In this document: one piece after another, positions 1 through 64,000 of the stretch
Position numbering within the stretch: position 1 is the stretch's first letter
Layout: each line of letters starts with the position of its first letter
Source of the DNA: an uncultured Anaerolineales bacterium
Lineage (GTDB): Bacteria; Chloroflexota; Anaerolineae; B4-G1
Assembly (NCBI GenBank): GCA_964385635.1
Contig: CAYLPU010000013.1
Location: 2,558-66,557, forward strand
DNA: 64,000 nt
Reading direction: 5' to 3'
Position numbers and translations under genes: made by a program
The notes under the pieces: model-generated
The model's database searches: none
The model's input: only the letters and a program-made list of their open reading frames with translations
Told to the model about the DNA's origin: nothing

Positions 1-39
1 CTCTACGTCCCAGGGTACTTCAATCGTTGAGCGAGCCAT
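1..39 (-). CDS. 5' end of an unidentified CDS leaving the window (MARSTIEVPWDVE...)
   Basis: ATG at 39-37 on the minus strand, preceded by AAGGAGGTG with 5-nt spacing. Co-oriented with and about 90 nt downstream of the aminotransferase stop. Only 13 codons are visible. Confidence 0.35.
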   Translation of the reverse strand, partial: MARSTIEVPWDVE

Positions 40-126
40 TTGGACACCTCCTTAACCTTAGGCTGTTCCGCTGTTACAAATAGAGTATAGCACAAATCCT
101 CAGCAGAGACAAAAACGACGCCTCTT

Positions 127-1449
127 CTAGGCCGATTCGGCCAGCACTGCCTGGCGGAAGATCGCCAGCCCTTCATCCATTTGCTCGCGGGTGATGGTCA
201 GCGGGGGGATGAGGCGGATCGTCTGGGTCCAGTGGCCGCAGGGGTAGAGCAACAGCCCGCCTTCGAGCGCACGTTCGAGGACGCGGCGGACGACCTTGGG
301 GTTGGGCTCTTTGTCGGTGCCGGGCTTGATGAACTCGACGGCGATCATCATTCCCACGCCTCGCGTGTCCCCGACGATGGGCGATTCCGCCTGCAACTCG
401 CGCAGTGCCTCCAGCATAAGGCCGCCCTGCACGCGGGCGGCCTCCAGCAGGTTCTCCTCGCGGATCACGTCCAACGTCGCCAGGGCCGCAGCGCAGGAGA
501 TGGGGCTGCCACCGCAGGTGGTGCCGTGCGACGCTGCTCCCCACCGGCCCATGATCTCCCGGCGTGCCGCCGTCGCGCCCAGCGGGAAGCCGTTGGCGAT
601 GCCCTTGGCCAAGCAGAGCACGTCCGGCTCCACGCCGAACGCCTGGGCCGCGAACCACTCGCCGGTGCGACCGAAGCCGGTCTGCACCTCGTCGAAGATG
701 AGCAGGATATCGTACCGGTTGCATATCTCGCGCAGCGCGACCAGCCAACTGCGCGGCGGCACCACGTAGCCTCCCTCCCCCTGGATCGGCTCGACCAGCA
801 AGGCGGCCACGTCCTCGGGCGCGATGACGTGCTCGAACAGTCGCTCGATGTCCTCCAGCGCTTCCCGCGCGCACGTCTCCTCGTCGGGGGCAGATGAGCG
901 ATAGGGGTAGGGAAAACGGGCGAAGTACACGTCGGGCAGGAACGGCCCGTGCCCGGTACGATACTGCGCCTTGGAGGTGGTGACTGTCGTAGTCCCCAGC
1001 GTGCGCCCGTGGAACCCGCCTAGGAAGGCGATGATGCCGCGCCGTCCCGTCACGTAGCGGGCCAGTTTGAGCGCCCCTTCGACTGCCTCGGACCCGCTGT
1101 TGCCGAAGAAGAACATGTCAGCGTGGCCGGGCGTGATCCGCCCCAATTCCCATGCCAGCCGCAGCACTGGCTCGTGGGCGATCACCCCGACGGGTGCGTG
1201 GACCATTCGTTCCATCTCCTCGCGAGCAGCCGCCACGACGCGCGGGTGGTTGTGTCCCACGTTGCAAGCGCCGAAGCCAGCCAGGAAGTCGAGGTAGCGC
1301 CGCCCGTCGTGCCCGTACACGTAGACCCCCTCGGCCCGGTCCGCTGGCAGGTTGGGCCAATCCTGCGCCAGGCAAGGGGCCAGCAGGTCGTCCAGACGTG
1401 TGACCAGTTTTTCAAAAGATGGATGTTCTTTCACGGTTTGGTCCTCCAA
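127..1449 (-). CDS. class-III PLP-dependent aminotransferase (acetylornithine/GABA aminotransferase family)
   Basis: 440-aa ORF with GFGACNVGHNHP, FFGNSGSEAVEGALKLAR, LIFDEVQTGFGRTG and the PLP-lysine context DVLCLAKGIANG. Confidence 0.9.
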   Translation of the reverse strand: MEDQTVKEHPSFEKLVTRLDDLLAPCLAQDWPNLPADRAEGVYVYGHDGRRYLDFLAGFGACNVGHNHPRVVAAAREEMERMVHAPVGVIAHEPVLRLAWELGRITPGHADMFFFGNSGSEAVEGALKLARYVTGRRGIIAFLGGFHGRTLGTTTVTTSKAQYRTGHGPFLPDVYFARFPYPYRSSAPDEETCAREALEDIERLFEHVIAPEDVAALLVEPIQGEGGYVVPPRSWLVALREICNRYDILLIFDEVQTGFGRTGEWFAAQAFGVEPDVLCLAKGIANGFPLGATAARREIMGRWGAASHGTTCGGSPISCAAALATLDVIREENLLEAARVQGGLMLEALRELQAESPIVGDTRGVGMMIAVEFIKPGTDKEPNPKVVRRVLERALEGGLLLYPCGHWTQTIRLIPPLTITREQMDEGLAIFRQAVLAESA

Positions 1450-1671
1450 TCAGTCTCCAGTCGTAACTGCTCAGGCTACCTTCCTGAAAGCTAAAAGTTA
1501 ACTGTCAGATAGACCCAAATCTGTCACATGACCAGAATCTTGACAAAACTCGGCCCGTTGGAGCTTTCGGGAAGGTAAATCTGAGTACCCCTGAGTAGTA
1601 ACCTCCAGTCGAAGTAAAGATGGCTTTCACTACGATAGTGTACCCAAAATGGGAAGTATGTCAACTGTGAC

Positions 1672-1700
1672 TTGACGGAGGAGTGTATAAGGTTTACAAT
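1672..1700 (+). promoter_or_regulatory. sigma70-like promoter upstream of the mscS-like gene
   Basis: TTGACG (1672-1677), 17-nt spacer, TACAAT (1695-1700). About 100 nt upstream of the ATG at 1805. Confidence 0.55.
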
Positions 1701-1804
1701 GGTTGCAGACTCTTTGGATTCTTCTGGGAGGGCCTTGCTATGGAGCGAAACATCGGCGCGACTGATCTGCGACAAAGCCTGACCGACGTCCTGCAGGCGG
1801 TGCT

Positions 1805-2851
1805 ATGGACATTCTAGAGCGAACTCTCTGGGGAAACACACTGGCGACCTGGCTTCTGGCCCTGGCGGTTGCAGTATTTGTCTTTCTGGTCTTGATCGTC
1901 TTGAAGCGCATTTTGTCCCGTGGGATGCTCGCCTGGGTCAAAAAGACCGAGACGGACATGGACGATCTCGTCGTTAACTTGTTCGGCCGCACCTGGTACC
2001 TGTTCCTGGTTGCGGTTTCGATAGCCGCCGGCTCCCTTGTCCTCACGCTACCCGCGGTCGAATCTGGCATCCACACCGTTCTGGTGACTCTGTTCTGGGT
2101 GCAGGTTGCGCTGTGGGGCAGCGGTGTGATTGATTACCTGGTTTCTCGGCCGGCGAAGGAGCAGGTCGAGGAGGATTGCGCTGCCGCCACGACGGTGAAC
2201 ATGTTGGGCTACGTCGGGAAGGGGATTCTCTGGACGGTGGCCGTGCTCCTGGCACTGGACAACATCCCCGGCGTCGAGGTGACCGCGCTGATCGCCAGCC
2301 TGGGGATCGGCGGCATTGCCGTCGCACTCGCTGTGCAGAACATCCTGGGCGATTTGTTCGCATCCCTTTCCATTGTCTTGGACAAGCCCTTTGTCATCGG
2401 GGATTCCATCACCGTGGGTGAGTACGCGGGCACGGTGGAGCACATCGGCCTCAAGAGCACGCGCGTCCGTAGTCTCACCGGAGAACAACTCGTCTTCTCC
2501 AATTCCGACCTGCTGAGCAGCCGCATCCGCAACTATGGGCGCATGGACGAGCGCCGTGCGCTGTTCACGCTTGGCGTGACCTGCCAGACACCCTACGAGA
2601 AACTGGTCGAGATCCCCGGGATTGTGCAGGAGATCATCGAGGCCCAGCCTCAGACGCGCTTCGGCCGGGCGCACTTCAAGGCGTATGGGGATTTTTCTCT
2701 GAACTTTGAGATCGTCTACTATATGGTGACGTCTGACTACAGTGTCTTCATAGATGCCCAGCAGGCGATCAACCTGGAGATTTTCAGGCGCTTTGCAGAG
2801 GAGGGGATCGAACTTGCCTATCCCACGCAGACCGTCTTCGTGACGAAATAG
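1805..2851 (+). CDS. small-conductance mechanosensitive channel (MscS family)
   Basis: 348 aa. N-terminal TM helices followed by the MscS beta-domain stretch GDLFASLSIVLDKPFVIGDSITVG..GTVEHIGLKSTRVRSL. Confidence 0.9.
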   Translation: MDILERTLWGNTLATWLLALAVAVFVFLVLIVLKRILSRGMLAWVKKTETDMDDLVVNLFGRTWYLFLVAVSIAAGSLVLTLPAVESGIHTVLVTLFWVQVALWGSGVIDYLVSRPAKEQVEEDCAAATTVNMLGYVGKGILWTVAVLLALDNIPGVEVTALIASLGIGGIAVALAVQNILGDLFASLSIVLDKPFVIGDSITVGEYAGTVEHIGLKSTRVRSLTGEQLVFSNSDLLSSRIRNYGRMDERRALFTLGVTCQTPYEKLVEIPGIVQEIIEAQPQTRFGRAHFKAYGDFSLNFEIVYYMVTSDYSVFIDAQQAINLEIFRRFAEEGIELAYPTQTVFVTK

Positions 2852-2871
2852 CGCCGTCGCGATAGAAGAAA

Positions 2872-2900
2872 GTAGGGGCGAGTCTCAGACTCGCCCCTAC
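2872..2900. repeat. 29-nt perfect palindrome GTAGGGGCGAGTCTCAGACTCGCCCCTAC (copy 1), likely bidirectional terminator or REP-like element
   Basis: 14-bp GC-rich arms around a single central base. Sits between the convergent mscS-like and hydrolase genes. An identical copy lies at 29128-29156. Confidence 0.8.
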
Positions 2901-3679
2901 TAATCAATGACCTCTTGTGGATCATGGAACTTGTAGGCTTCGCCGAAGAAGCCCCGCAGCGGTGCTGATGCAGGACATCTCTCCCGGCCGTCGAGCCACT
3001 GCTCGCCAAATTCGATGTCGATAGTGGATTCTCTGTCCGGGCAGTTCGGATCGTACAGATAGATCGTGCCGCGTGTCTCATCCGTCTCGTCATAACCGAT
3101 CGCCAGAACCTGGTGGTTGTCGTAGACGTTCTTCGTGTCGCGCACCAGCCCAATCGGAACCGGTTCACCGGCGTCCACGCACGCTTTCAGCGTTTTCCAT
3201 TCCTCTTTCGACCAGGCCAGAAGCCGGGCAGTTCCTCCCCTGAAGGGCCAGGACTGGCGGAGATTGTTCAAGGCGATCAGCCAGGCCAGGAACCTGGCCC
3301 CATCGCTGACCAGGCTGTCCAACTGGCGCTTCCAGATGTAGCTACGCAGGCGGGTCCCGGGAGCGGGTCGATCGTTGGGATGCTGCCCCCTGGGAACAGG
3401 GAGGCCGGCCTTGTAGAAGTCGAGCGCGGCAAAACACATCCCCCCACACAGGCCATATCCTGGGGCGAGGTGGCTTTCCATCTCTTCGCGCAGGGCGCGG
3501 ATGCCGAGGGGGACGAGAAGCGCACCGGCTGGCCCGAACGTGGCTGCCCCAAGGATGGCACCCCAGGTGAGATAGGTGGCGACGCGGTCGTGCAATCGCT
3601 GCCGCTCCTCTTCGTCGAACTCCCAACTGTTCACGAATGCAAAACCGTGTGTCTGAGGGTTAAACGCTGTCCGAGTCAT
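2900..3679 (-). CDS. papain-fold cysteine hydrolase-like protein (C39/BtrH-like), function unknown
   Basis: Start refined to the ATG at 3679, which is preceded by GGGAGGAAGCC. Candidate catalytic Cys in GLCGGMCFAALDFY and His in NHQVLAIGYDE, then YLYDPN. The longer 316-aa ORF-track version has no SD. Confidence 0.55.
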   Translation of the reverse strand: MTRTAFNPQTHGFAFVNSWEFDEEERQRLHDRVATYLTWGAILGAATFGPAGALLVPLGIRALREEMESHLAPGYGLCGGMCFAALDFYKAGLPVPRGQHPNDRPAPGTRLRSYIWKRQLDSLVSDGARFLAWLIALNNLRQSWPFRGGTARLLAWSKEEWKTLKACVDAGEPVPIGLVRDTKNVYDNHQVLAIGYDETDETRGTIYLYDPNCPDRESTIDIEFGEQWLDGRERCPASAPLRGFFGEAYKFHDPQEVID

Positions 3680-3731
3680 GGCTTCCTCCCTTATCCCATG
3701 TGGGCATCCATCGCACCTGTCTGCTCCCCGC

Positions 3732-4256
3732 TCAAGATCCCCATAGTGTGAACTCCCAGGCGCACCAGTACTCCTCCGGGTGGGGGTCGGGCGGGCAGGC
3801 GATGCAGCGGGTGCGGAAACGGGGGTCGATCGTGCGGGCGAAATTGCCATACTCCACCAGACCTACCGGCTTGCAGGGGAAGTCCGGCAGCCCCTTGCGC
3901 TTGCGCGCGGTCTGCACGCGGCACTCGTTCATACGGAAGATAATGGTGCGCTCGTCCACGTCAAGTGTCTCCTGCACGTTTAGGTAAGCGTAGAGACGGT
4001 ACTCCAGCGCCTGCTTCAGCGCGGGGATGCCGCTGCCGGTCTCAATCCCCAGACGGCGCATGATGCGTCTGGCCTCAATGACGGTGAACCGTTCCCATGC
4101 CCGCCGGTCTACTTCGATGGCGGTTTCTATGCCGAACTTCTCTTCGGCCGCCAGAAACCACAATCCGTCGTGAGCCAGCCAGTTTTTGGCCGCATCCTCC
4201 AAAAAGCCTATCAATTCCTCCTTTGAGTACTGCAGGAGTCGCTCTCGGTGGTCCAA
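3732..4256 (-). CDS. hypothetical cytosolic protein with Cys-rich C-terminus (resembles the DUF6125 / ATC-hydrolase-like family from memory)
   Basis: TTG start at 4256 lies 5 nt after AGGAGG. Contains AHDGLWFLAAEE, RMNECRVQTARKRKGL and FPCKPVG...CIACPPD. Confidence 0.55.
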   Translation of the reverse strand: MDHRERLLQYSKEELIGFLEDAAKNWLAHDGLWFLAAEEKFGIETAIEVDRRAWERFTVIEARRIMRRLGIETGSGIPALKQALEYRLYAYLNVQETLDVDERTIIFRMNECRVQTARKRKGLPDFPCKPVGLVEYGNFARTIDPRFRTRCIACPPDPHPEEYWCAWEFTLWGS

Positions 4257-4643
4257 ACCCTTCCTCCTCGTATCCTTGCTAGCACAAAAAAACAACCGCC
4301 AACCACTCGCCGTTGAATTCTACCCCATCCCGCCCGGCCACGCAAATGGAGCAGTCCGCCAGGTCTGGCCGCCATCGGCGGTATGTGAGAGGGTCAACTG
4401 TCCACCGCCTCAATGTGCCAGTCGCCAATGGAGGATTGAACAGTGGCTCGGCAATACGGGTGGCCGGCGCAGCACCCAGAATCAAGGCCAATGCTAACAA
4501 CAGGGTGAGCACACGAAAAGAGCGCCAGTCACGATTTGAGAGACCCGACAACTGGCGTTCGTGGTGCTGGCCCACTTGCAAGCCTGGGAGGTGGTGACGT
4601 TCCGCCGGCGAGTGTGTCGCGCACGTTTTCGGAACGGCTCTTA

Positions 4644-5264
4644 TCAGGAGAGGTTCTGCAGGTGGCAGGTGTCGTTCAGCAGACTGATGATGAAGGTGCC
4701 ATCCTCCTTGACGTCGAAGACGTTCACCGCGCAAGTCCCCTGCCGCAGCCGCCAGAAATGCTCGTTACCCAGCCCCAGCACGGCGCAGAGCAGCACGCGG
4801 TTGACGACGGTGTGGGAGACTAATGCAACCGCCTGTCCCGCGTGGCGGGCGACCACCTCGTCCAGACCACCCAGTACCCGCTTCCGCACGTCGTCGAGTC
4901 CCTCCCCGCCGGGGAAGTGCACCGTGTGGGGCACCTCCAGCCAGGCCTGGTAGAGCGCAGGGTAGCGCTGCTTCACCTCGTCGACCGAGATCCCCTGCAA
5001 CTCGCCGAAATCAATGTCCATCAGCCCCTCCAGCGGGTGGGTGCCCAGCCCTTGGGCGCGGGCGATGGGTTCGGCGGTCTGCCTAGCGCGGCGCATCGGG
5101 CTGGCGTAGGTCGCGACGACCGGCCAGCGGGCGGCCAGGTAGCGCCCGGTCGCCTGCGCCTGCTGCAGTCCAAACTCGTCCAACTCCACGTCGGCCCGGC
5201 CCCGGAAGCGTGCCTCCCGATTCCAGACCGTCTGACCGTGGCGAACCAGTACGATACGTGTCAT
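4644..5264 (-). CDS. histidine phosphatase family protein (phosphoglycerate mutase / alpha-ribazole phosphatase-like)
   Basis: N-terminal VLVRHGQTVWN (RHG catalytic motif) and a second His in LVSHTVVNRVL. The ATG overlaps the upstream stop in an ATGA junction (5261-5264). Confidence 0.85.
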   Translation of the reverse strand: MTRIVLVRHGQTVWNREARFRGRADVELDEFGLQQAQATGRYLAARWPVVATYASPMRRARQTAEPIARAQGLGTHPLEGLMDIDFGELQGISVDEVKQRYPALYQAWLEVPHTVHFPGGEGLDDVRKRVLGGLDEVVARHAGQAVALVSHTVVNRVLLCAVLGLGNEHFWRLRQGTCAVNVFDVKEDGTFIISLLNDTCHLQNLS

Positions 5265-6403
5265 TTACTACCTTTTCTCCTCCCAGGGCAACCGCGAGGG
5301 TTGTTCCTGCGTGCGCTGACGCGCCGCCAGAGATGCCGCCAGGCGGCGAAGTGCGCCAGGATAAAACCATCGAAGTCCCGCACGCTACGCACCAGCCGCA
5401 CTGGCCCGCGTCTGTCGGGGTCTACTACCAGCCGGCCGGTGCGCAGGTCGTCGCGGGTCGAGGTGACGTGCACCCGCTCGTATTCGAACAGTTCCGGGTG
5501 GCTGAGCGGGAGCACGGCGACCGAATCCCACATCGCGAACCCACCATCCTGGAACCAGAGCCGCATCAATGCGAACCAAAAGCGAGTCTTGCGGGTGATG
5601 AGGCGCGAGATGGGGTCGCGCAATGCCTGGAGCGCGGCGAACTGCGGGCTGCGGAAGATAGCGGTCAGACCGGCCTGGCCAGTGGCGATGGTGACAGGGC
5701 AGTCGGCGTGGATGGCCAGATAGGCCGCCTCCGGGTCGAGCGAGAAGTTGAGTTCCGCCACCCGGCGTTCGTTCCAGACCAAGGGCTGGGTCATGCCGCC
5801 CATCAGGTGGAGGCCACGTAGTTTCTTGAAGAAATCTGGATCGAGTGCAGCGGCGTGCTTGAGGTTGGTCATACTACCGGTAGCGATGAGGACGATTTCA
5901 CCGGGCTGTGTGCTGACGATTTCCTTCAGATGCCGGGCAGCGCGATTTGTCTCCGGCTCCTCGTCGGGGCCGGCCGCGCCGGGCAGCGTGGCGACGTCGT
6001 CGTACCCCAGGCGGTCCAGCAGGCGGCGGGTCGTGCGAGTGGTCATCCTCGTCGGGCCGTTGCCGTAGGTGGTTGTGACGCAGAGAAGGTTGACACGGGT
6101 CTCACCCAGAAGATAAAGCAACGCCAACCCGGCGCCCACGTCTCGGAAGGGGTGGCCCATCGCCAGGTCACAGTCGTAGATGACGGAGACACACTCGGAG
6201 CGAGGGACTTTTCGCAGGCGGGGCACCTGCGGTGGCTCAGCACGTCCGACGGCGTAAGCCGCGCTCAGGAAAACGACGACAAATGTCAGGACAGCCGCGA
6301 CAAACCCCGCGACTAGCCAGTATAACACGCCCAACATTGCCGTCAGCGCGATGCCGGCTGCGATGAGCGCTATAGCGATCCAGAAGAATGGGCTGCGAAG
6401 CAA
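5261..6403 (-). CDS. membrane-anchored inosine-uridine nucleoside hydrolase-like protein
   Basis: Two N-terminal TM helices, then IUNH-like VIYDCDLAMG..DVGAGLALLYLL and VTTTYGNGP. The canonical DxDxxxDD cluster is degenerate. TTG start as given in the ORF track. Confidence 0.7.
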   Translation of the reverse strand: MLRSPFFWIAIALIAAGIALTAMLGVLYWLVAGFVAAVLTFVVVFLSAAYAVGRAEPPQVPRLRKVPRSECVSVIYDCDLAMGHPFRDVGAGLALLYLLGETRVNLLCVTTTYGNGPTRMTTRTTRRLLDRLGYDDVATLPGAAGPDEEPETNRAARHLKEIVSTQPGEIVLIATGSMTNLKHAAALDPDFFKKLRGLHLMGGMTQPLVWNERRVAELNFSLDPEAAYLAIHADCPVTIATGQAGLTAIFRSPQFAALQALRDPISRLITRKTRFWFALMRLWFQDGGFAMWDSVAVLPLSHPELFEYERVHVTSTRDDLRTGRLVVDPDRRGPVRLVRSVRDFDGFILAHFAAWRHLWRRVSARRNNPRGCPGRRKGSK

Positions 6404-6414
6404 CGGTACACTCG

Positions 6415-7047
6415 CTACATCTCGAACAGGTCGTCCACAGCGATCTCAAAGCCAGTAAGAACTTGTGAGCGGGCCGCCTCTCCGCTCCGTGACTCTTCCA
6501 GCAGGGTGTATCTTCCTCCTTCCAGTACCCGTACCTCGATCGTATGGGCGCGGTAATCCACAATCCAGTATTCCGGCACGCCGGCCTGCTGATAAGCCAG
6601 CAGTTTCTCCCGCCGGTCGTAGAGCCAATTGGACGGTGAGAGGACTTCCACCACCAGGTCGGGTGCGCCTTCCACGTAATCCTCGCCGATGATGTCACGG
6701 CGGTCGGCGCGGACGAAGACGATGTCTGGCTGCACCGGCACCGGCTGGCCCGGCAGCCGCACGCCGACAGGAGAGACCAGGACGATACCCATACCGGCTT
6801 GTCTGGCGAAATCGTACATCCGGGTGGTCAGCTTCGTAACTGCGTTCTGATGACCTATGGTCGGTGGTGGTGTCATGTGCAATTCTCCGTTCAATACTTC
6901 GTAGCGGAAACCATCATCGGGCAGACGCAGCCAGTCCTCGTATGTCCACTCGCCCTGTTCAGGAGGCCATGCTTGCTTGACCAGTGGCGGTGCCGTAGCA
7001 GGGGCAACAATCTCAACTGTAGGCGTAACCGTGCTCTCAGATGCCAT
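6415..7047 (-). CDS. Uma2-family (DUF820) PD-(D/E)xK endonuclease
   Basis: YEVLNGELHMTPPP, PDIVFVRAD, DLVVEVLSPSN, KLLAYQQAGVPEYWIVD. GAGGAGG sits upstream of the ATG. Confidence 0.85.
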   Translation of the reverse strand: MASESTVTPTVEIVAPATAPPLVKQAWPPEQGEWTYEDWLRLPDDGFRYEVLNGELHMTPPPTIGHQNAVTKLTTRMYDFARQAGMGIVLVSPVGVRLPGQPVPVQPDIVFVRADRRDIIGEDYVEGAPDLVVEVLSPSNWLYDRREKLLAYQQAGVPEYWIVDYRAHTIEVRVLEGGRYTLLEESRSGEAARSQVLTGFEIAVDDLFEM

Positions 7048-7177
7048 CGTGTTCCTCCTCGCGCTGTGTGCGTGGCTATTGTACCACGTTCACGCAGGGG
7101 CGCAATCAATTTCAGCCCTGCTCACAATACCGCCGTCGCGCGATGGGCTGGGATGCTGCTTGTTTCTTGCACAATGC

Positions 7178-8689
7178 TCAGAACGTCCGCCCGTAGACCG
7201 CGGTCAGTTCCAGGAGCCGCGCTGCGCCCTCGTCGGTCAGCGCGCCGGGCAAGAGACGCCAGCACCAGTTGGGCGGGCCGGCAGTGCCGGGTGTGTTCAT
7301 CCGCGCTTCGTGCCCCAGGCTCAGCAGGTCTTGAACGGTCGTGATGGCCGTGTTGGCGACCGTTGCCCACGCCAGCCGGATCAGGTCCCAGGCGATGTCC
7401 GAACCGTCGCTGCCCAGATACTTGCGGGCATAGTCCCGCTCCGCTTCTGTGGAGGTGGCCTGGTACCAGCCGACGGTCGTGTCGTTGTCGTGGGTGCCGG
7501 TGTACACCACACAGTCGGGGGTGAAGTTGTGGGGTAGGAAGGTACCGGTCGGGCCAGCACCGAAAGCGAACTGGAGCACTTTCATGCCAGGGTAGCCGAA
7601 CTCCGTCTGTATGGCGTCCACACCGGCCCGCGATTCGGCGTCGAAATCGCCCAGGTCTTCGGCGATGATCACCACTTCGTCCAGCGCGGCGGTGACGGCG
7701 TGGAACAGGTCGGCGCCGGGGCCGTACAACCAGCGTCCGTTGACAGCCGTTTTTTCCCCCGCCGGGACTTCCCAATAGTTGTAAAAACCCCGAAAGTGGT
7801 CAATACGTACTACGTCGGCCTGGGTGAAGGCCATGCGAAAACGGGCGATCCACCAACCATACCCATCCTGGGCCATTACCTCCCAGCGGTAGAGGGGGTG
7901 GCCCCAGAGTTGCCCTGTCTCGCTGAAATAGTCGGGAGGCACGCCGGAGACGACTGTCGGCCGGAGTCTCTCGTCGAGGTGGAGCAGGTGAGGGTTGGCC
8001 CAGACGTCGGCACTGTCCATTGAGACAAAGATAGGGATGTCGCCGACGAAACGGACACCCCGCTCGTTGGCGTACCGTTTGACAGCCAACCATTGCTCAA
8101 AGAACAACCATTGTCGGTATTTCTGATTTTCGATTTCTTCGGCCAGCGACTCCCGCCAGCGGGCCAGCGGTTCCGGCTGCCGGGTGGCGACTTCCGGCTC
8201 CCACTCGTGCCAGGGGCGGAGATTGTAAGCCTCTTTTAAGGCCATGAACAGGGCGAAGTCGTCCAGCCAAAAAGCCTGCTCGTCACAAAAGCGGGCCAAG
8301 GCCGCTTGCCCCCTGGCAGGGGCCTGCGCCCGGAAGTTGGCAAAGGCTTGGTCCAGCAAGCCTGTCTTGTAGCGGATAACTGGCCCGAAATCCACCCGGT
8401 CGTCGGGGAAGGCGGGCGCGTCCTCCAGGTCCGCTTCCGAGAGGTGACCGATCTCCACCATCTTTTCAGGGCTGATGAGCATCGGGTTGCCGGCAAAGGC
8501 GGAGAGGGTCTGGTAGGGGGAATCGCCATAGCCGGTGGGACTCAGGGGCAACACCTGCCAGTAGGATTGGCCGGCTGCCGCCAGAAAGTCCACAAACCGG
8601 TAGGCTGCATCGCCCAGGTCGCCGATGCCGAACCGGCCGGGGAGCGACGTGGGGTGCAGCAGGATGCCACTGCGGCGCGGGAATCTCAT
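7178..8689 (-). CDS. malQ: 4-alpha-glucanotransferase (GH77 amylomaltase)
   Basis: RRSGILLHPTSLPGRFGIGDLG, VRIDHFRGF, YTGTHDNDT. Start moved to the ATG at 8689 because GGAGG lies 9 nt upstream; the ORF-track ATG at 8704 has no SD. Confidence 0.9.
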   Translation of the reverse strand: MRFPRRSGILLHPTSLPGRFGIGDLGDAAYRFVDFLAAAGQSYWQVLPLSPTGYGDSPYQTLSAFAGNPMLISPEKMVEIGHLSEADLEDAPAFPDDRVDFGPVIRYKTGLLDQAFANFRAQAPARGQAALARFCDEQAFWLDDFALFMALKEAYNLRPWHEWEPEVATRQPEPLARWRESLAEEIENQKYRQWLFFEQWLAVKRYANERGVRFVGDIPIFVSMDSADVWANPHLLHLDERLRPTVVSGVPPDYFSETGQLWGHPLYRWEVMAQDGYGWWIARFRMAFTQADVVRIDHFRGFYNYWEVPAGEKTAVNGRWLYGPGADLFHAVTAALDEVVIIAEDLGDFDAESRAGVDAIQTEFGYPGMKVLQFAFGAGPTGTFLPHNFTPDCVVYTGTHDNDTTVGWYQATSTEAERDYARKYLGSDGSDIAWDLIRLAWATVANTAITTVQDLLSLGHEARMNTPGTAGPPNWCWRLLPGALTDEGAARLLELTAVYGRTF

Positions 8690-8737
8690 CTGTGAAACCT
8701 CCATGTTATTGAGCGTTGCGTCGCCGGAGTGCGCCCC

Positions 8738-8746
8738 ATTATAGCA
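8738..8746 (-). promoter_or_regulatory. extended -10 promoter element for malQ
   Basis: The minus strand reads TGCTATAAT (TGnTATAAT consensus) about 45 nt upstream of the ATG at 8689. No good -35. Confidence 0.4.
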
Positions 8747-8906
8747 GAGTTTTCCGTCTTATGCACGCTTCAGCAAAACTCACCACTCTCATCAAAGAGA
8801 GACGCCACCTGCACCCACATGGGTGCAACAACGGCCCCATAGTAACATGGGGTGATGGGAAGGCCAATATGGGACGATTGGAAAGTCAATATGGGTCAAT
8901 GCCCCA

Positions 8907-8935
8907 TTGACACGGCTTTCGAGAACGAGTATACT
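8907..8935 (+). promoter_or_regulatory. near-consensus orphan sigma70-like promoter
   Basis: TTGACA (8907-8912), 17-nt spacer, TATACT (8930-8935). No annotated CDS lies downstream for about 400 nt. Confidence 0.6.
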
Positions 8936-9120
8936 GTTCTTGAGCGTGGAATAGTGGTTCTCAGGTAAGGAGGTGCGCTGCCAACAAGTACTGGTAAAAG
9001 GTAAAGAAGCGTGCGTAGTTAGGTGAGGCCAGAATGGGCGGGCTGTGCCTGGGCTTTGCTGCTGGCTGGTGGGGAACCTTCCAAAGGTTCTCGACGGTCA
9101 GGACATCGCCGACTATTGGT

Positions 9121-9156
9121 GCCGTCCAGTTAGAGTCTGGGCGGCCTTTTGTCTCT
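9121..9156 (+). terminator. intrinsic-terminator-like hairpin inside the orphan transcript
   Basis: GCCGTCCAG / CTGGGCGGC stem (one mismatch), 7-nt loop, followed by CTTTTGTCTCT. Confidence 0.4.
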
Positions 9157-9175
9157 ACGTCGATCAGAGACCGGT

Positions 9176-9287
9176 ATAGGGGTGCAAAGTAATCTCTTGG
9201 TGGAATCCCCCAACAGAGAAAACGTCCCCGTGTCAGTCACAGTACGCGGTCGACACTGTAAAGAGCAAGGAGCAGCCGATCCCCTAT
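9176..9287 (+). promoter_or_regulatory. structured RNA element, tentatively cobalamin-riboswitch-like
   Basis: Closing helix ATAGGGG (9176-9182) / CCCCTAT (9281-9287). Inside it: GGTGC, GGTGGAATCC within a hairpin (9199-9208), CGGTCGACACTGTAA (compare CCCGCCACTGTAA), and AGCAAGGAGCAGCC (B12-box-like). Several consensus positions, such as GGGAA, are missing. Confidence 0.3.
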
Positions 9288-9336
9288 TGCTTGAGGTGAC
9301 AACGAAAGAGATCAGACCGAAAGAAGGGAGTCAAAA

Positions 9337-9462
9337 ATGTCTGAGACTGACAGGGCTTTGGTGCTTGCTCTCTTGGCCGCTCTGGGAACGCTAAAATTGA
9401 TGGCAGTCGTGGCTGTCGCCGCCGTGAAGTCACGGCAGCAAGATGGCGGGCGCGAGGAATAA
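9337..9462 (+). CDS. candidate 41-aa single-pass membrane micro-protein
   Basis: ATG preceded by GAAGGGAG with 6-nt spacing. Sequence MSETDRALVLALLAALGTLKLMAVVAVAAVKSRQQDGGREE has one hydrophobic helix and a charged tail. Below the ORF-track length cutoff. Confidence 0.3.
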   Translation: MSETDRALVLALLAALGTLKLMAVVAVAAVKSRQQDGGREE

Positions 9463-9516
9463 AGAAGGGGTCAACGCGGATTCGTGGGGTAAACTCGCTC
9501 AGCGGAGTGGCTGCTC

Positions 9517-11076
9517 CTACCTCGGCGGATACCCCGTGATGCGGCGAATCTCCTCGTAGAGCGGCCGCAGTCGCCGGTACATCTGCCGGTAGACTCGCCG
9601 GTACAGCCCCTCGTAGACCTCGTGTACCTCGGGGCGGGGCAGGAAAGTGCGGCTTACCCGGGTCATCTCCGCCACAGCAGTCTCGAAATCGGAGTGCAAT
9701 CCCAGGCCAACCGCCACGTCCATCGCCGCCCCCAACCCGGAGGTCTCGTAAACGTGGGGGCGGCTGGCTGGCAGGTTGAAGACGTCGGCGGTGATCTGCA
9801 TCGCGGCGTCCGACTGCGAACCGCCGCCGGAGACGCGCACCTCGGTCGCGCGTGCCCGCAGCCGCTTCTGCGTCCGCTCTAACCCCTCTCGCAGCGCGTA
9901 GGCCAGCCCTTCCAGAATGGCGCGGTAGATGTGGGCGCGGGTGTGTACGTCGCCGAAGCCAACGATGGCGCCCTTGGCCTCCGGCCCTGGGGACTTGAGC
10001 CCCGGCGACCAGTAGGGCTGCAGCGTCAGCCCCATTGAGCCCGGCGGCACCGCCTCAACCAATTCGTCGAACAGGCACTCCGGCTCGCAGCCCCGCTCGC
10101 GGGCCAGTTGCTCCTCCCGCAGGCCGAACTCCTGCTTGAACCAACTGACCATCCAGTAGCCCCGGTAGACCGAAATCTCCAGGTTGTAGGCTCCGGGAAC
10201 GGCGCTGGGATAGGGTGGAATGAGGGGAATGACTTCGACGTAACAACGGCTGGTGGTGTTGACGGTGGCCGTGGTGCCGTAGGAGAGACAGGCGACGTCT
10301 GGCGCAAGACACCCCGCCCCGATTACCTCGCACGCTTTGTCGGCGGCGGCGGCGATGAGTGGGAGACCAGCCGGGATGCCGGTCTCTTCGGTGGCCTGGG
10401 AGGTGATCTCGCCCAACACCTCGGTGGGCGGGATCAGGTCGGGCAACAAACGCTCGTCCATCGGCAGCGCCTGCCACTTCCAGTCCGACTTCTTTGCCCA
10501 GGTCAGCCGCTTGTAGTCAAAGGGCACGTACCCCACCTGGCAGCCCACGCTGTCCACGAAGCGGCTCACCAGCCTGTACGTCAGGTAGCCGGAGAGGAAC
10601 AGATACTTATGGGTGCGCTCCCAGATTTCCGGCTGGAAGGTGCGGACCCAGTTGGCCTCTGCCTCTGCCTGGAGATAGGCGGCTGTCTCAGTCATCCCAC
10701 TGAGACGGAAGGCCAGCCCCCACAGCCCGCCCACCGGTGACAGCCCCTCGGTGCGGCGTTGGTCGAGCCAGACGATGGTCGGGCGCAGCGGCTCGCCGCG
10801 CTCGTCCACGTTGACCATCGTCGCCCGCTGGGTGGTGAGGGCCACACCCGCCAGCGCCTCTTTGGGGACGGGACTTTCTTGCCAGAGTTGCTGGCAGGCG
10901 GCACAGAGGTTGTCCCAGAAATGCGTGGTGTGCTGCTCGGCCCAGCCGGGCTTTTCGGAGAAGTAGGGTTCGACGGGCACGCGGACCTTGTGAACCAGGT
11001 TGCCGCGCAGGTCGAAAATGAGCGCTCGCACCGATTGAGTACCGTAGTCAATGGCGAGGATATGGTCTTTGGACAT
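9517..11076 (-). CDS. FGGY-family carbohydrate kinase
   Basis: [17 protein letters not shown] (phosphate-1 motif) and C-terminal [22 protein letters not shown]. Start taken at MSKDHIL (11076); the 21-codon ORF-track extension lacks support. Confidence 0.85.
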
Positions 11077-11185
11077 GATCTCTCTGTATGGAGTTCCCCC
11101 CAGGCTAAAGGCCCGGCTGAGATAGCCGAGCCTTCGCACTTAAGACCGTGCTCATCCTCCCGCACTCCTCAGAGAACGCACTGCG

Positions 11186-12064
11186 TCAGAACTCACGCCA
11201 CAGTTCCTCAACGTTCACCTCCGACGAACTGCGGGCCTGGAGCACCAGTAACTCACGGTAACTCTGCTGGAGGTCCGCCGTCATCGCCGCCGCCTTTTCA
11301 GGGTGGCGGGCCGCGAAGGCCCCGACGAGCACGACGATCATAGCGGCCAGGCCGGTGAAGGAGGGCACGTGCGTCTGCGTGGGCCCAGGACAGATGATCG
11401 TCGTCTCGGCCGCCAGGGCCGCCGCCGAGATCGCGGAACCGCTGAACACGATGGTCTTCGCCTCACGCTGGCGCGCAAAGCCGACAGCATTGGCCACATC
11501 CAGGTCCATACCGGTCAGGGAGAAGCCGATCACCAGGTCACCAGCGCCAGCCCCCTTGAGATTCTCTGCGGCCTCCAGCGGGTCGGGCGCGATGGGCACG
11601 GCTGGCAGCCCGATCTCTCTCAGAGCGGAGGCGCAGAGAGCAGCCAGGTGGGCGGTACTGCCCTGGCCCACGACCCAGATGCGCTGGGCGTCCAGGAGCG
11701 CGGGCAGGATGGTGTTGGCCTGCTCCGTCAGCCGGGCCTGTGCCAGCGACAGGTTGTGTCGCTCGTTCTCCAGGAGGCTGCGGAAGAGCCCGACATCGTC
11801 CTGGGCTTCCAGGGCAACACTGTAGGAGGCTGTTAGTTCCGTCTTGACGACCCGTTGCACTTCCTTGATTAACTCCCGGAAGCCCGAATAGCCGAGGGTC
11901 TGAGCGAAGCGGACGACGGTGGCCGCGTCCACCCCCATACGGTGGGCCAGCTCCGTGGCGGTCATGAAAGCGACATTCAGTTCCTGCTGCAGGATGAAAT
12001 CAGCGAGCTTACGGAAACTGGGAGTCAACTCATCGTACTTAGCCTGTATTCTTTGTCTAAACAT
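11186..12064 (-). CDS. MurR/RpiR-family transcriptional regulator (HTH_6 + SIS)
   Basis: N-terminal HTH (ELAHRMGVDAATVVRFAQTLGYSGFRE) and a SIS domain (VVGQGSTAHLAALCA). Divergent from the glycosidase gene. Confidence 0.9.
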   Translation of the reverse strand: MFRQRIQAKYDELTPSFRKLADFILQQELNVAFMTATELAHRMGVDAATVVRFAQTLGYSGFRELIKEVQRVVKTELTASYSVALEAQDDVGLFRSLLENERHNLSLAQARLTEQANTILPALLDAQRIWVVGQGSTAHLAALCASALREIGLPAVPIAPDPLEAAENLKGAGAGDLVIGFSLTGMDLDVANAVGFARQREAKTIVFSGSAISAAALAAETTIICPGPTQTHVPSFTGLAAMIVVLVGAFAARHPEKAAAMTADLQQSYRELLVLQARSSSEVNVEELWREF

Positions 12065-12206
12065 TCTAGCCTCTCCTCATCTATCCAGATTTGTGTGGTG
12101 CTACGAAGGCTTCAATGTCGATTGGGCAACCTACGCTACTTGTATTTTACCATGAGATGCGATAAAATTGCAAATCAGGCGCTGGGCATCACAAAGTCAA
12201 TGAACA

Positions 12207-14555
12207 ATGAGCAAAAGACCGATAATGGAATCTGAATTCAGTTATGACTACAAGCGAGACTGCTTACGTTTGGAGGCGGCCGGTGTACGGTTGGAGGGTT
12301 TCGCCAGCGGTACCTGCCGCGTGGATGGCCATCCACTGACTATAACCACGGTCGATCTCCCTCTGGCGGTCTGGGGAACAGAAGCAGTCGAGGACGTACA
12401 CGGGTGTGGAGAGCGACTGCGGGCGCATTATGGGCCGGGACCCGCTGGCCTGGGCCTGACGCTGTTGGCCCAAACATACGAGGGCTATCCCTTTCTCCTG
12501 CTCCGGGTCATTCTCTCCAACCACGGCCCGCGCTCAATCATCGTCGAACGACTGACCCCGTTCTGGAGCAACCCAGGCGACCTGCACCTGGGGTCGGGCC
12601 CGTCAGTCTTTCTCAAGAACGGCTGGCAGTCGTGGTCCTACGCTGGCCTGCGCCGGGCGGACCAACGGGACGTGCGGCCGCACCCGCTCACTCGCCCGCT
12701 CGCCGCACCCCTGCTCTATAATGCTGCTACTCCCTTCCCCCGCACGCCGGGCCACTTCTGGAGCGAGTTGGTAGGGGTGTTGGCCGACGTGGGGGCCAGA
12801 CGCGCTCTCGTCGCCGGCTTCGTCTCCACTGCCGACCAGTTCGGAGCGGTCGAGGCGTCCTGCGCGCCAGGACGGACGGCGATCGCGCTGCACGCCCAGT
12901 GCGACGGTGTGGAACTCCCTCCCGGCGCGGAACTGGCCTCCGAGTGGGCGTACCTCCAGTTCGTCTCCCTGCCCGCCCTCAATCCTCTCGCCGACTACGC
13001 CGAGGCGACGGCACGGCAGATGCAGGCCCGCGTGCCGCCTCACCCCCCACCTGGCTGGTCGAGTTGGTACTACTTCTATCAGAAAGTCACTGAAGCCGAC
13101 GTGCTCTCCAACCTGGACCGTATCCAGGCCCTCGGCGAGACGCTGCCCATTGATCTGGTGCAACTGGACCAGGGATACGAACCGGCCTGGGGCGACTGGC
13201 TTGACCGCAAGCCGGAATTCCCCCATGACCTGGGCTGGCTGGCGGAGCAGATACAGGCTGCGAACCGCGTGCCAGGGTTATGGCTCAGCCCGTTGCTGGT
13301 CTGGGAAGGCTGCCGTCTGGCGCACAGGCACCCCCACTGGATACTGCGCGACCGGCGTGGGCGGCCCGTCTCCGGCGGCCTGGTGTGGAAGTTCATCGGA
13401 CGTGGGCTCGACCCCACCCATCCAGAGGTGCGAGACTACCTGCAGGAACTAATTGACACAGCGGTGCACCGGTGGGGTTATCGTTATCTCAAGCTGGACT
13501 TCCTCTACGCGGCGGCGCTGCCCGGCGTGCGGCACGACCCCACGAGAACTCGCGCTCAGGCGCTGCGTGGGGCGCTCGCCACCATACGCGAGGCTGCTGG
13601 CGACGATGTATTCCTGCTGGGCTGTGGCTGCCCGCTGGGGCCTGCCATTGGCCTGCTGGATTGTCTGCGTATCGGCCCGGACACCGGCCCGCACTGGAAT
13701 CCGCAGTACTTCGGCCTGCAACTGGGCCTCTTTCGCTCCGACCCCAGCCTCCCGGCGCTGCGCAACTCCCTGCGCAACGTGCTCAACCGCAGTTGGATGC
13801 ACCGCCGCTGGTGGATCAACGACCCCGAGAACCTGCTGGTCCGTGATCAGGACACTGCCCTCACCCGCGACGAGGTGCAAGCACAGGCCACCGTCATCGG
13901 GTTGAGCGGCGGGCAGTTAGTCATCTCCGACGACCTGCCGCGCCTGACTCCAGGGCGACGGGAAGTGGCTGCCGCGCTCTTCCCGCCTCCTTCCAGGGGG
14001 GAGGTCCTGAACGGCGCTCAGCCGCTCGACCTGCTGGAACGGGAGATGCCGGAGTTGTACGTGCTGCGTATGCAGAAGCCCTGGGAGGAGTGGCTGGTGG
14101 TTGGCCTCTTCAACTGGTCGGATGAGCCCGCCGACCGGATGCTCGACCTGGCGCGGCTGGGGCTTGACCCGTCTCGTCCCTACCACGCCCACGATTTCTG
14201 GCGGCACCGCTACTACCGCGTCGAGGGCGGTCATCTGGTGCTGCGCCACGTCCCGGCCCACGGCAGCCATTGCCTGGCGGTGCGGCCGGTGCGCGAGGAG
14301 CCCCACCTGGTCGCCACGACCTTCCACATCACGCAGGGCGGCGAGGTGGTGGAATGGGAGTGTGAGGGCGCTCGACTGCGCTTCACTCTGGAACTGGGCC
14401 GCGTAGCCGAAGGTGAGGTGCTGTTGTGGCTCCCTGCTGGGCCGCGCCAGGTTACCCGCGATGGGGAAGCGATTCGCCCGACGTCCCGCGGGCCGAGGCT
14501 ATGGGCGCTCCCGCTGCGGGTGGAGAAGGCAGCCCGCGTGGAGGTGCGGCTGTGA
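12207..14555 (+). CDS. GH36-like alpha-galactosidase family glycoside hydrolase
   Basis: GWSSWYYFYQ, LVQLDQGYEPAWGDW, YRYLKLDFLYAA, LGCGCPLGP, WINDPENL. The start is ambiguous (12207 or 12225) and neither has a clear SD. Confidence 0.75.
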   Translation: MSKRPIMESEFSYDYKRDCLRLEAAGVRLEGFASGTCRVDGHPLTITTVDLPLAVWGTEAVEDVHGCGERLRAHYGPGPAGLGLTLLAQTYEGYPFLLLRVILSNHGPRSIIVERLTPFWSNPGDLHLGSGPSVFLKNGWQSWSYAGLRRADQRDVRPHPLTRPLAAPLLYNAATPFPRTPGHFWSELVGVLADVGARRALVAGFVSTADQFGAVEASCAPGRTAIALHAQCDGVELPPGAELASEWAYLQFVSLPALNPLADYAEATARQMQARVPPHPPPGWSSWYYFYQKVTEADVLSNLDRIQALGETLPIDLVQLDQGYEPAWGDWLDRKPEFPHDLGWLAEQIQAANRVPGLWLSPLLVWEGCRLAHRHPHWILRDRRGRPVSGGLVWKFIGRGLDPTHPEVRDYLQELIDTAVHRWGYRYLKLDFLYAAALPGVRHDPTRTRAQALRGALATIREAAGDDVFLLGCGCPLGPAIGLLDCLRIGPDTGPHWNPQYFGLQLGLFRSDPSLPALRNSLRNVLNRSWMHRRWWINDPENLLVRDQDTALTRDEVQAQATVIGLSGGQLVISDDLPRLTPGRREVAAALFPPPSRGEVLNGAQPLDLLEREMPELYVLRMQKPWEEWLVVGLFNWSDEPADRMLDLARLGLDPSRPYHAHDFWRHRYYRVEGGHLVLRHVPAHGSHCLAVRPVREEPHLVATTFHITQGGEVVEWECEGARLRFTLELGRVAEGEVLLWLPAGPRQVTRDGEAIRPTSRGPRLWALPLRVEKAARVEVRL

Positions 14556-14633
14556 GCGTCACCTCGGCGGTTTTCTGCAACCGGTAACCCGTTGCCACAG
14601 CAGTGGGTGTCTCCAGCGCCAGCGCAATAATGC

Positions 14634-14662
14634 TTGACACTGACACATAAATGTGGTAGAAT
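14634..14662 (+). promoter_or_regulatory. sigma70-like promoter of the CGGC gene
   Basis: TTGACA (14634-14639), 17-nt spacer, TAGAAT (14657-14662). Confidence 0.6.
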
Positions 14663-14704
14663 CGGCTCGTTGTTGTAGGATGCCTGACATGAAGGAAACT
14701 CTCA

Positions 14705-15172
14705 ATGGCTAAAATTGGCATCATCATCTGCGACAGGAACAGAACGTGTACTGGTGGCAAGTGCTTCATAGCTATTCGAGAACGGACAGGCGCCTTCAAG
14801 AAGTACCCCAAGGACGAACCTCTGGAAGTTGTTGGATTCATCACCTGCGGCGGATGTCCCGGCGAACGCCTGGAGTTTGCTCCGGCTGAGATGAAGAAGT
14901 ATGGTGCGGAGGAGATCGTCCTGGCGTCGGGATTCCTGGCCGGATATCCACCCTGCCCCTATCTGGAAGATTTTGTTCAATACATTGAGCACTATGTTGG
15001 ACTTCCCGTGGTCGTAGGCAGCCACCCCATGCCGACCAACTACATCAACGCCCACCTTGCAGCCGGGGACTGGGACAGGTGTGGTGTGCGAGAGTACCTG
15101 GAACTCCTCACAGACGACCCGGAAGCCAGTGACCGCTACGATTCGACCAGACCTGATTTCCTTAAAACCTGA
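14705..15172 (+). CDS. CGGC-domain protein
   Basis: ICDRNRTCTGGKC followed by ITCGGCPGERL. 155 aa. Confidence 0.8.
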   Translation: MAKIGIIICDRNRTCTGGKCFIAIRERTGAFKKYPKDEPLEVVGFITCGGCPGERLEFAPAEMKKYGAEEIVLASGFLAGYPPCPYLEDFVQYIEHYVGLPVVVGSHPMPTNYINAHLAAGDWDRCGVREYLELLTDDPEASDRYDSTRPDFLKT

Positions 15173-15274
15173 ATGCCTGAAGACTGACAACCAACTGGAG
15201 ACACCAACTCGTCCAGGGGTTCACCGTCAGTCCGAACAGGTCCAGTCATCAAACAGCAGATAACACAGCATACT

Positions 15275-15296
15275 AAGGGCTCGGGCACGAGCCCTT
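15275..15296 (+). terminator. hairpin downstream of the CGGC gene
   Basis: AAGGGCTCG-GGCA-CGAGCCCTT (9-bp stem, tetraloop). The downstream T-tract is weak. Confidence 0.35.
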
Positions 15297-15713
15297 CGAG
15301 ACATCTCTTTCTTCGGTCGCAACGTCTATATACTGGTAGCGATATTCTGTATAGCGGTTCTCATTTCATCGTACGTGCGGGCCAAGAGAGTCATCCATGC
15401 TGATTGCACTGCACGACATCGGCCGGGGAGTGGGTTCTTCCGTGGTCGCGCCCTGGCCAGGCACGGTGGTACTACGGCGGAGAAAATCCGTCGAATCCTC
15501 TCAAGATGGCCCAGGAGATGGGCTGCCATCTCAATGTGCCGGTCGCCAACTCCAAGCAACAAGTCGCTGTATCCTCATCGGCCCAGCCCTCAATTCCAGT
15601 TCTCCGATTCTTTCTCCAGCGAACTTCCGGCTGGCACCGGCAGAGAAACTCTATTCGACCGATCTAACCGACGCCGAATGACAAGCAATCGGACCAGGTG
15701 AGGAGGCAGAGAA

Positions 15714-17114
15714 ATGGGTTTAGAAAAGACCGTTTTGAACTATTTGGATGCAAACAGGGACAGGCTTGCAAGGCTGGCAAAGGACATCTGGGATCATCCT
15801 GAGGTTGGATTGCAAGAGTTCTATGCGTCCAGACTGATCGCAGACGTGCTTGAGAAAGCCGGATTCTCAGTCAACGGGGGTGTTGCCCAGATGCCTACAG
15901 CCTTTGTGGCATCCTGGGGGGAGGGGAAACCCGTAATTGGCATCCTGGGAGAGTATGACGCCTTACCCGGGCTCTCTCAGAAAGTATCTGCTACCAAAGA
16001 ACCCATAGAGGAAGGAGCCCCAGGGCACGGCTGTGGCCATAATCTCTTTGGTGTGGCAAGTCTCGGCGCTGCATTGGCAGTCAAAGAGGCAATGGAAGAA
16101 GATACGATCAAAGGAACAATCAGGTACTATGGCTGTCCTGCTGAAGAGACAATGATTGGAAAGATCTTCATGGCCAGGGCTGGGGTCTTCGACGATCTCG
16201 ATGCAGCCATAGGCTGGCATCCGTTCTATGCCAATACAGTATGGAGTTGCTCATCTCTTGCTATGAATTCGTTCAAGGTGAATTTCCACGGTGTAGCGGC
16301 ACATGCGTCGGCGGCTCCAGAGGCGGGGCGCAGCGCTCTAGATGGGGTGCAACTGATGGACGTTGGCGTAAACTACCTGCGCGAGCACATTGTCGAAAAG
16401 GCGCGCATCCACTGCGTGATAACAAATGGGGGCGAGGCACCAAATGTCGTACCTCCTTTCGCTCAGGTGTGGTACTACGTGCGTGCTCCACTTAGAGAGC
16501 AAGTTGAGGGTATCTATTCAAGGATGCTCGATATAGCAAAAGGTGCAGCCTTAATGACTGGCACAACTTTTGAGGTAGATTTCTTGACCGGCGGTTACGA
16601 CATGTTGCCAAATGACAGGCTTGGTGAACTGCTGTTGGAGAAATTGAAACAGGTTGGCCCTCTCCAGTTCACTGATGAGGAGAAGGATTTTGCGAAGCAG
16701 TTACAGGCGACTCTTCCCCCTGGTGCCGTAGAGAATATCTTAAGGTCCTATGGGTTGACCAGGGAAGAGGTAGGAGATCCCCTCTGTGACAGGATAGTAG
16801 ATCCTTTCGATAAAGGCGAGGTGCTGCCGGCCTCCACTGATGTAAGCGATGTGAGCTACATTACCCCGACGGCACAGGTTACTACATGTTGTCAAGCCCT
16901 CGGAACTCCTGTGCATAGCTGGCAGAACGTCGCATTTGCTGGTTCAAGCATTGGCTTCAAGGGCATGATGCTTGCTGCCAAGGCTATGGCGCTCGCTGTC
17001 TTAGACCTTGAGACAAAGCCAGACATTCTAAAGGCCGCTCGTGATGAGTTTGAGAAGAAGACTGAAGGTAAGAAGTACGTGTCACCGCTTCCTGAGGGGA
17101 CTGTTCCCCATTAG
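15714..17114 (+). CDS. M20-family amidohydrolase (AbgB / aminobenzoyl-glutamate hydrolase subunit B-like)
   Basis: 466 aa with HGCGHNLFG and GCPAEE. GAGGAGG precedes the ATG. GC content is noticeably lower than the neighbours. Confidence 0.8.
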   Translation: MGLEKTVLNYLDANRDRLARLAKDIWDHPEVGLQEFYASRLIADVLEKAGFSVNGGVAQMPTAFVASWGEGKPVIGILGEYDALPGLSQKVSATKEPIEEGAPGHGCGHNLFGVASLGAALAVKEAMEEDTIKGTIRYYGCPAEETMIGKIFMARAGVFDDLDAAIGWHPFYANTVWSCSSLAMNSFKVNFHGVAAHASAAPEAGRSALDGVQLMDVGVNYLREHIVEKARIHCVITNGGEAPNVVPPFAQVWYYVRAPLREQVEGIYSRMLDIAKGAALMTGTTFEVDFLTGGYDMLPNDRLGELLLEKLKQVGPLQFTDEEKDFAKQLQATLPPGAVENILRSYGLTREEVGDPLCDRIVDPFDKGEVLPASTDVSDVSYITPTAQVTTCCQALGTPVHSWQNVAFAGSSIGFKGMMLAAKAMALAVLDLETKPDILKAARDEFEKKTEGKKYVSPLPEGTVPH

Positions 17115-17417
17115 GGAGACTTCCACTCAGGATGTCGTTGTGGTGATGAAGAAGTACAAGGGTATTTTGGTTCAACGCGGATTTGTGGGGTGAGACCTTG
17201 AGCCTTGAGCAAGGACCATCCGCGGAAAGGAGGTGGTAAGCAGAAGCCATACCATTAAGTGGACAACGAAGCCAGTAGCCCAAAGTAAGGGAGGTGATGC
17301 CCACTGCGGATTGATATGTTGTGACCAGGTTTGTTGTGATGATACTTGGAACAGGCGGGATAGGAGTGATCTGAACGTCGCCCGCCGCGACAGTTTTATT
17401 TAAGGAGGGATAAAGGA

Positions 17418-18131
17418 ATGGACTGGAAAATCATCGCTAACGCGCCCTGGATTTGGATCTGTGGGTTCATACAGGCGGGAATTGGCATGTTTCAGGCCTG
17501 GTACTTCCTACGGCTGGGCAGCCGAATCTTGCAGAAGCACGGAGGCTACAAGCAGGAGGACATCAGCGCCATAGCGCGCGGGGCCCTCATCACCGCAATT
17601 GGGCCGATCATGGCGGAGATCTTCGTCATGATGGCTCTCGTCATATCCATCAGCCCCGGCTATACCTGGCAGCGTGAGGGTGTGGGAGTCGGCTCCGTCT
17701 TCACCGAACTGGTGCAGGCATCCAATTCTGCCATCGGCGCCGGTCAAGAGTTCGGCACCGACAGCTTCAACATGGTCGGCTTCGCTACCGCCATCTTCGT
17801 CGCGAACATCTCATGCATCGGCTGGTCGCTTGGGGCCGCTTTCTTCACCCCCTATCTCGGAAAAGCCCGGGAGAAGATCGCAGGAGGCGACATACGCTTT
17901 CTGGGGGTCGTCACCATTTGCTCCACGCTCGGCATTTTCGGCTACTACGCCGCCAACAACATGAAGGCAGGAGGCGGCAAACTCGTGGCCGTAGTCGCTG
18001 GTGGAGTAATATCGGCCTTCCTCTTCAAATTGGCCGAATGGATAAACAAGCCGCGCCTGAAAGAGTGGGCGCTTGGAATAGCCATGTTCGCCGGTATGTA
18101 CATTGCGCACCTGTTTGCTGGTGCTACTTAA
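17418..18131 (+). CDS. uncharacterised multi-pass membrane protein
   Basis: AAGGAGGG SD. 237 aa with about 6 hydrophobic helices. I recognise no transporter motif. Confidence 0.75.
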   Translation: MDWKIIANAPWIWICGFIQAGIGMFQAWYFLRLGSRILQKHGGYKQEDISAIARGALITAIGPIMAEIFVMMALVISISPGYTWQREGVGVGSVFTELVQASNSAIGAGQEFGTDSFNMVGFATAIFVANISCIGWSLGAAFFTPYLGKAREKIAGGDIRFLGVVTICSTLGIFGYYAANNMKAGGGKLVAVVAGGVISAFLFKLAEWINKPRLKEWALGIAMFAGMYIAHLFAGAT

Positions 18132-18144
18132 GGAGGGACAAGAA

Positions 18145-18855
18145 ATGGCAGCCGAAAAAGAAGGTTTTGTTGATATCGAACTCAAGGTGTTCGAGGAAGA
18201 GTATGTGAAACCCGTTCACAAGGTAGGCTTCTGGACATGCATAGGAGTCAGTTTGGGCATGTTCCTGCCCCCAATACTGCTCTATCTCCTCTACGGCACT
18301 TTCGCACCCTGGGAGGCGATAGGGGCGGGCATGGCGCTGGCCTTGACTTATGCCGTGCCGTTCTTCTTCATCGAGCCCATCAGTTACTACCCCGTCTACG
18401 GGGATGCCGGGAACTACATGTCTATGACAACCGGCAACGTATCGAACCTGCGGTTGCCCTGCGCAGCCGTAGCCCAGGCCGTTGCTGGTGTCCCGGAGGG
18501 CACCAGGAAAGGCGCGGCGATTGCCGCTATCGGCATCGCCGTCTCCGTCCTGGTCGGCGTCATTGGCGTCTTCCTTGGCACACTGACAGGTGGGTGGGTC
18601 ACCGCCCAATTCCCGTCGTGGCTGACGGAAGCGTTCAAGGCGTATCTGCTGCCGGCGATATGGGGAGCAGTGTTCGGTCAGTTCGCCCTGCGCGGGCCGA
18701 TCTACGCGCTGCCAGCGCTGATCATCGCGGGGATACCGCTCATGCTGGGCTGGAAAGCCTACTTCACCATCCCCATCGCTGTCTTCGGCACCATCCTGTT
18801 CGGGTATGCGCTCTATAAGTGGCGCGGCATCGCACCTGGCGGGGGAGGGGACTAA
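18145..18855 (+). CDS. uncharacterised multi-pass membrane protein (second subunit?)
   Basis: Start at the ATG 18145 after TAAGGAGGG, 13 nt past the previous stop. 236 aa, with a hydrophilic N-terminus and then about 6 helices. Confidence 0.75.
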   Translation: MAAEKEGFVDIELKVFEEEYVKPVHKVGFWTCIGVSLGMFLPPILLYLLYGTFAPWEAIGAGMALALTYAVPFFFIEPISYYPVYGDAGNYMSMTTGNVSNLRLPCAAVAQAVAGVPEGTRKGAAIAAIGIAVSVLVGVIGVFLGTLTGGWVTAQFPSWLTEAFKAYLLPAIWGAVFGQFALRGPIYALPALIIAGIPLMLGWKAYFTIPIAVFGTILFGYALYKWRGIAPGGGGD

Positions 18856-18858
18856 GAG

Positions 18859-20040
18859 ATGGCACAAGCAGGCTACGAAGACCTCTTGAGCCGAATAGAA
18901 GAGACCGAGGTAGTGAACCTATGCCGCGATATGGTGCGCTTCAAGAGCGTCAACCCACCTGGTGACGAACTTGAGATCGCCGAGTACGTGGCTGATGTCC
19001 TTCGCGAAGCGGGCCTGACCGTTGAAGTAGTATCGCATACCCCAACCCGGGCCAGTGTGTTGGCCCGGCTGAAGGGCAGCGGCGAGGTGACACCCCTTCT
19101 GTACACCGGCCATCTGGACGTTGTGCCGATCGGGGCTGCGGAATGGCTACACGATCCCTTCGGGGGCGAGGTGGTCGAGGGCAGGCTCTGGGGACGCGGT
19201 TCCTCGGACATGAAAGGCGGCAACGCGTCCATAATCGCGGCGATAAAGGCTCTGGCAGCCGCCAACTTCCCTCTGAAAGGGGATATCATCCTGGCCTTTA
19301 CCGCTGGTGAGGAGGGCGAACAGTTGGGCGCTACGGCGTTAGCCTCCCGCCCTGACATAGCCCCTATACAGGCGGTGATCGTCGCTGAGCCGAGCCACAA
19401 CGACGTCTATATAGCCGAGAAGGGCGCTTTCTGGCTGAAGGTCACCACGCACGGCAAGACTGCCCACGGCTCAATGCCGCACCTGGGCCAGAACGCCATC
19501 ATGATGATGGTAGCGCTCTTGGGCGAACTGGATTCGCTGGCTGTCCCGTATGAGAAGCATCCTCTACTGGGTGACTTCACGTGCAGCGTGGACACCATCG
19601 CCGGTGGGGTAAAGACCAATGTGGTACCAGACCAGTGCGAGGTGACGATAGACCAACGCACCGTGCCTGGGCAGGACCACGGAGCCATCGCGCGTCAGGT
19701 GGAGGAACTCGTCGCCGATCTGGGCCGGCGGTTGCCGGGATTCCGTGCCTCGGTCGAAGTGGTCAATGACCGTGCGCCGGTGGCAACCTCAGCGCTTGAG
19801 CCAGTCGTTCAGCGCTTTTACGACGTGGTGGCCGAGGTGACGGGTGAGCGGCCTGTGCCTAAGGGTGTGAACTACTACACCGACGGGGTGGTGTTTGCGC
19901 CGGTGTTCAAGGCTCCCATGATCATCTGTGGACCGGGAGAGGCGGGGCTGGCGCACCAACCGAACGAATACGTGGAGGTACAGAAAATGGTCGAGGCAGC
20001 CAAGATCTTCACCCTGGCTGCTGTTCGCCTGCTCACATAA
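18859..20040 (+). CDS. M20A peptidase (ArgE/DapE/CPG2 family deacylase)
   Basis: YTGHLDVVP, GRGSSDMKGG, FTAGEEGEQ, GKTAHGSMPHLG. Starts 3 nt after the previous stop. Confidence 0.85.
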   Translation: MAQAGYEDLLSRIEETEVVNLCRDMVRFKSVNPPGDELEIAEYVADVLREAGLTVEVVSHTPTRASVLARLKGSGEVTPLLYTGHLDVVPIGAAEWLHDPFGGEVVEGRLWGRGSSDMKGGNASIIAAIKALAAANFPLKGDIILAFTAGEEGEQLGATALASRPDIAPIQAVIVAEPSHNDVYIAEKGAFWLKVTTHGKTAHGSMPHLGQNAIMMMVALLGELDSLAVPYEKHPLLGDFTCSVDTIAGGVKTNVVPDQCEVTIDQRTVPGQDHGAIARQVEELVADLGRRLPGFRASVEVVNDRAPVATSALEPVVQRFYDVVAEVTGERPVPKGVNYYTDGVVFAPVFKAPMIICGPGEAGLAHQPNEYVEVQKMVEAAKIFTLAAVRLLT

Positions 20041-20080
20041 CCACCGCTGGTAGTATAAGGTCGTGTGACCAGAAGGACTT

Positions 20081-20116
20081 GGGCGGGGCCCGCTGCGCTC
20101 TATAGCGGCCCCGCCC
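20081..20116. terminator. bidirectional GC-rich hairpin between convergent genes
   Basis: GGGCGGGGCC (20081-20090) pairs with GGCCCCGCCC (20107-20116). 10-bp perfect stem. Confidence 0.55.
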
Positions 20117-20140
20117 ATTTCTCATGAACAGAGGAGGTCT

Positions 20141-22987
20141 CTACACCGCGACCGCGGGCGCACGCTGGCGGGCGCGCAAGCGCACGATGGCCTTGGTGAT
20201 TTCAGCGGCGACGGCGGGGACCAGCAGCAGCGGCAGGACGACGGTCCATTCCCGTGCCCCCAGCGGCACCGTGCCGAAGATGGACTGGACGAAGGGGACG
20301 TAGATCACGCCGAGCAGCAGGACTATGGAGAGCAGCACGGCATACTGCATGTACTTGTTGCCAAAGACGCCCAAGTGGAACAGGGAGGCGCGCTCTGAGC
20401 GGGCGGTGTAAGCCCGCACCAGTTCTGAGGCCGAAAGTGTGACGAAGGCCATTGTCTGTGCCAGCGCCCCGCTCGACGGGTCCCAGGCCCAGCCGATGTA
20501 GTAAGCAGCCAACACGACCGCGGTGATGGCAACAGTCTGCACGGCCATGCCGACAACCATCAGACGGTTGATGATCGGCTCGCGCGCGGGACGTGGCGGC
20601 TGCTCCATGATGTCCGGATCGCCTTTCTCCAATCCCAACGCCAGCGCCGGTGCTCCATCGGTGAGCAGGTTGAGCCATAATAACTGGATGGCGGTCAGCG
20701 GCGGTGGCGAACCAGCCAGAGTAGCCAGGAAAATGACCATAATCTCGGCCATGTTGCACGAGAGCAGGTAGTACACAAACTTGCGGATGTTGGAGTAGAT
20801 GATGCGTCCCTGCTCAATGGCCGAGACGATGGAGGCGTAGTTGTCATCGGTGAGCACCATGTCTGCTGTCTCCTTGGACACGTCGGTGCCGGTGATGCCC
20901 ATCGCCACGCCGATAGAGGCACGCTTGAGAGCCGGCGCGTCGTTGACACCATCGCCGGTCATGGCCACCACGTGATCCCGCGCCTGGAGCGCCTCGACGA
21001 TGCGCACCTTGTGTTGGGGGGAGACGCGAGCGAAGACGTCCACATCTTCTATGCGCTCAACCAGTTGCTCGTCGGAGATGTCGTTCAACTCTGTGCCGGT
21101 GATCACCTCGCCGCCGGGCCGTAGCAGGCCGATCTCCTGCGCGACAGCACGGGCAGTGTCGGGATAGTCGCCGGTGATCATCATGCTGCGGATGCCCGCC
21201 TGCCGCGCTTTCTCTATCGCTGGCTTGACTTCCGGTCGAGCCGGGTCTATCATCGCCATCAGACCGATCAGCGTCAAGCCTTTCTCAATCTCGTCGGCGT
21301 TCGCCTGCTCGGGGAGCCAGTCCAGGTGACGATAGGCCACGGCCAGTACGCGCAGCCCCTCCCGTCCTAGATCGCGGATGGTATTCTCGATGTGCTGGCG
21401 CCGACCTGTCGTGAGCGGCACGTCTGCGCCATCCTCCAGGATACTGTCGCAGAAAGGTAGCATCACGTCGGGTGCACCCTTGACGTAGGCGACGTATTCG
21501 GGACCGTCGCCCTCCCCCGGCTTCTTGTCCTCCAGGCGGTGGATGGTGCTCATGCGTTTGCGTTCGCTATCGAAGGGCACTTCGGCCACACGGGGCAGCC
21601 GTTTTTCGACCTCGTCGCGCCACAGGCCGGCTTTAGCCGCTGCCACCACCAGCGCCCCTTCCGTCGGGTCACCCACCATGCGATATCGTTGACTGCCTTC
21701 CCCTTCCTCATTCCCCCCCGGTGGGGGGGATGAGGGTGGTTCCAGTCGAGCGTCGGAGCAAAGCAAGCCCCCGGTAAGCAGCGCCATCATTGCGGTGTTA
21801 TCGCGCGGGTCGGCCGGCTCCCCGTAGTTATCGAACGCGCCCTCGGGCTGATACCCCGCGCCGCTCACATCCAGCCGCAGGTTCGCCACGTAGAGCCGCA
21901 CGGCCATCATCTTGTTCTGGGTCAGGGTGCCGGTCTTATCGGAGCAGATGACGGTGGCACTGCCGAGCGTCTCCACCGCTGGCAGGCGGCGGATGAGGGC
22001 ATTGCGCCGCACCATCTCGCGCATTCCCAACGCCAGGCAAATGGTGACGACGGCCGGCAGCCCCTCCGGGACGGCGGCGATCGCCAGGCTGACCGCGATG
22101 ATAAACAGGTCCACGAGCTGCTGCCTGGTCTGCACCAGGTAGGGAATCAGCCCCTGGCTGGAAATGATAGACAAGGCGGTATTCTGGACAATCGCCTCAA
22201 TGAAGACAAGGCCACAGATGGCCATAGAACCCCAGCCCAGCCAGCGGCCCAGTTGGTCCAGGCGGCGCTGGAGAGGCGTGGCTTCCTTTTCGTAGGATTG
22301 GATCATCTCAGCGATGAGGCCGATCTGTGTCTGCATTCCGGTGGCGGCGACGATGCCTGCCCCTCGCCCGTAGGTGACCGTGGTGCCCATAAAGGCACTG
22401 TTGATCTGATCACCCAGGGGCACGTTCTCCGATAATACCACGTCGGCGATTTTCTCCACCGGCATCGATTCGCCTGTGAGCGACGCTTCGTCAATTCTGA
22501 GGTTGACGCTCTCGACGAGGCGCAGATCGGCCGGGATGTAGTTACCGGTTCCGATGAACACGATATCGCCCGGCACGAGTTCACGGGCCGGGATGGTGAT
22601 GCGGTGGCCATCCCGCAGCACGTGTGCATCGGGGGCAGCCATCTTTTTGAGCGCCGCCAGCGCTTCCTCCGCCTTGCTCTCCTGAACCACGCCCAGCACG
22701 GCGTTGAGGACAACGATGGTCATGATCGCGCTGGCCTCTATCACCTCCCCCAGCAGGAGGGAGATGACAGCGGCGACGATGAGCATAATGACGACGAAAT
22801 TGTCGAACTGGCCCAGCAGTAACTGCCAGAAGCCGGGCCGGGGCCGCTCGACCAGTTCGTTGGAGCCATATCGGGTTAGAAAAACCTCGGCTTCGGCGGC
22901 CGTGAGCCCGGCCGCCGGGTCGGTTCCCAGAGCCTCGGTCGTTTCCTGAACAGTACGGCTATGCCACGGAGTTTCCTCTGTAGCCAT
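20141..22987 (-). CDS. P-type cation-transporting ATPase (P2, Ca2+/cation type)
   Basis: [50 protein letters not shown]. Start at the ATG 22987, preceded by AAAGGAGTGC. The 43-codon upstream extension in the ORF track is unsupported. Confidence 0.9.
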
Positions 22988-23155
22988 GCACTCCTTTGTT
23001 ATGGTGGTCAAAATATCAGCGCGGGCTTTACCCGCACTACCGGTCGCCACACAGTATAACGAGAAACGCGCCAGTGTCAAGCACTGGATCTTGAACAAGT
23101 CCGTCGCACGTTTCACACATCACGCATCACAACCCGACTTGCCATTCGTCGCTCG

Positions 23156-24136
23156 TCACTGTATCCCCCACCAATACATATCCGCTAGTTTCTGGTGTTC
23201 CTCCCGCAGCCGCACGTAACTCTCGTACCGATGCTGGCTCACCCGTCGCTCCTCCACCGCCTGCATGACCGCGCAGCCTGGCTCTACGGTGTGAGTGCAG
23301 TCGGAGAACTTGCAGTGGGCTACCAGCGGGGCGATGTCGGGGAAGTAGGCGTCTAACTCCTCCGGGTCCACGTCGAACAGGGCCAGGGCGCGGATGCCAG
23401 GTGTGTCGGCCACCCATCCGCCCGCGTCCAGCGGGACGAGTTGCGGCACGACGGTGGTATGGCGGCCCTTGCGGGTGGCCCGGCTCACGTCCTGCACCCG
23501 TAGCCCCAGGCCAGGCTGTATCGCGTTGAGCAGGCTGGTCTTGCCCGCGCCGGATGGGCCCACGAGCGCCGAAAGTTTCCCCTGCAGCGTGTCGCGTAGT
23601 TCGTCCACTCCCTCACCGGTGACAGCGCTGGTGTAGAGCACCGGGTAGCCGATCTCCTGGTAAATACCGAAGAGCGTTCGTGCTTTCTGGGAACCCGCCA
23701 GGTCAATCTTGTTGACGCACACGACGGCAGGGATATGCTGTATCTCGGTTCCCACCAGCAACCGGTCGAGCATACGTAGATTTGGGGGAGGTTCCGCGCA
23801 GGAGAAGACAAAGATCGCCTGATCGGGGTTAGCGACGATGACCTGCTCCCGTTCGGCCAGGTAGCCATCCCGATCCCAGCGACGGGAGCCGCGCCCACGA
23901 GGTAGCGGGGCCAGCCGCGCCAGCGCCCGTTCCCGCGCGGCGATCTCTTCGATCATCCCGCTGCCGTCTTCGGCCAGGCTGATGCGCACCCGGTCTCCGA
24001 CTGCCACCAGGTCGGTGTCGCGCCGCTTCTGCTTGAGCCGCCCCCGCACCTGGCAGACAAAATCACCGGCATCGGTGTGAATGGTGAAAAAACCACTCTG
24101 TGCCTTGATGATCAGGCCGTCGAGCAGATCAGGCAT
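23156..24136 (-). CDS. rsgA: ribosome small-subunit-dependent GTPase A
   Basis: Circularly permuted GTPase motif order (VCVNKIDL before GPSGAGKTSLLN). C-terminal zinc knuckle CKFSDCTHTVEPGCAV. Confidence 0.9.
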   Translation of the reverse strand: MPDLLDGLIIKAQSGFFTIHTDAGDFVCQVRGRLKQKRRDTDLVAVGDRVRISLAEDGSGMIEEIAARERALARLAPLPRGRGSRRWDRDGYLAEREQVIVANPDQAIFVFSCAEPPPNLRMLDRLLVGTEIQHIPAVVCVNKIDLAGSQKARTLFGIYQEIGYPVLYTSAVTGEGVDELRDTLQGKLSALVGPSGAGKTSLLNAIQPGLGLRVQDVSRATRKGRHTTVVPQLVPLDAGGWVADTPGIRALALFDVDPEELDAYFPDIAPLVAHCKFSDCTHTVEPGCAVMQAVEERRVSQHRYESYVRLREEHQKLADMYWWGIQ

Positions 24137-24221
24137 TGAATCTACGATTCACGTTTCACGTGCCCCTTGTGGAAACTGTCACCGCTCACCACGCCGCCCC
24201 CTGCGAGACTGAAGTGCGCTC

Positions 24222-24250
24222 AGTATAACCGCATCTGGCTCTTCTGTCAA
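24222..24250 (-). promoter_or_regulatory. sigma70-like promoter of rsgA
   Basis: The minus strand reads TTGACA (24250-24245), 17-nt spacer, TATACT (24227-24222). Confidence 0.55.
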
Positions 24251-24290
24251 TAAATGTCTCTTGGTGTCTTCTCAAAAAGTTGGGGCGAAA

Positions 24291-24341
24291 GTAGGTCGGA
24301 TTTGCTATCCGACCCTGTGGCGGTTAGCAAAACCGCCCTAC
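24291..24341. repeat. REPIN-like doublet of two related hairpins
   Basis: GTAGG-TCGGATTTGCTATCCGA-CCCTGT-GGCGGTTAGCAAAACCGCC-CTAC. The two 6-7 bp hairpins are inverted relatives of each other, bracketed by GTAGG/CCTAC as in the 29-nt palindrome. Confidence 0.6.
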
Positions 24342-24387
24342 GCTGCCCTTGCCCCAAGATATTGAGAAGATATGTCTCTTGCCTGGG

Positions 24388-24415
24388 TTGACAACTTGGC
24401 GCTTGCAGTTACAAT
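24388..24415 (+). promoter_or_regulatory. sigma70-like promoter giving a leaderless or near-leaderless mRNA
   Basis: TTGACA (24388-24393), 16-nt spacer, TACAAT (24410-24415). The ATG at 24425 lies only 9 nt after the -10 and has no SD. Confidence 0.55.
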
Positions 24416-24424
24416 GGATCAACG

Positions 24425-25714
24425 ATGCAGACCTTGTTCCGCAACAGCCTGAGATGGGTCGCCTACGTCGCATTGTTATCCATCGCACTAGCCGGCTGTC
24501 TCAGACGTCCAGTTCCTACCCCCGGCCCAACTTCATCGCCCTACCCGACGCCGTACGCCATCTACCTGCCAGGCATCGGCAGAGGCGGGGTCACCCCGCC
24601 CCTACGCGCTACCGCCACGCCTCCCCCAACGGTACTTGCGCTGACCAAACAACCCCCCTCCAGCCCCACACCGCTACCGCCCCCGGTCCCTAAACCCGGC
24701 TACGGTGTGCAAGTGCACCTCTTCGCAGGCGATATGATGGAGACCCTGCGCTGGGCGCAAGGATTGGGCGTCGGGTGGGTCAAGCAACAGGTGGAATGGC
24801 ACGCCATTGAGCACGGGCCAGACAACTTCGAGTGGGAACCGCTGGACCGCGCCGTGGAAGCGTGCAACGGCTTTGGCTTCAAACTGCTGCTCAGCGTGGC
24901 CCACGCCCCCGACTGGACCCGCGCTTCCGAACTGGAAAGCGGCCCCCCGGCCGACTACGCTGAATTTGGCCGCTTCATGGGACAACTGGCGACCCGCTAC
25001 CGGGGCCGTGTGGCGGCCTACGAACTATGGAACGAGCCCAACCTGGCCCGCGAGTGGCGGGGCGATCGCCTGGACCCGGCCCGCTTCGTCGCGCTAGTCG
25101 CCGCAGGGGCCGCGGGCGTGCGGGCCGCCGACCCGGACGGGCTGGTCATCAGCGGCGCACCGGCCGTCACCGGTATCAACGATGGCGTGGAAGCGATTGA
25201 CGATCGCATCTTCCTGCGCGGGATGTATGAGGCTGGTGTCGCCCAGTGGGTGGACGGCATCGGCGCTCACCCCTACGGATTCGCCAACCCGCCAGACGAG
25301 AGTTGGCAGGATACCAGGCACGTTGCCTCCAGTCACAACAGCCACCCCAGTTTCTTCTTCCGTGACACACTGGAGGATTACCACGCCATCATGCTCGCTT
25401 TCGGCGACACCGAACATCAGATCTGGATTACCGAATTCGGCTGGTCTTCGACTGAGGAGATGGGGCAGATGGACACGACCGGCTGGGAGTACGCGCGGGA
25501 GGTCAGCGAGGCCCAACAGTCAGACTACGTCGTGCGCGCCTTTCGGATGGGGGACGAGCGGCTGTGGGTGGGGCCGATGTTTCTGTGGAACCTGAACCTG
25601 GCGGCTATCTGGGGACCAGGAGACCCAGTCTCCGCCTATAGCCTGCTGCGACCCGATGGCTCCTACCGCCCGGCCTACATCGGACTGCGCCTGGCAGAGC
25701 CGCTAGGACAGTAG
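24425..25714 (+). CDS. secreted lipoprotein glycoside hydrolase, clan GH-A (GH5/GH39-like)
   Basis: Signal peptide with lipobox LAGC and a Pro/Thr-rich linker. Contains LWNEPN (acid/base Glu context) and ITEFGWSS (nucleophile Glu context). Confidence 0.75.
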   Translation: MQTLFRNSLRWVAYVALLSIALAGCLRRPVPTPGPTSSPYPTPYAIYLPGIGRGGVTPPLRATATPPPTVLALTKQPPSSPTPLPPPVPKPGYGVQVHLFAGDMMETLRWAQGLGVGWVKQQVEWHAIEHGPDNFEWEPLDRAVEACNGFGFKLLLSVAHAPDWTRASELESGPPADYAEFGRFMGQLATRYRGRVAAYELWNEPNLAREWRGDRLDPARFVALVAAGAAGVRAADPDGLVISGAPAVTGINDGVEAIDDRIFLRGMYEAGVAQWVDGIGAHPYGFANPPDESWQDTRHVASSHNSHPSFFFRDTLEDYHAIMLAFGDTEHQIWITEFGWSSTEEMGQMDTTGWEYAREVSEAQQSDYVVRAFRMGDERLWVGPMFLWNLNLAAIWGPGDPVSAYSLLRPDGSYRPAYIGLRLAEPLGQ

Positions 25715-25768
25715 GAATCTATCCTACGCGGAGTCTATTATAGCATCACAGCCAGTAGGCGCAAAAAC

Positions 25769-28015
25769 TCACGGCTGCGGCGTGGGCGTGGGCGTGGGCG
25801 GCACGTACCCCTCCTCCGCCTGGGGTGGCAGCGGGGAAATAGGCAGGCCGTAGTAGGCTTCCACGACCTGGCGTACCAACGGCGCGGCCACGCTTGAGCC
25901 CTCACCCGCGTTCTCCACTAGCACGACGATGGCGATCTCCGGGCTATCGGCCGGGGCGTAGGCGGCAAACCAGGAATGGGGAATGGTGTCTGGCCCGCCG
26001 ACCTCGGCCGTGCCAGTCTTGCCAGCGACGGGGATGCTCAACCCGGCGAAACGATGAGGCGCGGTCCCGATGCTCTTGGTCGTCACACCCAGCAGTGCCT
26101 CCTGAATGGCCGTCAGGTGCTCCGGGCTGATCGGAAGCGTGCCGACAGCCTGGGGCTGGGTCACCTGCTCAGGCTGCGTGTCTCCAGCCGGGCTGATACG
26201 CTCGATGATGTAGGGGCGGTAGAGCGTGCCGCCGTTGGCCACCGCCGCTATCATGCGCGCCACCTGCAGCGGCGTCACCAGCAAATACCCCTGCCCGATG
26301 GAAATGTTGATCGTGTCTCCCACCCACCAGGCTTCGTCGACAGTGTCGGCCTTCCAGGTGGGATCGGGCATCAGCCCCCCCTCCTCGAGCACCCCTTCCA
26401 GCCCTGTCGGCTCACCGAACCCGAAGCCCCGCCCGAAGCGGGGGAGCACATCTGGCCCCACCCCGTCGAGCGTCTGCCCCACGGCGTAAAACACGACGTC
26501 ACACGATGCCGTCAGGCCGTCTTTGAGGCTGATTTCGCCGTGCCCATCCGTTTTCCAGCAACCCTTGCGGGACGCCGGCCCCAACCCCTCCCAGTAACCG
26601 GGGCAGTGGAAGATGGTATGATCCGGGTCCATCCCCGCTTCCTCCATTGCCGCCGCTATCGTGATAATCTTGAAGACAGAGGCGAGGGGATAGGTACCCT
26701 GGGTGGCGCGGTTGAAGAGCGGGCGGCGGGGGTCGGACAGAATCTGGGAGCGACCCATCACGCCGGCCGGTCCGACGAAGATGTTGGAGTCGAAGCCAGG
26801 GCCGCTGACCAGCGCCCGCACAGCGCCGCTATGTACGTCGAGCACGACGATAGCGCCCTTGCGACCGCCCAGGATCTGCTGCACCTGCTCCTGGAAGCCG
26901 CGGTCGAACGTGGTATAGATGGCACGGCTGGGTGTGGCAGACTGCTCTGCCACCGTGGCGACCTTTTCCCCTGCCGAGGTAACGACGGTAAGCGTGCCCC
27001 CGTGCCGGCCGGCGAGGATCTCCTCTCCCTGGGCTTCCAGCCCCGACACGCCCACCCACTCGTCGCCCCGGTAGCCCTGGGCGCGGTAGGTCTCCAGTCG
27101 CTCGGCCGGCACGGGGGCCACCCAGCCGATAACGTGCGGCGCTCCACTGCCGTGGGGATAGATGCGCCCATCCTTCTCGTCCCGATAGATGCCGGGGATG
27201 GAGGCCAACAGGTCGTTGTGGTCCACGCTGACCTCAGCGGGGATGTCGGCGACAGGCACCTTCCATTCGGCGGGAGCGCCGGCGTACCGGCTGCGTAGCT
27301 CATCCGGGGACAGCCCTGTGACCAGTACCAACGCCGCCAGGAGTGCGTTCTCATCCTCAATCTGGCCGGGGATGACGCCAATGGTGACGATGATGCCTTC
27401 GGTCGCCAGGCCCAGTCCAGCGCGGTCGTAGATGTTGGCGCGGACGGGGGTAGTGTACTCCATGCGGAAGTAATGCCCGTCCGCCAACTGTGGCCAGATC
27501 AGTCCCGCGTCCCAGGCCACCCACCATTGCCCCTCGTGCAAACTGAGCGACATAACTGTGTCGGTGATCAACGTGCCCACCAGCGCGGTGTCCAACCCCA
27601 GCCGGAAGGAGACGTAGGCATGCTCCCCCTCCTCCAGTGTGGACTGGAGGCGCGTGGTGACAGTGATCACGGTACCATTGGCCATAGCACCCTGGTAACG
27701 CTGGGCGAAACTCTCGGCGTCCATACCAGCCCGGACAGCAGGGGAGAGGCGGGCGTACATCGTCGCGTAGTCGCCCATCTGCCAGGCGTCCAGGAAAGCG
27801 GTGGCGGTCGCGTCGGGAGAGGGCGGCAGGGGGGTGTTGGTTGGTTGGATGGTTGGAGGGATGGTTGGTTGGTTAGTTGGTCTGATGGGCGGGGGACTGC
27901 TGCAGCCCGCCAGTAGGAGCACGGTCAGGATAACGGATTGTAGATAACGGACTATGGATTGCGGATAACGGATTGCAGATAACGGATTTGGTTTTCGAAA
28001 CTTGTTATTCGTCAT
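25769..28015 (-). CDS. class B penicillin-binding protein (PBP2-like transpeptidase) with N-terminal NTF2-like domain
   Basis: Lipobox LLAGCSS, ASVFK (SxxK) and KTGTAE (KTG). 748 aa, lying downstream of maf. Confidence 0.85.
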   Translation of the reverse strand: MTNNKFRKPNPLSAIRYPQSIVRYLQSVILTVLLLAGCSSPPPIRPTNQPTIPPTIQPTNTPLPPSPDATATAFLDAWQMGDYATMYARLSPAVRAGMDAESFAQRYQGAMANGTVITVTTRLQSTLEEGEHAYVSFRLGLDTALVGTLITDTVMSLSLHEGQWWVAWDAGLIWPQLADGHYFRMEYTTPVRANIYDRAGLGLATEGIIVTIGVIPGQIEDENALLAALVLVTGLSPDELRSRYAGAPAEWKVPVADIPAEVSVDHNDLLASIPGIYRDEKDGRIYPHGSGAPHVIGWVAPVPAERLETYRAQGYRGDEWVGVSGLEAQGEEILAGRHGGTLTVVTSAGEKVATVAEQSATPSRAIYTTFDRGFQEQVQQILGGRKGAIVVLDVHSGAVRALVSGPGFDSNIFVGPAGVMGRSQILSDPRRPLFNRATQGTYPLASVFKIITIAAAMEEAGMDPDHTIFHCPGYWEGLGPASRKGCWKTDGHGEISLKDGLTASCDVVFYAVGQTLDGVGPDVLPRFGRGFGFGEPTGLEGVLEEGGLMPDPTWKADTVDEAWWVGDTINISIGQGYLLVTPLQVARMIAAVANGGTLYRPYIIERISPAGDTQPEQVTQPQAVGTLPISPEHLTAIQEALLGVTTKSIGTAPHRFAGLSIPVAGKTGTAEVGGPDTIPHSWFAAYAPADSPEIAIVVLVENAGEGSSVAAPLVRQVVEAYYGLPISPLPPQAEEGYVPPTPTPTPQP

Positions 28016-28048
28016 TCGTCATTCGTCATTCGTCATTCGTCATTGGTC
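28007..28048. repeat. heptanucleotide tandem repeat (ATTCGTC)x5 plus ATTGGTC
   Basis: Five perfect 7-nt units at 28007-28041 and one degenerate unit. On the coding (minus) strand this reads (GACGAAT)n. It contains both the maf stop (28033-28035) and the PBP start (28013-28015). Confidence 0.95.
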
Positions 28049-28704
28049 ATGTGGACTGTGCAGCGGTGGCCGGTGTTGGCCTGGCAGGCAACGGGCACGT
28101 CGCGGGGCGGCTCGACTCCCCAGGCGCGCAGGTAGCGGGTAAGATGGCAGAGGGGAAGCCCCATCACGTTGGCGTAACAACCCTGTACCTCGGCAACAGG
28201 ATGAAAGCCGGGATGCTGGATAGCGTAAGCGCCGGCCTTGTCCAAAGGGTCGCCACTGGCGACGTAAGCGGCGATTTCAGCGTCGCTGTAGGCGCGCATC
28301 GCCAGCCGGGTTTCGGCTACGTCGGTCAATGCGTGGCCGGTGGCTGTCTCCAGCAGGGTGACGGCGCTATATACGGCGTGGTGTCGCCCACGCAGGCGGC
28401 GCAGCATCGTGGTCGCCTCGGCCGCGTCGCGCGGCTTGCCCAGGAGTGCACCGTCCAGCGCGACGACAGTATCACAGGTGATGACGATCGTTTCGGCACA
28501 TGCGGCGCCTCTTCGGCCTCGCTCAGAGCAGGCGGCGCGGGCCTTGGCCTGGCTCAGCCGGGTGACCAGCGCGGCTGGCGGCTCACCCGACCGGGGGACC
28601 TCGGCCACGTTCGCCACGGTGACCTCGAAGGGCAGCCCCAGCAGCGCCAGCAATTCGCGGCGGCGAGGGGATTGGGAAGCCAGCAGCAGGCGCGGCTCGC
28701 TCAT
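28033..28704 (-). CDS. maf: Maf-family nucleoside triphosphate pyrophosphatase
   Basis: MSEPRLLLASQSPRRRELL and DKAGAYAIQ. Start at the ATG 28704; the ORF-track extension is unsupported. Cys/His-containing C-terminal tail. Confidence 0.85.
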   Translation of the reverse strand: MSEPRLLLASQSPRRRELLALLGLPFEVTVANVAEVPRSGEPPAALVTRLSQAKARAACSERGRRGAACAETIVITCDTVVALDGALLGKPRDAAEATTMLRRLRGRHHAVYSAVTLLETATGHALTDVAETRLAMRAYSDAEIAAYVASGDPLDKAGAYAIQHPGFHPVAEVQGCYANVMGLPLCHLTRYLRAWGVEPPRDVPVACQANTGHRCTVHMTNDE

Positions 28705-28782
28705 AGTGAACGCTATTGTAACATACGTGGTGCAATTGTAAAGAGCCGTCAGATGGACCTGGACATCCACACGCGGGACCGG

Positions 28783-29097
28783 CTATCTCATAGAGGCCAG
28801 TGCCTCCTCCAGGCGGCTGAGGGCCGCCCTGAGAGTGACGGCAAAGTCGGCCGGCAGCGGGAGCCCTTCCTGCGCTGCCCTCTTGAGTGGGTCTTCAATC
28901 TCACGGGCCAGGGCGGTCAATTCATCGTAGCCCATCGTGTCCGAGTCGCCCTTGAGCGTGTGGGCGGCACGATAGGCTGCCTCTGTCCCCCCGGGATCGA
29001 GGCCACCGGCTTCGAGCCGTGCCAGTTGCCGTTGCAATTCCTCCAGGCACTGTCCTGCTTCTGTGACGTAAATCGTCTGATAGGCTGATAGATCCAT
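28783..29097 (-). CDS. Hpt (histidine phosphotransfer) domain protein
   Basis: 104 aa with AAHTLKGDS (HxxKG phospho-His motif). Confidence 0.8.
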   Translation of the reverse strand: MDLSAYQTIYVTEAGQCLEELQRQLARLEAGGLDPGGTEAAYRAAHTLKGDSDTMGYDELTALAREIEDPLKRAAQEGLPLPADFAVTLRAALSRLEEALASMR

Positions 29098-29127
29098 CGT
29101 ACAACACCTTCACTGATATGGGGGGCG

Positions 29128-29156
29128 GTAGGGGCGAGTCTCAGACTCGCCCCTAC
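29128..29156. repeat. 29-nt perfect palindrome GTAGGGGCGAGTCTCAGACTCGCCCCTAC (copy 2)
   Basis: Identical to 2872-2900. Lies in the 75-nt gap between the kinase stop and the Hpt start. Confidence 0.8.
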
Positions 29157-29172
29157 TCCTGCTATAATTATT

Positions 29173-32100
29173 TCACTGTCGTAGTGCCTCCAGGCGACGC
29201 AGTTGCGCCAGTATAGATTGCGGAGTGAGCCCGCTCTTGCGCATCAGCCCCTGAATGTGACCGTCGAGAAGTTCGCGTTCCTCTGCGCTCACGTCCTTGG
29301 CAGTTAGCACGATGACCGGGATGTCCACTGTTTCGGCGTCGGCCCGGAGTTTCTCCAGCACCTCAAAGCCGCTCATCCCCGGCATCAGCAAGTCCAGCAG
29401 GATCACGTCGGGGTGCTCACCGCGGGCTAAGGTCAGTCCCTGCTTGCCGTCGTATGCCGCGAGCAACGTGTAACTCTCAGCCGGTAGCATTTGCTGCAGC
29501 AACTTGATCACCCCGGGGTCGTCGTCCACAGCCAGGACGGTGACGTGCCGTGTGAGGGGGTCAGGCGCTGCCAGCCGGTCAAGCAGCCTGTGCAGGTCCT
29601 CCCGCCGTATCGGTTTGATCAAGTAATCCACCGCTCCCAGGCTGAACGCCAACTCACCGTCTTCCAGCGCCGAAATGATCAGCACCGGGATGTCCTTGGT
29701 CTGTGGGTCTGACTTGAGGGCACGTAGCACCTCCCAACCGTCTTGATCGGGGAGCATGATGTCAAGCGTGATGAAGGCGGGTCTCAACTCATGGGCCCGA
29801 TCCAGCACACCCACGCCGTTGTAGTGCGGAACGGGTGTGTAGCCCTCCTGACGCAGGTAGAAGGCCAGGAGATCGCTGAATTGATGATCATCCTCGACCA
29901 CCAGCACCGTCTTGTTGCCCGAAGGCGGCGCAGTTTCTCCAGCCGCATCCGGTTCTGCAGCCGGTGGGCCGGCGAGCGGAAGCAAGATTGAGAAGGTCGC
30001 CCCGTGCCCATACTCGCTTTCGACCCAGATGCGGCCTCCGTGCATCTCGATCAGCCGCTTGCTGATGGCCAACCCCAGCCCGGTGCCTGTCATCTCCCGC
30101 GCTGCCGAGCCATCTGCCTGGCGGAACTCCTCAAAGACGATCTCCTGATCCTCCGGCTTGATCCCGATGCCGGTGTCCGCTATGGAGAAGAGCATCGTGG
30201 CCGGGTCGGCCAGGCAGCAGGAGAGGGTGATGTGCCCCTCGACAGGGGTGAACTTATAACTGTTGCTGAGCAGGTTGAGCAACACCTGCTTGACCCGGAA
30301 CCGGTCGGCAGTCAGTGGCGGCAAATCATCGGCCTGTTCTATCGTCAGCACCTGCGACTTCTTTTGGATCATCGGCGCAACCGTCATCTGCACTTCCGCC
30401 AGCAGCCCCGTCACGTCAAAAGCCGTCTGCTCCAGTTCCATACGCCCGGCCTCGATCTTGGAGAGGTCGAGGATGTCGTTGATCAGGGACAGGAGATGGT
30501 GTCCGCTGGAGCGGATGTTTTCTAAGCATTCCTTTTGATCAGGGGTTACCTGGCCCACAAACCCATCAATCAGCACCTCGGAGAAGCCGATGACAGAGTT
30601 GAGCGGGGTGCGGAGTTCGTGGCTCATGTTGGCGAGGAACTGGCTCTTGAGCCGGTCTAGTTCCTGCAAGCGGACGTTGGCCTCCTCCAGCGCCTCCGCC
30701 CGCTGCTGCAACTCGATCCCGACCGCCTCCACCTCCTCGAACAACCGGGCCCGCTCCACGAGCACAGCCAGGTTACTGGCCAATGTGTTCAATAGCCTCT
30801 GGTCGTCGTCCGTGAAGGCGTTGGGTTGAGGGCTCTCGACGTTGAGGACGCCGATGACCGACCGGCCGATGCGCATGGGAACGCACAGTTCGGAGCGGAC
30901 GTCGGGGACCCCTTCGACGTAGCGGGGGTCCAGGCGCACGTCGGGCACCAGGGCAGGCTCGCCGTGCTGTGCCACCCAGCCGGTGATCCCCTCGCCCAGT
31001 TGCAGGCGCAGATTCTTGATCGCATCCGGTGGATAGCCAACACTGGCCTCCATGTGCAACAAACCGCTCTCTGGCTCCAGCAGCATGAGTGCGACGTGCG
31101 TGCTCTCTAACTGGGAGGCCAGGGCAACCGCTGCGGCCTGCAGGGTCTCCTCCAGGCGCACGCCAGAGGCGGCGGCCATCCCCACTTCGTGGAGTAACTG
31201 CAGTTCGCGCACTCGACGCTGGGTCTCCTCGAACAACCGGGCCTGTTCAATGAGCACAGCCAGGTTGCTGGCCAGCGTGCTCAGCAGCCGCTGGTCATCG
31301 TCCGTGAAGGTGTTGGGTTGAGGGCTCTCGACGTTGAGGACGCCGATAACTTGTGAGCCTGCGACCAGGGGGACGCATAGTTCGGAACGGATATCAGGGA
31401 TCTCTTCGTAATAGCGGGGGTCCAGCCGCACGTCGGGCACCAGGGCAGGCTCGCCGTGCTGTACCACCCAATCGGTGATTCCTTTTCCAGATGGAATGCG
31501 CAGACCATGCATTCCGTCTGGGAGATAGCCGATAGCAGCCTTCTGGTATAATACGCCGCTCTCTTGATCCAATAGCGCAATCCCCACATGGAGGTCTCCT
31601 AACTCGGCAGCCAGGGCCTTCACTGTGGCCTGCAGGGTCTCCTCCAGGCGCACGCCAGAGGCGGCGGCCGTCCCCACTTCGTGGAGTAACTGCAGTTCGC
31701 GCACCCGCTGGCGGGCCTGCTCGTACAGCCGACCGTTCTCCAGCGCCACGCCGATCTGCTGGCCGATGGCGGTCAGAAGCGCGTAGTCGGCCTCAGAAAC
31801 GGGGTGGGGCGCAGTGCCGAACAGGCAGAAGGTGCCCAGAGCGCGATCTTTATGGACAATCGGTGCACCCATGTAGGACTGCAACCCCGCCTTCAACAGC
31901 CTGCTCACTTCCACCGGTGCATCTTCGTGCAGGTCCCCCAGCCCCAGGATCTTCCCTTCCCGGTACACGAACTCGCACAACGAGCCACTCAAGCCATGGG
32001 TTTCCAGATGTTCGACGAAGGGCCGTGGCAAATCCGTGTAACTGAAAAGCACCAGATCGCCCGTGCATTCATCGGCCAGAGCGACCAGGCCGCCCGCGAA

Positions 32101-35100
32101 GCCCAGCGCCTGGACGGTGCGTGAGAGAGCCCGGTCCAGGATGTCCTGCAACTCGAGCGAAGTGGACAGGGCCTCGGCCACCGAGTTGAGCGCGGCCAGT
32201 TCCCGGTTGCGGCGTGAGATTTCCGCCTCCGCCCGCTTGCGCTCGGTCATATCGGTGGTGAAGCCAATCATGCGAACGGGATTTCCGGCCTCGTCCCAAA
32301 GTGCCTGTCCCCTGGCACGGAACCAACGATACTCGCCCGATTTGGTGCGTAGTCGCTGCTCCACGTCGTATAGCCCTCGATCCTTCAAGTGAGCTTCTAT
32401 TGCTGCCCCCGTGTGCTCTCTGTCGTCTGGATGCAGGTGTGATTCAAACGTGTCAAAGTCAACCTCGAGTTCATCATCAGCATATCCAAGCAACTCCTTG
32501 AAACGCGGAGACCAGTAGAGCGAGTTGTTTTGAATATCCCAGTCCCATAACCCGTCATTCGAACCGCGCACGGCCAGGGCAAACCGCTCTTCACTGACTC
32601 GCAATGCCTCCTCCGCCCGCTTGCGCTCGGTCAATTCTTGCTGCGCCTGCTCGTACAGCCGCGCGTTCTCTATGGCCACGGCGATCTGATCCGCCAGGGT
32701 CTCCATGGCTGTGAGGTCTGTCTCGTCGAAGGCGTTCAATTGGGTGTCCTGAACGTCGAGCACGCCGATGACCCGGCCGGCCAGTCTGAGCGGCACGCAC
32801 AACTCTGACCCTGCCGACGTCTCTTCCAGGAAGCCGGGGATGTAGCGCGGTTCCTGGCTCACGTCGTTGGACAGGAGCGGCTGGCCGGTCTCGGCTGTCC
32901 AACCGATCATCCCCACCCCCACCGCCTGGCGGTATTCTTCCGCCGCCACGTCCTTGAAGCCGCCAGACATAGCCACCCTCTCCATCTCGCTGGCCGCTTC
33001 ATCGAGCAGGAAGAGGGACACGGTATGGTACTCGAAGCCTCGCTGAATGGCAGCGACGATCTCCTGTAGAAGCCGGTCTGGGTCCAAGATCGAGGCGGCC
33101 TGCCGGGCCACCTGGTTGACCACGGTCAACTGGGTGACTCGTTTCTGTTCCGCCTCGTACATCCGTACGTTGCGGATGGCGATGGCGGCCTGAGTGGCGA
33201 GCAGACTCAGCAGTTCGGCGTCGGCTGGGGTGAAGGTACGCGGCGGGGCGGCGTGCACCTGCAAGACGCCCAAGAACTTGTCGCCCCAGCGGACCGGCAC
33301 GCCGACGATGGCCGCGAAGGGGTAGTCCTTATAGACAGCGGCCTGTCCCTCCCAATGCTGGTAATCGTCCACGATGAGCGGCTTGCCGGTCTCCCAGACC
33401 TTGCCGGAGAGACCCTCACCCCGGCGGATGACCGGATTGCCGGGCACCGGATTGGGGCTGATGGACGCAGTCCACTCCAGCACATCCCGCTCCGGCTGGT
33501 AGAGGTCAATGCCTCCCGTAGTACCCCCCAGCAGTTCGATGGCCCGCGAGACGATAGAGCGGAGAAGCGCATCCAGGTTCAACTGGGCGGTGAGTTCCAG
33601 TCCCACCTGCTGCAGCGCCTCCAACTGGGTCGTCCGTTGCCGGATATCCTCCTCTGTCCGCTTGCGCTCGGTGATGTCGCGGACAACACCCCGGAACCCA
33701 ACATGCTTGCCTGTGGGATCTCTTATCAGAGATACAGACGCCTCAACGAACCTCTTGGTCCCGTCTTTTCTGATGACCTCCCAATCGAATACTTCAGCCG
33801 GTTTCCTTGTTCGGTAGACCGTATTGAAGGTTTGATACACTTCACTGGCGTCCTCGTCGTCCATGTACCCTCGGTTATTCATGCCCATCAATTCATCTTT
33901 GGGATATCCAAGGAGCTTGCACAACGAATCGTTGAAAAACGTAAAGTTTCCGGCAATGTCAACTTCGAAATAGCCGTCTTCGATGTTCTCGAGAATGGTT
34001 CGATATTTCTCCTCGCTCTCCCGCAGCGCCTCCTCCGCCCGCTTGCGCGCGGTGATATCGCGGATAACACCCCGGAACCCAACAGGCTCGCCTGTGGGAT
34101 CTCTTATCAGAGACACAGACGCCTCAACGAACCTCTTGGTCCCGTCTTTTCTGATGACCTCCCAATCGAATACTTCAGCCGGTTTCCTTGTTCGGTAGAC
34201 CGTATTGAAGGTTTGATACACTTCACTGGCGTCCTCGTCGTCCATGTACCCTCGGTTATTCATGCCCATCAATTCATCTTTGGGATATCCAAGGAGCTTG
34301 CACAACGAATCGTTGAAAAACGTAAAGTTTCCGGCAATGTCAACTTCGAAATAGCCGTCTTCGATGTTCTCGAGAATGGTTCGATATTTCTCCTCGCTCT
34401 CCCGCAGCGCCTCCTCCGCCCGCTTGCGCTCGGTGATATCCTCACCGATGCTCATTGTGCCCACCGGATTCCCACTCTCGTCCAATAGCAGCGTGTTGTT
34501 CCAGGCGATCAGCCGTTCTTCGCCCTCCCTGGTTAGAATGGGGTTCTCGTAGTGGGGATGAATCCCAGCCTCCAGGATCTCGCTGAACACCGTGCCCACT
34601 GCAGGATGATCTCTTTCCGGGATGAAGGTCTGGAACCAATCCTTCCCCAGCACCTCGTCGAGCGTGTACCCCGCCAGTTCCAGGAGATGGGGGTTGGCAT
34701 AGGCTACGTTACCTTCCTGATCCAGGCCCACGGTGACCAGCCTTACGTTGTCCAGCAGAGTCTGGAAACGACGCTCGGCCTCTTGTAGTTTTGACTCTGC
34801 CCGCTTGCGCTCGGTGAGACTCCTCTCCAACTTCTGCATCAACGTACCCTTGCGCCAGGCGGCGGCCATCTGGTGGGCGAAGGCGGTGATCGCCGGTACG
34901 TCGTTTTCGGTCAGATCATCCGACTGCACCGAGAGCACACCGATGACCTTATCCTCCACGATGAGAGGGACGGCGATGGCTCTCGGGATTCTCAACATTC
35001 TAACCATTTGCCCGGCGAACCTTTTGACGGGCTCAGGTAATATCTGCCGTGTTGCCTCTTCCGCATTCTCCAGAAAGACGGTATTCCTCTCCCAGACCAC

Positions 35101-35775
35101 CTCTCTGTACAGGTCTACAGTTTCGACAGGCATGGAGAAGTCCTCTGTCTTAAGGCCCACCAGTTTCTCGGCCGCCTTGATCGCTCTGGCCGCGTAGCCC
35201 AAATACCTGGGGAACAGCCTGGTCTGGCTCTCGTCTGTGAGGAAAATCACACAGGATAGATCGAGCGTCTTGAACTCTTCGGCAACTGCAGCGAATATCT
35301 CTTCCGGTGTCAGGGCCTGCCCCATAGCCAGAGCCGCCTGGTTCAGCGCTTGCAGCAAGCGCTCCGCCCGCTGCTCCTCTTCAGCAAGCCGCTGCTGGCG
35401 GAGAGCCCGCTCAATCGCAGAGGGCAGCAATTTGAGGTACTCCCCCTCCACGTCCTTGACGATGTAATCGCTCGTGCCAAGTTTCATCGCCTCCACCGCG
35501 ATCTGCTCGTTACCGGTGCCGGTGACCATGATCGTGGGTGGCAGCGGACCTCGGGAAGCCAGAAAACGAAGCACCTCCAGCCCGTCATGGACGGGCATCG
35601 TCTGGTCCACGGCCACTACGTCGTAGGAGCCTGTCTCGTACATGGCCAGACTCTCTTCACCGTCGCGGGCGATGTCTACGACGTAGCCGGCTTGTTCCAG
35701 CCTCTTCTGGAAAAGACGTGCCGATCCTGGATCGTCTTCCATATAGAGGATGCGGATGGCTTTGGATTTAGACAT
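29173..35775 (-). CDS. 2200-aa hybrid sensor histidine kinase (REC-GAF-PAS x3-GAF x2-PAS-GAF x3-HisKA-HATPase-REC-REC)
   Basis: N-terminal REC (ILYMEDD..VAVDQTMP). Repeated RKRAEEAL S-helix linkers between PAS/GAF modules. H-box MSHELRTPLNSVIGFSE, then DTGIGI and GTGLGLAI. Two C-terminal REC domains (VLVVEDD..LDIMLPDQDG..DYLIKP and VLAVDDD..LDLLMPGMSG). GGGGAG SD. Confidence 0.9.
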   Translation of the reverse strand: MSKSKAIRILYMEDDPGSARLFQKRLEQAGYVVDIARDGEESLAMYETGSYDVVAVDQTMPVHDGLEVLRFLASRGPLPPTIMVTGTGNEQIAVEAMKLGTSDYIVKDVEGEYLKLLPSAIERALRQQRLAEEEQRAERLLQALNQAALAMGQALTPEEIFAAVAEEFKTLDLSCVIFLTDESQTRLFPRYLGYAARAIKAAEKLVGLKTEDFSMPVETVDLYREVVWERNTVFLENAEEATRQILPEPVKRFAGQMVRMLRIPRAIAVPLIVEDKVIGVLSVQSDDLTENDVPAITAFAHQMAAAWRKGTLMQKLERSLTERKRAESKLQEAERRFQTLLDNVRLVTVGLDQEGNVAYANPHLLELAGYTLDEVLGKDWFQTFIPERDHPAVGTVFSEILEAGIHPHYENPILTREGEERLIAWNNTLLLDESGNPVGTMSIGEDITERKRAEEALRESEEKYRTILENIEDGYFEVDIAGNFTFFNDSLCKLLGYPKDELMGMNNRGYMDDEDASEVYQTFNTVYRTRKPAEVFDWEVIRKDGTKRFVEASVSLIRDPTGEPVGFRGVIRDITARKRAEEALRESEEKYRTILENIEDGYFEVDIAGNFTFFNDSLCKLLGYPKDELMGMNNRGYMDDEDASEVYQTFNTVYRTRKPAEVFDWEVIRKDGTKRFVEASVSLIRDPTGKHVGFRGVVRDITERKRTEEDIRQRTTQLEALQQVGLELTAQLNLDALLRSIVSRAIELLGGTTGGIDLYQPERDVLEWTASISPNPVPGNPVIRRGEGLSGKVWETGKPLIVDDYQHWEGQAAVYKDYPFAAIVGVPVRWGDKFLGVLQVHAAPPRTFTPADAELLSLLATQAAIAIRNVRMYEAEQKRVTQLTVVNQVARQAASILDPDRLLQEIVAAIQRGFEYHTVSLFLLDEAASEMERVAMSGGFKDVAAEEYRQAVGVGMIGWTAETGQPLLSNDVSQEPRYIPGFLEETSAGSELCVPLRLAGRVIGVLDVQDTQLNAFDETDLTAMETLADQIAVAIENARLYEQAQQELTERKRAEEALRVSEERFALAVRGSNDGLWDWDIQNNSLYWSPRFKELLGYADDELEVDFDTFESHLHPDDREHTGAAIEAHLKDRGLYDVEQRLRTKSGEYRWFRARGQALWDEAGNPVRMIGFTTDMTERKRAEAEISRRNRELAALNSVAEALSTSLELQDILDRALSRTVQALGFAGGLVALADECTGDLVLFSYTDLPRPFVEHLETHGLSGSLCEFVYREGKILGLGDLHEDAPVEVSRLLKAGLQSYMGAPIVHKDRALGTFCLFGTAPHPVSEADYALLTAIGQQIGVALENGRLYEQARQRVRELQLLHEVGTAAASGVRLEETLQATVKALAAELGDLHVGIALLDQESGVLYQKAAIGYLPDGMHGLRIPSGKGITDWVVQHGEPALVPDVRLDPRYYEEIPDIRSELCVPLVAGSQVIGVLNVESPQPNTFTDDDQRLLSTLASNLAVLIEQARLFEETQRRVRELQLLHEVGMAAASGVRLEETLQAAAVALASQLESTHVALMLLEPESGLLHMEASVGYPPDAIKNLRLQLGEGITGWVAQHGEPALVPDVRLDPRYVEGVPDVRSELCVPMRIGRSVIGVLNVESPQPNAFTDDDQRLLNTLASNLAVLVERARLFEEVEAVGIELQQRAEALEEANVRLQELDRLKSQFLANMSHELRTPLNSVIGFSEVLIDGFVGQVTPDQKECLENIRSSGHHLLSLINDILDLSKIEAGRMELEQTAFDVTGLLAEVQMTVAPMIQKKSQVLTIEQADDLPPLTADRFRVKQVLLNLLSNSYKFTPVEGHITLSCCLADPATMLFSIADTGIGIKPEDQEIVFEEFRQADGSAAREMTGTGLGLAISKRLIEMHGGRIWVESEYGHGATFSILLPLAGPPAAEPDAAGETAPPSGNKTVLVVEDDHQFSDLLAFYLRQEGYTPVPHYNGVGVLDRAHELRPAFITLDIMLPDQDGWEVLRALKSDPQTKDIPVLIISALEDGELAFSLGAVDYLIKPIRREDLHRLLDRLAAPDPLTRHVTVLAVDDDPGVIKLLQQMLPAESYTLLAAYDGKQGLTLARGEHPDVILLDLLMPGMSGFEVLEKLRADAETVDIPVIVLTAKDVSAEERELLDGHIQGLMRKSGLTPQSILAQLRRLEALRQ
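30733..31716. repeat. tandem duplication of a GAF module inside the kinase gene (2 x 492 nt, boundaries approximate)
   Basis: The anchor TTGGGTTGAGGGCTCTCGACGTTGAGGACGCCGAT occurs at 30821 and 31313. The protein halves RVRELQLLHEVG(T/M)AAASGVRLEETLQA...LFEE are highly similar. Confidence 0.8.
33661..34422. repeat. near-identical tandem duplication of a PAS module inside the kinase gene (2 x 381 nt)
   Basis: Copy 1 is 33661-34041 and copy 2 is 34042-34422. By eye there are about 6 mismatches, all within the first ~90 nt, and the remaining ~290 nt are identical. Confidence 0.9.
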
Positions 35776-35858
35776 GACATTTACTCCCCGGCCGGTATTT
35801 GCTACCGGAAGTTTCTATCAATCTGTGTCTCCGTCGGGCGAAATCTTCTCCTCCTCCG

Positions 35859-37058
35859 TTGGGCGAGGTCTCCGACCCTTGTTGGGCGAGGTCTCCGACC
35901 GAGCCCCACGGCAGCGGTCAGGAGACCTTGCCGAACAGTTCCTACCACGGCAGCGGTCAGGAGACCTTGCCGAACAGTTTCTCCCACGGCGGCGGTCGGG
36001 AGACCTTGCCGAACCCCCGACTTGTTGGGCGAAGGTCTCTGACCGAGCCCTCTTCTACCATTCCACTGGCGTTAGAATGACCTCGGACTCGCCTCCCTCC
36101 AACCAATACGCAGCAGACGAGAAACGCCAATGGCGCGCTTCTCGCACCAGTCCCTTTCGGCATGGGTTGTCGTGAATGTAGCCGGACTTCTGTCGCCAGA
36201 AAGCCCGAGTGTAAATCGCTTCAGGATGCGTGCCGGCCTGCCAGAAGCGATGTTGGCGGTCCTTCCCGGCCGCATTCCGTAACGTACTGGCAAAACACGC
36301 CGGCATTTGAGAGACGCAGTGGTCGGTAAGCTGCCGGCCCGTATACTTACGCAGGTCTGCCAGCGTCTGTCGTAAGCGGTCGGTGTCAAAGTCCTCATCG
36401 AACAGGATGGCGTGAAGATGAGTGGGCATAATCACATAGGTATTGATCCGCAGATGCTTACGTTTATGGCAGAAATTGAGGCTGTCGGTGACAATGCAAC
36501 AAGGTTCCTCAGCGATGAAAACAGGCAACCACTCGACGACACTGAAGGTGACGAAGTAGAGAGCATATTCTTGAACAATTCGGTAGCGTGCCATTTGTCC
36601 TCCACGGCGGCGGTCAGGAGACCTTGCCGAACCCCGACTTGTTGGGCGAGGGTCTCTGACCGAGCCCCACGGCGGCGGTCAGGAGACCTTGCCGAACCCC
36701 GACTTGTTGGGCGAGGTCTCTGACCGAGCTCCACGGCGGCGGTCAGGAGACCTTGCCGAACCCCCGACTTGTTGGGCGAGGGTCTCTGACCGAGCTCCAC
36801 GGCGGCGGTCAGGAGACCTTGCCGAACCCCCGACTTGTTGGGCGAGGGTCTCTGACCGAGCTCCACGGCGGCGGTCAGGAGACCTTGCCGAACCCCCGAG
36901 TTGTTGGGCGAGGTCTCCGACCGAGCCCCACGGCGGCGGTCAGGAGACCTTGCCGAACCCCGACTTGTTGGGCGAGGTCTCTGACCGAGCTCCACGGCGG
37001 CGGTCAGGAGACCTTGCCGAACCCCCGAGTTGTTGGGCGAGGTCTCCGACCGAGCCCT
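35859..37058 (-). mobile_element. REP-hairpin array with embedded RAYT-type transposase gene
   Basis: 7 full 64-66-nt units at 36595-37058 and 3 degenerate or half units at 35859-36048, all in one orientation, flanking ORF 36055-36594. Each unit contains a 17-bp hairpin GGCGAGGTCTC-TGACCG / CGGTCAGGAGACCTTGCC. Confidence 0.75.
36055..36594 (-). CDS. REP-associated tyrosine transposase (IS200/IS605 TnpA-like Y1 HUH enzyme)
   Basis: 179 aa with the HUH motif in VIMPTHLHAIL and the catalytic Tyr context SGYIHDNPCRKGLV. Flanked on both sides by the hairpin repeats. Confidence 0.8.
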   Translation of the reverse strand: MARYRIVQEYALYFVTFSVVEWLPVFIAEEPCCIVTDSLNFCHKRKHLRINTYVIMPTHLHAILFDEDFDTDRLRQTLADLRKYTGRQLTDHCVSQMPACFASTLRNAAGKDRQHRFWQAGTHPEAIYTRAFWRQKSGYIHDNPCRKGLVREARHWRFSSAAYWLEGGESEVILTPVEW

Positions 37059-37060
37059 CA

Positions 37061-37444
37061 TCATCTCTCCTCTAGCGCGTCCAGGTACTGCCTCACCTGG
37101 CCCGGAAAAGTGCGGGTGTCAATCGGTTTAGTGATATAGCCATCGCAGCCGGCCGCCAGCGCTCGCTCGCGCTCTTCCGCCATGGCGTGTGCGGTGAGCG
37201 CCACAATAGGGATGTCCGCCGTCTCCGGCTGCGACTTTAACCTCTGCGCGGCATCGTACCCGCTTACTTTGGGCAGTTGCAAATCCATCAGAATGAAATC
37301 CGGCTGCTCGCGTGTGGCAACCTCGATCGCCTCCTCGCCGTCCGCAGCAACCAACAGACGATAGCCGTGGGGCTGCAGGACGGTCTCCACCAATTTGCGG
37401 CTGAGCAGACTATCCTCGACAATCAGGATGGTTTCATTCGCCAT
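37061..37444 (-). CDS. single-domain response regulator (CheY-like REC)
   Basis: ILIVEDS, FILMDLQLPKVSG, VALTAH, GYITKP. Start at the ATG 37444 (GAAGGTGG 7 nt upstream) rather than 37465. Confidence 0.85.
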   Translation of the reverse strand: MANETILIVEDSLLSRKLVETVLQPHGYRLLVAADGEEAIEVATREQPDFILMDLQLPKVSGYDAAQRLKSQPETADIPIVALTAHAMAEERERALAAGCDGYITKPIDTRTFPGQVRQYLDALEER

Positions 37445-37733
37445 AGCCAGCCACCTTCGCCTCAATGTCTCCCCTGGTGGTGAGCATGATCACCGGGATG
37501 TGAGCGGTGGCCTTCTCTTGCCGCAGCGCCCGGCAGACCTGGTAGCCGCTCAAACCAGGCATCACCACGTCGAGGACAATCGCATCGGGCTGCCAGTTCG
37601 TAACCACCCTCGACGCCTCCTCGCCATCGTTGGCCGCGTTGACCTGGTAGCCACCTGTACGCAATGCATCACCAACGATGCGCGTCTGCAGCGCGCTGTC
37701 GTCCACGACAAGGACTTTGGCCGCTTCGGTCAT
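37434..37733 (-). CDS. C-terminally truncated receiver-domain protein
   Basis: VLVVDDS, IVLDVVMPGLSG, IMLTT are present. The ORF stops at AKVAGYGE, before the beta5 Lys (KP) motif. Only 99 aa, and overlaps the next REC gene by 11 nt. Confidence 0.6.
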   Translation of the reverse strand: MTEAAKVLVVDDSALQTRIVGDALRTGGYQVNAANDGEEASRVVTNWQPDAIVLDVVMPGLSGYQVCRALRQEKATAHIPVIMLTTRGDIEAKVAGYGE

Positions 37734-37776
37734 TGTTTGCCCCTCACGCTATTCAGTCTCAGTTCGAGCAGTGTTC

Positions 37777-37995
37777 TCAGTTCCGCGGTCGAGACGACGC
37801 TGTCAGTGCGGAATCCACAGGCATCTTGTAGGTCTCCAGAAAGGACAGGAAATCGGACAGTAAGATGCGGTGGTGACCGCCTGGTGTGGTGTAAGCCTTG
37901 AGTTTGTCTTTTTTGATCCAGTTGACGATGGTTGCCTGGGAGACGTGACAATACCTGGCAGCCTGTCCAGTGGTCAGGAGTTTGATCTCAGACAT
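37777..37995 (-). CDS. HTH_17 / excisionase-family (MerR-like) DNA-binding protein
   Basis: 72 aa with LTTGQAARYCHVSQATIVNWIKKDKLKAYTTPGGHHRI. GAGGAGG SD. Confidence 0.8.
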   Translation of the reverse strand: MSEIKLLTTGQAARYCHVSQATIVNWIKKDKLKAYTTPGGHHRILLSDFLSFLETYKMPVDSALTASSRPRN

Positions 37996-38082
37996 CTATT
38001 GTTACCTCCTCAGCCAGATCGCTATTATGCAGGTGCACGAGGGGTTTGTGATGAACTTCACGATTGTTCTACTCTTCACTAT

Positions 38083-38111
38083 ATTATAAGATTTTTTGAA
38101 ATTGCGGTCAA
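38083..38111 (-). promoter_or_regulatory. sigma70-like promoter of the HTH-REC-REC-kinase operon
   Basis: The minus strand reads TTGACC (38111-38106), 17-nt spacer, TATAAT (38088-38083). Located in an AT-rich divergent region. Confidence 0.6.
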
Positions 38112-38237
38112 TGGGATAAAGATACTCAGTAGTTTATGGTAGTGGGCTGGTGATGGGCATCACCATTCAGCCGCTCCATCAAACCTGGCGCACTGTCCCG
38201 ACCTGATGTATAATCGAACGTTCTACAGGAGAGCAAC

Positions 38238-40280
38238 ATGCCCAGGTTCCAACTCGTCTCCGAGTTTCAGCCTACCGGCGACCAGCCGGAGGCCATCGCG
38301 CAACTGGTCGAGGGCATCAAGAAGGGGTACAAACACCAGACGTTGCTGGGAGCGACAGGCACAGGAAAGACCTACGTCGTGTCGAGAGTCATCGAACAGG
38401 TGCAGAAGTCTACGCTCGTCATTGTTCACAACAAGACCCTCGCTGCTCAACTCTACGCCGAGTTCCACGAGTTCTTTCCCCACAATGCTGTCGAGTACTT
38501 CGTGTCGTACTACGACTATTACCAACCGGAGGCCTACCTGCCCAGGTATGACCTGTACATTGAGAAGGACGCCGGCATCAACGAGGAGATTGACCGGTTG
38601 CGCCTGGCCGCCACGACCTCCCTTTTCTCTCGCCGCGATTGCATAATCGTCGCCTCCGTCTCCTGCATCTACGCCATCGGCGATCCCCAGGAGTGGGGGC
38701 GGGTCGTGGTCAAACTGGCGCGGGGAGAGCACCACCGCCGCGACGGGCTCCTTCGCCACCTGGTCAGCATCTATTACGAGCGGAACGACTTCCAGTTGAA
38801 GCGCGGAGCCTTCCGCGTGCGGGGCGACACGCTGGAAGTGGTGCCGGCCTACGGTGAGATCGCCTACCGCGTCGGCTTCTGGGGGGATGAGATTGAGCGC
38901 ATCACAGAGGTTGACCCCCTCACCGGTGAAGTGCTGGCGGAATTGGACGAGGTGCAGATCTTTCCTGCCAGGCACTTCATCACTCCGGAGGAGAAGCGGG
39001 AACAGGCACTGGCCGACATTGAGGCCGAACTGGAGGCGCGGTTGGCCGAACTGAAGGCGGAGGGGAAACTTCTGGAGGCCCAGCGGTTGGAGCAGCGTAC
39101 CCGGTACGATATCGAGATGATCCGCGAGATTGGCTATTGCCCCGGCATTGAGAACTACTCGCGCCACCTGCAGCAACGGCCACCCGGATCGCCCCCGTGG
39201 ACGCTGATGGACTACTTCCCGGCCGACTACCTGCTCGTCGCGGACGAGTCGCACATGACGATCCCGCAGGTACGGGGCATGTACCACGGCGACCGCAGCC
39301 GCAAGGGGGTGCTGGTCGAGTACGGCTTCCGCCTCCCCTCGGCGCTGGACAACCGGCCCCTCGACTTCGGGGAGTTCGAAGCCCGCGTCAACCAGATCTT
39401 CTACACCTCCGCCACCCCTGGCCCCTACGAACTGGAGAGAAGCCAGCAGGTGGTGCAGCAGATCATCCGCCCCACCGGCATCGTGGACCCCCAGATCATC
39501 GTCAAGCCGGTGAAGGGGCAGGTGGACGATTTAGTAGGGCAGATCAACGAGCGGGTGGCGCGGGGCGAGCGCGTGCTGGTCACCACGCTGACTAAGCGTA
39601 TGGCCGAGGACCTGGCCGGCTATTTGCGTGAACTGGACATCAAAGTGCATTACTTGCACAGCGAGGTCCAGACCCTCGAGCGGGTTGAGATCCTGCGGGA
39701 CCTGCGGCTGGGGGTGTACGACGTGGTGGTGGGGATCAACTTGCTGCGGGAGGGGCTGGACCTGCCGGAGGTGAGTCTGGTGGCGATCCTGGACGCCGAC
39801 AAGGCGGGCTTCTTACGGTCAGACACCGCCCTCATCCAGACCACCGGCCGGGCCGCACGGCACGTCAACGGCACCGCCATCATGTACGCCGACCGGATCA
39901 CGGACTCGATGAAACGGGCCATCGAGGAGACGGATCGGCGGCGGAAGATTCAGGTGGCGTACAACGAAGAACATAGTATCGTGCCTGCCACCATTGTCAA
40001 GGAAGTTCGCGACCTGACCGCCCGGGTGCGCAGACAGACTGTCCCCGACCGCGAACCAGGGCTGGCCCTGGCGCAGTTGCCCCGGGATGAACTGGCCCGC
40101 CTGATCCGGGAGTTGGAAAAGCAGATGAAGGCGGCCGCGCGAGACCTGGAGTTCGAGAAGGCGGCCCTCCTCCGGGACCAGGTCTTCGAACTGCGGGCGG
40201 TGCTGGTCGAGAAGGAGGAGGCGGAGATGCCAGCCTGGGAGCGAGAGCGGCGCAGGGCTCGGCTGGCAATCGAGGAGTAG
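38238..40280 (+). CDS. uvrB: excinuclease ABC subunit B
   Basis: [25 protein letters not shown] (beta-hairpin), VADESH, and the C-terminal UVR motif [15 protein letters not shown]. Confidence 0.95.
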
Positions 40281-40297
40281 GCTGGAGGAGGAACGAT

Positions 40298-41638
40298 ATG
40301 GCGAAGATAACACGCGTGGTCAAGCGAACGGGTGCCGTAGTACCTTTCAACAAGGAACGCATCACCAACGCCATCTACCGGGCGGCGGTGGCCGTGGGCG
40401 GGCGCGATCGCGCCATCGCGGAGGGGTTGTCAGACCAGGCCGTGGCTATGCTGGAGGAGACCACGCTGCCTGACCATATCCCCACCATTGAGGAGATCCA
40501 GGACATCGTTGAGAAGGTGCTGATTGAGAACGGTCACGCCAAGACGTCCAAGGCGTATATCCTCTACCGCGACGAACGAGCCCGCCGCCGGCGTGAGCGG
40601 GCCAGACGCTCGGCCCATCCCTCCGAGAACATCCCCTGGCACAAGATGTGGGAGGTTCTGGACTGGGCCGTGGACCACGACCTTCACACGGTCGAACGCT
40701 TGAACGCGCGCATCGCGCGCGGAGAGTTCCCTCAGATTGTGCGGGAGACCGACCGGGCCTATACTGAGGACATCACGACCGCTTCCGAGATCATCAGGGA
40801 GCGTCGGGACCAGGTGAAGATCGTCGTCGTCGCCGGGCCTTCCTCCTCCGGCAAGACGACCACGACCGTCAAACTCAGCCACCTGTTGAAGAAGATGGGG
40901 CTCAACCTGGTTCCGCTCACCGTTGACAATTACTTCTTCGACCTGGAACTCCACCCCAGGGACGAGTTCGGCGATTATGACTTCGAGACGCCCCAGGCCC
41001 TCGATCTGGAACTTATCGACGAGCACCTGGTGCGCTTGATCGCCGGGGAGGAGGTACGGGTTCCCTTCTACGAATTCAAGACCGGCAGGCGACACGACGA
41101 CCATACCCCGATGCAGATCGGGCCGGATGACGTTATCCTCATTGACAGCCTGCATGGCCTGTACGCTAGTATGACGCGCTCCATTGACGACGAACTGAAG
41201 TTCAAACTGTACATTGAGACCTTGCTGCAGATGAAAAGTTCCGATGGAAGGTTCGTGCGCTGGACGGACCTGCGGTTGATGCGCCGCATGGTGCGCGATG
41301 CCGTTCACCGTGCCTACGATCCCCAGCAGACGTTGGAACACTGGCACTATGTTCGCAAGAGCGAGATGCGCAACATCATCCCCTACATCAACACGACCGA
41401 CTACATCGTCAACAGCGGCCTGCCGTATGAACTGCCCATCATGAGGGCCAGGCTGTTCGGCCGCTTCGAGAAGTGGGCCGGACAGTACAAGGACGATCCG
41501 CTGCGGGAGGACGCGCGTGTGCGCGCCGGGCGCGTGTACCGCCTCCTGAAGTCTATCACCCCGGTCGAGGACGACTCAGCCATACCGCCCGACTCGCTCC
41601 TGCGGGAGTTCATCGGCGGTAGTTGCTACGAATATTGA
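40298..41638 (+). CDS. ATP-cone domain fused to a uridine kinase / PRK-like P-loop kinase
   Basis: N-terminal ATP-cone (ITRVVKRTGAVVPFNKERITNAIYRA) and P-loop VVVAGPSSSGKTTT. GGAGGAGG SD. Confidence 0.75.
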   Translation: MAKITRVVKRTGAVVPFNKERITNAIYRAAVAVGGRDRAIAEGLSDQAVAMLEETTLPDHIPTIEEIQDIVEKVLIENGHAKTSKAYILYRDERARRRRERARRSAHPSENIPWHKMWEVLDWAVDHDLHTVERLNARIARGEFPQIVRETDRAYTEDITTASEIIRERRDQVKIVVVAGPSSSGKTTTTVKLSHLLKKMGLNLVPLTVDNYFFDLELHPRDEFGDYDFETPQALDLELIDEHLVRLIAGEEVRVPFYEFKTGRRHDDHTPMQIGPDDVILIDSLHGLYASMTRSIDDELKFKLYIETLLQMKSSDGRFVRWTDLRLMRRMVRDAVHRAYDPQQTLEHWHYVRKSEMRNIIPYINTTDYIVNSGLPYELPIMRARLFGRFEKWAGQYKDDPLREDARVRAGRVYRLLKSITPVEDDSAIPPDSLLREFIGGSCYEY

Positions 41639-41673
41639 GACACTACGTACCGAATATGACTACATATTTGGTG

Positions 41674-41702
41674 TTGACAAACGTCCGATAAAAGAGTATA
41701 TT
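41674..41702 (+). promoter_or_regulatory. sigma70-like promoter of the Phd/RelE module
   Basis: TTGACA (41674-41679), 17-nt spacer, TATATT (41697-41702). Confidence 0.6.
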
Positions 41703-41733
41703 AGTGCCAGTTATACTCGCGATGAGGTGGATA

Positions 41734-41988
41734 ATGGCTGTGACAATCGTACCAATCAGTGATCTCCGGCGAAATACCGCTCGTCTGCTCCAGCACGCGG
41801 GTGAGAGCGATGAGCCTGTTTACATCACTCAACACGGACGTCCCAAGGCCGTTCTCCTGGGCTACCAGGTGTATGAGCATCTGATGGCTCAGTTGGAAGA
41901 TCTGGCGGACCTGGCAAGTCTTCGCGAGCGCGCCGATGAGTCGGCGCGTCCGTTCACTGAGTTCCTGCAGGAGATCAGCGAGGAATAG
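41734..41988 (+). CDS. Phd/YefM-family antitoxin
   Basis: MAVTIVPISDLRRNTARLLQHAGESDEPVYITQHGRPKAVLL. The ATG at 41734 follows GAGGTGG. The ORF-track start at 41704 lies upstream of the predicted transcription start. Confidence 0.85.
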   Translation: MAVTIVPISDLRRNTARLLQHAGESDEPVYITQHGRPKAVLLGYQVYEHLMAQLEDLADLASLRERADESARPFTEFLQEISEE

Positions 41989-41990
41989 CG

Positions 41991-42254
41991 TTGGCGTACG
42001 AGGTCCTGATCAAGGCGTCGGCGGAAAGGGACATCCGTCGCCTCCCTCACGATGTGCGTGAGCGGGTGGCATCTGCTATCCTGGCATTGCAAGAGGACCC
42101 CCGTCCGCCGGGTGTTCGCAAACTCAAGGGCAGGGGTGAGGAGGGTTGGCGCATCCGAGTGGGCAGCTATCGCGTGGTGTACAAGATTGACGACAGCCTG
42201 CGCCAGGTGACGATCTACTGGGTGCGACACCGTCGTGATGTCTACCGATTTTAG
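41991..42254 (+). CDS. RelE/ParE-family toxin
   Basis: TTG start 2 nt after the antitoxin stop. 87 aa with WRIRVGSYRVVYKIDD..VTIYWVRHRRDVY. Confidence 0.85.
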   Translation: MAYEVLIKASAERDIRRLPHDVRERVASAILALQEDPRPPGVRKLKGRGEEGWRIRVGSYRVVYKIDDSLRQVTIYWVRHRRDVYRF

Positions 42255-42378
42255 CGCAACGTTGGTGTACGCGGAGATGTGCTCGATGAAAACGGCAAAG
42301 CAGGTTGTAGGATGATGGGGCTATGATCCACGGCGCCGGCTCCCGTCCGGAGCGGCCTTACATCGTCTCCACATTGTG

Positions 42379-42411
42379 CCGCCACCGGGCAAGCCGGTGG
42401 CGGTTGTTGTT
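42379..42411 (+). terminator. intrinsic terminator after the RelE-like gene
   Basis: CCGCCACCGG-GCAAG-CCGGTGGCGG (10-bp perfect stem) followed by TTGTTGTT. Confidence 0.65.
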
Positions 42412-42563
42412 AAGGTTCCAGAGATTGCAGTACGCAGATGCTGACCCCAGATTCCCCAACTGAGGAGAACAGAATCGCACAGTTGGAAAACGACCTAAAG
42501 CAAAAAGATAGGTTAGTTGCTGATCTCACGAGGCAAGTCGCTGAACTTCAAATCTGGCGTGGC

Positions 42564-42592
42564 TTGACGGCCCTCCCAGAGCATGATACAAT
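42564..42592 (+). promoter_or_regulatory. sigma70-like promoter of the antitoxin/PIN module
   Basis: TTGACG (42564-42569), 17-nt spacer, TACAAT (42587-42592). It lies inside the long ORF-track version of the antitoxin, which argues for the short start. Confidence 0.6.
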
Positions 42593-42635
42593 GTGGCCAC
42601 AACGTGCGGCTACATTTCTGAAAGGTGGAGCAGCG

Positions 42636-42881
42636 ATGGCAGAGATCGGTGTTCGTGAACTGAAGAACCGCACCAGCGAGATCGTCCGGGCGGTGCGGGA
42701 GGAGCGCGTCGAATACGTCGTCACCTACCGGGGGCAGCCGGTGGCCCGCCTCGTTCCTGTCGTTGACGCAGATAGTGACGAACGGGCTTGGCATGAACTC
42801 GAACGGCTGAGCCAGGAAATCAGCGCACAGTGGCAGTCAGACAAGTCGGCGGTCGAACTCCTGAGCGAGATGCGGCGGTGA
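42636..42881 (+). CDS. Phd/YefM-type antitoxin partner of the PIN toxin
   Basis: ATG 42636 after AAAGGTGGAG. MAEIGVRELKNRTSEIVRAVREERVEYVVTYRGQPVARLVP. Confidence 0.8.
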   Translation: MAEIGVRELKNRTSEIVRAVREERVEYVVTYRGQPVARLVPVVDADSDERAWHELERLSQEISAQWQSDKSAVELLSEMRR

Positions 42882-42885
42882 ACCG

Positions 42886-43320
42886 ATGCTCCTCCTCGTA
42901 ATTGACGCCAGCGTATACGTAAGCCGTCTGCACCAGCACGAGACACATCACCTCGAAAGTGTGCGCCTGCTTGATGCTGTGGCAGCCCACAGGGTGACTG
43001 TCCTATGCCCGGAGATTCTGGTGCCAGAGGTCGCGGCTGCCATCGCACGGGGTCTGGATAGCACGGAGTTTGCTTATCGCGCAGCCGCTCACTTGCGGAA
43101 ACTGCCGGGCCACCGGTTCGTCGCCGTGGATCGGGTGCTGAGTGGCCTCGCGGGCCGGCTGGCTGCTGAGTGTCGCCTGCGCGGTTGCGACGCGATCTAC
43201 GCAGCGCTGGCGCAGCGGGAAGGGGCTCGTCTGATCACGTGGGATAAGCAGCAGCGAGACAGGGCAGCGGATGTAGTCGAGACATTGACGCCGGCAGAGG
43301 CATTGGCTGTGCTGAAGTAG
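42886..43320 (+). CDS. vapC: PIN-domain toxin (VapC-like ribonuclease)
   Basis: LLLVIDASVYV, CPEILVPEV, RGCDAIYAALA, LITWD give the acidic PIN quartet. Starts 4 nt after the antitoxin stop. Confidence 0.8.
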   Translation: MLLLVIDASVYVSRLHQHETHHLESVRLLDAVAAHRVTVLCPEILVPEVAAAIARGLDSTEFAYRAAAHLRKLPGHRFVAVDRVLSGLAGRLAAECRLRGCDAIYAALAQREGARLITWDKQQRDRAADVVETLTPAEALAVLK

Positions 43321-43340
43321 GCACTCCGATTGGAGAAGAA

Positions 43341-44462
43341 GTGATGATGTGGGCAGAACAAGAGCAAAAGCGGGTTGATACCTGCGACGTGGTCGTCGTC
43401 GGGGCGGGGCTGGTGGGCGCGGTAGTAGCGTCGCGCCTGGCTCGCGAGGGGTTCGATACGGCGGTATTGGAGGCCCAGAGCGTGGCGGGCGGCGCGACCG
43501 GGCGCAGCGCCGGGATGGTGCTCACCGGACTGGCCGGCCATTACAACTGGGCCATCTCTGCTTATGGCCGTCAGGAGGCGCAGGAGGTCTGGGCGCTCAC
43601 CGTCGAAGGACGAGAGTGGCTGGTCGAGACCGCTGAGCGGTTGGAGGTACCCGTCGAACACACCGGTAGCCTCGCGCTGGCTGTCGAGGAGACCGAGGTG
43701 GATGCGCTGAGGGAATCGGCGGAACTGCTGCGCGAGGACGGCTTTGACGCCTGGTTCGGCCCCAGCGATCCCCTGGGCCGGGACTTCCGCGCTGCCCTGC
43801 GCCAGCCCGACGATGTGACGGTGGACGCCGCCGCGCTGACCCGGGCATTGCTGACCGCTGGCGACGTGACCGTCCACGAAGGGACCGAGGTCTACCATCT
43901 GGAGCCGGAGAGAGACGACGTGCGCGTCTGGGCGCGAGGCCGCACCGTGCTCTGCGGCGGTGTTGTGCTGGCGATTAACGGTTATGCCTCGCTGCTTGAT
44001 CACTACTTCACCGATAAAGTCGCTCCCACCCGCAGCCTCGTTCTTGCCACCGATCCGTTGGACGAGGTGGTGCTGGAACAGCCCTGCTGTGCCGACTACG
44101 GGTATGAATACTGCCGCCAGTTGGCCGACCGCCGGTTGTTGTTGGGCGGTTGGCGGCGCGCGCGCCCCCAGACGCAAGAGGCCGAAATGGGCGACGTGGT
44201 GCGGGATGGGCTGCTTCGCTTCGCATTGCGCCACTTTCCCGAGATAGAGAGGCATGGCGTCAGCCGCTGGTCTGGGGTAATGGGCTTCACCCCCGATGGG
44301 CTGCCGCTGGTGGGCCAGTTGCCTGGCCTGCCGCAGGTGTACTTCGCGGTGGGGTTCGGGGGCCGGGGACTGGCCTGGGCCTTCGTCGTCGCCCAGCGGT
44401 TGGTGGAGTTGATGCTGCACGATACCTCCCCAGGAGTCCTCTCGGCCGCGCGGCTGGGCTGA
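43341..44462 (+). CDS. FAD-dependent oxidoreductase (DAO family)
   Basis: CDVVVVGAGLVGAVVASRLAREG dinucleotide-binding fold. 373 aa with C-terminal GFGGRGL. Confidence 0.85.
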   Translation: MMMWAEQEQKRVDTCDVVVVGAGLVGAVVASRLAREGFDTAVLEAQSVAGGATGRSAGMVLTGLAGHYNWAISAYGRQEAQEVWALTVEGREWLVETAERLEVPVEHTGSLALAVEETEVDALRESAELLREDGFDAWFGPSDPLGRDFRAALRQPDDVTVDAAALTRALLTAGDVTVHEGTEVYHLEPERDDVRVWARGRTVLCGGVVLAINGYASLLDHYFTDKVAPTRSLVLATDPLDEVVLEQPCCADYGYEYCRQLADRRLLLGGWRRARPQTQEAEMGDVVRDGLLRFALRHFPEIERHGVSRWSGVMGFTPDGLPLVGQLPGLPQVYFAVGFGGRGLAWAFVVAQRLVELMLHDTSPGVLSAARLG

Positions 44463-44466
44463 CCCG

Positions 44467-45639
44467 ATGGGCAACTTAGAGACGATTGTCGCGATCACCA
44501 GCGTAAGCCGCAAGCACTGGCAGGAGTTCAGCGTCACCTCACCGGGTGGGGTGAACTTCGCTGGCTACCTCTGCCGCCAGGAGAGTGAGAGGCTGGGGAC
44601 GCTGGCTCTCACCCAGGTCGAGGGCCGGGAGCGGCTGGAGTTCATCGCCGGTATGCCCAAGATCCCCTACCCCTACCAGCGCGACCGCCACGGCCAGGTG
44701 CAACTGGTCATTCCCATCCCCCGGCGGGCTACCGACGCCCGTTTCACGCTCAAACTGGACGGCACGTGTTTACTGTTCTACCCCCTGCGCGACGAAGAGG
44801 GGGGTGTGCTGGAGGTCATCCCCCGCACGCGCCTGACGCCGGTGCTCAAGCCGAGCCGCTGGGGGGACTGGAACGCGCTCCTCGACGAGGCACTGCCCGA
44901 CCGCACGCCGGTCGAGCGAGCGGTGCGGGAACAGGGTGTCACGTTGGCCTTCGAATTGTGGGGCTATCGCAATCCCCACCTGGTCTCCTACGACAGACCT
45001 CTGGCGCTGACGCTGCACACGGGCATCCGTCACCGGCGGTTGCTGGCCTTCCCCCGCCTGGAACAGATCGCCCGCCGTTACGACTTGCGGTTGGTTGAGT
45101 CTATCCAGGTGACCACGCCCGACGCAGAGGGGCTGGCAGCGGCCTACCGGACCTGGCAGGAGAAGATAGAGGCGGCCAACGCGGCCGCGGGGGCCGACCG
45201 GTACGTGCAGGAGGGCGCGGTACTCGTCATCTCCACCGCCCGCACCGCCCGCGCCTACAAGTGCAAGCCACCTTCTATTGAGGAGATTCACTGGCGTACC
45301 GACCAGAGCATCGGGCGGGAGGTGATCTGGCAGGCATTGCACAAGATGCGGGAGAACGGCTACGATTTCGCCGGCGGACAGGTAGAGGACCTGATCGCGG
45401 AATTGGAGAAGGATTTCCAGCGGCCCCACGTGGAGCAGCAGGAGGAACTGATCCGCCGCGTGTGGGTCGAGTACGTGGTCGAGTTGCAGAAGAAAGAGTG
45501 GCTGCGCGGCCTGGTGGAGCAATCGGGCCTCGACCTGCGCGACACGTCCAGCCTGATGCGCTACCTTTCACAGCACTACCCGCGTAAGGAGATGCGCTGG
45601 GTCTATAGTGCAGTGGTGGAGTTGTACGGGTTAGGCTAA
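44467..45639 (+). CDS. Rnl2-like ATP-dependent RNA ligase family protein (covalent nucleotidyltransferase)
   Basis: Ordered ligase motifs: I LKLDGTC (KxDG), III LAFELWG, IV QEGAVLV, V RAYKCKP. Compare T4 Rnl2 KIHGTN / FGEFAG / EGYVLK / AIKCKN. Has about 100 aa of unknown N-terminal extension and a helical C-terminal domain. Starts 4 nt after the oxidoreductase stop. Confidence 0.65.
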   Translation: MGNLETIVAITSVSRKHWQEFSVTSPGGVNFAGYLCRQESERLGTLALTQVEGRERLEFIAGMPKIPYPYQRDRHGQVQLVIPIPRRATDARFTLKLDGTCLLFYPLRDEEGGVLEVIPRTRLTPVLKPSRWGDWNALLDEALPDRTPVERAVREQGVTLAFELWGYRNPHLVSYDRPLALTLHTGIRHRRLLAFPRLEQIARRYDLRLVESIQVTTPDAEGLAAAYRTWQEKIEAANAAAGADRYVQEGAVLVISTARTARAYKCKPPSIEEIHWRTDQSIGREVIWQALHKMRENGYDFAGGQVEDLIAELEKDFQRPHVEQQEELIRRVWVEYVVELQKKEWLRGLVEQSGLDLRDTSSLMRYLSQHYPRKEMRWVYSAVVELYGLG

Positions 45640-45656
45640 CCCCAATGTAAGCGTTC

Positions 45657-45754
45657 AGACCTCCGAGGTTTTGGTCATAGATCTGGCCTGGAAAGCGCCC
45701 AACATACCGCTAGAAACCCCCAGGAGAATGCTATTTCGTAAACCTCGGAGGTCT
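45657..45754. repeat. 15-bp perfect inverted repeat AGACCTCCGAGGTTT / AAACCTCGGAGGTCT
   Basis: Arms at 45657-45671 and 45740-45754, separated by 68 nt. Confidence 0.85.
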
Positions 45755-45760
45755 TCGATG

Positions 45761-45974
45761 GGGTGCGACGATTGTTCGTAGGAATTCTTGACTCTGGCGT
45801 CTCCGGTGGCCGAGATTTAGCGAAAAAACGCCTGTCTCGAGAGGTTCTTGCGTGTTTTCGCCCATAGAAAGCCCTGTTTTTGCCTCGAAAGCAAAGTTTG
45901 TGGGGCTTGTAGACCTGCCAGCGGCCATAGAATCTGTTGGAACAAGCCTTTTCCTACGATCAGTCGTCGCACCC
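45761..45974. repeat. 22-bp imperfect inverted repeat flanking a 170-nt segment
   Basis: GGGTGCGACGATTGTTCGTAGG (45761-45782) against the reverse complement of CCTACGATCAGTCGTCGCACCC (45953-45974), 20/22 matching. Ends 17 nt before the -35 of the ABC operon promoter. Confidence 0.8.
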
Positions 45975-45990
45975 TCTTCGATGAGCAATG

Positions 45991-46019
45991 TTGACAGATT
46001 AATCCAAGAGTGGTAGTAT
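45991..46019 (+). promoter_or_regulatory. sigma70-like promoter of ABC importer operon 1
   Basis: TTGACA (45991-45996), 17-nt spacer, TAGTAT (46014-46019). About 190-nt leader. Confidence 0.6.
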
Positions 46020-46210
46020 GTAAAGCAAGCAGCGATAACCCGCGTCGGGCTTTGATAGCTCAGCCACGGTTGGACTACTACCCTTTTCCGAGAGGTCTCA
46101 AGAATAGGGGAGGAGGTGATGCGAAGCCAATAAACGACACATCTATATATGCTGTACGCGCCTTGCCAGAAAAGTGATGGTATCCCTAATTGAGAGAAGG
46201 AGGGAAGAAA

Positions 46211-47830
46211 GTGAAGTGCATTTTGAAGTTGACATTGGTTTTCTCACTGTTGCTGATCCTGGTCGCAGCCGGCTGTGGACCGACACCTACGGAAGTGCCA
46301 CCGGCAGCCACTTCTGTTCCTCCTACCGCCCCGCCGGAAGTGAAGGAGAACGTGTTCGTCTATGCCCACGGGACCACCTTCCCCGACATTGATCCCAGCA
46401 TCAGTTTCTCAAATGACTCGGTCGTGATGGGCAATGCTTATGAGACACTGGTCTTCTATAACCCGCCCGGGAGCGCGGAGGTGCTCGGCCCAGCGCTGGC
46501 TACCAGTTGGGAGGCATCGGAGGACGGCCTGATCTGGACCTTCAATCTGCAGGAGGGGGCGAAGTTCCACGACGGCACCGATTTCAACGCCGAGGCGGTG
46601 AAGTACTCTGTCGAACGGACCATAAACCTGGGCCTGGGTGCTGCTTTCATCTGGGACGCAGTGAATGAAGTAAACGTCATAGACGACTACACCGTGGAGT
46701 TCAAGCTGACATACGCCGCACCTCTGGACCTCGTCGCTGCCTCAGGGTATGGAGCCTGGATCTTCAGCCCCACCTGCACCGAGGCCCAGGGAGAAAACGT
46801 CAGCGAGTGGTTCAATGAGGGCCATGATTGTGGAAGTGGCCCCTACATGATTGAGAGCCGAGAGCGGGGCACACGGCTGGTTATGACCCGCTTCGACGAC
46901 TACTGGGGTGGCTGGAAGGAGGGCCAGTTTGGCAAGGTTGTCTTCGCGATCAACCCCGATCCCGTCGTCCAGCAGCAGATGCTCGAGGCCGGTGAGGCAG
47001 ATGCTGCCTACGGGCTACCACGGGTGAACTTCGAGGCTCTGGACGCCCGCGATGACGTTACAGTTTACATCAACCCCAGTTTCCAGAACCTGCTGGGCCT
47101 TTTCAACATGGAGAAGGAGCCCACGAACAATGAACTGGTTCGGCAGGCCCTTTCCTATGCTTTCCCCTACGAAGAGTTCATTGAGGGTGTGATGCTGGGC
47201 CAGGCCACGCAGGCCTACGGGCCCGTTCCCGCTGGGATGTGGGGCTTCAGTGACGACCTGTTCCAATACACCCACGATCTGGACAAGGCCAGGGGACTCC
47301 TGGCTGAGGCCGGTTACCCGGAAGGCGGCTTCGACTTGCTCATGACCTACGCCACCGGTGACCTGGAGGAGGAGCAGGCGGGTGAACTGTGGAAGGCGGA
47401 GTTGGCCAAGTTGGGAGTCAACCTGGAGGTGCGGGGCATGGAATGGGAGCCCCAGTGGGACCTGGCCATGTCGGATCCCCTCGCGGCTCAGGACATCTTC
47501 GTCATGTACTGGTGGCCTGACTACGTCACCCCCTACACCTATCTCTTCAACATGTTCCACTGCGAAGAGGAGATCCTCTTCAACGACGGCTACTACTGCA
47601 ACCCCGAGTTCGATGAACTGATTGATGAGGGCAACGAACTGTCGGCCACCGACCGTGCAGAGGCGGGGCAGCTCTTCATTGAGGCCCAGGAGATACTGAT
47701 AGAAGACGCTGCAGCCATGTTCTTTTATGACCTTCCCAACGACCACGAGCTTCGGTCCGACATCAAGGGCTACGTGGACAACCCGGCCTATCCCCACATC
47801 ATCTTCGTCTACAAGCTGTGGAAGGAGTAG
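46211..47830 (+). CDS. ABC transporter substrate-binding lipoprotein, family 5 (Dpp/Opp/Nik-type)
   Basis: GTG start at 46211 after AAGGAGGG. Signal peptide with lipobox VAAGCG. Family-5 SBP length and layout. Confidence 0.85.
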   Translation: MKCILKLTLVFSLLLILVAAGCGPTPTEVPPAATSVPPTAPPEVKENVFVYAHGTTFPDIDPSISFSNDSVVMGNAYETLVFYNPPGSAEVLGPALATSWEASEDGLIWTFNLQEGAKFHDGTDFNAEAVKYSVERTINLGLGAAFIWDAVNEVNVIDDYTVEFKLTYAAPLDLVAASGYGAWIFSPTCTEAQGENVSEWFNEGHDCGSGPYMIESRERGTRLVMTRFDDYWGGWKEGQFGKVVFAINPDPVVQQQMLEAGEADAAYGLPRVNFEALDARDDVTVYINPSFQNLLGLFNMEKEPTNNELVRQALSYAFPYEEFIEGVMLGQATQAYGPVPAGMWGFSDDLFQYTHDLDKARGLLAEAGYPEGGFDLLMTYATGDLEEEQAGELWKAELAKLGVNLEVRGMEWEPQWDLAMSDPLAAQDIFVMYWWPDYVTPYTYLFNMFHCEEEILFNDGYYCNPEFDELIDEGNELSATDRAEAGQLFIEAQEILIEDAAAMFFYDLPNDHELRSDIKGYVDNPAYPHIIFVYKLWKE

Positions 47831-47856
47831 GGGAGATCTGAGAGTGAGGACATGCG

Positions 47857-47894
47857 GAAGCATGGAAGGTGGCCCATAGTCTCTTCCATGCTTT
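47857..47894 (+). terminator. attenuator-like hairpin after the SBP gene
   Basis: GAAGCATGGAAG / CTTCCATGCTTT 12-bp stem (one G-U), 14-nt loop, followed by a pyrimidine-rich tail. Confidence 0.35.
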
Positions 47895-47948
47895 CACCTT
47901 TCCCCTCTTTATCACTCTATACTGAACGCACTCTGATTTCGTGAAAAT

Positions 47949-48015
47949 GGAGTCGAGGCTTCAGCCGGATTTGGCCCGACTTTGTCCGATTTTGACCGGC
48001 TAAAGCCTCGACTCC
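47949..48015. repeat. 20-bp inverted repeat (REP-like long hairpin) between the SBP and permease genes
   Basis: GGAGTCGAGGCTTCAGCCGG (47949-47968) pairs with CCGGCTAAAGCCTCGACTCC (47996-48015), 19/20. Confidence 0.8.
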
Positions 48016-48082
48016 GGCCTACAGGGGGTCATTTCTAGACCAATCAGTTTTGCGCTCAGTATATTCTCTTTGGAAGGACTGT

Positions 48083-49105
48083 ATGCAAAAGTGGGAATAC
48101 CTCGCCAAGCGGCTGGCGCTGGCTGTAGTTGTGCTTCTGAGTGTGTCAGTCATCACCTTTGTCATCTCCCGCGTTGTGCCTTCTAATCCTGCCGCTCTGT
48201 GGGTTGGTCCCCATCCCACCCAGGAGCAAATAGCCGCCGCCCGCATCAAGTTAGGTCTGGACAAACCTCTCCACGTCCAGTACTTTCGTTACATGAACGA
48301 TCTACTGCACGGCGACCTCGGCGTCTCCGTGCAATCGCATCAGCCCATCCTGACTGACCTCAAGACCTATTTGCCAGCGACTCTGGAGTTGGTTATCACG
48401 GGCATGATCATGGCCGTCCTCGTCGGCATCCCTTTGGGCGTCCTCTCCGGGGCCAAGAAGGGCAGACTGCTCGACCATGCCAGCCGCTTGCTGGCTGTCG
48501 CTGGTGTCTCCATGCCTACTTTCTGGATGGCACTCTTGCTGCAATTTCTTTTCTTCGGCAGGTTGAAGCTCTTGCCCCTGTGCAGCCGGGTGGACATAGG
48601 AATCTCCCTGTACCATCCGGTTCAGCAGATCACCGGCTTCTACGTGATTGACAGTCTGGTCAGCGGCAACTGGACAGCCCTGCGCAGCACCCTCGTCCAT
48701 CTCATCCTGCCGGCTTTCACGCTGGGAACTTATGCCATCGGCCTGACCATCCGCATGACCCGCTCCACGATGATCGAGGTTCTGGAAGAGGGGTATATCA
48801 CTGCCGCGCGGGCCGCAGGCATCCCGGAGCGCACCATCCTCTTCCGTTTGGCTCTCAAGAACGCTATCGTCCCTACGTTGACAGTTCTGGCGCTCTCCTT
48901 CGTCTATTCACTGACGGGGGCCATCCTGGTGGAGGTCATCTTCGCCTGGCCTGGTCTGGGCAGTTACGTCACCCGTGCTGTCCTCAGCATTGACTTTTCG
49001 GTCATCATGGCCGTCACCCTGGTGGTAACTGTCTTCTACGTCTTTATCAATCTGTTTTTGGATATCATTCAGGTCTTCCTGGACCCCCGCGTCACGCTGG
49101 GTTGA
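48083..49105 (+). CDS. ABC transporter permease (DppB/OppB-like)
   Basis: ATG 48083 after GGAAGGA. 6 TM helices. EAA loop YITAARAAGIPERTILFRLALKNA. Confidence 0.85.
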   Translation: MQKWEYLAKRLALAVVVLLSVSVITFVISRVVPSNPAALWVGPHPTQEQIAAARIKLGLDKPLHVQYFRYMNDLLHGDLGVSVQSHQPILTDLKTYLPATLELVITGMIMAVLVGIPLGVLSGAKKGRLLDHASRLLAVAGVSMPTFWMALLLQFLFFGRLKLLPLCSRVDIGISLYHPVQQITGFYVIDSLVSGNWTALRSTLVHLILPAFTLGTYAIGLTIRMTRSTMIEVLEEGYITAARAAGIPERTILFRLALKNAIVPTLTVLALSFVYSLTGAILVEVIFAWPGLGSYVTRAVLSIDFSVIMAVTLVVTVFYVFINLFLDIIQVFLDPRVTLG

Positions 49106-49154
49106 CCAGAATCGGCCCCCATACAGAGTCTGCTGTGAGAATGGAGAATAGAGA

Positions 49155-50672
49155 ATGAAGTTTCGGGTCATTGTTCCTGTGACGACCAAAGAGTTCGTGG
49201 CCGCCACGGGGCCTCAGTATGCGGCGGCTGCCAGACCGGATGTCGAAATCAGCGTCGTCGGCCTCGACAGAGGTCCAGCCTCCCTGGAGTCTGATTACGA
49301 GGATGCTCTGGCGGTACCGGATATCCTGGCCAAGGTGCGCGCCGCAGATGCAGAGGGGATGGACGCGGTCATCATTGATTGCATGGCCGATCCGGGCCTG
49401 GCTCCGGCACGCGAACTGGCCTCCATCCCGGTCATCGGCCCGGCACAAGCAGCGATGCACCTGGCCGCTATCCTGGCCCATCGTTTCTCAGTGATGACAG
49501 TGCTCGAACGGGATATCCCTCTCATTGACCGCCTGGCCCGGTTGTATGGCCTGGAGGGCAACCTGGCCTCGGTTCGACCCGTCAATATCCCCGTCCTGGA
49601 GTTGGACAGGGATCGAGAACGGTTGATGGGGGCCCTGGTAGAGCAATCGGCCAGGGCTGTGGTTGAGGATGGGGCTCATATCCTGCTCTTCGGCTGCACC
49701 GGGATGAGTGGTTTAGCCCAACAGGTGGAACAGGCTCTGGCGGAACTGGGCTGCACGGTGCCGGTCATTGATCCATCCCTGGCTGCCCTGAAACTGGCCG
49801 AAGGTCTGGCCGACATGAGCCTTTCTCACAGCAAGCGCACCTATCCTCCTCCACCGCCCAAGGAGGTCGCCGGCTATCCTCAGGAAGCCGGAGGCGGGTA
49901 TGGCAACCCGCCCTACTCGTATCCCGGTGAACTGCGAAAAAGGGCCAGGATCCGCGTCATCGTACCTGTGGTGGGAGAGCACTGGATCGCTCCCGTCCAG
50001 GAGGCTTATGACCGGGCGGGTCGATCCGGCACGGAGGTCAGCGCCGTGGCCGTTGATAGGGGCCCATCCTCCATCGAATCGGTGTACGATGAGGCGCTGG
50101 CCGTCCCCGGTGTCTTATCCAGGGTGCGATCCGCCGAGACGGAGGGGGTGGACGCGGTGGTTCTCGACTGCATGGCCGATCCGGGTCTCGACCCGGCCCG
50201 CGAGTTGGCCTCCATCCCCGTCATTGGCCCCGCTCAGGCAGCAATGCATCTGGCGGCCCTGCTCGCTCATCGGTTTTCGGTCATCACCGTTCTGGAGCAA
50301 GGCATCCCGAGAGTCCAGCGCCAGATTCTGCGCTACGGCCTGGCAGGGAAGGCCGCCTCGGTGCGGGCCATCAACATCCCTGTCCTGGAGATGGGTGAGG
50401 ATCGGGAGCGGGTGACGAGAGCTGTGATTGAGGAAGCAGCCAGGGCGGTGCGCGAGGACGGAGCCCACATTATCGTTCCCGGCTGCACGGAGATGATCGG
50501 GATGGCTCCGGCGGTGCAGGAGGGCCTGGCGGAGCGAGGCTGCGAGGTGCCGGTCATTGACCCACCGGCGGCGGCGATTAAGCTGGCCGAGGGGCTGGTC
50601 GACATGGGCCTGTCCCACAGCAAGCGCACCTATCCTCTGCCACCTGACAAGAAGATCGTAGGTTATCCGTAG
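49155..50672 (+). CDS. tandem-fused double Asp/Glu/hydantoin racemase-family protein
   Basis: Two homologous halves, each with IDCMADPGL (Cys1) and GCTGM/GCTEM (Cys2) plus SHSKRTYP. They are joined by a Pro/Gly-rich linker PPPPPKEVAGYPQEAGGGYGNPPYSYPGE. Confidence 0.8.
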   Translation: MKFRVIVPVTTKEFVAATGPQYAAAARPDVEISVVGLDRGPASLESDYEDALAVPDILAKVRAADAEGMDAVIIDCMADPGLAPARELASIPVIGPAQAAMHLAAILAHRFSVMTVLERDIPLIDRLARLYGLEGNLASVRPVNIPVLELDRDRERLMGALVEQSARAVVEDGAHILLFGCTGMSGLAQQVEQALAELGCTVPVIDPSLAALKLAEGLADMSLSHSKRTYPPPPPKEVAGYPQEAGGGYGNPPYSYPGELRKRARIRVIVPVVGEHWIAPVQEAYDRAGRSGTEVSAVAVDRGPSSIESVYDEALAVPGVLSRVRSAETEGVDAVVLDCMADPGLDPARELASIPVIGPAQAAMHLAALLAHRFSVITVLEQGIPRVQRQILRYGLAGKAASVRAINIPVLEMGEDRERVTRAVIEEAARAVREDGAHIIVPGCTEMIGMAPAVQEGLAERGCEVPVIDPPAAAIKLAEGLVDMGLSHSKRTYPLPPDKKIVGYP

Positions 50673-50704
50673 GAGGGCAGACACGTGGGTCTGCCCCCCA
50701 GATA

Positions 50705-50786
50705 AAGATAAAAAATCTGTGAGAACCTGTTTCATCTGTGTGTATCCGTGTGCTATTTGTGCCTGTTTTGGGAAGAGCCTGATCAG
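50705..50786 (+). repeat. 82-nt low-GC intercistronic repeat, copy A
   Basis: AAGATAAAAAATCTGTGAGAACC.G.TTCATCTGTGTGTATCCGTGTGCTATTTGTGCCTGTTTTGGGAAGAGCCTGA.CAG. 79/82 identical to copy B. Confidence 0.9.
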
Positions 50787-50795
50787 GAGAATGTT

Positions 50796-51704
50796 ATGTC
50801 CGTAGCGGAGAGATGGCTGGGCGATTGGGGCCGCCGGCAAGGGGCTCACCTTGAGGAGTACCGCCTGGTGGCCCGCGCCTTCCGGCGCGATTGGTTAGGC
50901 GTGTTCAGCCTGTTGCTGATTGTGGCCTTTGTGCTGGGGGCCATCTTTGCCCCCTACCTCACCCCCTACCCGGAGGAGGGTCGGGGAGAACCTAATCTGG
51001 TCAACAAGTTCCTGCCACCCGGCCGTGAACACCCTTTCGGCACCGACTACCTGGGACGCGATGTCCTGGCCCGCGTCCTTTTCGGCGGCCGTAGCTCTCT
51101 CGGTATCGGCTTCCTGGTGGTGACCATTGCTGTGGCCATTGGCACGCCTCTGGGCGCTGTAGCGGGTTACTCCGGGCGATGGCTGGACGAGGCCATCATG
51201 CGCATAACTGACATATGGTTGTCTTTTCCGCCCTTGCTGCTGGCCATCGCCATTGCTGCCGCCCTGGGCCCTAGCCTCACCAACGTCATGATTGCCATCG
51301 CCCTCACCTGGTGGCCCTGGTACACCCGTCTGGTGCGGGCGCAGACGGTCTCTCTGCGCGAACGCTTCTTTATTGAGGCTGCGCGAGGCATGGGTGTGAA
51401 CAGAATGACCATTATCTTCCGGCACATCCTGCCCAATGTCATAACACCGGTCGTGGTACAGAGCACTATGGACATCGGTTCGGCCATCCTCACCGGGGCG
51501 GCGATGAGCTTCATCGGCCTGGGGGCTCAGCCCCCTACCCCCGACTGGGGGCAGATGATCAGCAAAGGCCGTATCTACATCATGGGCCAGCCCTGGTACG
51601 GCACATTCCCAGGCCTGGCCATCTTCCTGGTCACGTTGGCCTTCAACCTGCTGGGCGATACGATCCGCGATGTGGCCGATCCCCGTTCTCGGAGGGCCGC
51701 TTGA
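50796..51704 (+). CDS. ABC transporter permease (DppC/OppC-like)
   Basis: ATG 50796 after CAGGAGAA. FIEAARGMGVNRMTIIFRHILPN. The ORF-track N-terminus MCYLCLFWEEP is read out of the 82-nt repeat. Confidence 0.85.
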   Translation: MSVAERWLGDWGRRQGAHLEEYRLVARAFRRDWLGVFSLLLIVAFVLGAIFAPYLTPYPEEGRGEPNLVNKFLPPGREHPFGTDYLGRDVLARVLFGGRSSLGIGFLVVTIAVAIGTPLGAVAGYSGRWLDEAIMRITDIWLSFPPLLLAIAIAAALGPSLTNVMIAIALTWWPWYTRLVRAQTVSLRERFFIEAARGMGVNRMTIIFRHILPNVITPVVVQSTMDIGSAILTGAAMSFIGLGAQPPTPDWGQMISKGRIYIMGQPWYGTFPGLAIFLVTLAFNLLGDTIRDVADPRSRRAA

Positions 51705-51714
51705 GGGGTTCTTG

Positions 51715-52695
51715 ATGAATGAGCCACTAGTTTCCATTGAGAACTTACACGTCCGCTTCCGTACCTACGCTGGTCAGGTGCACGCCGTCAACGGCGTCAG
51801 CCTGGATATCGGGCCAGGCGAGATCTTTGGCCTGGTGGGTGAGACCGGATGCGGCAAGACGGTGACCGGCCTCTCGCTCCTCCGTCTGGTTCCACCTCCA
51901 GGTGAGATCACGGCTGGCCGAATCACCTTCGATGGCCAGGACATTCTGTCTCTGAGCGAGCAGGAGATGCGGGATATCCGTGGGGCGCGCATCGCCATGA
52001 TCTTCCAGGACCCGGCTGCCTCCCTCAACCCTGTCTTCACCGCAGGAGAGCAGATCGAGATGGTGATCCGCCAACATCAACCGGTGTCGCGGAGGGTCGC
52101 TCGCCAGCGGACTCTGGAGATGCTGGAGACCGTAGGCCTGCCAGACCCGCCGCAGATTGTCAGGGCCTATCCCCATGAACTGAGTGGGGGGATGCAGCAG
52201 CGGGTGATGATCGGACTGGCCCTGGCCTCCAACGCCGGCCTGCTCATCGCTGATGAGCCGACCACCGCCCTGGACGTGACCATTCAGGCCCAGATTCTGG
52301 CCCTTCTCACTCAATTGAAAGAGAGCCGGGGGCTCTCCATCCTTCTCATCACTCACAACCTGGGTGTAGTGGCCGAGACCTGCGACCGGGTGGCCGTGTT
52401 ATACATGGGCCACGTGGTGGAGAAAGGCCGCGCACGGGATATATTCAAGGAGATGAAACATCCCTATACTCAGGGACTGCTGGCGGCCATCCCCCGGCCA
52501 GGCAGCCATGGCGAGCCTTTGCAGGCCATCAGCGGTTCAGTGCCCAGCGGCCTGGTCGTCTTCCCTGGCTGCTCCTTCGAGCCCCGTTGTCCTTCTGCCA
52601 TGGAGGTCTGTCGCCAGGCCCCTCCGCCCCTGGTGCGCGTCGGTGAGGAGCACTACGTGGCTTGCTATCAGTTCGTGGAAAGGGGCCTGCCCTGA
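51715..52695 (+). CDS. ABC transporter ATP-binding protein (DppD/OppD-like)
   Basis: GETGCGKT, LSGGMQQR, LLIADEPTTALD and the C-terminal oligopeptide-type extension. Confidence 0.9.
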   Translation: MNEPLVSIENLHVRFRTYAGQVHAVNGVSLDIGPGEIFGLVGETGCGKTVTGLSLLRLVPPPGEITAGRITFDGQDILSLSEQEMRDIRGARIAMIFQDPAASLNPVFTAGEQIEMVIRQHQPVSRRVARQRTLEMLETVGLPDPPQIVRAYPHELSGGMQQRVMIGLALASNAGLLIADEPTTALDVTIQAQILALLTQLKESRGLSILLITHNLGVVAETCDRVAVLYMGHVVEKGRARDIFKEMKHPYTQGLLAAIPRPGSHGEPLQAISGSVPSGLVVFPGCSFEPRCPSAMEVCRQAPPPLVRVGEEHYVACYQFVERGLP

Positions 52696-52704
52696 GCCCT
52701 TCTG

Positions 52705-52786
52705 AAGATAAAAAATCTGTGAGAACCCGCTTCATCTGTGTGTATCCGTGTGCTATTTGTGCCTGTTTTGGGAAGAGCCTGAGCAG
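52705..52786 (+). repeat. 82-nt low-GC intercistronic repeat, copy B
   Basis: Same orientation as copy A and 79/82 identical. Sits between the two ATPase genes. Confidence 0.9.
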
Positions 52787-52813
52787 TCACGTTTCGATAA
52801 GTGGAGGGATAGT

Positions 52814-53800
52814 TTGGCCATTCTGGTGGAAGTGCGGGGGCTAACAAAATACTTTGCCCAACGCGCTCGCCTCTTCGGTCTGCGTGCCCAGCCAGCAGTG
52901 CGGGCTGTGGATGGGGTGAGCCTGACAGTGAAACGGCAAGAAACCCTGGGGGTGGTAGGTGAATCAGGCTGCGGCAAGACCACGCTGGGGCGGTGCATTT
53001 CGCGTCTCATCGAGCCGACGGGCGGTGAGGTTTTGTTTGAAGGGGTCAATATCCTGACCCTGGGCTCCACCGAAATGCGCCGCCAGCGGCGCGACATGCA
53101 GATGGTGTTTCAGAATCCCTTCTCCTCGCTCGATCCTCGCCTCAACGTGCTGAGGCTGGTGTCCGAGCCGCTGCGCACTCACACGGACTTGCGAGGAGAA
53201 CCGCTGGCGGCACGAGTGGTGGAACTTTTGGAGCGGGTGGGGCTGAAGAGAGAGCACCTCTATCGTTACCCCCACGAGTTCTCCGGCGGCCAGTGCCAGC
53301 GCATCGCCGTGGCCCGGGCGCTGGCACTCAATCCCAAACTGCTGATTCTGGATGAACCCACCTCGGCTCTCGACGTCTCGGTACAGGCTCAGATTCTTAA
53401 TTTGTTGCACGAACTACAGCGTGAGTTTGGTCTCGCTTATCTCTTCATCTCTCATGATCTGAGTGTGGTGCAACACATCAGCGACCGCATCGCTGTGATG
53501 TACCTGGGTAAGGTGGTCGAGTTGAGCACGTCCGAGACGATCTTTCCTTCGACAGGCTCAGGACACCGTGGTGGGGACCTTCACCCATACACTGAAGCCC
53601 TTCTCTCCTCGACTCCTATCCCTGATCCCGACACTAAAAGAAAGCGAATCGTATTGGAGGGAGGAGTGCCCAGCCCGATTAACCCGCCCCCGGGCTGTCG
53701 CTTCCACCCCCGCTGTCCCAAAGCCATGCCGCTCTGCTCTCAAGTGGAGCCAGAGTTGGTAGATGTCGGCGATGGCCACATGGTGGCCTGTCACAGATAG
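52814..53800 (+). CDS. ABC transporter ATP-binding protein (DppF/OppF-like)
   Basis: TTG start at 52814, 5 nt after [42 protein letters not shown]. Has a short insertion STGSGHRGGDL before HPYT. Confidence 0.85.
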   Translation: MAILVEVRGLTKYFAQRARLFGLRAQPAVRAVDGVSLTVKRQETLGVVGESGCGKTTLGRCISRLIEPTGGEVLFEGVNILTLGSTEMRRQRRDMQMVFQNPFSSLDPRLNVLRLVSEPLRTHTDLRGEPLAARVVELLERVGLKREHLYRYPHEFSGGQCQRIAVARALALNPKLLILDEPTSALDVSVQAQILNLLHELQREFGLAYLFISHDLSVVQHISDRIAVMYLGKVVELSTSETIFPSTGSGHRGGDLHPYTEALLSSTPIPDPDTKRKRIVLEGGVPSPINPPPGCRFHPRCPKAMPLCSQVEPELVDVGDGHMVACHR

Positions 53801-53852
53801 AAGAATAGAAGAATAGAAGAATAGAGAATAGAGAATAGAGAATAGAGAATAA
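53797..53852 (+). repeat. purine-rich microsatellite (AAGAATAG)x3 (AGAATAG)x3 AGAATAA
   Basis: Fills the whole intergenic gap from the ATPase stop (53798-53800) to the AGGGAGG SD of the DUF917 gene. TAG recurs at 8,8,8,7,7,7-nt spacing. Confidence 0.95.
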
Positions 53853-53867
53853 AGGGAGGTTGAAACG

Positions 53868-55001
53868 ATGCCACGAGGAACGTTACGCAACAGACAAGAC
53901 TGCGAGGACTTTACATGCGGGTGCCTTTTCATGGGTACCGGTGGTGGTGGAGGAATCGAGTGGGGCACGAGGATGCTCGACGCGGCTCTGGAGGAGGGAC
54001 TCAACATCGAGTGGGTGGATGTGTCGGAAATACCTGACGATGTTTGGACCTGCACCCCCTATGGCATGGGCTCCATCGCTCCACCCACGCCCGAGACTGA
54101 GGCGGAGATAAAGCGCATGGGCCTGGTGGACAGGCTGGGGGATCGGGCGATGGAGGTAGCCGTGCAGGAGTTGGGCAAATATGCTGCCGTGGAGATCGGG
54201 GTCATTGTGGCAGCCGAATTGGGGGCGGGCAATACCCCGGCGCCGTTGATCACCGGGGTGCGTCTGGGCATCCCTGTGGTGGACGGTGATTATGCCGGCC
54301 GGGCCATCCCCGAGGAGATGCAGGGCACGCCCTACCTCTACGGTAAGGACAGCTTCCCGCTGGCCAGCGTGGACCGCTGGGGCAACGTTGTTATCCTCAA
54401 GGAGGCTTGTAGCCCCCACATGCTGGAGCGCATCGGTAAGATGATGGCCGTAGCCGCCTTCGGCACGTGCACCATCGCCGCCACTTTGCTCAGTGGGCGT
54501 GAGATGAAGGAGATAGTGGTTCCCGGCACCCTCACCAGGTGCCTGAGTCTGGGACGCGCTGTCCGCCAGGCGCGAGAGCAAGGCGATGATCCCGTCCAGG
54601 CCGCCATTGAGCACACCGGCGGCTGGCTGCTCTTCGAGGGAGAGGTAACTGGCAAGGACTGGGAGGGTCGCGGGGGCTACATGTTCGGCACCACCCATAT
54701 CAAAGGCACGGGGGACTACGCTGGTCACACCCTCGATGTCTGGTTCAAGAACGAGAACCACGTCTCCTGGCTGGACGGGGAGCCTTACGTCTGCAGCCCC
54801 GACCTGGTAGCCATCGTGGACCGGGAGACGGGCGAGGGGTTCACCAACACGGTTATTGACGCTGGTCACCGGGTGGCTGTGGTGGGCATCAAGGGATTGG
54901 AAGCCTTTCGTTCGGAGCGGGGGCTGGCCGGCGCTGGCCCGCGACACTTCGGCTTTGACATTGACTACGTCCCTATCGAGAAGCTGATGGAAGGTAAATA
55001 G
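53868..55001 (+). CDS. DUF917-family protein (hydantoinase-associated)
   Basis: 377 aa with the N-terminal CGCLFMGTGGGGG motif and overall DUF917-like layout. AGGGAGG SD. Confidence 0.7.
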   Translation: MPRGTLRNRQDCEDFTCGCLFMGTGGGGGIEWGTRMLDAALEEGLNIEWVDVSEIPDDVWTCTPYGMGSIAPPTPETEAEIKRMGLVDRLGDRAMEVAVQELGKYAAVEIGVIVAAELGAGNTPAPLITGVRLGIPVVDGDYAGRAIPEEMQGTPYLYGKDSFPLASVDRWGNVVILKEACSPHMLERIGKMMAVAAFGTCTIAATLLSGREMKEIVVPGTLTRCLSLGRAVRQAREQGDDPVQAAIEHTGGWLLFEGEVTGKDWEGRGGYMFGTTHIKGTGDYAGHTLDVWFKNENHVSWLDGEPYVCSPDLVAIVDRETGEGFTNTVIDAGHRVAVVGIKGLEAFRSERGLAGAGPRHFGFDIDYVPIEKLMEGK

Positions 55002-55038
55002 GCCATTGGCCGTTCGGCACGGCATCGAAGACGGGGTC

Positions 55039-55066
55039 TTGACATCCGGCGATTTCTCCGTATACT
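55039..55066 (+). promoter_or_regulatory. sigma70-like promoter of ABC importer operon 2
   Basis: TTGACA (55039-55044), 16-nt spacer, TATACT (55061-55066). About 200-nt leader. Confidence 0.6.
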
Positions 55067-55273
55067 AATCGCATCGCAGATTCAGGCGAACCGATGTGCT
55101 GCATGTCCTGAGCCTGTCGAAGGATGTGAGAACGCCTGCTGGGGCAATGGCCCTTCGTCGAAAAGCCTGTCAACATGCGAAAGGAGGTGATGGCGCGAGA
55201 TATACTTATCCTCTCTTACCCTCTCATACCCACCCAAGTTTGCGCAACCGTTTCATAAGCAAGGAGGAGAAAA

Positions 55274-56914
55274 ATGAAAACCTTACGTGTTCTGAGTGCT
55301 ATGATGGTGTTAGTCCTGGTCACTGGCCTGGTTGCGTCGTGCGCGCGCCCAACCGAGGCACCGCCTGAGCCGACCGAGGCGCCACCACCAGAGAAACGGG
55401 TCCTCCGCATCAGCTTTTCCTGGCCTACCTACATTGACCCTGCGGTGGGGTCTGACTTCTCCAGCTCGTCCTCTCTGTGTAACCTGTATGACACTCTCGT
55501 CTTTCCCACCACCGAGGGCGGGGTCGATCCTCACGTGGCGGACAGTTGGGAGACCTCCGCTGACGGCCTCACCTGGACCTTCCATCTCAGAGAAGGGATC
55601 AAGTTCCACAACGGGAGTGAGCTGACGGCCAGCGACATCGCCTTCAGCATGAACCGGATGCTAGAGATCGGCGAGGGATACGCCTATGTGTTCCTGGGTA
55701 CCGTCGAAAGCGCCACCGCCCCCGACGACTACACGGTCCAGTTCAAGCTCGCCAAACCGAGTGGCATCTTCCTCATCAGCCTGGTTCGCCTGTACATTGC
55801 CGACGAAGAGGAAGTGATGGACAACATCGTCACCCCAGGACCTTACGGCGATAACGGCGACTATGGCAAGGAATATCTGCTGACTCACGACGCCGGCTCT
55901 GGGCCCTACACGGTTAAGGAGTTCCCCCTGGAGGAGTACCTCCTGATGGAGAAGTACGACGACTGGTTCGGAGAGTTCCACCCGAACGCGCCCGACGAGG
56001 TGAAGTTCATCGGCACCACTGAGCCAGCCACCGTGCGGACGCTGATGTCACGAGGGGAACTGGAGATCACGGACCAGTGGCAGCCCATCGAGGCGCTGGA
56101 GGCACTCGACGAGATGGAGGGGGTTGACGTGGCCGCCTTCCTGACCCTCACCGAATTCTACTACATGATGCACACCCAGAAGCCGCCTACGGACGACATT
56201 CACTTCCGGCGGGCCATGGCTTACGCATTTGACTACGAGGCCGCCGTCGCCCTGGAGTGGCCTGGGACACAGCAGTCGCGAGGACCGGTCCCAATCATAA
56301 CGGCCGGCCATAACCCGGATGTCTTCGTTTTCCAACGTGACCTTGACAAGGCGCGTGAGGAGTTGGCGCTGTCGCCATACGCCGATGCACTCGACGATTA
56401 CCCGGTGGAAGTCCACTGGATCACCGACGTACCTGCCGAGGAGAAGTGGGCCCTCCTCTTCCAGGCCAACATGGCCGACATCGGCATAAATGTCGAGGTC
56501 GTCAGCACGCCGTGGACGGCTGTGGTCGAGGAGACGGGCGACATAGAGACGAGTCCTCACATCGTGACCATCTACGTCTCGGCTGACTTCCCCGAAGCGG
56601 GTTCCCTGCTGAAGGTGCGCTACCACTCCGACGCCGCCCCCACCTGGTCGCAGAACGAGTGGCTGTTGGATGATGAGTTGGATCAGATGATCGAAGACTC
56701 CCTGACCACCGTGGACGAGGAGGAGCGATACGCCAAGTACAGGGATTTGCAGGATTACATCATGGATCTCTGCCCGAGTCTCTTCCTGTACGACCAGGTT
56801 CAAAAGCAGGCGTACCGGTCGGACTACGTTGACTTCCCTGCCGCTCGTGGGGAGGTCATCCCGCTGATGGGCCTCGTCTTCTTCGCGCCCAAGATCGGGG
56901 TCACCGGGCCATAG
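55274..56914 (+). CDS. ABC transporter substrate-binding lipoprotein, family 5 (paralog of 46211-47830)
   Basis: AAGGAGGAG SD. Signal peptide with lipobox LVASC. 546 aa. Confidence 0.85.
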   Translation: MKTLRVLSAMMVLVLVTGLVASCARPTEAPPEPTEAPPPEKRVLRISFSWPTYIDPAVGSDFSSSSSLCNLYDTLVFPTTEGGVDPHVADSWETSADGLTWTFHLREGIKFHNGSELTASDIAFSMNRMLEIGEGYAYVFLGTVESATAPDDYTVQFKLAKPSGIFLISLVRLYIADEEEVMDNIVTPGPYGDNGDYGKEYLLTHDAGSGPYTVKEFPLEEYLLMEKYDDWFGEFHPNAPDEVKFIGTTEPATVRTLMSRGELEITDQWQPIEALEALDEMEGVDVAAFLTLTEFYYMMHTQKPPTDDIHFRRAMAYAFDYEAAVALEWPGTQQSRGPVPIITAGHNPDVFVFQRDLDKAREELALSPYADALDDYPVEVHWITDVPAEEKWALLFQANMADIGINVEVVSTPWTAVVEETGDIETSPHIVTIYVSADFPEAGSLLKVRYHSDAAPTWSQNEWLLDDELDQMIEDSLTTVDEEERYAKYRDLQDYIMDLCPSLFLYDQVQKQAYRSDYVDFPAARGEVIPLMGLVFFAPKIGVTGP

Positions 56915-57002
56915 GTGCTGCCCGTGTGTTAAATCGAGCCCCTGAGGGGTCTCAATCGGCCCCTCAGGGGCTTCGGCTGGATTCCTTATCGAGGAGGTAT
57001 AG

Positions 57003-58031
57003 ATGGGATTCATTACTTTCCTTGTTCGTCGTATCCTCCATTCTATCTTTGTCTTACTCGGCCTCTCCATCGTGATCTTTATCATCTCTCGGATCATGCC
57101 CGGCAATCCGGCGCGGATGGCCGTGGGCCCCAGGGCGCCCCAGTATGTGATTGACGAAATGAGCCGACTGATGCACCTCCATGAACCGCTTCACGTCCAG
57201 TACTATTACTGGCTGCGCGATGCCCTACATGGCGATTTTGGCACTTCCCTGGTGACGAGGCGCGCGGTGGCCGACGACATGAAGGAGTTTTTCCCGGCGA
57301 CGCTGGAATTGACTCTCTTCGCTGGCGTCATTATGGCAGGAGGGGGCATCTTTATCGGGATACTCTCTGCCCAGCATAAGGACAAGTGGATTGATAACGT
57401 TCTTCGCCTCGTTTCCTACCTTGGGGTGGTGACCCCCTCTTTCATCTTCGCCATCTTCTTTCTTCTCCTGTTTGGCATGGCCCTGGAGTGGATGCCGACG
57501 ATGAGCAGGCTCAGCCCCGGGGTCTCACCCCCGCGGACCATCACCGGCCTCATCACTGTAGATTCCCTGCTGGCCGGCAATCTGACGGCCTTCCTCGACG
57601 CCCTGTGGCACCTTATCCTGCCCGGGATCGCCCTGGCCATGGGGGGGCTGGCCCAGGAGTCCCGCATCACCCGCTCGAGCATGTCCGACAATCTGACCAA
57701 GGACTACATCGCGTCCGCACGCTCCCTCGGCATCCCGGAGAGGGTGATCATGAGGCGTTTTCTGCTCAAACCTTCCCTGATCCCAACGGTCTCGATCCTG
57801 GGTCTTGACTTTGCCGGTACGATGGCCAACGCCTTCCTGGTCGAGTTTATCTTTAACTGGCCCGGGAGTTCCAGTTATGGCTACAGCGCTATGTTGCGCA
57901 AGGACCTGAACGCCATCGCCGGGGTCGTCTTGACCATGGGTGTTGTCTTCATCGTCGTCAACGTCCTGGTGGACATCGTCGTCGGTCTGCTCGACCCCAG
58001 AATCCGATTGGCTCCGCAAAGAGGTGAATAA
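57003..58031 (+). CDS. ABC transporter permease (DppB-like)
   Basis: GAGGAGG SD. YIASARSLGIPERVIMRRFLLKP. Confidence 0.85.
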   Translation: MGFITFLVRRILHSIFVLLGLSIVIFIISRIMPGNPARMAVGPRAPQYVIDEMSRLMHLHEPLHVQYYYWLRDALHGDFGTSLVTRRAVADDMKEFFPATLELTLFAGVIMAGGGIFIGILSAQHKDKWIDNVLRLVSYLGVVTPSFIFAIFFLLLFGMALEWMPTMSRLSPGVSPPRTITGLITVDSLLAGNLTAFLDALWHLILPGIALAMGGLAQESRITRSSMSDNLTKDYIASARSLGIPERVIMRRFLLKPSLIPTVSILGLDFAGTMANAFLVEFIFNWPGSSSYGYSAMLRKDLNAIAGVVLTMGVVFIVVNVLVDIVVGLLDPRIRLAPQRGE

Positions 58032-58032
58032 C

Positions 58033-58926
58033 GTGACAGTACAGGCGAAGAATCCAGCTCTGCCAAAGAGCAAGATCGTGGAGAATCTTGGCCGCAACTG
58101 GTACAAGTTCTCACGCAATCCGATGTCCATCATCGGGTTGTGCACCGTCCTCCTCGTCCTCCTCCTGGCCGTTTTCGCTCCGCTGGTTGCCCCGTACCCG
58201 CAGCACGCCGGCAAGTTCGTTGACTTTGCCAATGCCAGCCGTCCTCCGTGCAAGGAGTATCTATTCGGCACCGATGTTATAGGCCGCGACATTTTAAGCC
58301 GGATTTTCTTCGGTTTCCGCTTCTCGCTAGCGATGGGAGTGGTCGTTCTGAGCCTGGTCGTCCCCCCGGGAGTGACGCTGGGACTGATCGCCGGCTACAA
58401 CCAAGGAACCTGGATTGAGACAGTGATCATGCGCATCACTGACATTTTCGTGTCTGTGCCATCGCTGATCCTGGCCCTGGCCATTACCTCTGTTCTCACC
58501 CCAAACCTGACCAACTCCATGATAGCCGTCTCCTTGATGTGGTGGCCGTGGTATACCCGGCTGGTCTACGGACTGGGCACCACCCTGCGGAACGAGTTCT
58601 TTGTCAGCGCGGCCGAGGCGATCGGAGCCAGCAAGGTCCACATCATCTTCAGGGAGATTCTTCCCAACTGCTTCTCGCCCATCTTTACCAAGATGAGCCT
58701 CGATATGGCGTGGGTCATTCTTATCGGCTCCACGCTCAGTTTCGCTGGACTCGGTGTGCAGCCGCCCAGGCCCGGCCTGGGGACCATGGTCGCCGGTGGA
58801 CGGATCTACCTGCCAGAGCAGTGGTGGATTTCAGTCTTTCCCGCCCTGGCTATCGTGGTCGTCGTCCTCGGCTTCAACCTGCTGGGTGACGGCCTACGCG
58901 ATATGTTCGCGGCCGAGGAGGTCTGA
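58033..58926 (+). CDS. ABC transporter permease (DppC-like)
   Basis: GTG start at 58033 after AGAGGTGA, 1 nt past the previous stop. FVSAAEAIGASKVHIIFREILPN. Confidence 0.8.
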   Translation: MTVQAKNPALPKSKIVENLGRNWYKFSRNPMSIIGLCTVLLVLLLAVFAPLVAPYPQHAGKFVDFANASRPPCKEYLFGTDVIGRDILSRIFFGFRFSLAMGVVVLSLVVPPGVTLGLIAGYNQGTWIETVIMRITDIFVSVPSLILALAITSVLTPNLTNSMIAVSLMWWPWYTRLVYGLGTTLRNEFFVSAAEAIGASKVHIIFREILPNCFSPIFTKMSLDMAWVILIGSTLSFAGLGVQPPRPGLGTMVAGGRIYLPEQWWISVFPALAIVVVVLGFNLLGDGLRDMFAAEEV

Positions 58927-58927
58927 G

Positions 58928-59941
58928 ATGAACACTTCGACTGGGCTCAGTGCAAGCACTCCCCCACTGCTAGAGATCAAGGACCTGTACGTTCATTTCG
59001 ACGTCTACGGGGGCACACTAAAGGTCCTGGACGGGGTGCACTTTGCCGTGCACAGCGGGGAGAAGGTCGGCCTCGTCGGCGAGGCCGGCTGCGGCAAGAC
59101 GACGACGATGAAGTCAATCCTGCGCATCTTGCCTACGCCGCCAGCCCGGATCCCGAGTGGAGAGATCTACTTCAAGGGGCAAGACGTCCTCAAGATGGGA
59201 GATGGTGAACTGCAACGGATACGGAGCGAGGGCATCTCGATGATCTTTCAGGACCCGACGGCGGCCCTCAACCCGGTCTTCACCGTCGGTCAACAACTGG
59301 GGGCTGTGGTTAAGTATTCAATGGAAGGTAAAAAGCTATCCAGGAAGGAAATCCGCGAACGGGCCCTCATCCCCTTAAAAGAGGTGGCCCTGCCCGATCC
59401 GGAACGGATGCTGGATAGTTACCCCATCCAACTCAGCGGCGGGATGCGGCAACGGGTTTGCATCGCCATGGCGCTGGTCGCCAGCCGAGAACTACTCATC
59501 GCCGACGAGCCGGGCACCTCCTTGGATGTCACTATCCAGGATCAGATCTTGCGGCTGCTGCACCAGTTGGTGGAGGAAAAGAATGTCTCCGTCATCCTCA
59601 TCACCCACAGCCTGGGAGTGGTGAGGGAGACGACCGACCGGGTCTACGTCATGTATGCCGGCAACATGGTAGAAGCAGCCGCCACCGAGGAGCTTTTTGC
59701 CAACCCGCGGCACCCCTACACCCACGGGCTGATGGCCGCCGTCCCCAGGCTGACGGGCGGCGGCGTCTCCGACGGTATCCCAGGGCGGATCCCGGACTAC
59801 CTCGATCCGCCGCCCGGCTGCCGCTTCCATCCACGCTGCGATCATGCGATGGATATCTGCCGGCAAGAGAAACCCCCCTTCTACAGGCTCAACGACAACC
59901 ACGAGGTCGCTTGTTTCCTCTATCGGGATGGTGGTAAATGA
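58928..59941 (+). CDS. ABC transporter ATP-binding protein (DppD-like)
   Basis: ATG 58928 after [36 protein letters not shown]. Confidence 0.9.
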
Positions 59942-60924
59942 ATACTACTGACATTCTAACCGTCACCGATCTGAAAAAATACTTTGTCATCGGATATGGT
60001 GGCATCTTGAAACGGGACCCCATCACGGTCAAGGCGGTAGATGGCATCTCCTTTGCCGTACGAGAGGGGGAGACTTTTGGCCTGGTCGGGGAGTCCGGTT
60101 CCGGCAAGAGCACCGTCGCTTACACGACCATCGGTATGTACCGGCCAACCGAGGGTACCATCAGCTTCCGGGGGCAGAACCTGTTCGAGGGAAACAAGAC
60201 GCGGCCACTGGGCCTCAAGAAGGAGGTTCAGATCGTCTTCCAGGATCCAGGCTCGTCTCTGAATCCGAGGCGGAGCATCAAACAGATCTTAGAGTTGCCA
60301 CTTCAGATTCACCGCCGGGACGAGAATCGGCTGGAGCAGGTCGTCCAGTTGCTGGAGATGGTCCAGTTGCCGCCGGATTACATGCACAAGTATCCCCAGA
60401 TGGTAGGCGGGGGCGAGAAGCAGATGGTAGCCATTGCCCGGGCGCTGGCCACCGATCCCTCCTTCGTCATCCTCGACGAGCCGACTTCTGCCCTGGATGT
60501 TTCTATCCAGGGAAAGATTATCAACCTCCTCATACGGTTGCAGAACGAGTTTCATCTTTCCTACTTGTTTATTACCCACGATCTGAGCCTGATGCGCAAC
60601 GTCGCCTCACGGGTGGCCATCATGTACCTGGGCAAAATCTGTGAGGTTGCAGAGGCGGCCGAGTTCTTCCGTAACCCGTACCACCCATATACGCAGATGC
60701 TCCTCTCCTCCATTCCAGTCATCTCGGCGGAGGAGGAGAAGCTCAAGCCCAAGAAGATCATCTCCACCGGCGAGATTCCGAGTCCGGTCAACGTCCCCAG
60801 CGGTTGCAGTTTCCACTTGCGTTGCCCTGAGAGGATGGATATCTGTTCCAGAGTGGATCCGGTCATGGTCGAGGTTGAGGAGGGACATACAGTTCGTTGC
60901 CACCTTTACGGCCAATCTGACTAG
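59938..60924 (+). CDS. ABC transporter ATP-binding protein (DppF-like)
   Basis: ATGA overlap with the previous gene. [21 protein letters not shown]. The signature motif is degenerate (MVGGGEKQ). Confidence 0.85.
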
Positions 60925-61041
60925 TTTGGCAACGTCATGTTAGAGCAGAGGGCGCCTTTTGCTCCGGCTGGGTCGCCAGATCCAGCCGCCTGGCGGTGGA
61001 TTTGACAATCCACCGCGAGCATGGACTGAGGGGAGAGAATC

Positions 61042-61830
61042 ATGAAGCAGAGAATCTTGTACATTCACCCCGTAGGCCCCGTGGGAGTCGAGATGGAAGA
61101 AGGGCTCCAGTTCCTAACGAGCCAGAAGCGGGAGGAGACGGAACTGACCATGGTCAATCTGCCCCGTGGCCCGGAGCATCTGGAGTACCGCTACTACGAG
61201 GCTCTGGTCCTGGTGGACATCTTGCACCTGATCAAAGAAGCCGAAAGCCAGGGGTTCGACGCGGTGGTCATTGGTTGCTTTTACGATGTGGGGTTGCAAG
61301 CCGCCCGCGAGGTGGCGGAGCGAATGGTAGTAGTGGCCCCTTGTGAAGCATCTACCCATATCGCCTCCACTCTGGGAGACAAGTTCTCCATCATCGTGGG
61401 TCGCAGGAAGTGGATTCCGGAAATGATGGAGAACGTAGTCAGATATGGCATGAAAGAGAGGCTGGCCTCTTTCAAGTCGGTTGACCTGGGGGTGCTTGAG
61501 TTTCATCAGGACGAGGAGGAGACGGCCCGCCGATTCAGGAAGGCCGGACGGGAAGCCGTAGAGCGTGATGGGGCCGAGGTGCTCATCCTGGGTTGCACAG
61601 CCACCTATGGTTTCTATCGTGAACTCCAGGAGGAGTTGGGGGTGCCCGTCATAGACTCCATGATCGCCGCCTTCAAAACCGCCGAGTTCGCGGCTGAACT
61701 GAAGAACCGACTTGGGTGGAGTCACAGCAAGATAGGGGCCTACGAGTCACCTCCTCCAGAGGAGTTCACCCCCTGGCGACTTGAGGAGCAGTACGACTTT
61801 GGCGATATGAGGACTTGGCTGCAACGATAA
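61042..61830 (+). CDS. Asp/Glu/hydantoin racemase-family protein
   Basis: AVVIGCFYDVGL (Cys1) and VLILGCTATYGF (Cys2), then WSHSKIGAY as in the fused paralog. Confidence 0.8.
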   Translation: MKQRILYIHPVGPVGVEMEEGLQFLTSQKREETELTMVNLPRGPEHLEYRYYEALVLVDILHLIKEAESQGFDAVVIGCFYDVGLQAAREVAERMVVVAPCEASTHIASTLGDKFSIIVGRRKWIPEMMENVVRYGMKERLASFKSVDLGVLEFHQDEEETARRFRKAGREAVERDGAEVLILGCTATYGFYRELQEELGVPVIDSMIAAFKTAEFAAELKNRLGWSHSKIGAYESPPPEEFTPWRLEEQYDFGDMRTWLQR

Positions 61831-61873
61831 GACGCCTCAAGATGGCATGGCTGCTGATTATGGGAGACGTTTA

Positions 61874-62389
61874 ATGGACGTGCTGGAAGCCATCAAGCAG
61901 AGGAGAAGTATCAGGCAATTCACTGAGCAAGCCATTGAGAGGGAGCTCCTTGAGCAGATTCTGGACGCGGCCCGGTGGGCGCCAACGGCCGGAAACCAAC
62001 AGAGGTGGCGTTTCATCGTCGTCACCGACCCCACGGTGAAGGAGATGGTGAGAAAGGTCTCCCCGGGCATCTTTGCCACGCCCGCGGCCTTTATTGTGAT
62101 CTGCGCCGAGAAAGCCCCAGACGCCAGTGCCTGGGACGAGTGGACCTACCTGGCCGACTGTGCCATCGCGGCGCAGAACGTAATGTTGGCCGCCCACGCG
62201 CTAGGGCTCGGTAGCTGCCTCGCCATCTCGTATGCCCGCGCTGCCCTCAAGGAGGTCCTCGACATCCCGGACCAGGTCAAGCCTGAGATGATTGTCACCC
62301 TGGGCTATCCGGCAGAAGATCCCGCGCCGCCTCCCAGGCTACCGCTGAGCCAGATCGTGTTTGCCGACGAGTACGGGAAAGAGTGGTGA
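61874..62389 (+). CDS. nitroreductase-family protein
   Basis: MDVLEAIKQRRSIRQF and RWAPTAGNQQRWRFIVV. Start at 61874 (GGGAG 8 nt upstream) rather than the ORF-track 61847. Confidence 0.85.
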   Translation: MDVLEAIKQRRSIRQFTEQAIERELLEQILDAARWAPTAGNQQRWRFIVVTDPTVKEMVRKVSPGIFATPAAFIVICAEKAPDASAWDEWTYLADCAIAAQNVMLAAHALGLGSCLAISYARAALKEVLDIPDQVKPEMIVTLGYPAEDPAPPPRLPLSQIVFADEYGKEW

Positions 62390-62395
62390 TGGTCC

Positions 62396-62713
62396 ATGGG
62401 GCAACGTATGATGGTCACGGAAGATGATGTCTTCGAACTGCTCGCTTTCCTGGTAACCAGTGCCAGGCTGTGCGTGGATGAGCCCAGGCTTTACGGAACC
62501 TTCCGTCTGGTGGATGGAGCCAGCCGGCTCCTCGGCTTCGTCCTTGAGAGTGACCAGTTGGAAGATGAGCAGTTTCTGCAACAGTTGAAAGATGAGATTG
62601 ACGAGAAGAAGATGTTGTTGGTGGCCGACCAGGAAGGATACTTCAAATTCCTGGACGACCTAACCCGCAAAGTAGCCAGAGAATTGAAAGAAAGGGCTGG
62701 CGCAGCCCCGTAG
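62396..62713 (+). CDS. hypothetical acidic helical protein
   Basis: 105-aa ORF tightly packed between neighbouring genes (6-nt and 1-nt gaps). I can assign no family with confidence. Confidence 0.6.
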   Translation: MGQRMMVTEDDVFELLAFLVTSARLCVDEPRLYGTFRLVDGASRLLGFVLESDQLEDEQFLQQLKDEIDEKKMLLVADQEGYFKFLDDLTRKVARELKERAGAAP

Positions 62714-62714
62714 G

Positions 62715-63839
62715 ATGGATATGATGCAAAGCTTTGATCTGGAAAAGCTGTTGATTGACGTATTCGCACCGCAATCAGGAGAAAAGGTGCTGGTCATGAG
62801 CGATCTGCCTCATGGAGAATATACCGATAACCAAAAATGGGCGGATCGGCGAGAGATGGCCAGAGAGTGGCACTCGGCCTTCCAGCAGTTGGGAACCAAG
62901 CTGGGGTTTAGTGTGCATCCTCTCCTCACTTATCCGGCTACTGGCGCTCACAATGCGTCTTTGCCGGAGGAGGGTGAGATGGACAGTCAGCGGGTTCGCC
63001 TGGAGGACATCTTGCGCGACACGAACATAGTCGTTGCCCTTACGGAGTACTCGGCGTCAGCCCCGTTGATCGAGTTCACCCAGGAATTGCCCAACCTGCG
63101 GGCTGCCAGCATGCCTGGGGTCACGAAGAGCATGGAGCAAACAGCCCTGGCAGCGGACTATAGCGAGGTGGCTCGTAAGAGCCATATCTTGGCCGCTAGG
63201 CTTGACCAAGCGTTGGGCGCGCAGGTGGAATTCTCCACCGGACATCAACTGTACTTCGACCTGCGAAATCGCAAGGCTGAGGCCGATGATGGGCAACTTC
63301 ACGCTGACAAGAAGGGCATGCGCTTCATCAATCTACCCAGCGGCGAGGCTTTTATCGCTCCTTACGAGGGGGAATTGGAAGGCCAGCCTAGCCGGACAAA
63401 AGGCATGATCCCTTCGGCAGAGCTCAGGGCAGACCCTGTCATGTATGATGATGAACTGGTTTTGTTCAGGGTGCAGGAGAACCGGATCGTGGAGGTGATC
63501 GGCGACGGTCCACAGGCGGCTCAAAAACGAGACTACTTCGCCGTAGACCAAGCGCGCTGCAATATCGCTGAGTTAGGCCTGGGCTGTAACGATAAGGCAG
63601 TCATCTCTGGAAGTGTCTTAGAGGACGAGAAGGTGTTGGGCTTGCATTGGGCATACGGCCGTAGCGACCATCTTGGGGGAACCGTAGGCGTCGCCGATTT
63701 CAGCGATCCCAGTTATGTGGTTCACTATGACATCATCTACCCCAAAGGTGGCCGTATTGAGATCGGGAGTCTCGTTCTGGAATACGAGGATGGGACGAGC
63801 GAAGAGATAATCAGAGATGGTCAATACATGATATTCTAG
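62715..63839 (+). CDS. M29-like (aminopeptidase T/S family) metallopeptidase
   Basis: INLPSGEAFIAPYEG, LHWAYGRSDHLGG and VHYDIIYP resemble thermophilic aminopeptidase motifs. Confidence 0.55.
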   Translation: MDMMQSFDLEKLLIDVFAPQSGEKVLVMSDLPHGEYTDNQKWADRREMAREWHSAFQQLGTKLGFSVHPLLTYPATGAHNASLPEEGEMDSQRVRLEDILRDTNIVVALTEYSASAPLIEFTQELPNLRAASMPGVTKSMEQTALAADYSEVARKSHILAARLDQALGAQVEFSTGHQLYFDLRNRKAEADDGQLHADKKGMRFINLPSGEAFIAPYEGELEGQPSRTKGMIPSAELRADPVMYDDELVLFRVQENRIVEVIGDGPQAAQKRDYFAVDQARCNIAELGLGCNDKAVISGSVLEDEKVLGLHWAYGRSDHLGGTVGVADFSDPSYVVHYDIIYPKGGRIEIGSLVLEYEDGTSEEIIRDGQYMIF

Positions 63840-64000
63840 CATCAGGATGGCTACCCACGGGCTGCAGGTTTCACCCCCGTTGCGAGCACGCCAGGCCTCG
63901 CTGTGCGGAGGAACCGCCACCGCCACCGATGGAGATCGTGCCTGGCCAAGAGGTTAGCTGTTTCGTGTACTCTTGAGTGAAGCTCCGCAAAGAGGCTTCC

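Follow-up and report, generated by a model that had tools for sequence, protein, structure and literature searches.

The window (the whole 64-kb stretch of DNA that was analysed) carries on its minus strand a RAYT (TnpA-REP) gene, which lies co-oriented between receiver (REC) genes and a hybrid sensor kinase gene, and which is wrapped in palindromic repeats (REPs). This arrangement had been proposed in the original prediction and was confirmed: 20 REP arms surround the RAYT gene and none was found elsewhere in the 64 kb. The features of the locus, from the first gene of the cluster onward, are as follows.

37777..37995, minus strand: HTH_17 (MerR/excisionase-type) DNA-binding gene, first of the cluster (PF12728, E 6.6e-13)
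37434..37733, minus strand: second receiver-domain gene, 99 aa (PF00072, E 1e-20)
37061..37444, minus strand: DivK/CheY-like response-regulator receiver gene, 127 aa, adjoining the REP cluster on its upstream side (PF00072, E 9.9e-28)
36602..37057, no strand assigned: 7 REPIN/BIME-like units of 64-66 nt in tandem, upstream in the RAYT sense (Tandem Repeats Finder, repeat families D1-D3, folds)
36602..36632, minus strand: REP-B closest to the RAYT start, reading GTTC-GGCAAGGTCTCCTGACCGCCGCCG, i.e., the foot GTTC and a bulged palindrome (folds, alignment)
36599..36603, minus strand: Shine-Dalgarno-like GGAGG, 4 nt 5' of the RAYT ATG and directly after the last REP (sequence reading)
36055..36594, minus strand: RAYT / TnpA-REP gene, 179 aa, intact (NF047646, motifs, fold, dN/dS)
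36024..36050, plus strand: REP-A right after the RAYT stop, reading GTTG-GGCGAAGGTCTCTGACCGAGCCC (foot listing, homologue comparison)
35859..36050, no strand assigned: downstream cluster, arm order A A B B B A (Tandem Repeats Finder, repeat families, folds, arm listing)
29173..35775, minus strand: hybrid sensor kinase, 2200 aa, downstream of the RAYT gene and its repeats (ORF, translation, domains of the L123 orthologue)

The promoter scan gave a sigma-70-like match (11/12 matches) at 38111-38083, 5' of the HTH_17 gene. The last 11 nt of the 99-aa receiver gene are shared with the start of the gene that follows, and orthologues of the 127-aa receiver showed 75-98% identity across Anaerolineae. 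From the orthologue at locus L123, which is 43% identical over the N-terminal part, the kinase is composed of an N-terminal REC, GAF/PAS modules, HisKA/HATPase and C-terminal RECs. The repeats adjoin the REC stop codon and the kinase gene as proposed, with small corrections of the distances: they end 3 nt, not 2 nt, from the REC stop (37061-37063) and begin 83 nt, instead of about 85 nt, upstream of the kinase ATG (35775). A scan of the minus strand of 35776-37060 for promoters and terminators gave no match, where Chloroflexota promoters may differ from the pattern used. Given this negative scan and the shared orientation of RAYT and its neighbours, RAYT is probably co-transcribed with the REC and kinase genes. 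The kinase message would then have to pass 20 hairpin-forming REPs, which may insulate or process the mRNA as had been suggested; a search of RNA runs found none that contains the locus.

The ORF at 36055-36594 matched the equivalog model NF047646 (REP_Tyr_transpos) with 92.5 bits against a cutoff of 80, over 143 of the 146 profile positions, and all 23 members of the RAYT family were matched by the same model. The 179-aa translation includes the two motifs that had been pointed out, PTHLHAIL and YIHDNP. In the alignment of 23 homologues, H59 and H61 of the HUH motif (T58-H59-L60-H61) are invariant, as are Y139, H141, N143 and P144 of the catalytic-Tyr motif (Y139-I-H-D-N143-P144), W118-Q119 and a C-terminal RFSS. 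With Y-x-x-x-N-P the protein bears the class 2 signature, where IS200 has Y-x-x-x-Q. The AlphaFold model (pLDDT 81.5, pTM 0.81) had its best PDB match in the E. coli TnpA-REP (4er8_A; E 2.5e-07, TM 0.59/0.63), and the IS200/IS605 transposases ranked behind it. In the structural alignment, about 19% of the residues are identical to those of the E. coli enzyme, and 4ER8 was only a marginal match in the phmmer search against PDB sequences (E 0.002). The dN/dS values of 0.10-0.19, up to dS 0.72, including 0.16 at dS 0.29, indicate that RAYT is under purifying selection.

A comparison with PF01797 (Y1_Tnp) had been suggested as a check of this gene. The Pfam scan gave no match to the ORF at E<=0.01, and none of the 23 family members matched even at E<=10. 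By this check the assignment looked refuted, yet the dedicated RAYT model passes. The failure of PF01797 weighs little, since the profile was derived from IS200/IS605 and aligns only partially with TnpA-REP (PMC6006769), and, with the dedicated NCBIfam model and the fold in agreement, it was not counted as refuting the assignment. As originally proposed, the ORF encodes a RAYT, here of the domesticated type (HUH/Y1 class 2), whose DNA binding and cleavage are predicted by analogy.

Seven units of 64-66 nt had been described on the 5' side of RAYT, and Tandem Repeats Finder returned 7.0 copies of period 65 at 36600-37055 with 95% matches. These units amount to 14 REPs of alternating orientation and three sequence subtypes. 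The array contains a 131-nt higher-order duplication with 98% identity, and the indels among its units fall in G and C runs. On the other side of RAYT, Tandem Repeats Finder returned 2.8 copies of period 39 at 35906-36014. The downstream cluster consists of single-arm tandem runs with periods of 23 nt and 39 nt, plus one full A:B hairpin (35883-35932). It is made up of a pair of A arms in tandem, three B arms in tandem and a further A arm, instead of the three degenerate or half units described earlier. The order on the plus strand is therefore A A B B B A, RAYT(-), (B A)x7. The arm GGTCAGGAGACCTTGCC occurs 10 times with three or fewer mismatches, all in 35916-37018, where 0.33 occurrences are expected by chance and a count of 10 was not attained in any of 100 shuffles. 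For the partner arm GGGCGAGG(G)TCTCYGACCG the count is likewise 10, and every copy lies in the locus.

Each REP is about 26 nt long, with a 5' foot followed by the imperfect palindrome GGC-(bulge)-GGTC-loop-GACC-(bulge)-GCC. The foot is GTTG (type A) or GTTC (type B) in all 20 arms; a conserved 4-nt foot is present, and its sequence differs from the tetranucleotide GT[AG]G. One A and one B form an inverted doublet of about 60 nt with the feet outward and a loop of 13 nt. Each unit is thus an inverted REP doublet (A> <B) like BIME-2 (PMC3333891), which contradicts the earlier description of a head-to-tail array in place of inverted REPIN doublets. REP-B lies 12 nt before the RAYT ATG, and REP-A lies 4 nt after the stop (36055-36057). 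Since REP-A at 36024-36050 is inverted relative to the upstream REP-B, RAYT is bracketed by inverted REPs. In loci L127 and L129 the same REP-B also precedes the ATG, and GCCGCCGTGGAGGACAAATG at the Shine-Dalgarno-like site is identical.

Folded as DNA, the A-loop-B hairpin gave -20.1 kcal/mol (z = -4.2; equalled by 0 of 200 shuffles); it has the 17 pairs and the one bulge that had been described for each unit. An alternative B-loop17-A pairing in the tandem array was equally stable (-19.7 kcal/mol). On its own, each arm forms 4+4-bp stems interrupted by an internal loop (A, -6.3 kcal/mol; B, -7.0 kcal/mol). Single arms therefore act as units: they fold alone, they form single-arm tandem runs, and B-only singletons occur in other genomes. 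The linkers, GAACCCC(C)GA[CG]TTGTTG and GAGC[CT]CCACGG, are themselves repeated, and there are no unique spacers. An Rfam search gave no family. Independent Logan contigs from four runs contain exactly the same unit variants. The depth of the Logan contigs over the repeats was 2-9 times that of the flanks, from which no copy number can be obtained because the values are contig means. The window also has two copies of a true GTAG...CTAC palindrome, which belongs to a separate family.

The nearest named relatives are Anaerolineae/Anaerolineales MAGs, not Proteobacteria, so that the claim of a different lineage was correct in its placement. It was not new, as REPs in Chloroflexi and Planctomycetes were reported in 2013 (PMC3733652) and relatives are annotated by JGI as 'REP element-mobilizing transposase RayT'. 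Homologues with 60-90% identity in Chloroflexota and Planctomycetota are accompanied by REPs whose core is unchanged and whose outer stems covary (GGCAA/TTGCC, GGCAC/GTGCC, TTGGC/GCCAA). A GGTC-N3-4-GACC REP was found within about 25 nt past the stop in eight of nine loci (L127, L129, L123, L124, L030, L126, L233a and L230; RAYT identity 62-99%). At the ninth, L232 (RAYT 60%), the nearest GGTC-N3-GACC palindrome starts about 36 nt past the stop. The planctomycete versions have the foot GTTG, and the 11-bp palindrome formed by the Planctomycetota B-like arm is perfect (-13.9 kcal/mol, z -7.3). L123 and L124 contain single-arm runs analogous to the downstream cluster of the window.

At least 10 Anaerolineae MAGs carry the A-loop-B doublet at unrelated sites. 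In the 17-mer scan of a genome collection (596 Gb), about 140 chance singletons are expected. Single matches in Actinomycetes, Proteobacteria and others were therefore disregarded, and only genomes with matches on several contigs were used; the source genome was absent among the matches listed. A metagenome scan found the doublet on 97 stretches, none of them from the JGI samples in which the exact RAYT occurs. No dispersed REP or doublet copy was found in the other 62.7 kb of the window, and the copy number in the source genome may therefore be low. One contig (L210) carries one doublet, inside a gene, and its depth in four runs was about 5-6, 18, 5-7 and 6, where that of the window was 5.7, 18.9, 6.6 and 5.0. 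Loose ends in Logan contigs from the same metagenomes lead from REP arms into other sequences.

The order HTH-REC-REC-RAYT was found in L001, L003, L127 and L129, whose housekeeping DNA is about 97-100% identical to the window. The kinase follows RAYT where the contig extends (L001, L003 and L129, and also L002 and L004-L006). L124 (RAYT 90%) has HTH/REC-RAYT-kinase, and L123 has RAYT-kinase at the contig start. The number of units upstream of RAYT was 1 in L127, 3 in L001 and L003, 4-5 in L002, L005 and L006, and 7 in the window, counts that come from short-read assemblies, which collapse tandem repeats. In L129, RAYT is 99% identical to that of the window but REC only 91%. Since the housekeeping flanks are 97.6% identical, this discordance reflects a locally divergent REC region and does not count as evidence for a transfer of RAYT. 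Homologues with 82% identity or less lie in different neighbourhoods (L030, L126, L230, L232 and L233), which argues that the RAYT gene moved or was transferred on longer timescales, and a strictly domesticated and immobile gene fits less well with this change of neighbours. A comparison of REC-kinase junctions for an empty site had also been proposed. In L132, from a related genome, REC is followed after 6 nt by a GAF/PAS sensor kinase without RAYT, and in L130/L131 a sensor kinase comes directly after REC. The kinases at these junctions are only distantly similar to that of the window, and the L132 site is only approximately orthologous because its kinase is 27% identical and lacks the N-terminal REC. 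These junctions are suggestive of an empty site, although not a strict one.

From these results, the locus is very probably a REPtron, i.e., a single RAYT (TnpA-REP, HUH/Y1 class 2) bracketed by its cognate REP clusters. As each unit consists of two small inverted REPs, the seven-unit array matches the E. coli BIME-2 clusters, and the locus is a classical REPtron: a clear, fresh example of a known element type, not a new type. The foot GTTG/GTTC, the PF01797 miss and the marginal sequence similarity to 4ER8 (E 0.002) speak against this reading, as do the lack of dispersed copies in the other 62.7 kb, the short-read origin of the differing unit counts, the unlike neighbourhoods of the more distant homologues and the approximate orthology of the L132 site. 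By analogy with the E. coli enzyme (PMC3333891, PMC3479197, PMC8266576), the A+B doublet (REPIN/BIME) would form the 17-bp hairpin in single-stranded DNA or RNA, and RAYT would bind the folded single-stranded REP with its foot. It would then cut nearby via Tyr139 and the HUH-bound metal, with subsequent rejoining of the strands. Its activity in trans could disperse doublets, and its local activity, combined with slippage or unequal recombination, could generate tandem clusters, which would explain the seven-unit array, the single-arm runs and the differing unit numbers of conspecifics. Documented for E. coli are tandem BIME-2 clusters, a copy number that varies between strains, and tandem copies that are assembled through strand transfer by TnpA-REP (PMC3333891). 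The REPtron would have inserted between the receiver gene and the sensor kinase gene, and since then appears, from the conserved gene order, to have been vertically inherited in this lineage.

A broader interpretation, which we regard as unlikely, is that the RAYT clade missed by PF01797 and the GTTG-footed GGTC-N3-4-GACC REPs represent one ancient lineage, kept or repeatedly exchanged across Chloroflexota/Planctomycetota. In this species it would have been co-opted as a structured, copy-number-variable spacer that sets the kinase:response-regulator ratio, with RAYT under the phosphorelay promoter. If this were true, the clade would be absent from current RAYT classifications, and its recognition core would have remained almost unchanged.

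It is quite improbable that the locus is an autonomous IS200/IS605-type insertion sequence, in which a true transposase, with the hairpins as left and right ends, jumped recently into the operon. Inverted hairpin-forming sequences do bracket RAYT, the fold also matches the IS608/ISDra2 transposases (ranks 2-30), the GC content of RAYT is 54% against 61% for the window, and homologues occur in the differing neighbourhoods described above. However, the Y motif is Y-x-x-x-N-P (class 2, TnpA-REP) and not the IS200 Y-x-x-x-Q (PMC6006769), and the top profile and the top fold are both TnpA-REP. RAYT is present in a single copy in the 64-kb window, where several identical copies are a mark of IS200/IS605, and no tnpB-like ORF adjoins it among the ORFs of the window. 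Its position is kept in conspecific contigs and in the genome with the 90% identical RAYT, dN/dS is 0.16 at dS 0.29, and the flanks of RAYT are multi-copy clusters of a repeat that is also found solo at many sites that lack RAYT.

Somewhat more doubtful still is that the arrays arose from replication slippage or unequal homologous recombination alone and are kept as RNA or DNA structures of the operon (mRNA stabiliser, attenuator, supercoiling or gyrase/IHF site), with RAYT uninvolved at present. The 131-nt duplication and the indels in G/C runs are both typical of such processes, and REPs play such roles in E. coli (reviewed in PMC3333891). The hairpins of the mRNA strand are still stable at -30.8 kcal/mol per unit (z -2.2), but the plus (antisense) strand folds better (-38.8 kcal/mol, z -4.8), and therefore the wobble pairs are not tuned to this transcript. 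In addition, all homologue loci show the clusters linked to RAYT, regardless of which genes lie nearby, and no terminator-like site was found on the minus strand in 35776-37060. These processes complement, and do not exclude, the REPtron explanation. A CRISPR-like or other spacer-bearing array, or an assembly artefact, as the regular 64-66 nt spacing and the differing unit numbers of short-read contigs might suggest, is highly implausible, since both inter-arm segments are repeated without unique spacers, Rfam gave no match, and the variants recur exactly in the independent Logan contigs, with raised depth over the repeats.

With the locus read as a REPtron, the architecture of a RAYT with BIME-like tandem clusters is extended to uncultured Anaerolineae, and one REP core and foot are common to the Anaerolineae and planctomycete relatives of this clade. 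What is new is modest: the non-GTAG foot, the clade invisible to PF01797 and the position inside an operon. Because PF01797 misses the whole clade, surveys based on it undercount RAYTs outside Proteobacteria; the survey of Quentin et al. 2018, for instance, recruited its proteins via this profile (PMC6006769). The perfect and bulged palindromes with covarying outer stems form a natural series for the study of hairpin recognition by RAYT, and REP clusters within an operon offer a simple test case for the modulation of downstream gene expression.

One of the closest known counterparts is the E. coli REPtron (tnpA-REP/yafM, BIME-2; PMC3333891, and 4ER8, PMC3479197). Both have one HUH/Y1 gene of the same fold with variable REP pairs on both sides, two alternating REP subtypes that are imperfect bulged palindromes with a 5' tetranucleotide foot, short conserved linkers, tandem reiteration of the pair, and a unit number that varies between close relatives. 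On the other hand, the foot here is GTTG/GTTC and not GTAG, where the E. coli TnpA-REP depends on GT[AG]G, and the REPs of a pair are just 13 nt apart, giving one long 17-bp hairpin. The protein of 179 aa is PF01797-negative and about 19% identical, the host is Anaerolineae-like, and the element lies within a co-oriented gene cluster.

The Pseudomonas REPIN-RAYT system (PMC3116915; RAYT groups, PMC5581495) likewise has an inverted, hairpin-forming REP doublet as its mobile unit and a REP-flanked RAYT under purifying selection, whose position is constant in close relatives. Its REPINs differ in their much longer spacer and in being lineage-specific, whereas the REP core here is common to two phyla. 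Within TnpA-Y1 (PMC6006769), the protein resembles subclass 2.6 (Bertels group 5) in Y-x-x-x-N-P, WQ, YIH-x-NP, the median length of 179 aa and the C-terminal SS, but T instead of N or D precedes its HUH motif. That subclass is mostly from Bacteroidetes, with 'atypical' structures (PMC6006769). The foot at each end of the doublet recalls the 'double foot' REPs of subclass 2.4 (PMC6006769). Finally, the GTAG-tagged REP superfamily (Di Nocera et al. 2013, PMC3733652) shares short stem-loops with a 4-nt unpaired tag, dimers, tandem clusters of dimers, some intragenic copies and the linkage to tyrosine transposase genes (REPtrons), while the tag of the present family is GTTG/GTTC.

The RAYT gene, encoding a TnpA-REP transposase, lies in a cluster of genes on the minus strand, in the order HTH_17, REC, REC, REP cluster, RAYT, REP cluster and hybrid kinase. 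uvrB is located upstream of the HTH_17 gene and is divergent from it. The neighbouring genes are as follows.

37777-37995, minus strand: HTH_17 gene
37434-37733, minus strand: REC gene
37061-37444, minus strand: REC gene
29173-35775, minus strand: hybrid kinase gene (2200 aa)

The only promoter-like match was found at 38111-38083, upstream of the HTH gene, and within the REPtron, that is, RAYT with its own REP clusters, the scan detected no terminator-like site on the minus strand. The kinase gene carries two internal duplications: one of 381 nt in tandem (33648-34440; 2.1 copies, 97%), which doubles a PAS module, and an older one of 492 nt in the GAF region (30733-31704; 2.0 copies, 80%). Simple repeats were also observed at 27836-28050, near the boundary of two ORFs: (GTTG)x11.5 at 27836-27881, a 14-nt unit x2.9 at 27948-27988 and (ATTCGTC)x6.3 at 28007-28050.

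Tandem Repeats Finder detected 7.0 copies of a 65-nt unit with 95% identity at 36600-37055, and 2.8 copies of a 39-nt unit at 35906-36014, which confirmed the repeat array of the original prediction with slightly corrected coordinates. The repeats consist of two arms, B (CGGTCRGGAGACCTTGCC) and A (GGGCGAGG(G)TCTCYGACCG), each present in 10 copies, all within 35859-37057. For arm B, 0.33 matches are expected by chance, and none of 100 shuffles gave ten. A relaxed core search across the window found no additional arm copies outside the locus. Along the plus strand, the arms run A A B B B A, followed by the gene and then (B A) x7. The seven units upstream of RAYT are 64-66 nt each and belong to three sequence subtypes, and a 131-nt two-unit duplication (98% identity) was found within this array. 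The hairpin A-13 nt-B, calculated as DNA, has -20.1 kcal/mol (z -4.2), and the alternative pairing B-17 nt-A is equally good (-19.7 kcal/mol).

When an arm is read in the 5' to 3' direction of its own strand, its form is GTT[GC]-GGC[GA]A(G)GGTCTC(C)YGACCG...; a foot of 4 nt precedes a short imperfect palindrome with outer GGGC/GCCC or GGC/GCC, inner GGTC/GACC and a 2-3-nt internal loop. A single arm by itself has a folding energy of -6 to -7 kcal/mol. Judged from four lines of sequence evidence, the elementary unit is the single arm. First, tandem runs of one arm occur, AA and BBB in the window and aaa and BBBB in the related contigs L123/L124. Second, B-only singletons are present in other genomes. 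Third, a B-like arm in Gemmataceae and Isosphaeraceae is a perfect 11-bp palindrome, GTGGCAAGGTC-GGGA-GACCTTGCCAC, followed by AAC (-13.9 kcal/mol, z -7.3). Fourth, in the REPs of the RAYT homologues the inner GGTC-N3-4-GACC does not change and the outer stem varies on both sides (GGCAA/TTGCC, GGCAC/GTGCC, TTGGC/GCCAA). Therefore, the 65-nt unit is a pair of inverted REPs with the feet outward, an arrangement known as a REPIN (PMC3116915) or BIME (PMC3333891), and along the array of seven units A> and <B take turns, just as y and z2 REPs do in the BIME-2 clusters of E. coli. The original prediction had opposed a head-to-tail array to inverted REPIN doublets; this opposition does not hold, as each unit is itself such an inverted pair.

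A second REP-like family is represented by GTAGGGGCGAGTCTCAGACTCGCCCCTAC, a perfect palindrome of 29 nt that has a canonical double foot and occurs twice in the window (2872-2900 and 29128-29156), both times between convergent ORFs and the second time about 17 nt beyond the kinase stop codon. Its stem resembles arm A (GGGCGAG..TCTC). No copy was found in the 229 loci examined, and if this family has a cognate transposase, the gene lies outside the window.

RAYT (36055-36594, minus strand) encodes 179 aa with the motifs PTHLHAIL and YIHDNP, so that the predicted HUH and Y1-type motifs are indeed present. The profile check proposed with them was divided. The NCBIfam model NF047646, 'REP-associated tyrosine transposase', matched RAYT (92.5 bits, cutoff 80) and 23 of 23 homologues in our family alignment, whereas the Pfam scan of RAYT gave no match, and PF01797 matched none of the 23 homologues even at E<=10. 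Surveys using PF01797 for recruitment would overlook the present clade. In the alignment, H59, H61, W118, Y139, H141, N143 and P144 are invariant and Q119 is nearly invariant. Y-x-x-x-N-P is the signature of class 2 (TnpA-REP), whereas IS200 transposases have Y-x-x-x-Q (Quentin et al., PMC6006769). The best PDB match of the AlphaFold model (pLDDT 81.5) was 4er8_A, E. coli TnpA-REP with bound REP hairpin (E 2.5e-07, TM 0.59/0.63), and IS200/IS605 transposases ranked after it. The dN/dS against orthologues was 0.10-0.19, up to dS 0.72, and thus the gene is kept by selection. The search yielded about 1,000 homologues, usually of 179-182 aa; those named are from Anaerolineae, Chloroflexota and Gemmataceae MAGs, and many already carry the JGI label 'REP element-mobilizing transposase RayT'.

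In the sense of RAYT, REP-B ends 12 nt upstream of the ATG and is followed by GGAGG, and inverted REP-A begins 4 nt past the stop codon; thus, inverted REPs bracket the gene, like the REPtrons of E. coli and others (PMC3333891, PMC6006769). A same-core REP was found within about 25 nt past the stop codon of RAYTs with 99% (L127, L129), 90% (L123, L124), 82% (L030), 70% (L126) and 62-63% (L233, L230) identity, and in L232 (60%) the nearest same-core palindrome begins about 36 nt past it. The REP after the stop is independent of the neighbouring genes across these loci.

The other 62.7 kb of the window has no REP copy, and therefore the density here is below about 1 per 20 kb. A 17-mer scan of species-representative genomes (chance background, about 140 singletons) gave, among the matches listed, multi-contig matches in at least 10 Anaerolineae/Anaerolineales MAGs and also in several Gemmataceae and Isosphaeraceae MAGs. 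The Anaerolineae matches are the same doublet, cGTTGGGCGArGGTCTCyGACCGAGCCC-N6-12-CGGCGGCGGTCAGGAGACCTTGCCGAAC, at unrelated sites. The MAG CAYPOY, which carries a 90% identical RAYT, has at least two more REP sites on other contigs, a full doublet (L040) and a B-only singleton (L118). In JGI metagenomes, a search with a 24-mer matched 97 stretches; on these are 34 clear doublets, numerous copies of B alone and several clusters in tandem. In one of these stretches, L210, the sequence past the doublet is exactly that of a loose end on the window's array, and its depth in four salt-lake runs (about 5-6 / 18 / 5-7 / 6) equals that of the window (5.7 / 18.9 / 6.6 / 5.0); both observations make it probable that L210 belongs to the population of the window. 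The original prediction was to be given up if the ORF failed Y1-transposase profiles and the unit were absent from the rest of the genome; as far as the latter is testable, L210 and the dispersed doublets suggest that the unit is not absent. The L210 doublet (7571-7640, contig Ga0208279_1000743) lies in frame inside a 1193-aa ORF, between the stretches matching N6_Mtase and Eco57I methylase, and encodes ...VGRRSPDRAPSGGGQETLPNN...

Contigs with an identical RAYT have unchanged gene order; those that extend past the upstream cluster carry 3-5 units there, and L004 begins inside this cluster. L127, with 97% identical housekeeping DNA, has one unit only, and L129 also carries RAYT. In the latter, the REC region (window 36867-37786) is about 86% identical, compared with 97.6% for the uvrB-side flank and 99.1% for RAYT, and is a locally divergent, perhaps recombined segment adjoining the cluster. 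On L001, which has 99.9% identity to window 36861-43500, two toxin-antitoxin pairs (PIN/PhdYeFM and ParE/PhdYeFM; 2582-4168) are located just past uvrB and a gene of the phosphoribulokinase/uridine kinase family (PF00485) whose product has an ATP-cone domain; L129 is without the ParE/Phd pair. The sequence of L123 starts within the REP cluster immediately upstream of RAYT, which is followed by the orthologous kinase. In L124 (GCA_964412395.1, RAYT 90%), HTH/REC-RAYT-kinase is kept, but there is no gene of its own for the 127-aa REC; in the region 3256-4444, the HTH-REC fusion gene runs straight into about 545 nt of REP arms, in a recurring pattern of four B and then two A, which suggests a cluster-associated rearrangement or deletion. 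The proposed comparison of REC-kinase junctions gave one site without RAYT: in L132, which shares the uvrB-LysM/YkuD-HTH/REC context (REC 82% identical), only 6 nt separate the REC stop codon from the ATG of a GAF/PAS kinase, but this empty site is approximate because the kinase is only 27% identical to that of the window. RAYTs of 82% identity or less are flanked by unrelated genes. The picture from these comparisons would be insertion of RAYT into a tight REC-kinase junction, vertical inheritance in the lineage, and relocation or transfer over longer timescales.

The sequence data show an intact, selected RAYT, bracketing cognate REPs, doublets dispersed elsewhere and tandem clusters with higher-order structure. 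By analogy with E. coli TnpA-REP (PMC3333891, PMC3479197, PMC8266576), RAYT would bind the folded single-stranded REP and foot, cut nearby via Tyr139 and rejoin the strands. Such cutting and rejoining could mobilise doublets in trans and, locally, with slippage or recombination, build tandem copies. Unit numbers vary between close relatives, although short-read assemblies collapse repeats. As RNA, each unit folds better on the antisense (-38.8) than on the mRNA strand (-30.8 kcal/mol), and REP clusters go with RAYT in every context; we therefore argue that the hairpins are not tuned to the present transcript. Nevertheless, the predicted mRNA hairpins are strong enough that they may influence read-through into the kinase message, or how stable this message is or how well it is translated.

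The locus has the hallmarks of REPtrons and REPINs/BIMEs, except that the foot is GTTG/GTTC instead of the canonical GT[AG]G. Among the subclasses of Quentin et al., 2.6 comes closest to the motif set of RAYT (THLH, WQ, YIHDNP, C-terminal SS, 179 aa); their survey recruited sequences via PF01797 (PMC6006769) and was blind to this clade. REPs in Chloroflexi and Planctomycetes, tandem-reiterated dimer clusters and intragenic REPs were already reported in 2013 (PMC3733652). Mildly new are the foot, the core common to two phyla, the failure of the Pfam model to detect this clade and the intra-operon position.

Follow-up and report, generated by a model that had tools for sequence, protein, structure and literature searches.

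A predicted stand-alone RNA ligase of an uncharacterised clade in Chloroflexota

The open reading frame at 44467-45639 of the DNA analysed here, a stretch of 64,000 nucleotides from an uncultured Anaerolineales bacterium (hereafter the window), most probably encodes a stand-alone ATP-dependent polynucleotide ligase, namely an RNA ligase. Structure prediction and residue conservation support the assignment of its 390-residue product to the covalent lysine-nucleotidyltransferase (RNA-ligase) fold, with all catalytic motifs conserved. Taken as a whole, we consider it likely that this protein belongs to an uncharacterised clade of ligases, that it would seal RNA in three steps in the repair of structured RNA, and that it would do so independently of the DAO-family flavoprotein encoded immediately upstream; ATP use, an RNA substrate and a repair role are what we infer for it. 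Few families of RNA ligase are named, and every one of them has brought to light its own pathway of RNA repair or processing. The clade described here appears strongly constrained in a major, poorly studied phylum, is common in large phages and has no characterised member. Its characterisation would show which RNAs Chloroflexota must reseal, and the clade might yield a new enzyme for RNA work.

The locus and the ligase fold

The ligase gene and the genes upstream of it comprise the following features:

40298-41638, forward strand: fusion of ATP-cone and PRK/uridine-kinase domains (Pfam), which opens a conserved kinase-MTS-DAO block
41704-42254, forward strand: Phd/ParE toxin-antitoxin cassette, as context (Pfam PhdYeFM 4.5e-18, ParE_toxin 4.5e-10)
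42438-43320, forward strand: Phd-type antitoxin and VapC PIN toxin, a mobile toxin-antitoxin cassette, as context (Pfam)
43341-44462, forward strand: 373-residue DAO-family FAD oxidoreductase (open reading frame; Pfam DAO PF01266, E=1.1e-52)
44467-45639, forward strand: 390-residue ATP-dependent RNA-ligase-fold protein (open reading frame; AF2; Foldseek)
44467-44721, forward strand: N-terminal subdomain of the ligase, residues 1-85 (DSSP of the AF2 model)
44749-44766, forward strand: motif I LKLDGT, residues 95-100, with K96 as the predicted AMP-accepting lysine
44824-44832, forward strand: R120-T-R122, a candidate motif Ia, as we infer
44950-44964, forward strand: motif III FELWG, residues 162-166 (E163)
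45211-45228, forward strand: motif IV EGAVLV, residues 249-254 (E249, G250)
45256-45270, forward strand: motif V YKCKP, residues 264-268 (K265, K267)
45298-45636, forward strand: all-helical C-terminal domain, residues 278-390 (separate AF2 model)

Both the DAO and the ligase reading frames, the 4 nt between the DAO stop codon (TGA) and the ligase ATG, the 20 nt that separate the end of vapC at 43320 from the DAO start, and motifs I, III, IV and V all lie where a preliminary description of this DNA had placed them. Antisense open reading frames of 446 and 250 residues overlap the DAO and ligase genes. ORF calling found an antisense frame across the ligase in 12 further loci too, and the 446- and 250-residue frames were treated as artefacts of GC-rich sequence.

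The ligase has no match in Pfam, NCBIfam or PADLOC (0 PADLOC families), and sequence searches of PDB chains, whether the query was the protein itself or one of two profiles, returned nothing meaningful; PHROGs gave a weak match (E=0.025) to phrog_562, 'RNA ligase and tail fiber attachment catalyst'. The full-length protein was modelled with AlphaFold (AF2; pLDDT 87.2), and each of the 17 best Foldseek matches of this model in the PDB, among them Pab1020 and Palaeococcus Rnl3, is an ATP-dependent RNA ligase or a homologue with the ligase fold. More than 20 RNA-ligase chains were matched at probability 1.00 through the adenylyltransferase fold, and the lowest E-values were those of T4 Rnl1 (9e-9), MthRnl (1.4e-8) and the Trl1 ligase domain (2e-8 to 4e-7); TM-scores were modest (0.38-0.45) and rmsd large, as expected of multi-domain proteins, and these are not tight superpositions. 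The top viral structure matches of the model are phage 'RNA ligase A'. DNA ligases scored at least three orders of magnitude worse than RNA ligases in the Foldseek search, and an OB domain such as that of DNA ligases and capping enzymes is absent from the protein. These fold neighbours and the missing OB domain point to RNA, and not DNA, as the probable substrate.

Conservation across the wider family is consistent with the fold assignment. In an alignment of 107 sequences with a mean column identity of 25%, K96, D98, G99, R122, E163, G166, N169 and K265 are invariant in all 107 and conservation is 90% or more at E249, G250 and K267, while position 120 is arginine in the Chloroflexota clade and nearly always lysine across the wider family. 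Searched individually, 34 of the 107 members match the Pfam RNA_ligase model (PF09414), and 6 match RNA_lig_T4_1 (PF09511) weakly, a model to which the window protein has no match. The hhalign comparison of the family profile with T4 Rnl1 was not significant (2.7% probability); nevertheless, motifs III, IV and V fell in register, aligning FELWG with FEFVA, EGAVLV with EGYV and YKCKP with FKIKS. Given this invariance at 25% identity and the outcome of the fold search, the ordered ligase motifs are not a matter of chance, and the nucleotidyltransferase fold proposed in the preliminary description holds. Inteins interrupt these motifs in some relatives, one (P0225) between the G and T of motif I and two (P0121 and P0207) between K265 and C266 of motif V, the same point at which the ligase is split in L058-L060.

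Domain architecture and known RNA ligases

Ahead of motif I, DSSP analysis of the AF2 model finds a helix and four beta-strands within about 90 structured residues. An N-terminal subdomain is common to T4 Rnl1, MthRnl and Trl1, and its topology has been described (PMC6379707). Residues 1-85 of the window ligase may be equivalent to it; both the topology and the position of the catalytic lysine fit (96 here, 99 in T4 Rnl1 and 92 in Palaeococcus Rnl3, according to entry names). What had earlier been read as an unmatched extension of about 100 residues thus looks like the subdomain of Rnl1, MthRnl and Trl1. Two conserved segments, CRQES (36-40) and MPKIPYPY (63-70), lie within it, and across the 107 sequences of the family G44, P64 and Y68 are invariant and K65 nearly so.

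The C-terminal domain is helical, as had been claimed: modelled alone over residues 278-390, it forms an all-helical fold (AF2 pLDDT 92). Its best Foldseek match in the PDB reached E=1.9 and probability 0.09, and no RNA-ligase C-domain was among the matches. Six structural clades of RNA ligases are named in the literature searched (including PMC6379707), and Trl1 was named a new clade for a C-domain without structural relatives (PMC6379707). By this appended-domain criterion the window ligase, as modelled, is a distinct clade, because its own C-domain has no PDB match. By analogy with the C-domain of T4 Rnl1, which does so for tRNA, this domain probably selects the substrate.

T4 Rnl1 (gp63/RnlA; 5tt6), the best structural match (E=9e-9), is of comparable length (374 against 390 residues), carries its catalytic lysine behind an N-terminal subdomain (K99, against K96 here) and likewise ends in an all-helical domain, yet no Rnl1 chain was retrieved in the C-domain search. 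In T4, rnlA and pseT cooperate, according to an annotation note, and some viral members of the family adjoin a T4-type Pnkp; in contrast, the window ligase is cellular, vertically inherited and without a Pnkp partner. The second-best structural matches, at 1.4e-8 to 1.5e-5, are the archaeal Rnl3 enzymes (MthRnl 5d1o, Pab1020 2vug and Palaeococcus 8ucg), which resemble the window ligase in size and in being stand-alone cellular enzymes without healing partners. The likeness extends to distant members of its family, which match PF09414. The Rnl3 hosts are archaeal whereas the host here is bacterial, and the dimerisation and C-terminal domains of Rnl3 were not retrieved by the C-domain search.

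The ligase domain of fungal Trl1 (Rnl6) gave Foldseek values comparable to those of Rnl1 and Rnl3 (2e-8 to 4e-7), and Trl1 also has a C-domain without structural relatives (PMC6379707). The window ligase differs from it in having no fused kinase or CPD domain and in a C-domain that remains unmatched. The Trl1-type RxxR (2'-PO4 site) is not conserved after the motif V KCKP in alignment A1; nothing therefore suggests a 2'-PO4 requirement.

The preliminary label 'Rnl2-like' turned out to be imprecise. T4 Rnl2 (2hvr) shares the superfamily, the motif order and a helical C-terminal domain with the window ligase, but its structural match is much weaker (E=2e-4, against about 1e-8 for Rnl1, Rnl3 and Trl1 in Foldseek) and it was not returned by the C-domain search. 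Rnl2 is not known to carry the N-terminal subdomain and has its motif I lysine near the N-terminus, unlike the window ligase, in which a structured subdomain of roughly 90 residues precedes motif I. Pnkp-Hen1 (Rnl4) and RtcB-RtcA operons resemble the window ligase in a candidate function in bacterial RNA repair; the CthPnkp ligase domain (3ty5) was matched by Foldseek at E=0.02 only, and the window protein is stand-alone, with no Hen1 or Pnkp in its flanks. NgrRnl was matched at E of about 1e-3 over roughly 195-320 alignment columns, and the presence of a C-terminal domain in the window ligase sets it apart from the Rnl5 enzymes (NgrRnl/DraRnl).

Distribution of the clade and proposed mechanism

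We found 213 homologues of the window ligase, every one annotated 'hypothetical', and the clade comprises 538 clusters at 50% identity. The Chloroflexota proteins are 56-97% identical across Anaerolineae, Caldilineales, Ardenticatenaceae and Amarolinea, with more than 100 invariant columns in that alignment, a degree of conservation that suggests strong purifying selection. Viral contigs carry members of the wider family in abundance; a tblastn search of GenBank phages with a viral-branch member gave no match.

Some of the viral relatives adjoin genes of RNA repair. A T4-type Pnkp lies next to the ligase relative in two viral loci (L076 and L077); in L112 the relative is preceded by a Metallophos - second ligase - HD - RlaP cluster, and RlaP is found again in L113. 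Further viral loci have a CCA/poly(A) polymerase, SpoU or an Rnl2-like ligase as neighbours, and one family member (P0246) is fused to MJ1316. The occurrence of Pnkp, RlaP and metallophosphoesterase beside some viral relatives therefore favours a role in RNA repair. When neighbours were clustered, none recurred in more than 6 of the roughly 52 Chloroflexota loci or in more than 4 of the 35 viral ones. The commonest Chloroflexota neighbours, namely an ArsR-LMW phosphatase fusion and a metallophosphoesterase (six loci), were rejected as partners, being not always adjacent and having the appearance of lineage synteny. Genes for Hen1, a kinase, a phosphatase, RtcB or RtcA adjoin the ligase in no Chloroflexota locus. 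For the window itself, the earlier statement that Pnkp, Hen1 and RtcB partners are missing stands for the genes at 38.2-45.6 kb, the part covered by the family scans, and is to be confined to them. Since neither an end-healing gene nor any other conserved neighbour accompanies the Chloroflexota ligase, the repair pathway is not reconstructable from context.

The architecture suggests how the enzyme may work. It would consist of an Rnl1-type N-terminal subdomain (residues 1-85), an adenylyltransferase core (about 86-277) and a unique C-domain of four to six helices (278-390). K96 of motif I would attack the ATP alpha-phosphate to form a ligase-AMP intermediate, with E163 (motif III) and E249 (motif IV) positioning the catalytic metal and with the nucleotide contacted by K265 and K267 (motif V) and by the N-terminal K65/Y68 element. 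The AMP would then be passed on to a 5'-phosphate RNA end, after which attack by the 3'-OH would close the break. The likeliest role for such an enzyme would be the repair of broken structured RNA, for example tRNA or rRNA loops, and the ligase would work independently of the upstream DAO flavoprotein.

We regard it as unlikely that the fold is used elsewhere, in RNA circularisation or 3'-end trimming (as reported for archaeal Rnl3), in non-RNA adenylylation or in DNA ligation. Rnl3 enzymes are among the best structural matches, and MthRnl circularises RNA (PMC4797309). The unique C-domain, moreover, offers no clue to the substrate, and the Chloroflexota ligase genes are without a healing partner. 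Set against these points, the motifs for all three ligation steps are conserved and the informative neighbours of viral relatives are RNA-repair genes (Pnkp, RlaP), while the missing OB domain and the Foldseek distance to DNA ligases speak against a DNA substrate.

The flavoprotein and the toxin-antitoxin cassettes

The preliminary description had joined the DAO flavoprotein and the ligase into a two-gene module, and the two genes are probably co-transcribed in the window. The distribution of the pair does not bear out the module. The ligase has a DAO gene directly upstream only in loci where the identity of the ligase is 82% or more, which is the case in six species-level contexts in addition to the window (the DAO-linked loci are L007-L010, L013-L015 and L044). 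In the roughly 45 remaining Chloroflexota loci, counted at species level, there is no DAO gene within 8 kb of the ligase. Looked up from the DAO side, 0 of 4 DAO orthologues (70-78% identity, on long contigs) lie beside a ligase; these keep the MTS gene or the kinase-MTS block upstream instead. The usual partners of this DAO are a double-MTS methyltransferase and the ATP-cone/PRK kinase, copies of which, 78-86% identical, lie upstream of MTS-DAO in L015, L044, L071 and L073. The expectation that the pair would co-occur outside this genome was borne out in close relatives and failed beyond one shallow lineage.

The DAO protein itself falls below the curated cut-offs of both ThiO (TIGR02352; 82.9 against 250.8 bits) and MnmC_Cterm (TIGR03197; 58.8 against 174.2 bits), and its closest solved relatives are sarcosine and glycine oxidases (E 5e-13 to 5e-10). 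PADLOC gave it Rossmann-motif matches alone, spanning 30-50 residues, and no defence-system model.

A real two-enzyme pathway, in which the DAO enzyme and the ligase would form a lineage-specific innovation, for instance for oxidative removal or modification of a damaged RNA end or nucleoside followed by sealing, seems quite improbable to us. DAO always precedes the ligase on the same strand, at a distance of 3-121 nt, in the six species-level contexts and the window, and the outer genes differ around the kept pair; in the window, the short distance of 4 nt points to translational coupling. In MnmC, a DAO fold acts on a tRNA nucleoside, and the MnmC_Cterm model matches the window DAO at E=4.7e-16. 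However, this score is far under the cut-off, and the nearest solved structures are the sarcosine and glycine oxidases named above. All genomes that carry the pair are close relatives, so that retained synteny is the simpler explanation, and no DAO neighbour was found among the ORFs scanned in viral family members. A functional tie between the DAO enzyme and the ligase is not supported; the placing of the ligase beside the DAO and toxin genes is a local accident of gene order, and the juxtaposition of DAO and ligase arose within a single shallow lineage of Anaerolineae. The case also shows that close spacing of genes in one genome says little about whether they form a functional module.

Further upstream, the MTS gene is missing from the kinase-MTS-DAO block of the window and toxin-antitoxin cassettes stand in its place. 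In the vapBC cassette, Pfam detects PhdYeFM (8.9e-10, residues 67-116) and PIN (6.8e-11). The true start of the antitoxin is probably Met67 at nt 42636, and a promoter-like site lies at 42564-42592. The vapBC cassette is absent from the corresponding position in close relatives, and the best explanation for the vapBC and parDE cassettes is that they are later insertions. The link drawn earlier to the PIN toxin falls away, as vapC is conserved beside the pair in no close relative and the cassettes stand where the MTS gene is lacking. In L071, a vapC remnant was observed ahead of the MTS gene.

Cleavage by metal-dependent PIN nucleases would be expected to produce 5'-P and 3'-OH ends. Such ends would be sealable without healing, which would explain the missing Pnkp partner if the ligase served these genomes as a housekeeping antidote to their many PIN/VapC RNases, resealing the breaks without a healing enzyme; we give this reading little credence. 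In L021/L001, L023 and L029 the gene immediately upstream of the ligase encodes a PIN protein, and in the window one is encoded two genes upstream; among these PIN proteins at least three are non-orthologous. PIN genes account for 4 of the 119 ORFs in the flanks, compared with no more than 2 of the 150 distal ORFs of the same loci. Yet the enrichment is not significant in this comparison of flanking with distal ORFs, the sole unbiased one, and a jackhmmer test of PIN enrichment (p=0.008) was discarded because it was circular and recovered only its own seeds. Toxin-antitoxin cassettes are promiscuous in where they insert, in 36 of 39 loci no PIN gene stands within two genes of the ligase, and the cassette in the window replaced the MTS gene and was not recruited to the ligase. 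Little probability likewise attaches to the proposal that, in a clade common to Chloroflexota and large uncultivated phages, the ligase of Chloroflexota would act by itself to reseal the 5'-P/3'-OH breaks made by the abundant metal-dependent PIN (VapC) RNases, a healing-free route that would buffer toxin-antitoxin activity.

That the ligase gene is the remnant of a decaying prophage, without cellular function, is scarcely credible: the wider family is indeed abundant on viral contigs, but a rough NJ tree shows the Chloroflexota clade as monophyletic, ordinary cellular genes (uvrB, trigger factor and clpP) flank the ligase in Chloroflexota, and the gene is intact and retains its 56-97% identity and more than 100 invariant columns across orders.

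Sequence motifs and predicted fold of the ligase

The four ligase motif strings recognized in the preliminary description are all present in the 390-aa protein encoded at 44467-45639.

Residues 95-100, LKLDGT, motif I
Residues 162-166, FELWG, motif III
Residues 249-254, EGAVLV, motif IV
Residues 264-268, YKCKP, motif V

The protein has no match in Pfam, NCBIfam or PADLOC, none in the PDB by sequence search, and a weak one in PHROG ('RNA ligase and tail fiber attachment catalyst', E=0.025). Its 213 close homologues (56-97% identity) are all from Chloroflexota and all labelled hypothetical, and an exhaustive profile search places the family at 538 clusters at 50% identity. Conservation was read from an alignment of 107 sequences with a mean column identity of 25%, in which G44, P64, Y68, K96, D98, G99, R122, E163, G166, N169 and K265 are invariant, including all of the proposed catalytic residues (K96, D98, G99, E163, K265); E249, G250 and K267 are conserved at 90% or more. 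Individual members match the Pfam families RNA_ligase (PF09414; 34/107) and RNA_lig_T4_1 (6/107). Profile comparison with T4 Rnl1 was not significant (probability 2.7%), and the same non-significant alignment pairs FELyG with FEFVA, EGxV with EGYV, and KCKP with KIKS.

LAGLIDADG inteins occur in family members at two sites, in motif I (KLDG-intein-TN) and in motif V (YK-intein-CKP), where the KCK motif's invariant Cys266 takes the +1 position (intein-related entries: loci L058, L059 and L060; proteins P0121, P0207 and P0225). Inteins tend to sit in conserved active-site motifs, a preference that both sites fit.

An AlphaFold2 model of the ligase, with 33 homologues in the input, reached a mean pLDDT of 87. 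Its top PDB matches, ranked by Foldseek, are RNA ligases, with DNA ligases and capping enzymes ranking below Rnl1, Rnl3 and Trl1, and among predicted viral structures the nearest are 'RNA ligase A' proteins of phages.

Table. PDB neighbours of the AlphaFold2 ligase model (structure; clade; Foldseek E).
T4 Rnl1; Rnl1; 9e-9
MthRnl; Rnl3; 1.4e-8
Trl1 ligase domain; Rnl6; 2e-8 to 4e-7
Pab1020 and Palaeococcus ligase; Rnl3; 1.6e-6 to 1.5e-5
T4 Rnl2; Rnl2; 2e-4
NgrRnl; Rnl5; about 1e-3
CthPnkp ligase domain; Rnl4; 0.02

A ligase fold is thus well supported by the predicted structure. The protein had been described as Rnl2-like; the fold stands, but Rnl2 (2e-4) is not its neighbour when set against Rnl1 (9e-9) and MthRnl (1.4e-8). 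The N-terminal region, previously taken for an unmatched extension, forms in the model a helix and four beta-strands (residues 2-60) preceding motif I, and this N sub-domain topology is common to T4 Rnl1, MthRnl and Trl1 (PMC6379707). The catalytic lysine lies at a nearly equal position, K96 as compared with K99 in T4 Rnl1 and K92 in Palaeococcus Rnl3 (PDB entry names). The supposed extension would therefore be a known module, judging from topology rather than superposition.

The helical C-terminal domain (278-390) was recovered as six helices in a separate model (pLDDT 92), whose best PDB match had E=1.9 and probability 0.09, with no ligase C-domain among the matches. What sets one RNA ligase family apart from another is the domains added to the core, and Trl1 received the name 'Rnl6' because its C-domain was without structural relative (PMC6379707). 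By this criterion the modelled C-domain, having no structural match in the PDB, marks the family as a separate RNA ligase clade, and no clade beyond Rnl6 was found in the literature searched.

Genomic neighbourhood of the Chloroflexota ligases

The ligase gene closes the following series, in 5'-3' order.

40298-41638, ATP-cone and PRK/uridine-kinase fusion, 446 aa
41704-43320, two toxin-antitoxin (TA) cassettes, Phd/ParE then Phd/VapC
42438-42881, Phd-type antitoxin ORF, 147 aa, antitoxin-family match from residue 67 only
End at 43320, + strand, PIN toxin (vapC), PIN match 6.8e-11
43341-44462, + strand, DAO-family flavoprotein, 373 aa, Pfam PF01266, E=1.1e-52
44467-45639, + strand, ligase ORF, 390 aa (ORF calling)

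The flavoprotein and ligase ORFs have exactly the coordinates first reported, both on the + strand, and the spacings agree as well: 20 nt from the end of the PIN gene to the DAO start, and 4 nt from the DAO stop (TGA) to the ligase ATG. The true start of the Phd antitoxin is probably Met67 (nt 42636), since the family match begins there and a promoter-like TTGACG-17-TACAAT (42564-42592) lies within the N-terminal part of the ORF. The nucleoside kinase with an allosteric ATP-cone is an unusual combination and is kept at 78-86% identity in relatives. Antisense ORFs of 446 aa (43197-44537, - strand) and 250 aa (44770-45522, - strand) overlap the DAO and ligase genes, and the ligase-overlapping one was called in 12 other loci; we regard these long frames as GC-rich artefacts. 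ARAGORN detects no tRNA or tmRNA gene in the 64-kb window, and no Rfam family reaches the gathering threshold there.

The DAO and ligase genes had been proposed to form a two-gene RNA repair module. Scanning one genome per GTDB species with the family's conserved peptides yielded 58 loci, all in Chloroflexota, against which tblastn was run with DAO, PIN and other neighbours from the window. DAO lies directly upstream only at loci with a ligase of 82% identity or more (L007-L010, L013, L014, L015, L044), and it is missing from all of about 45 loci with 50-65% ligase identity. Gene contexts taken from the assemblies give the same picture: the ligase has MazE/PIN as neighbours in Amarolinea, a Caldilineaceae genome has an ABC transporter and an acetyltransferase beside it, and two further genomes have sucD and a radical-SAM/SPASM cluster, respectively. 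None of four DAO orthologues on long contigs (70-78% identity) has a ligase beside it. Three of these four, together with L007, L014, L015 and L044, carry a double-MTS methyltransferase of about 400 aa (hereafter MTS) immediately upstream of DAO, often preceded by the ATP-cone/PRK kinase. This kinase-MTS-DAO block, with window 40298-44462 as its counterpart, recurs in related Anaerolineae (L007, L014, L015, L044, L071, L073, L074).

Because DAO orthologues mostly keep MTS, often with the kinase, without the ligase, and the ligase joins DAO only at 82% ligase identity or above, kinase-MTS-DAO is the older arrangement, and the ligase follows it in only one shallow lineage. The absence of the pair from the more distant ligase loci and from the DAO orthologues argues against a two-gene module; the adjacency is best read as inherited synteny, and the ligase is likely to be independent of DAO. 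The two genes do stay together where the genes outside them differ, and for this reason we retain a functional link specific to the lineage as an improbable alternative to inherited synteny. DAO and the adjacent SAM methyltransferase resemble the two halves of MnmC, although DAO scores far under the MnmC cut-off.

The MTS gene has been lost here: it occurs nowhere in the 64-kb window, and its slot in relatives is filled by the two TA cassettes. Upstream of MTS in one relative, a 42-aa vapC remnant (L071:3661-3786) shares 71% identity with the C-terminus of VapC from the window. Together these suggest that TA cassettes have inserted and decayed here more than once. On the same evidence the vapC adjacency is an insertion/deletion event, and the proposed linkage of the DAO-ligase pair to a PIN toxin is not supported. 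PIN genes, not all orthologous, also lie directly upstream of the ligase in L021, L023 and L029. Compared with 150 more distant ORFs of the same loci (at most 2 PIN matches), the excess near the ligase (4 among 119 flanking ORFs) was not significant, and a local jackhmmer enrichment test was discarded as circular; we keep a PIN association with the ligase as a lead.

No neighbour family within 8 kb exceeds 6 of about 52 loci (ORF clustering). In 39 loci, the 119 ORFs lying no more than two genes from the ligase represent 141 different Pfam families, the commonest being DAO, PIN and ArsR-type HTH with four each. In L033 (9259-10801), L034, L036, L037, L040 and L060 the ligase is followed on its 3' side by an ArsR-HTH/low-molecular-weight phosphatase fusion together with a metallophosphoesterase; they were rejected as ligase partners, this ars-like pair resembling lineage synteny.

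Viral relatives and the probable role of the family

Broad-profile matches were found in MAGs carrying the labels Woesebacteria, Buchananbacteria ('RNA ligase family protein'), Bacteroidota and Thiotrichaceae. A separate scan of viral contigs places the family at 35 loci in IMG/VR, the longest contig measuring 545 kb; tblastn with a viral-branch member found none in GenBank isolate phages. The 114-kb 'Woesebacteria' contig is itself one of the viral loci (L075 = L089; MGFQ01000024.1 = IMGVR_UViG_2721755344_000002), where the ligase is surrounded by nothing but small hypothetical genes on the same strand and a 5'-3' exonuclease. Given this gene content and the IMG/VR listing, the contig is probably of phage origin and was binned into a Candidatus Woesebacteria MAG. 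The Chloroflexota proteins group as a single clade in a rough NJ tree, separate from the viral cluster.

Viral ligases neighbour mostly replication and modification genes. On two AT-rich viral contigs the ligase has a T4-type Pnkp (P-loop kinase and HAD_PNKP) next to it: the Pnkp gene at L076:4511-5422 is adjacent, one gene upstream, and that at L077:5072-5983 overlaps the ligase start. Other viral loci hold metallophosphoesterases, CCA/poly(A) polymerase, a SpoU methylase and an Rnl2-like second ligase. In L112 (1-4275), the 5 kb preceding the ligase encode Metallophos, a second ligase (PHA02142/DNA_ligase_A_M/RNA_ligase), HD and RlaP, the last found again at L113:271-1140; RlaP is the 'RNA ligase-associating Pol-beta' family, tied to RNA repair (PMC12776372). 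In the distant member P0246 (497 aa), the ligase is preceded by a fused MJ1316 domain at the N-terminus; the Pfam description of this domain is RNA cyclic group end recognition. None of these associations is universal, but together they point to RNA repair.

The 390-aa protein is likely to be a catalytically competent, stand-alone ATP-dependent RNA ligase using the classic three-step lysyl-AMP pathway, with its novel C-terminal domain probably acting as substrate selector. The role we consider most probable is repair of structured RNAs, though we favour it only slightly; the main alternative is circularisation or end-processing like that of Rnl3. RNA ligases are a known enzyme class, and a few distant members are already auto-annotated as such. 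The clade, its unique C-domain, the split between Chloroflexota and large phages and the catalytic-motif inteins appear undescribed in the literature searched.

The phage-like contig L112 carries an IS605 OrfB/Cas12f-like TnpB at its opposite end. A second, divergent cellular branch (29-32% identity) occurs in other Anaerolineae MAGs (L065-L069, e.g. L068:7965-9116), with motifs KVDGT, FECYG, DEGVVF and VKCKT; these ligases stand alone, flanked by ABC transporters and small genes resembling toxin-antitoxin genes.
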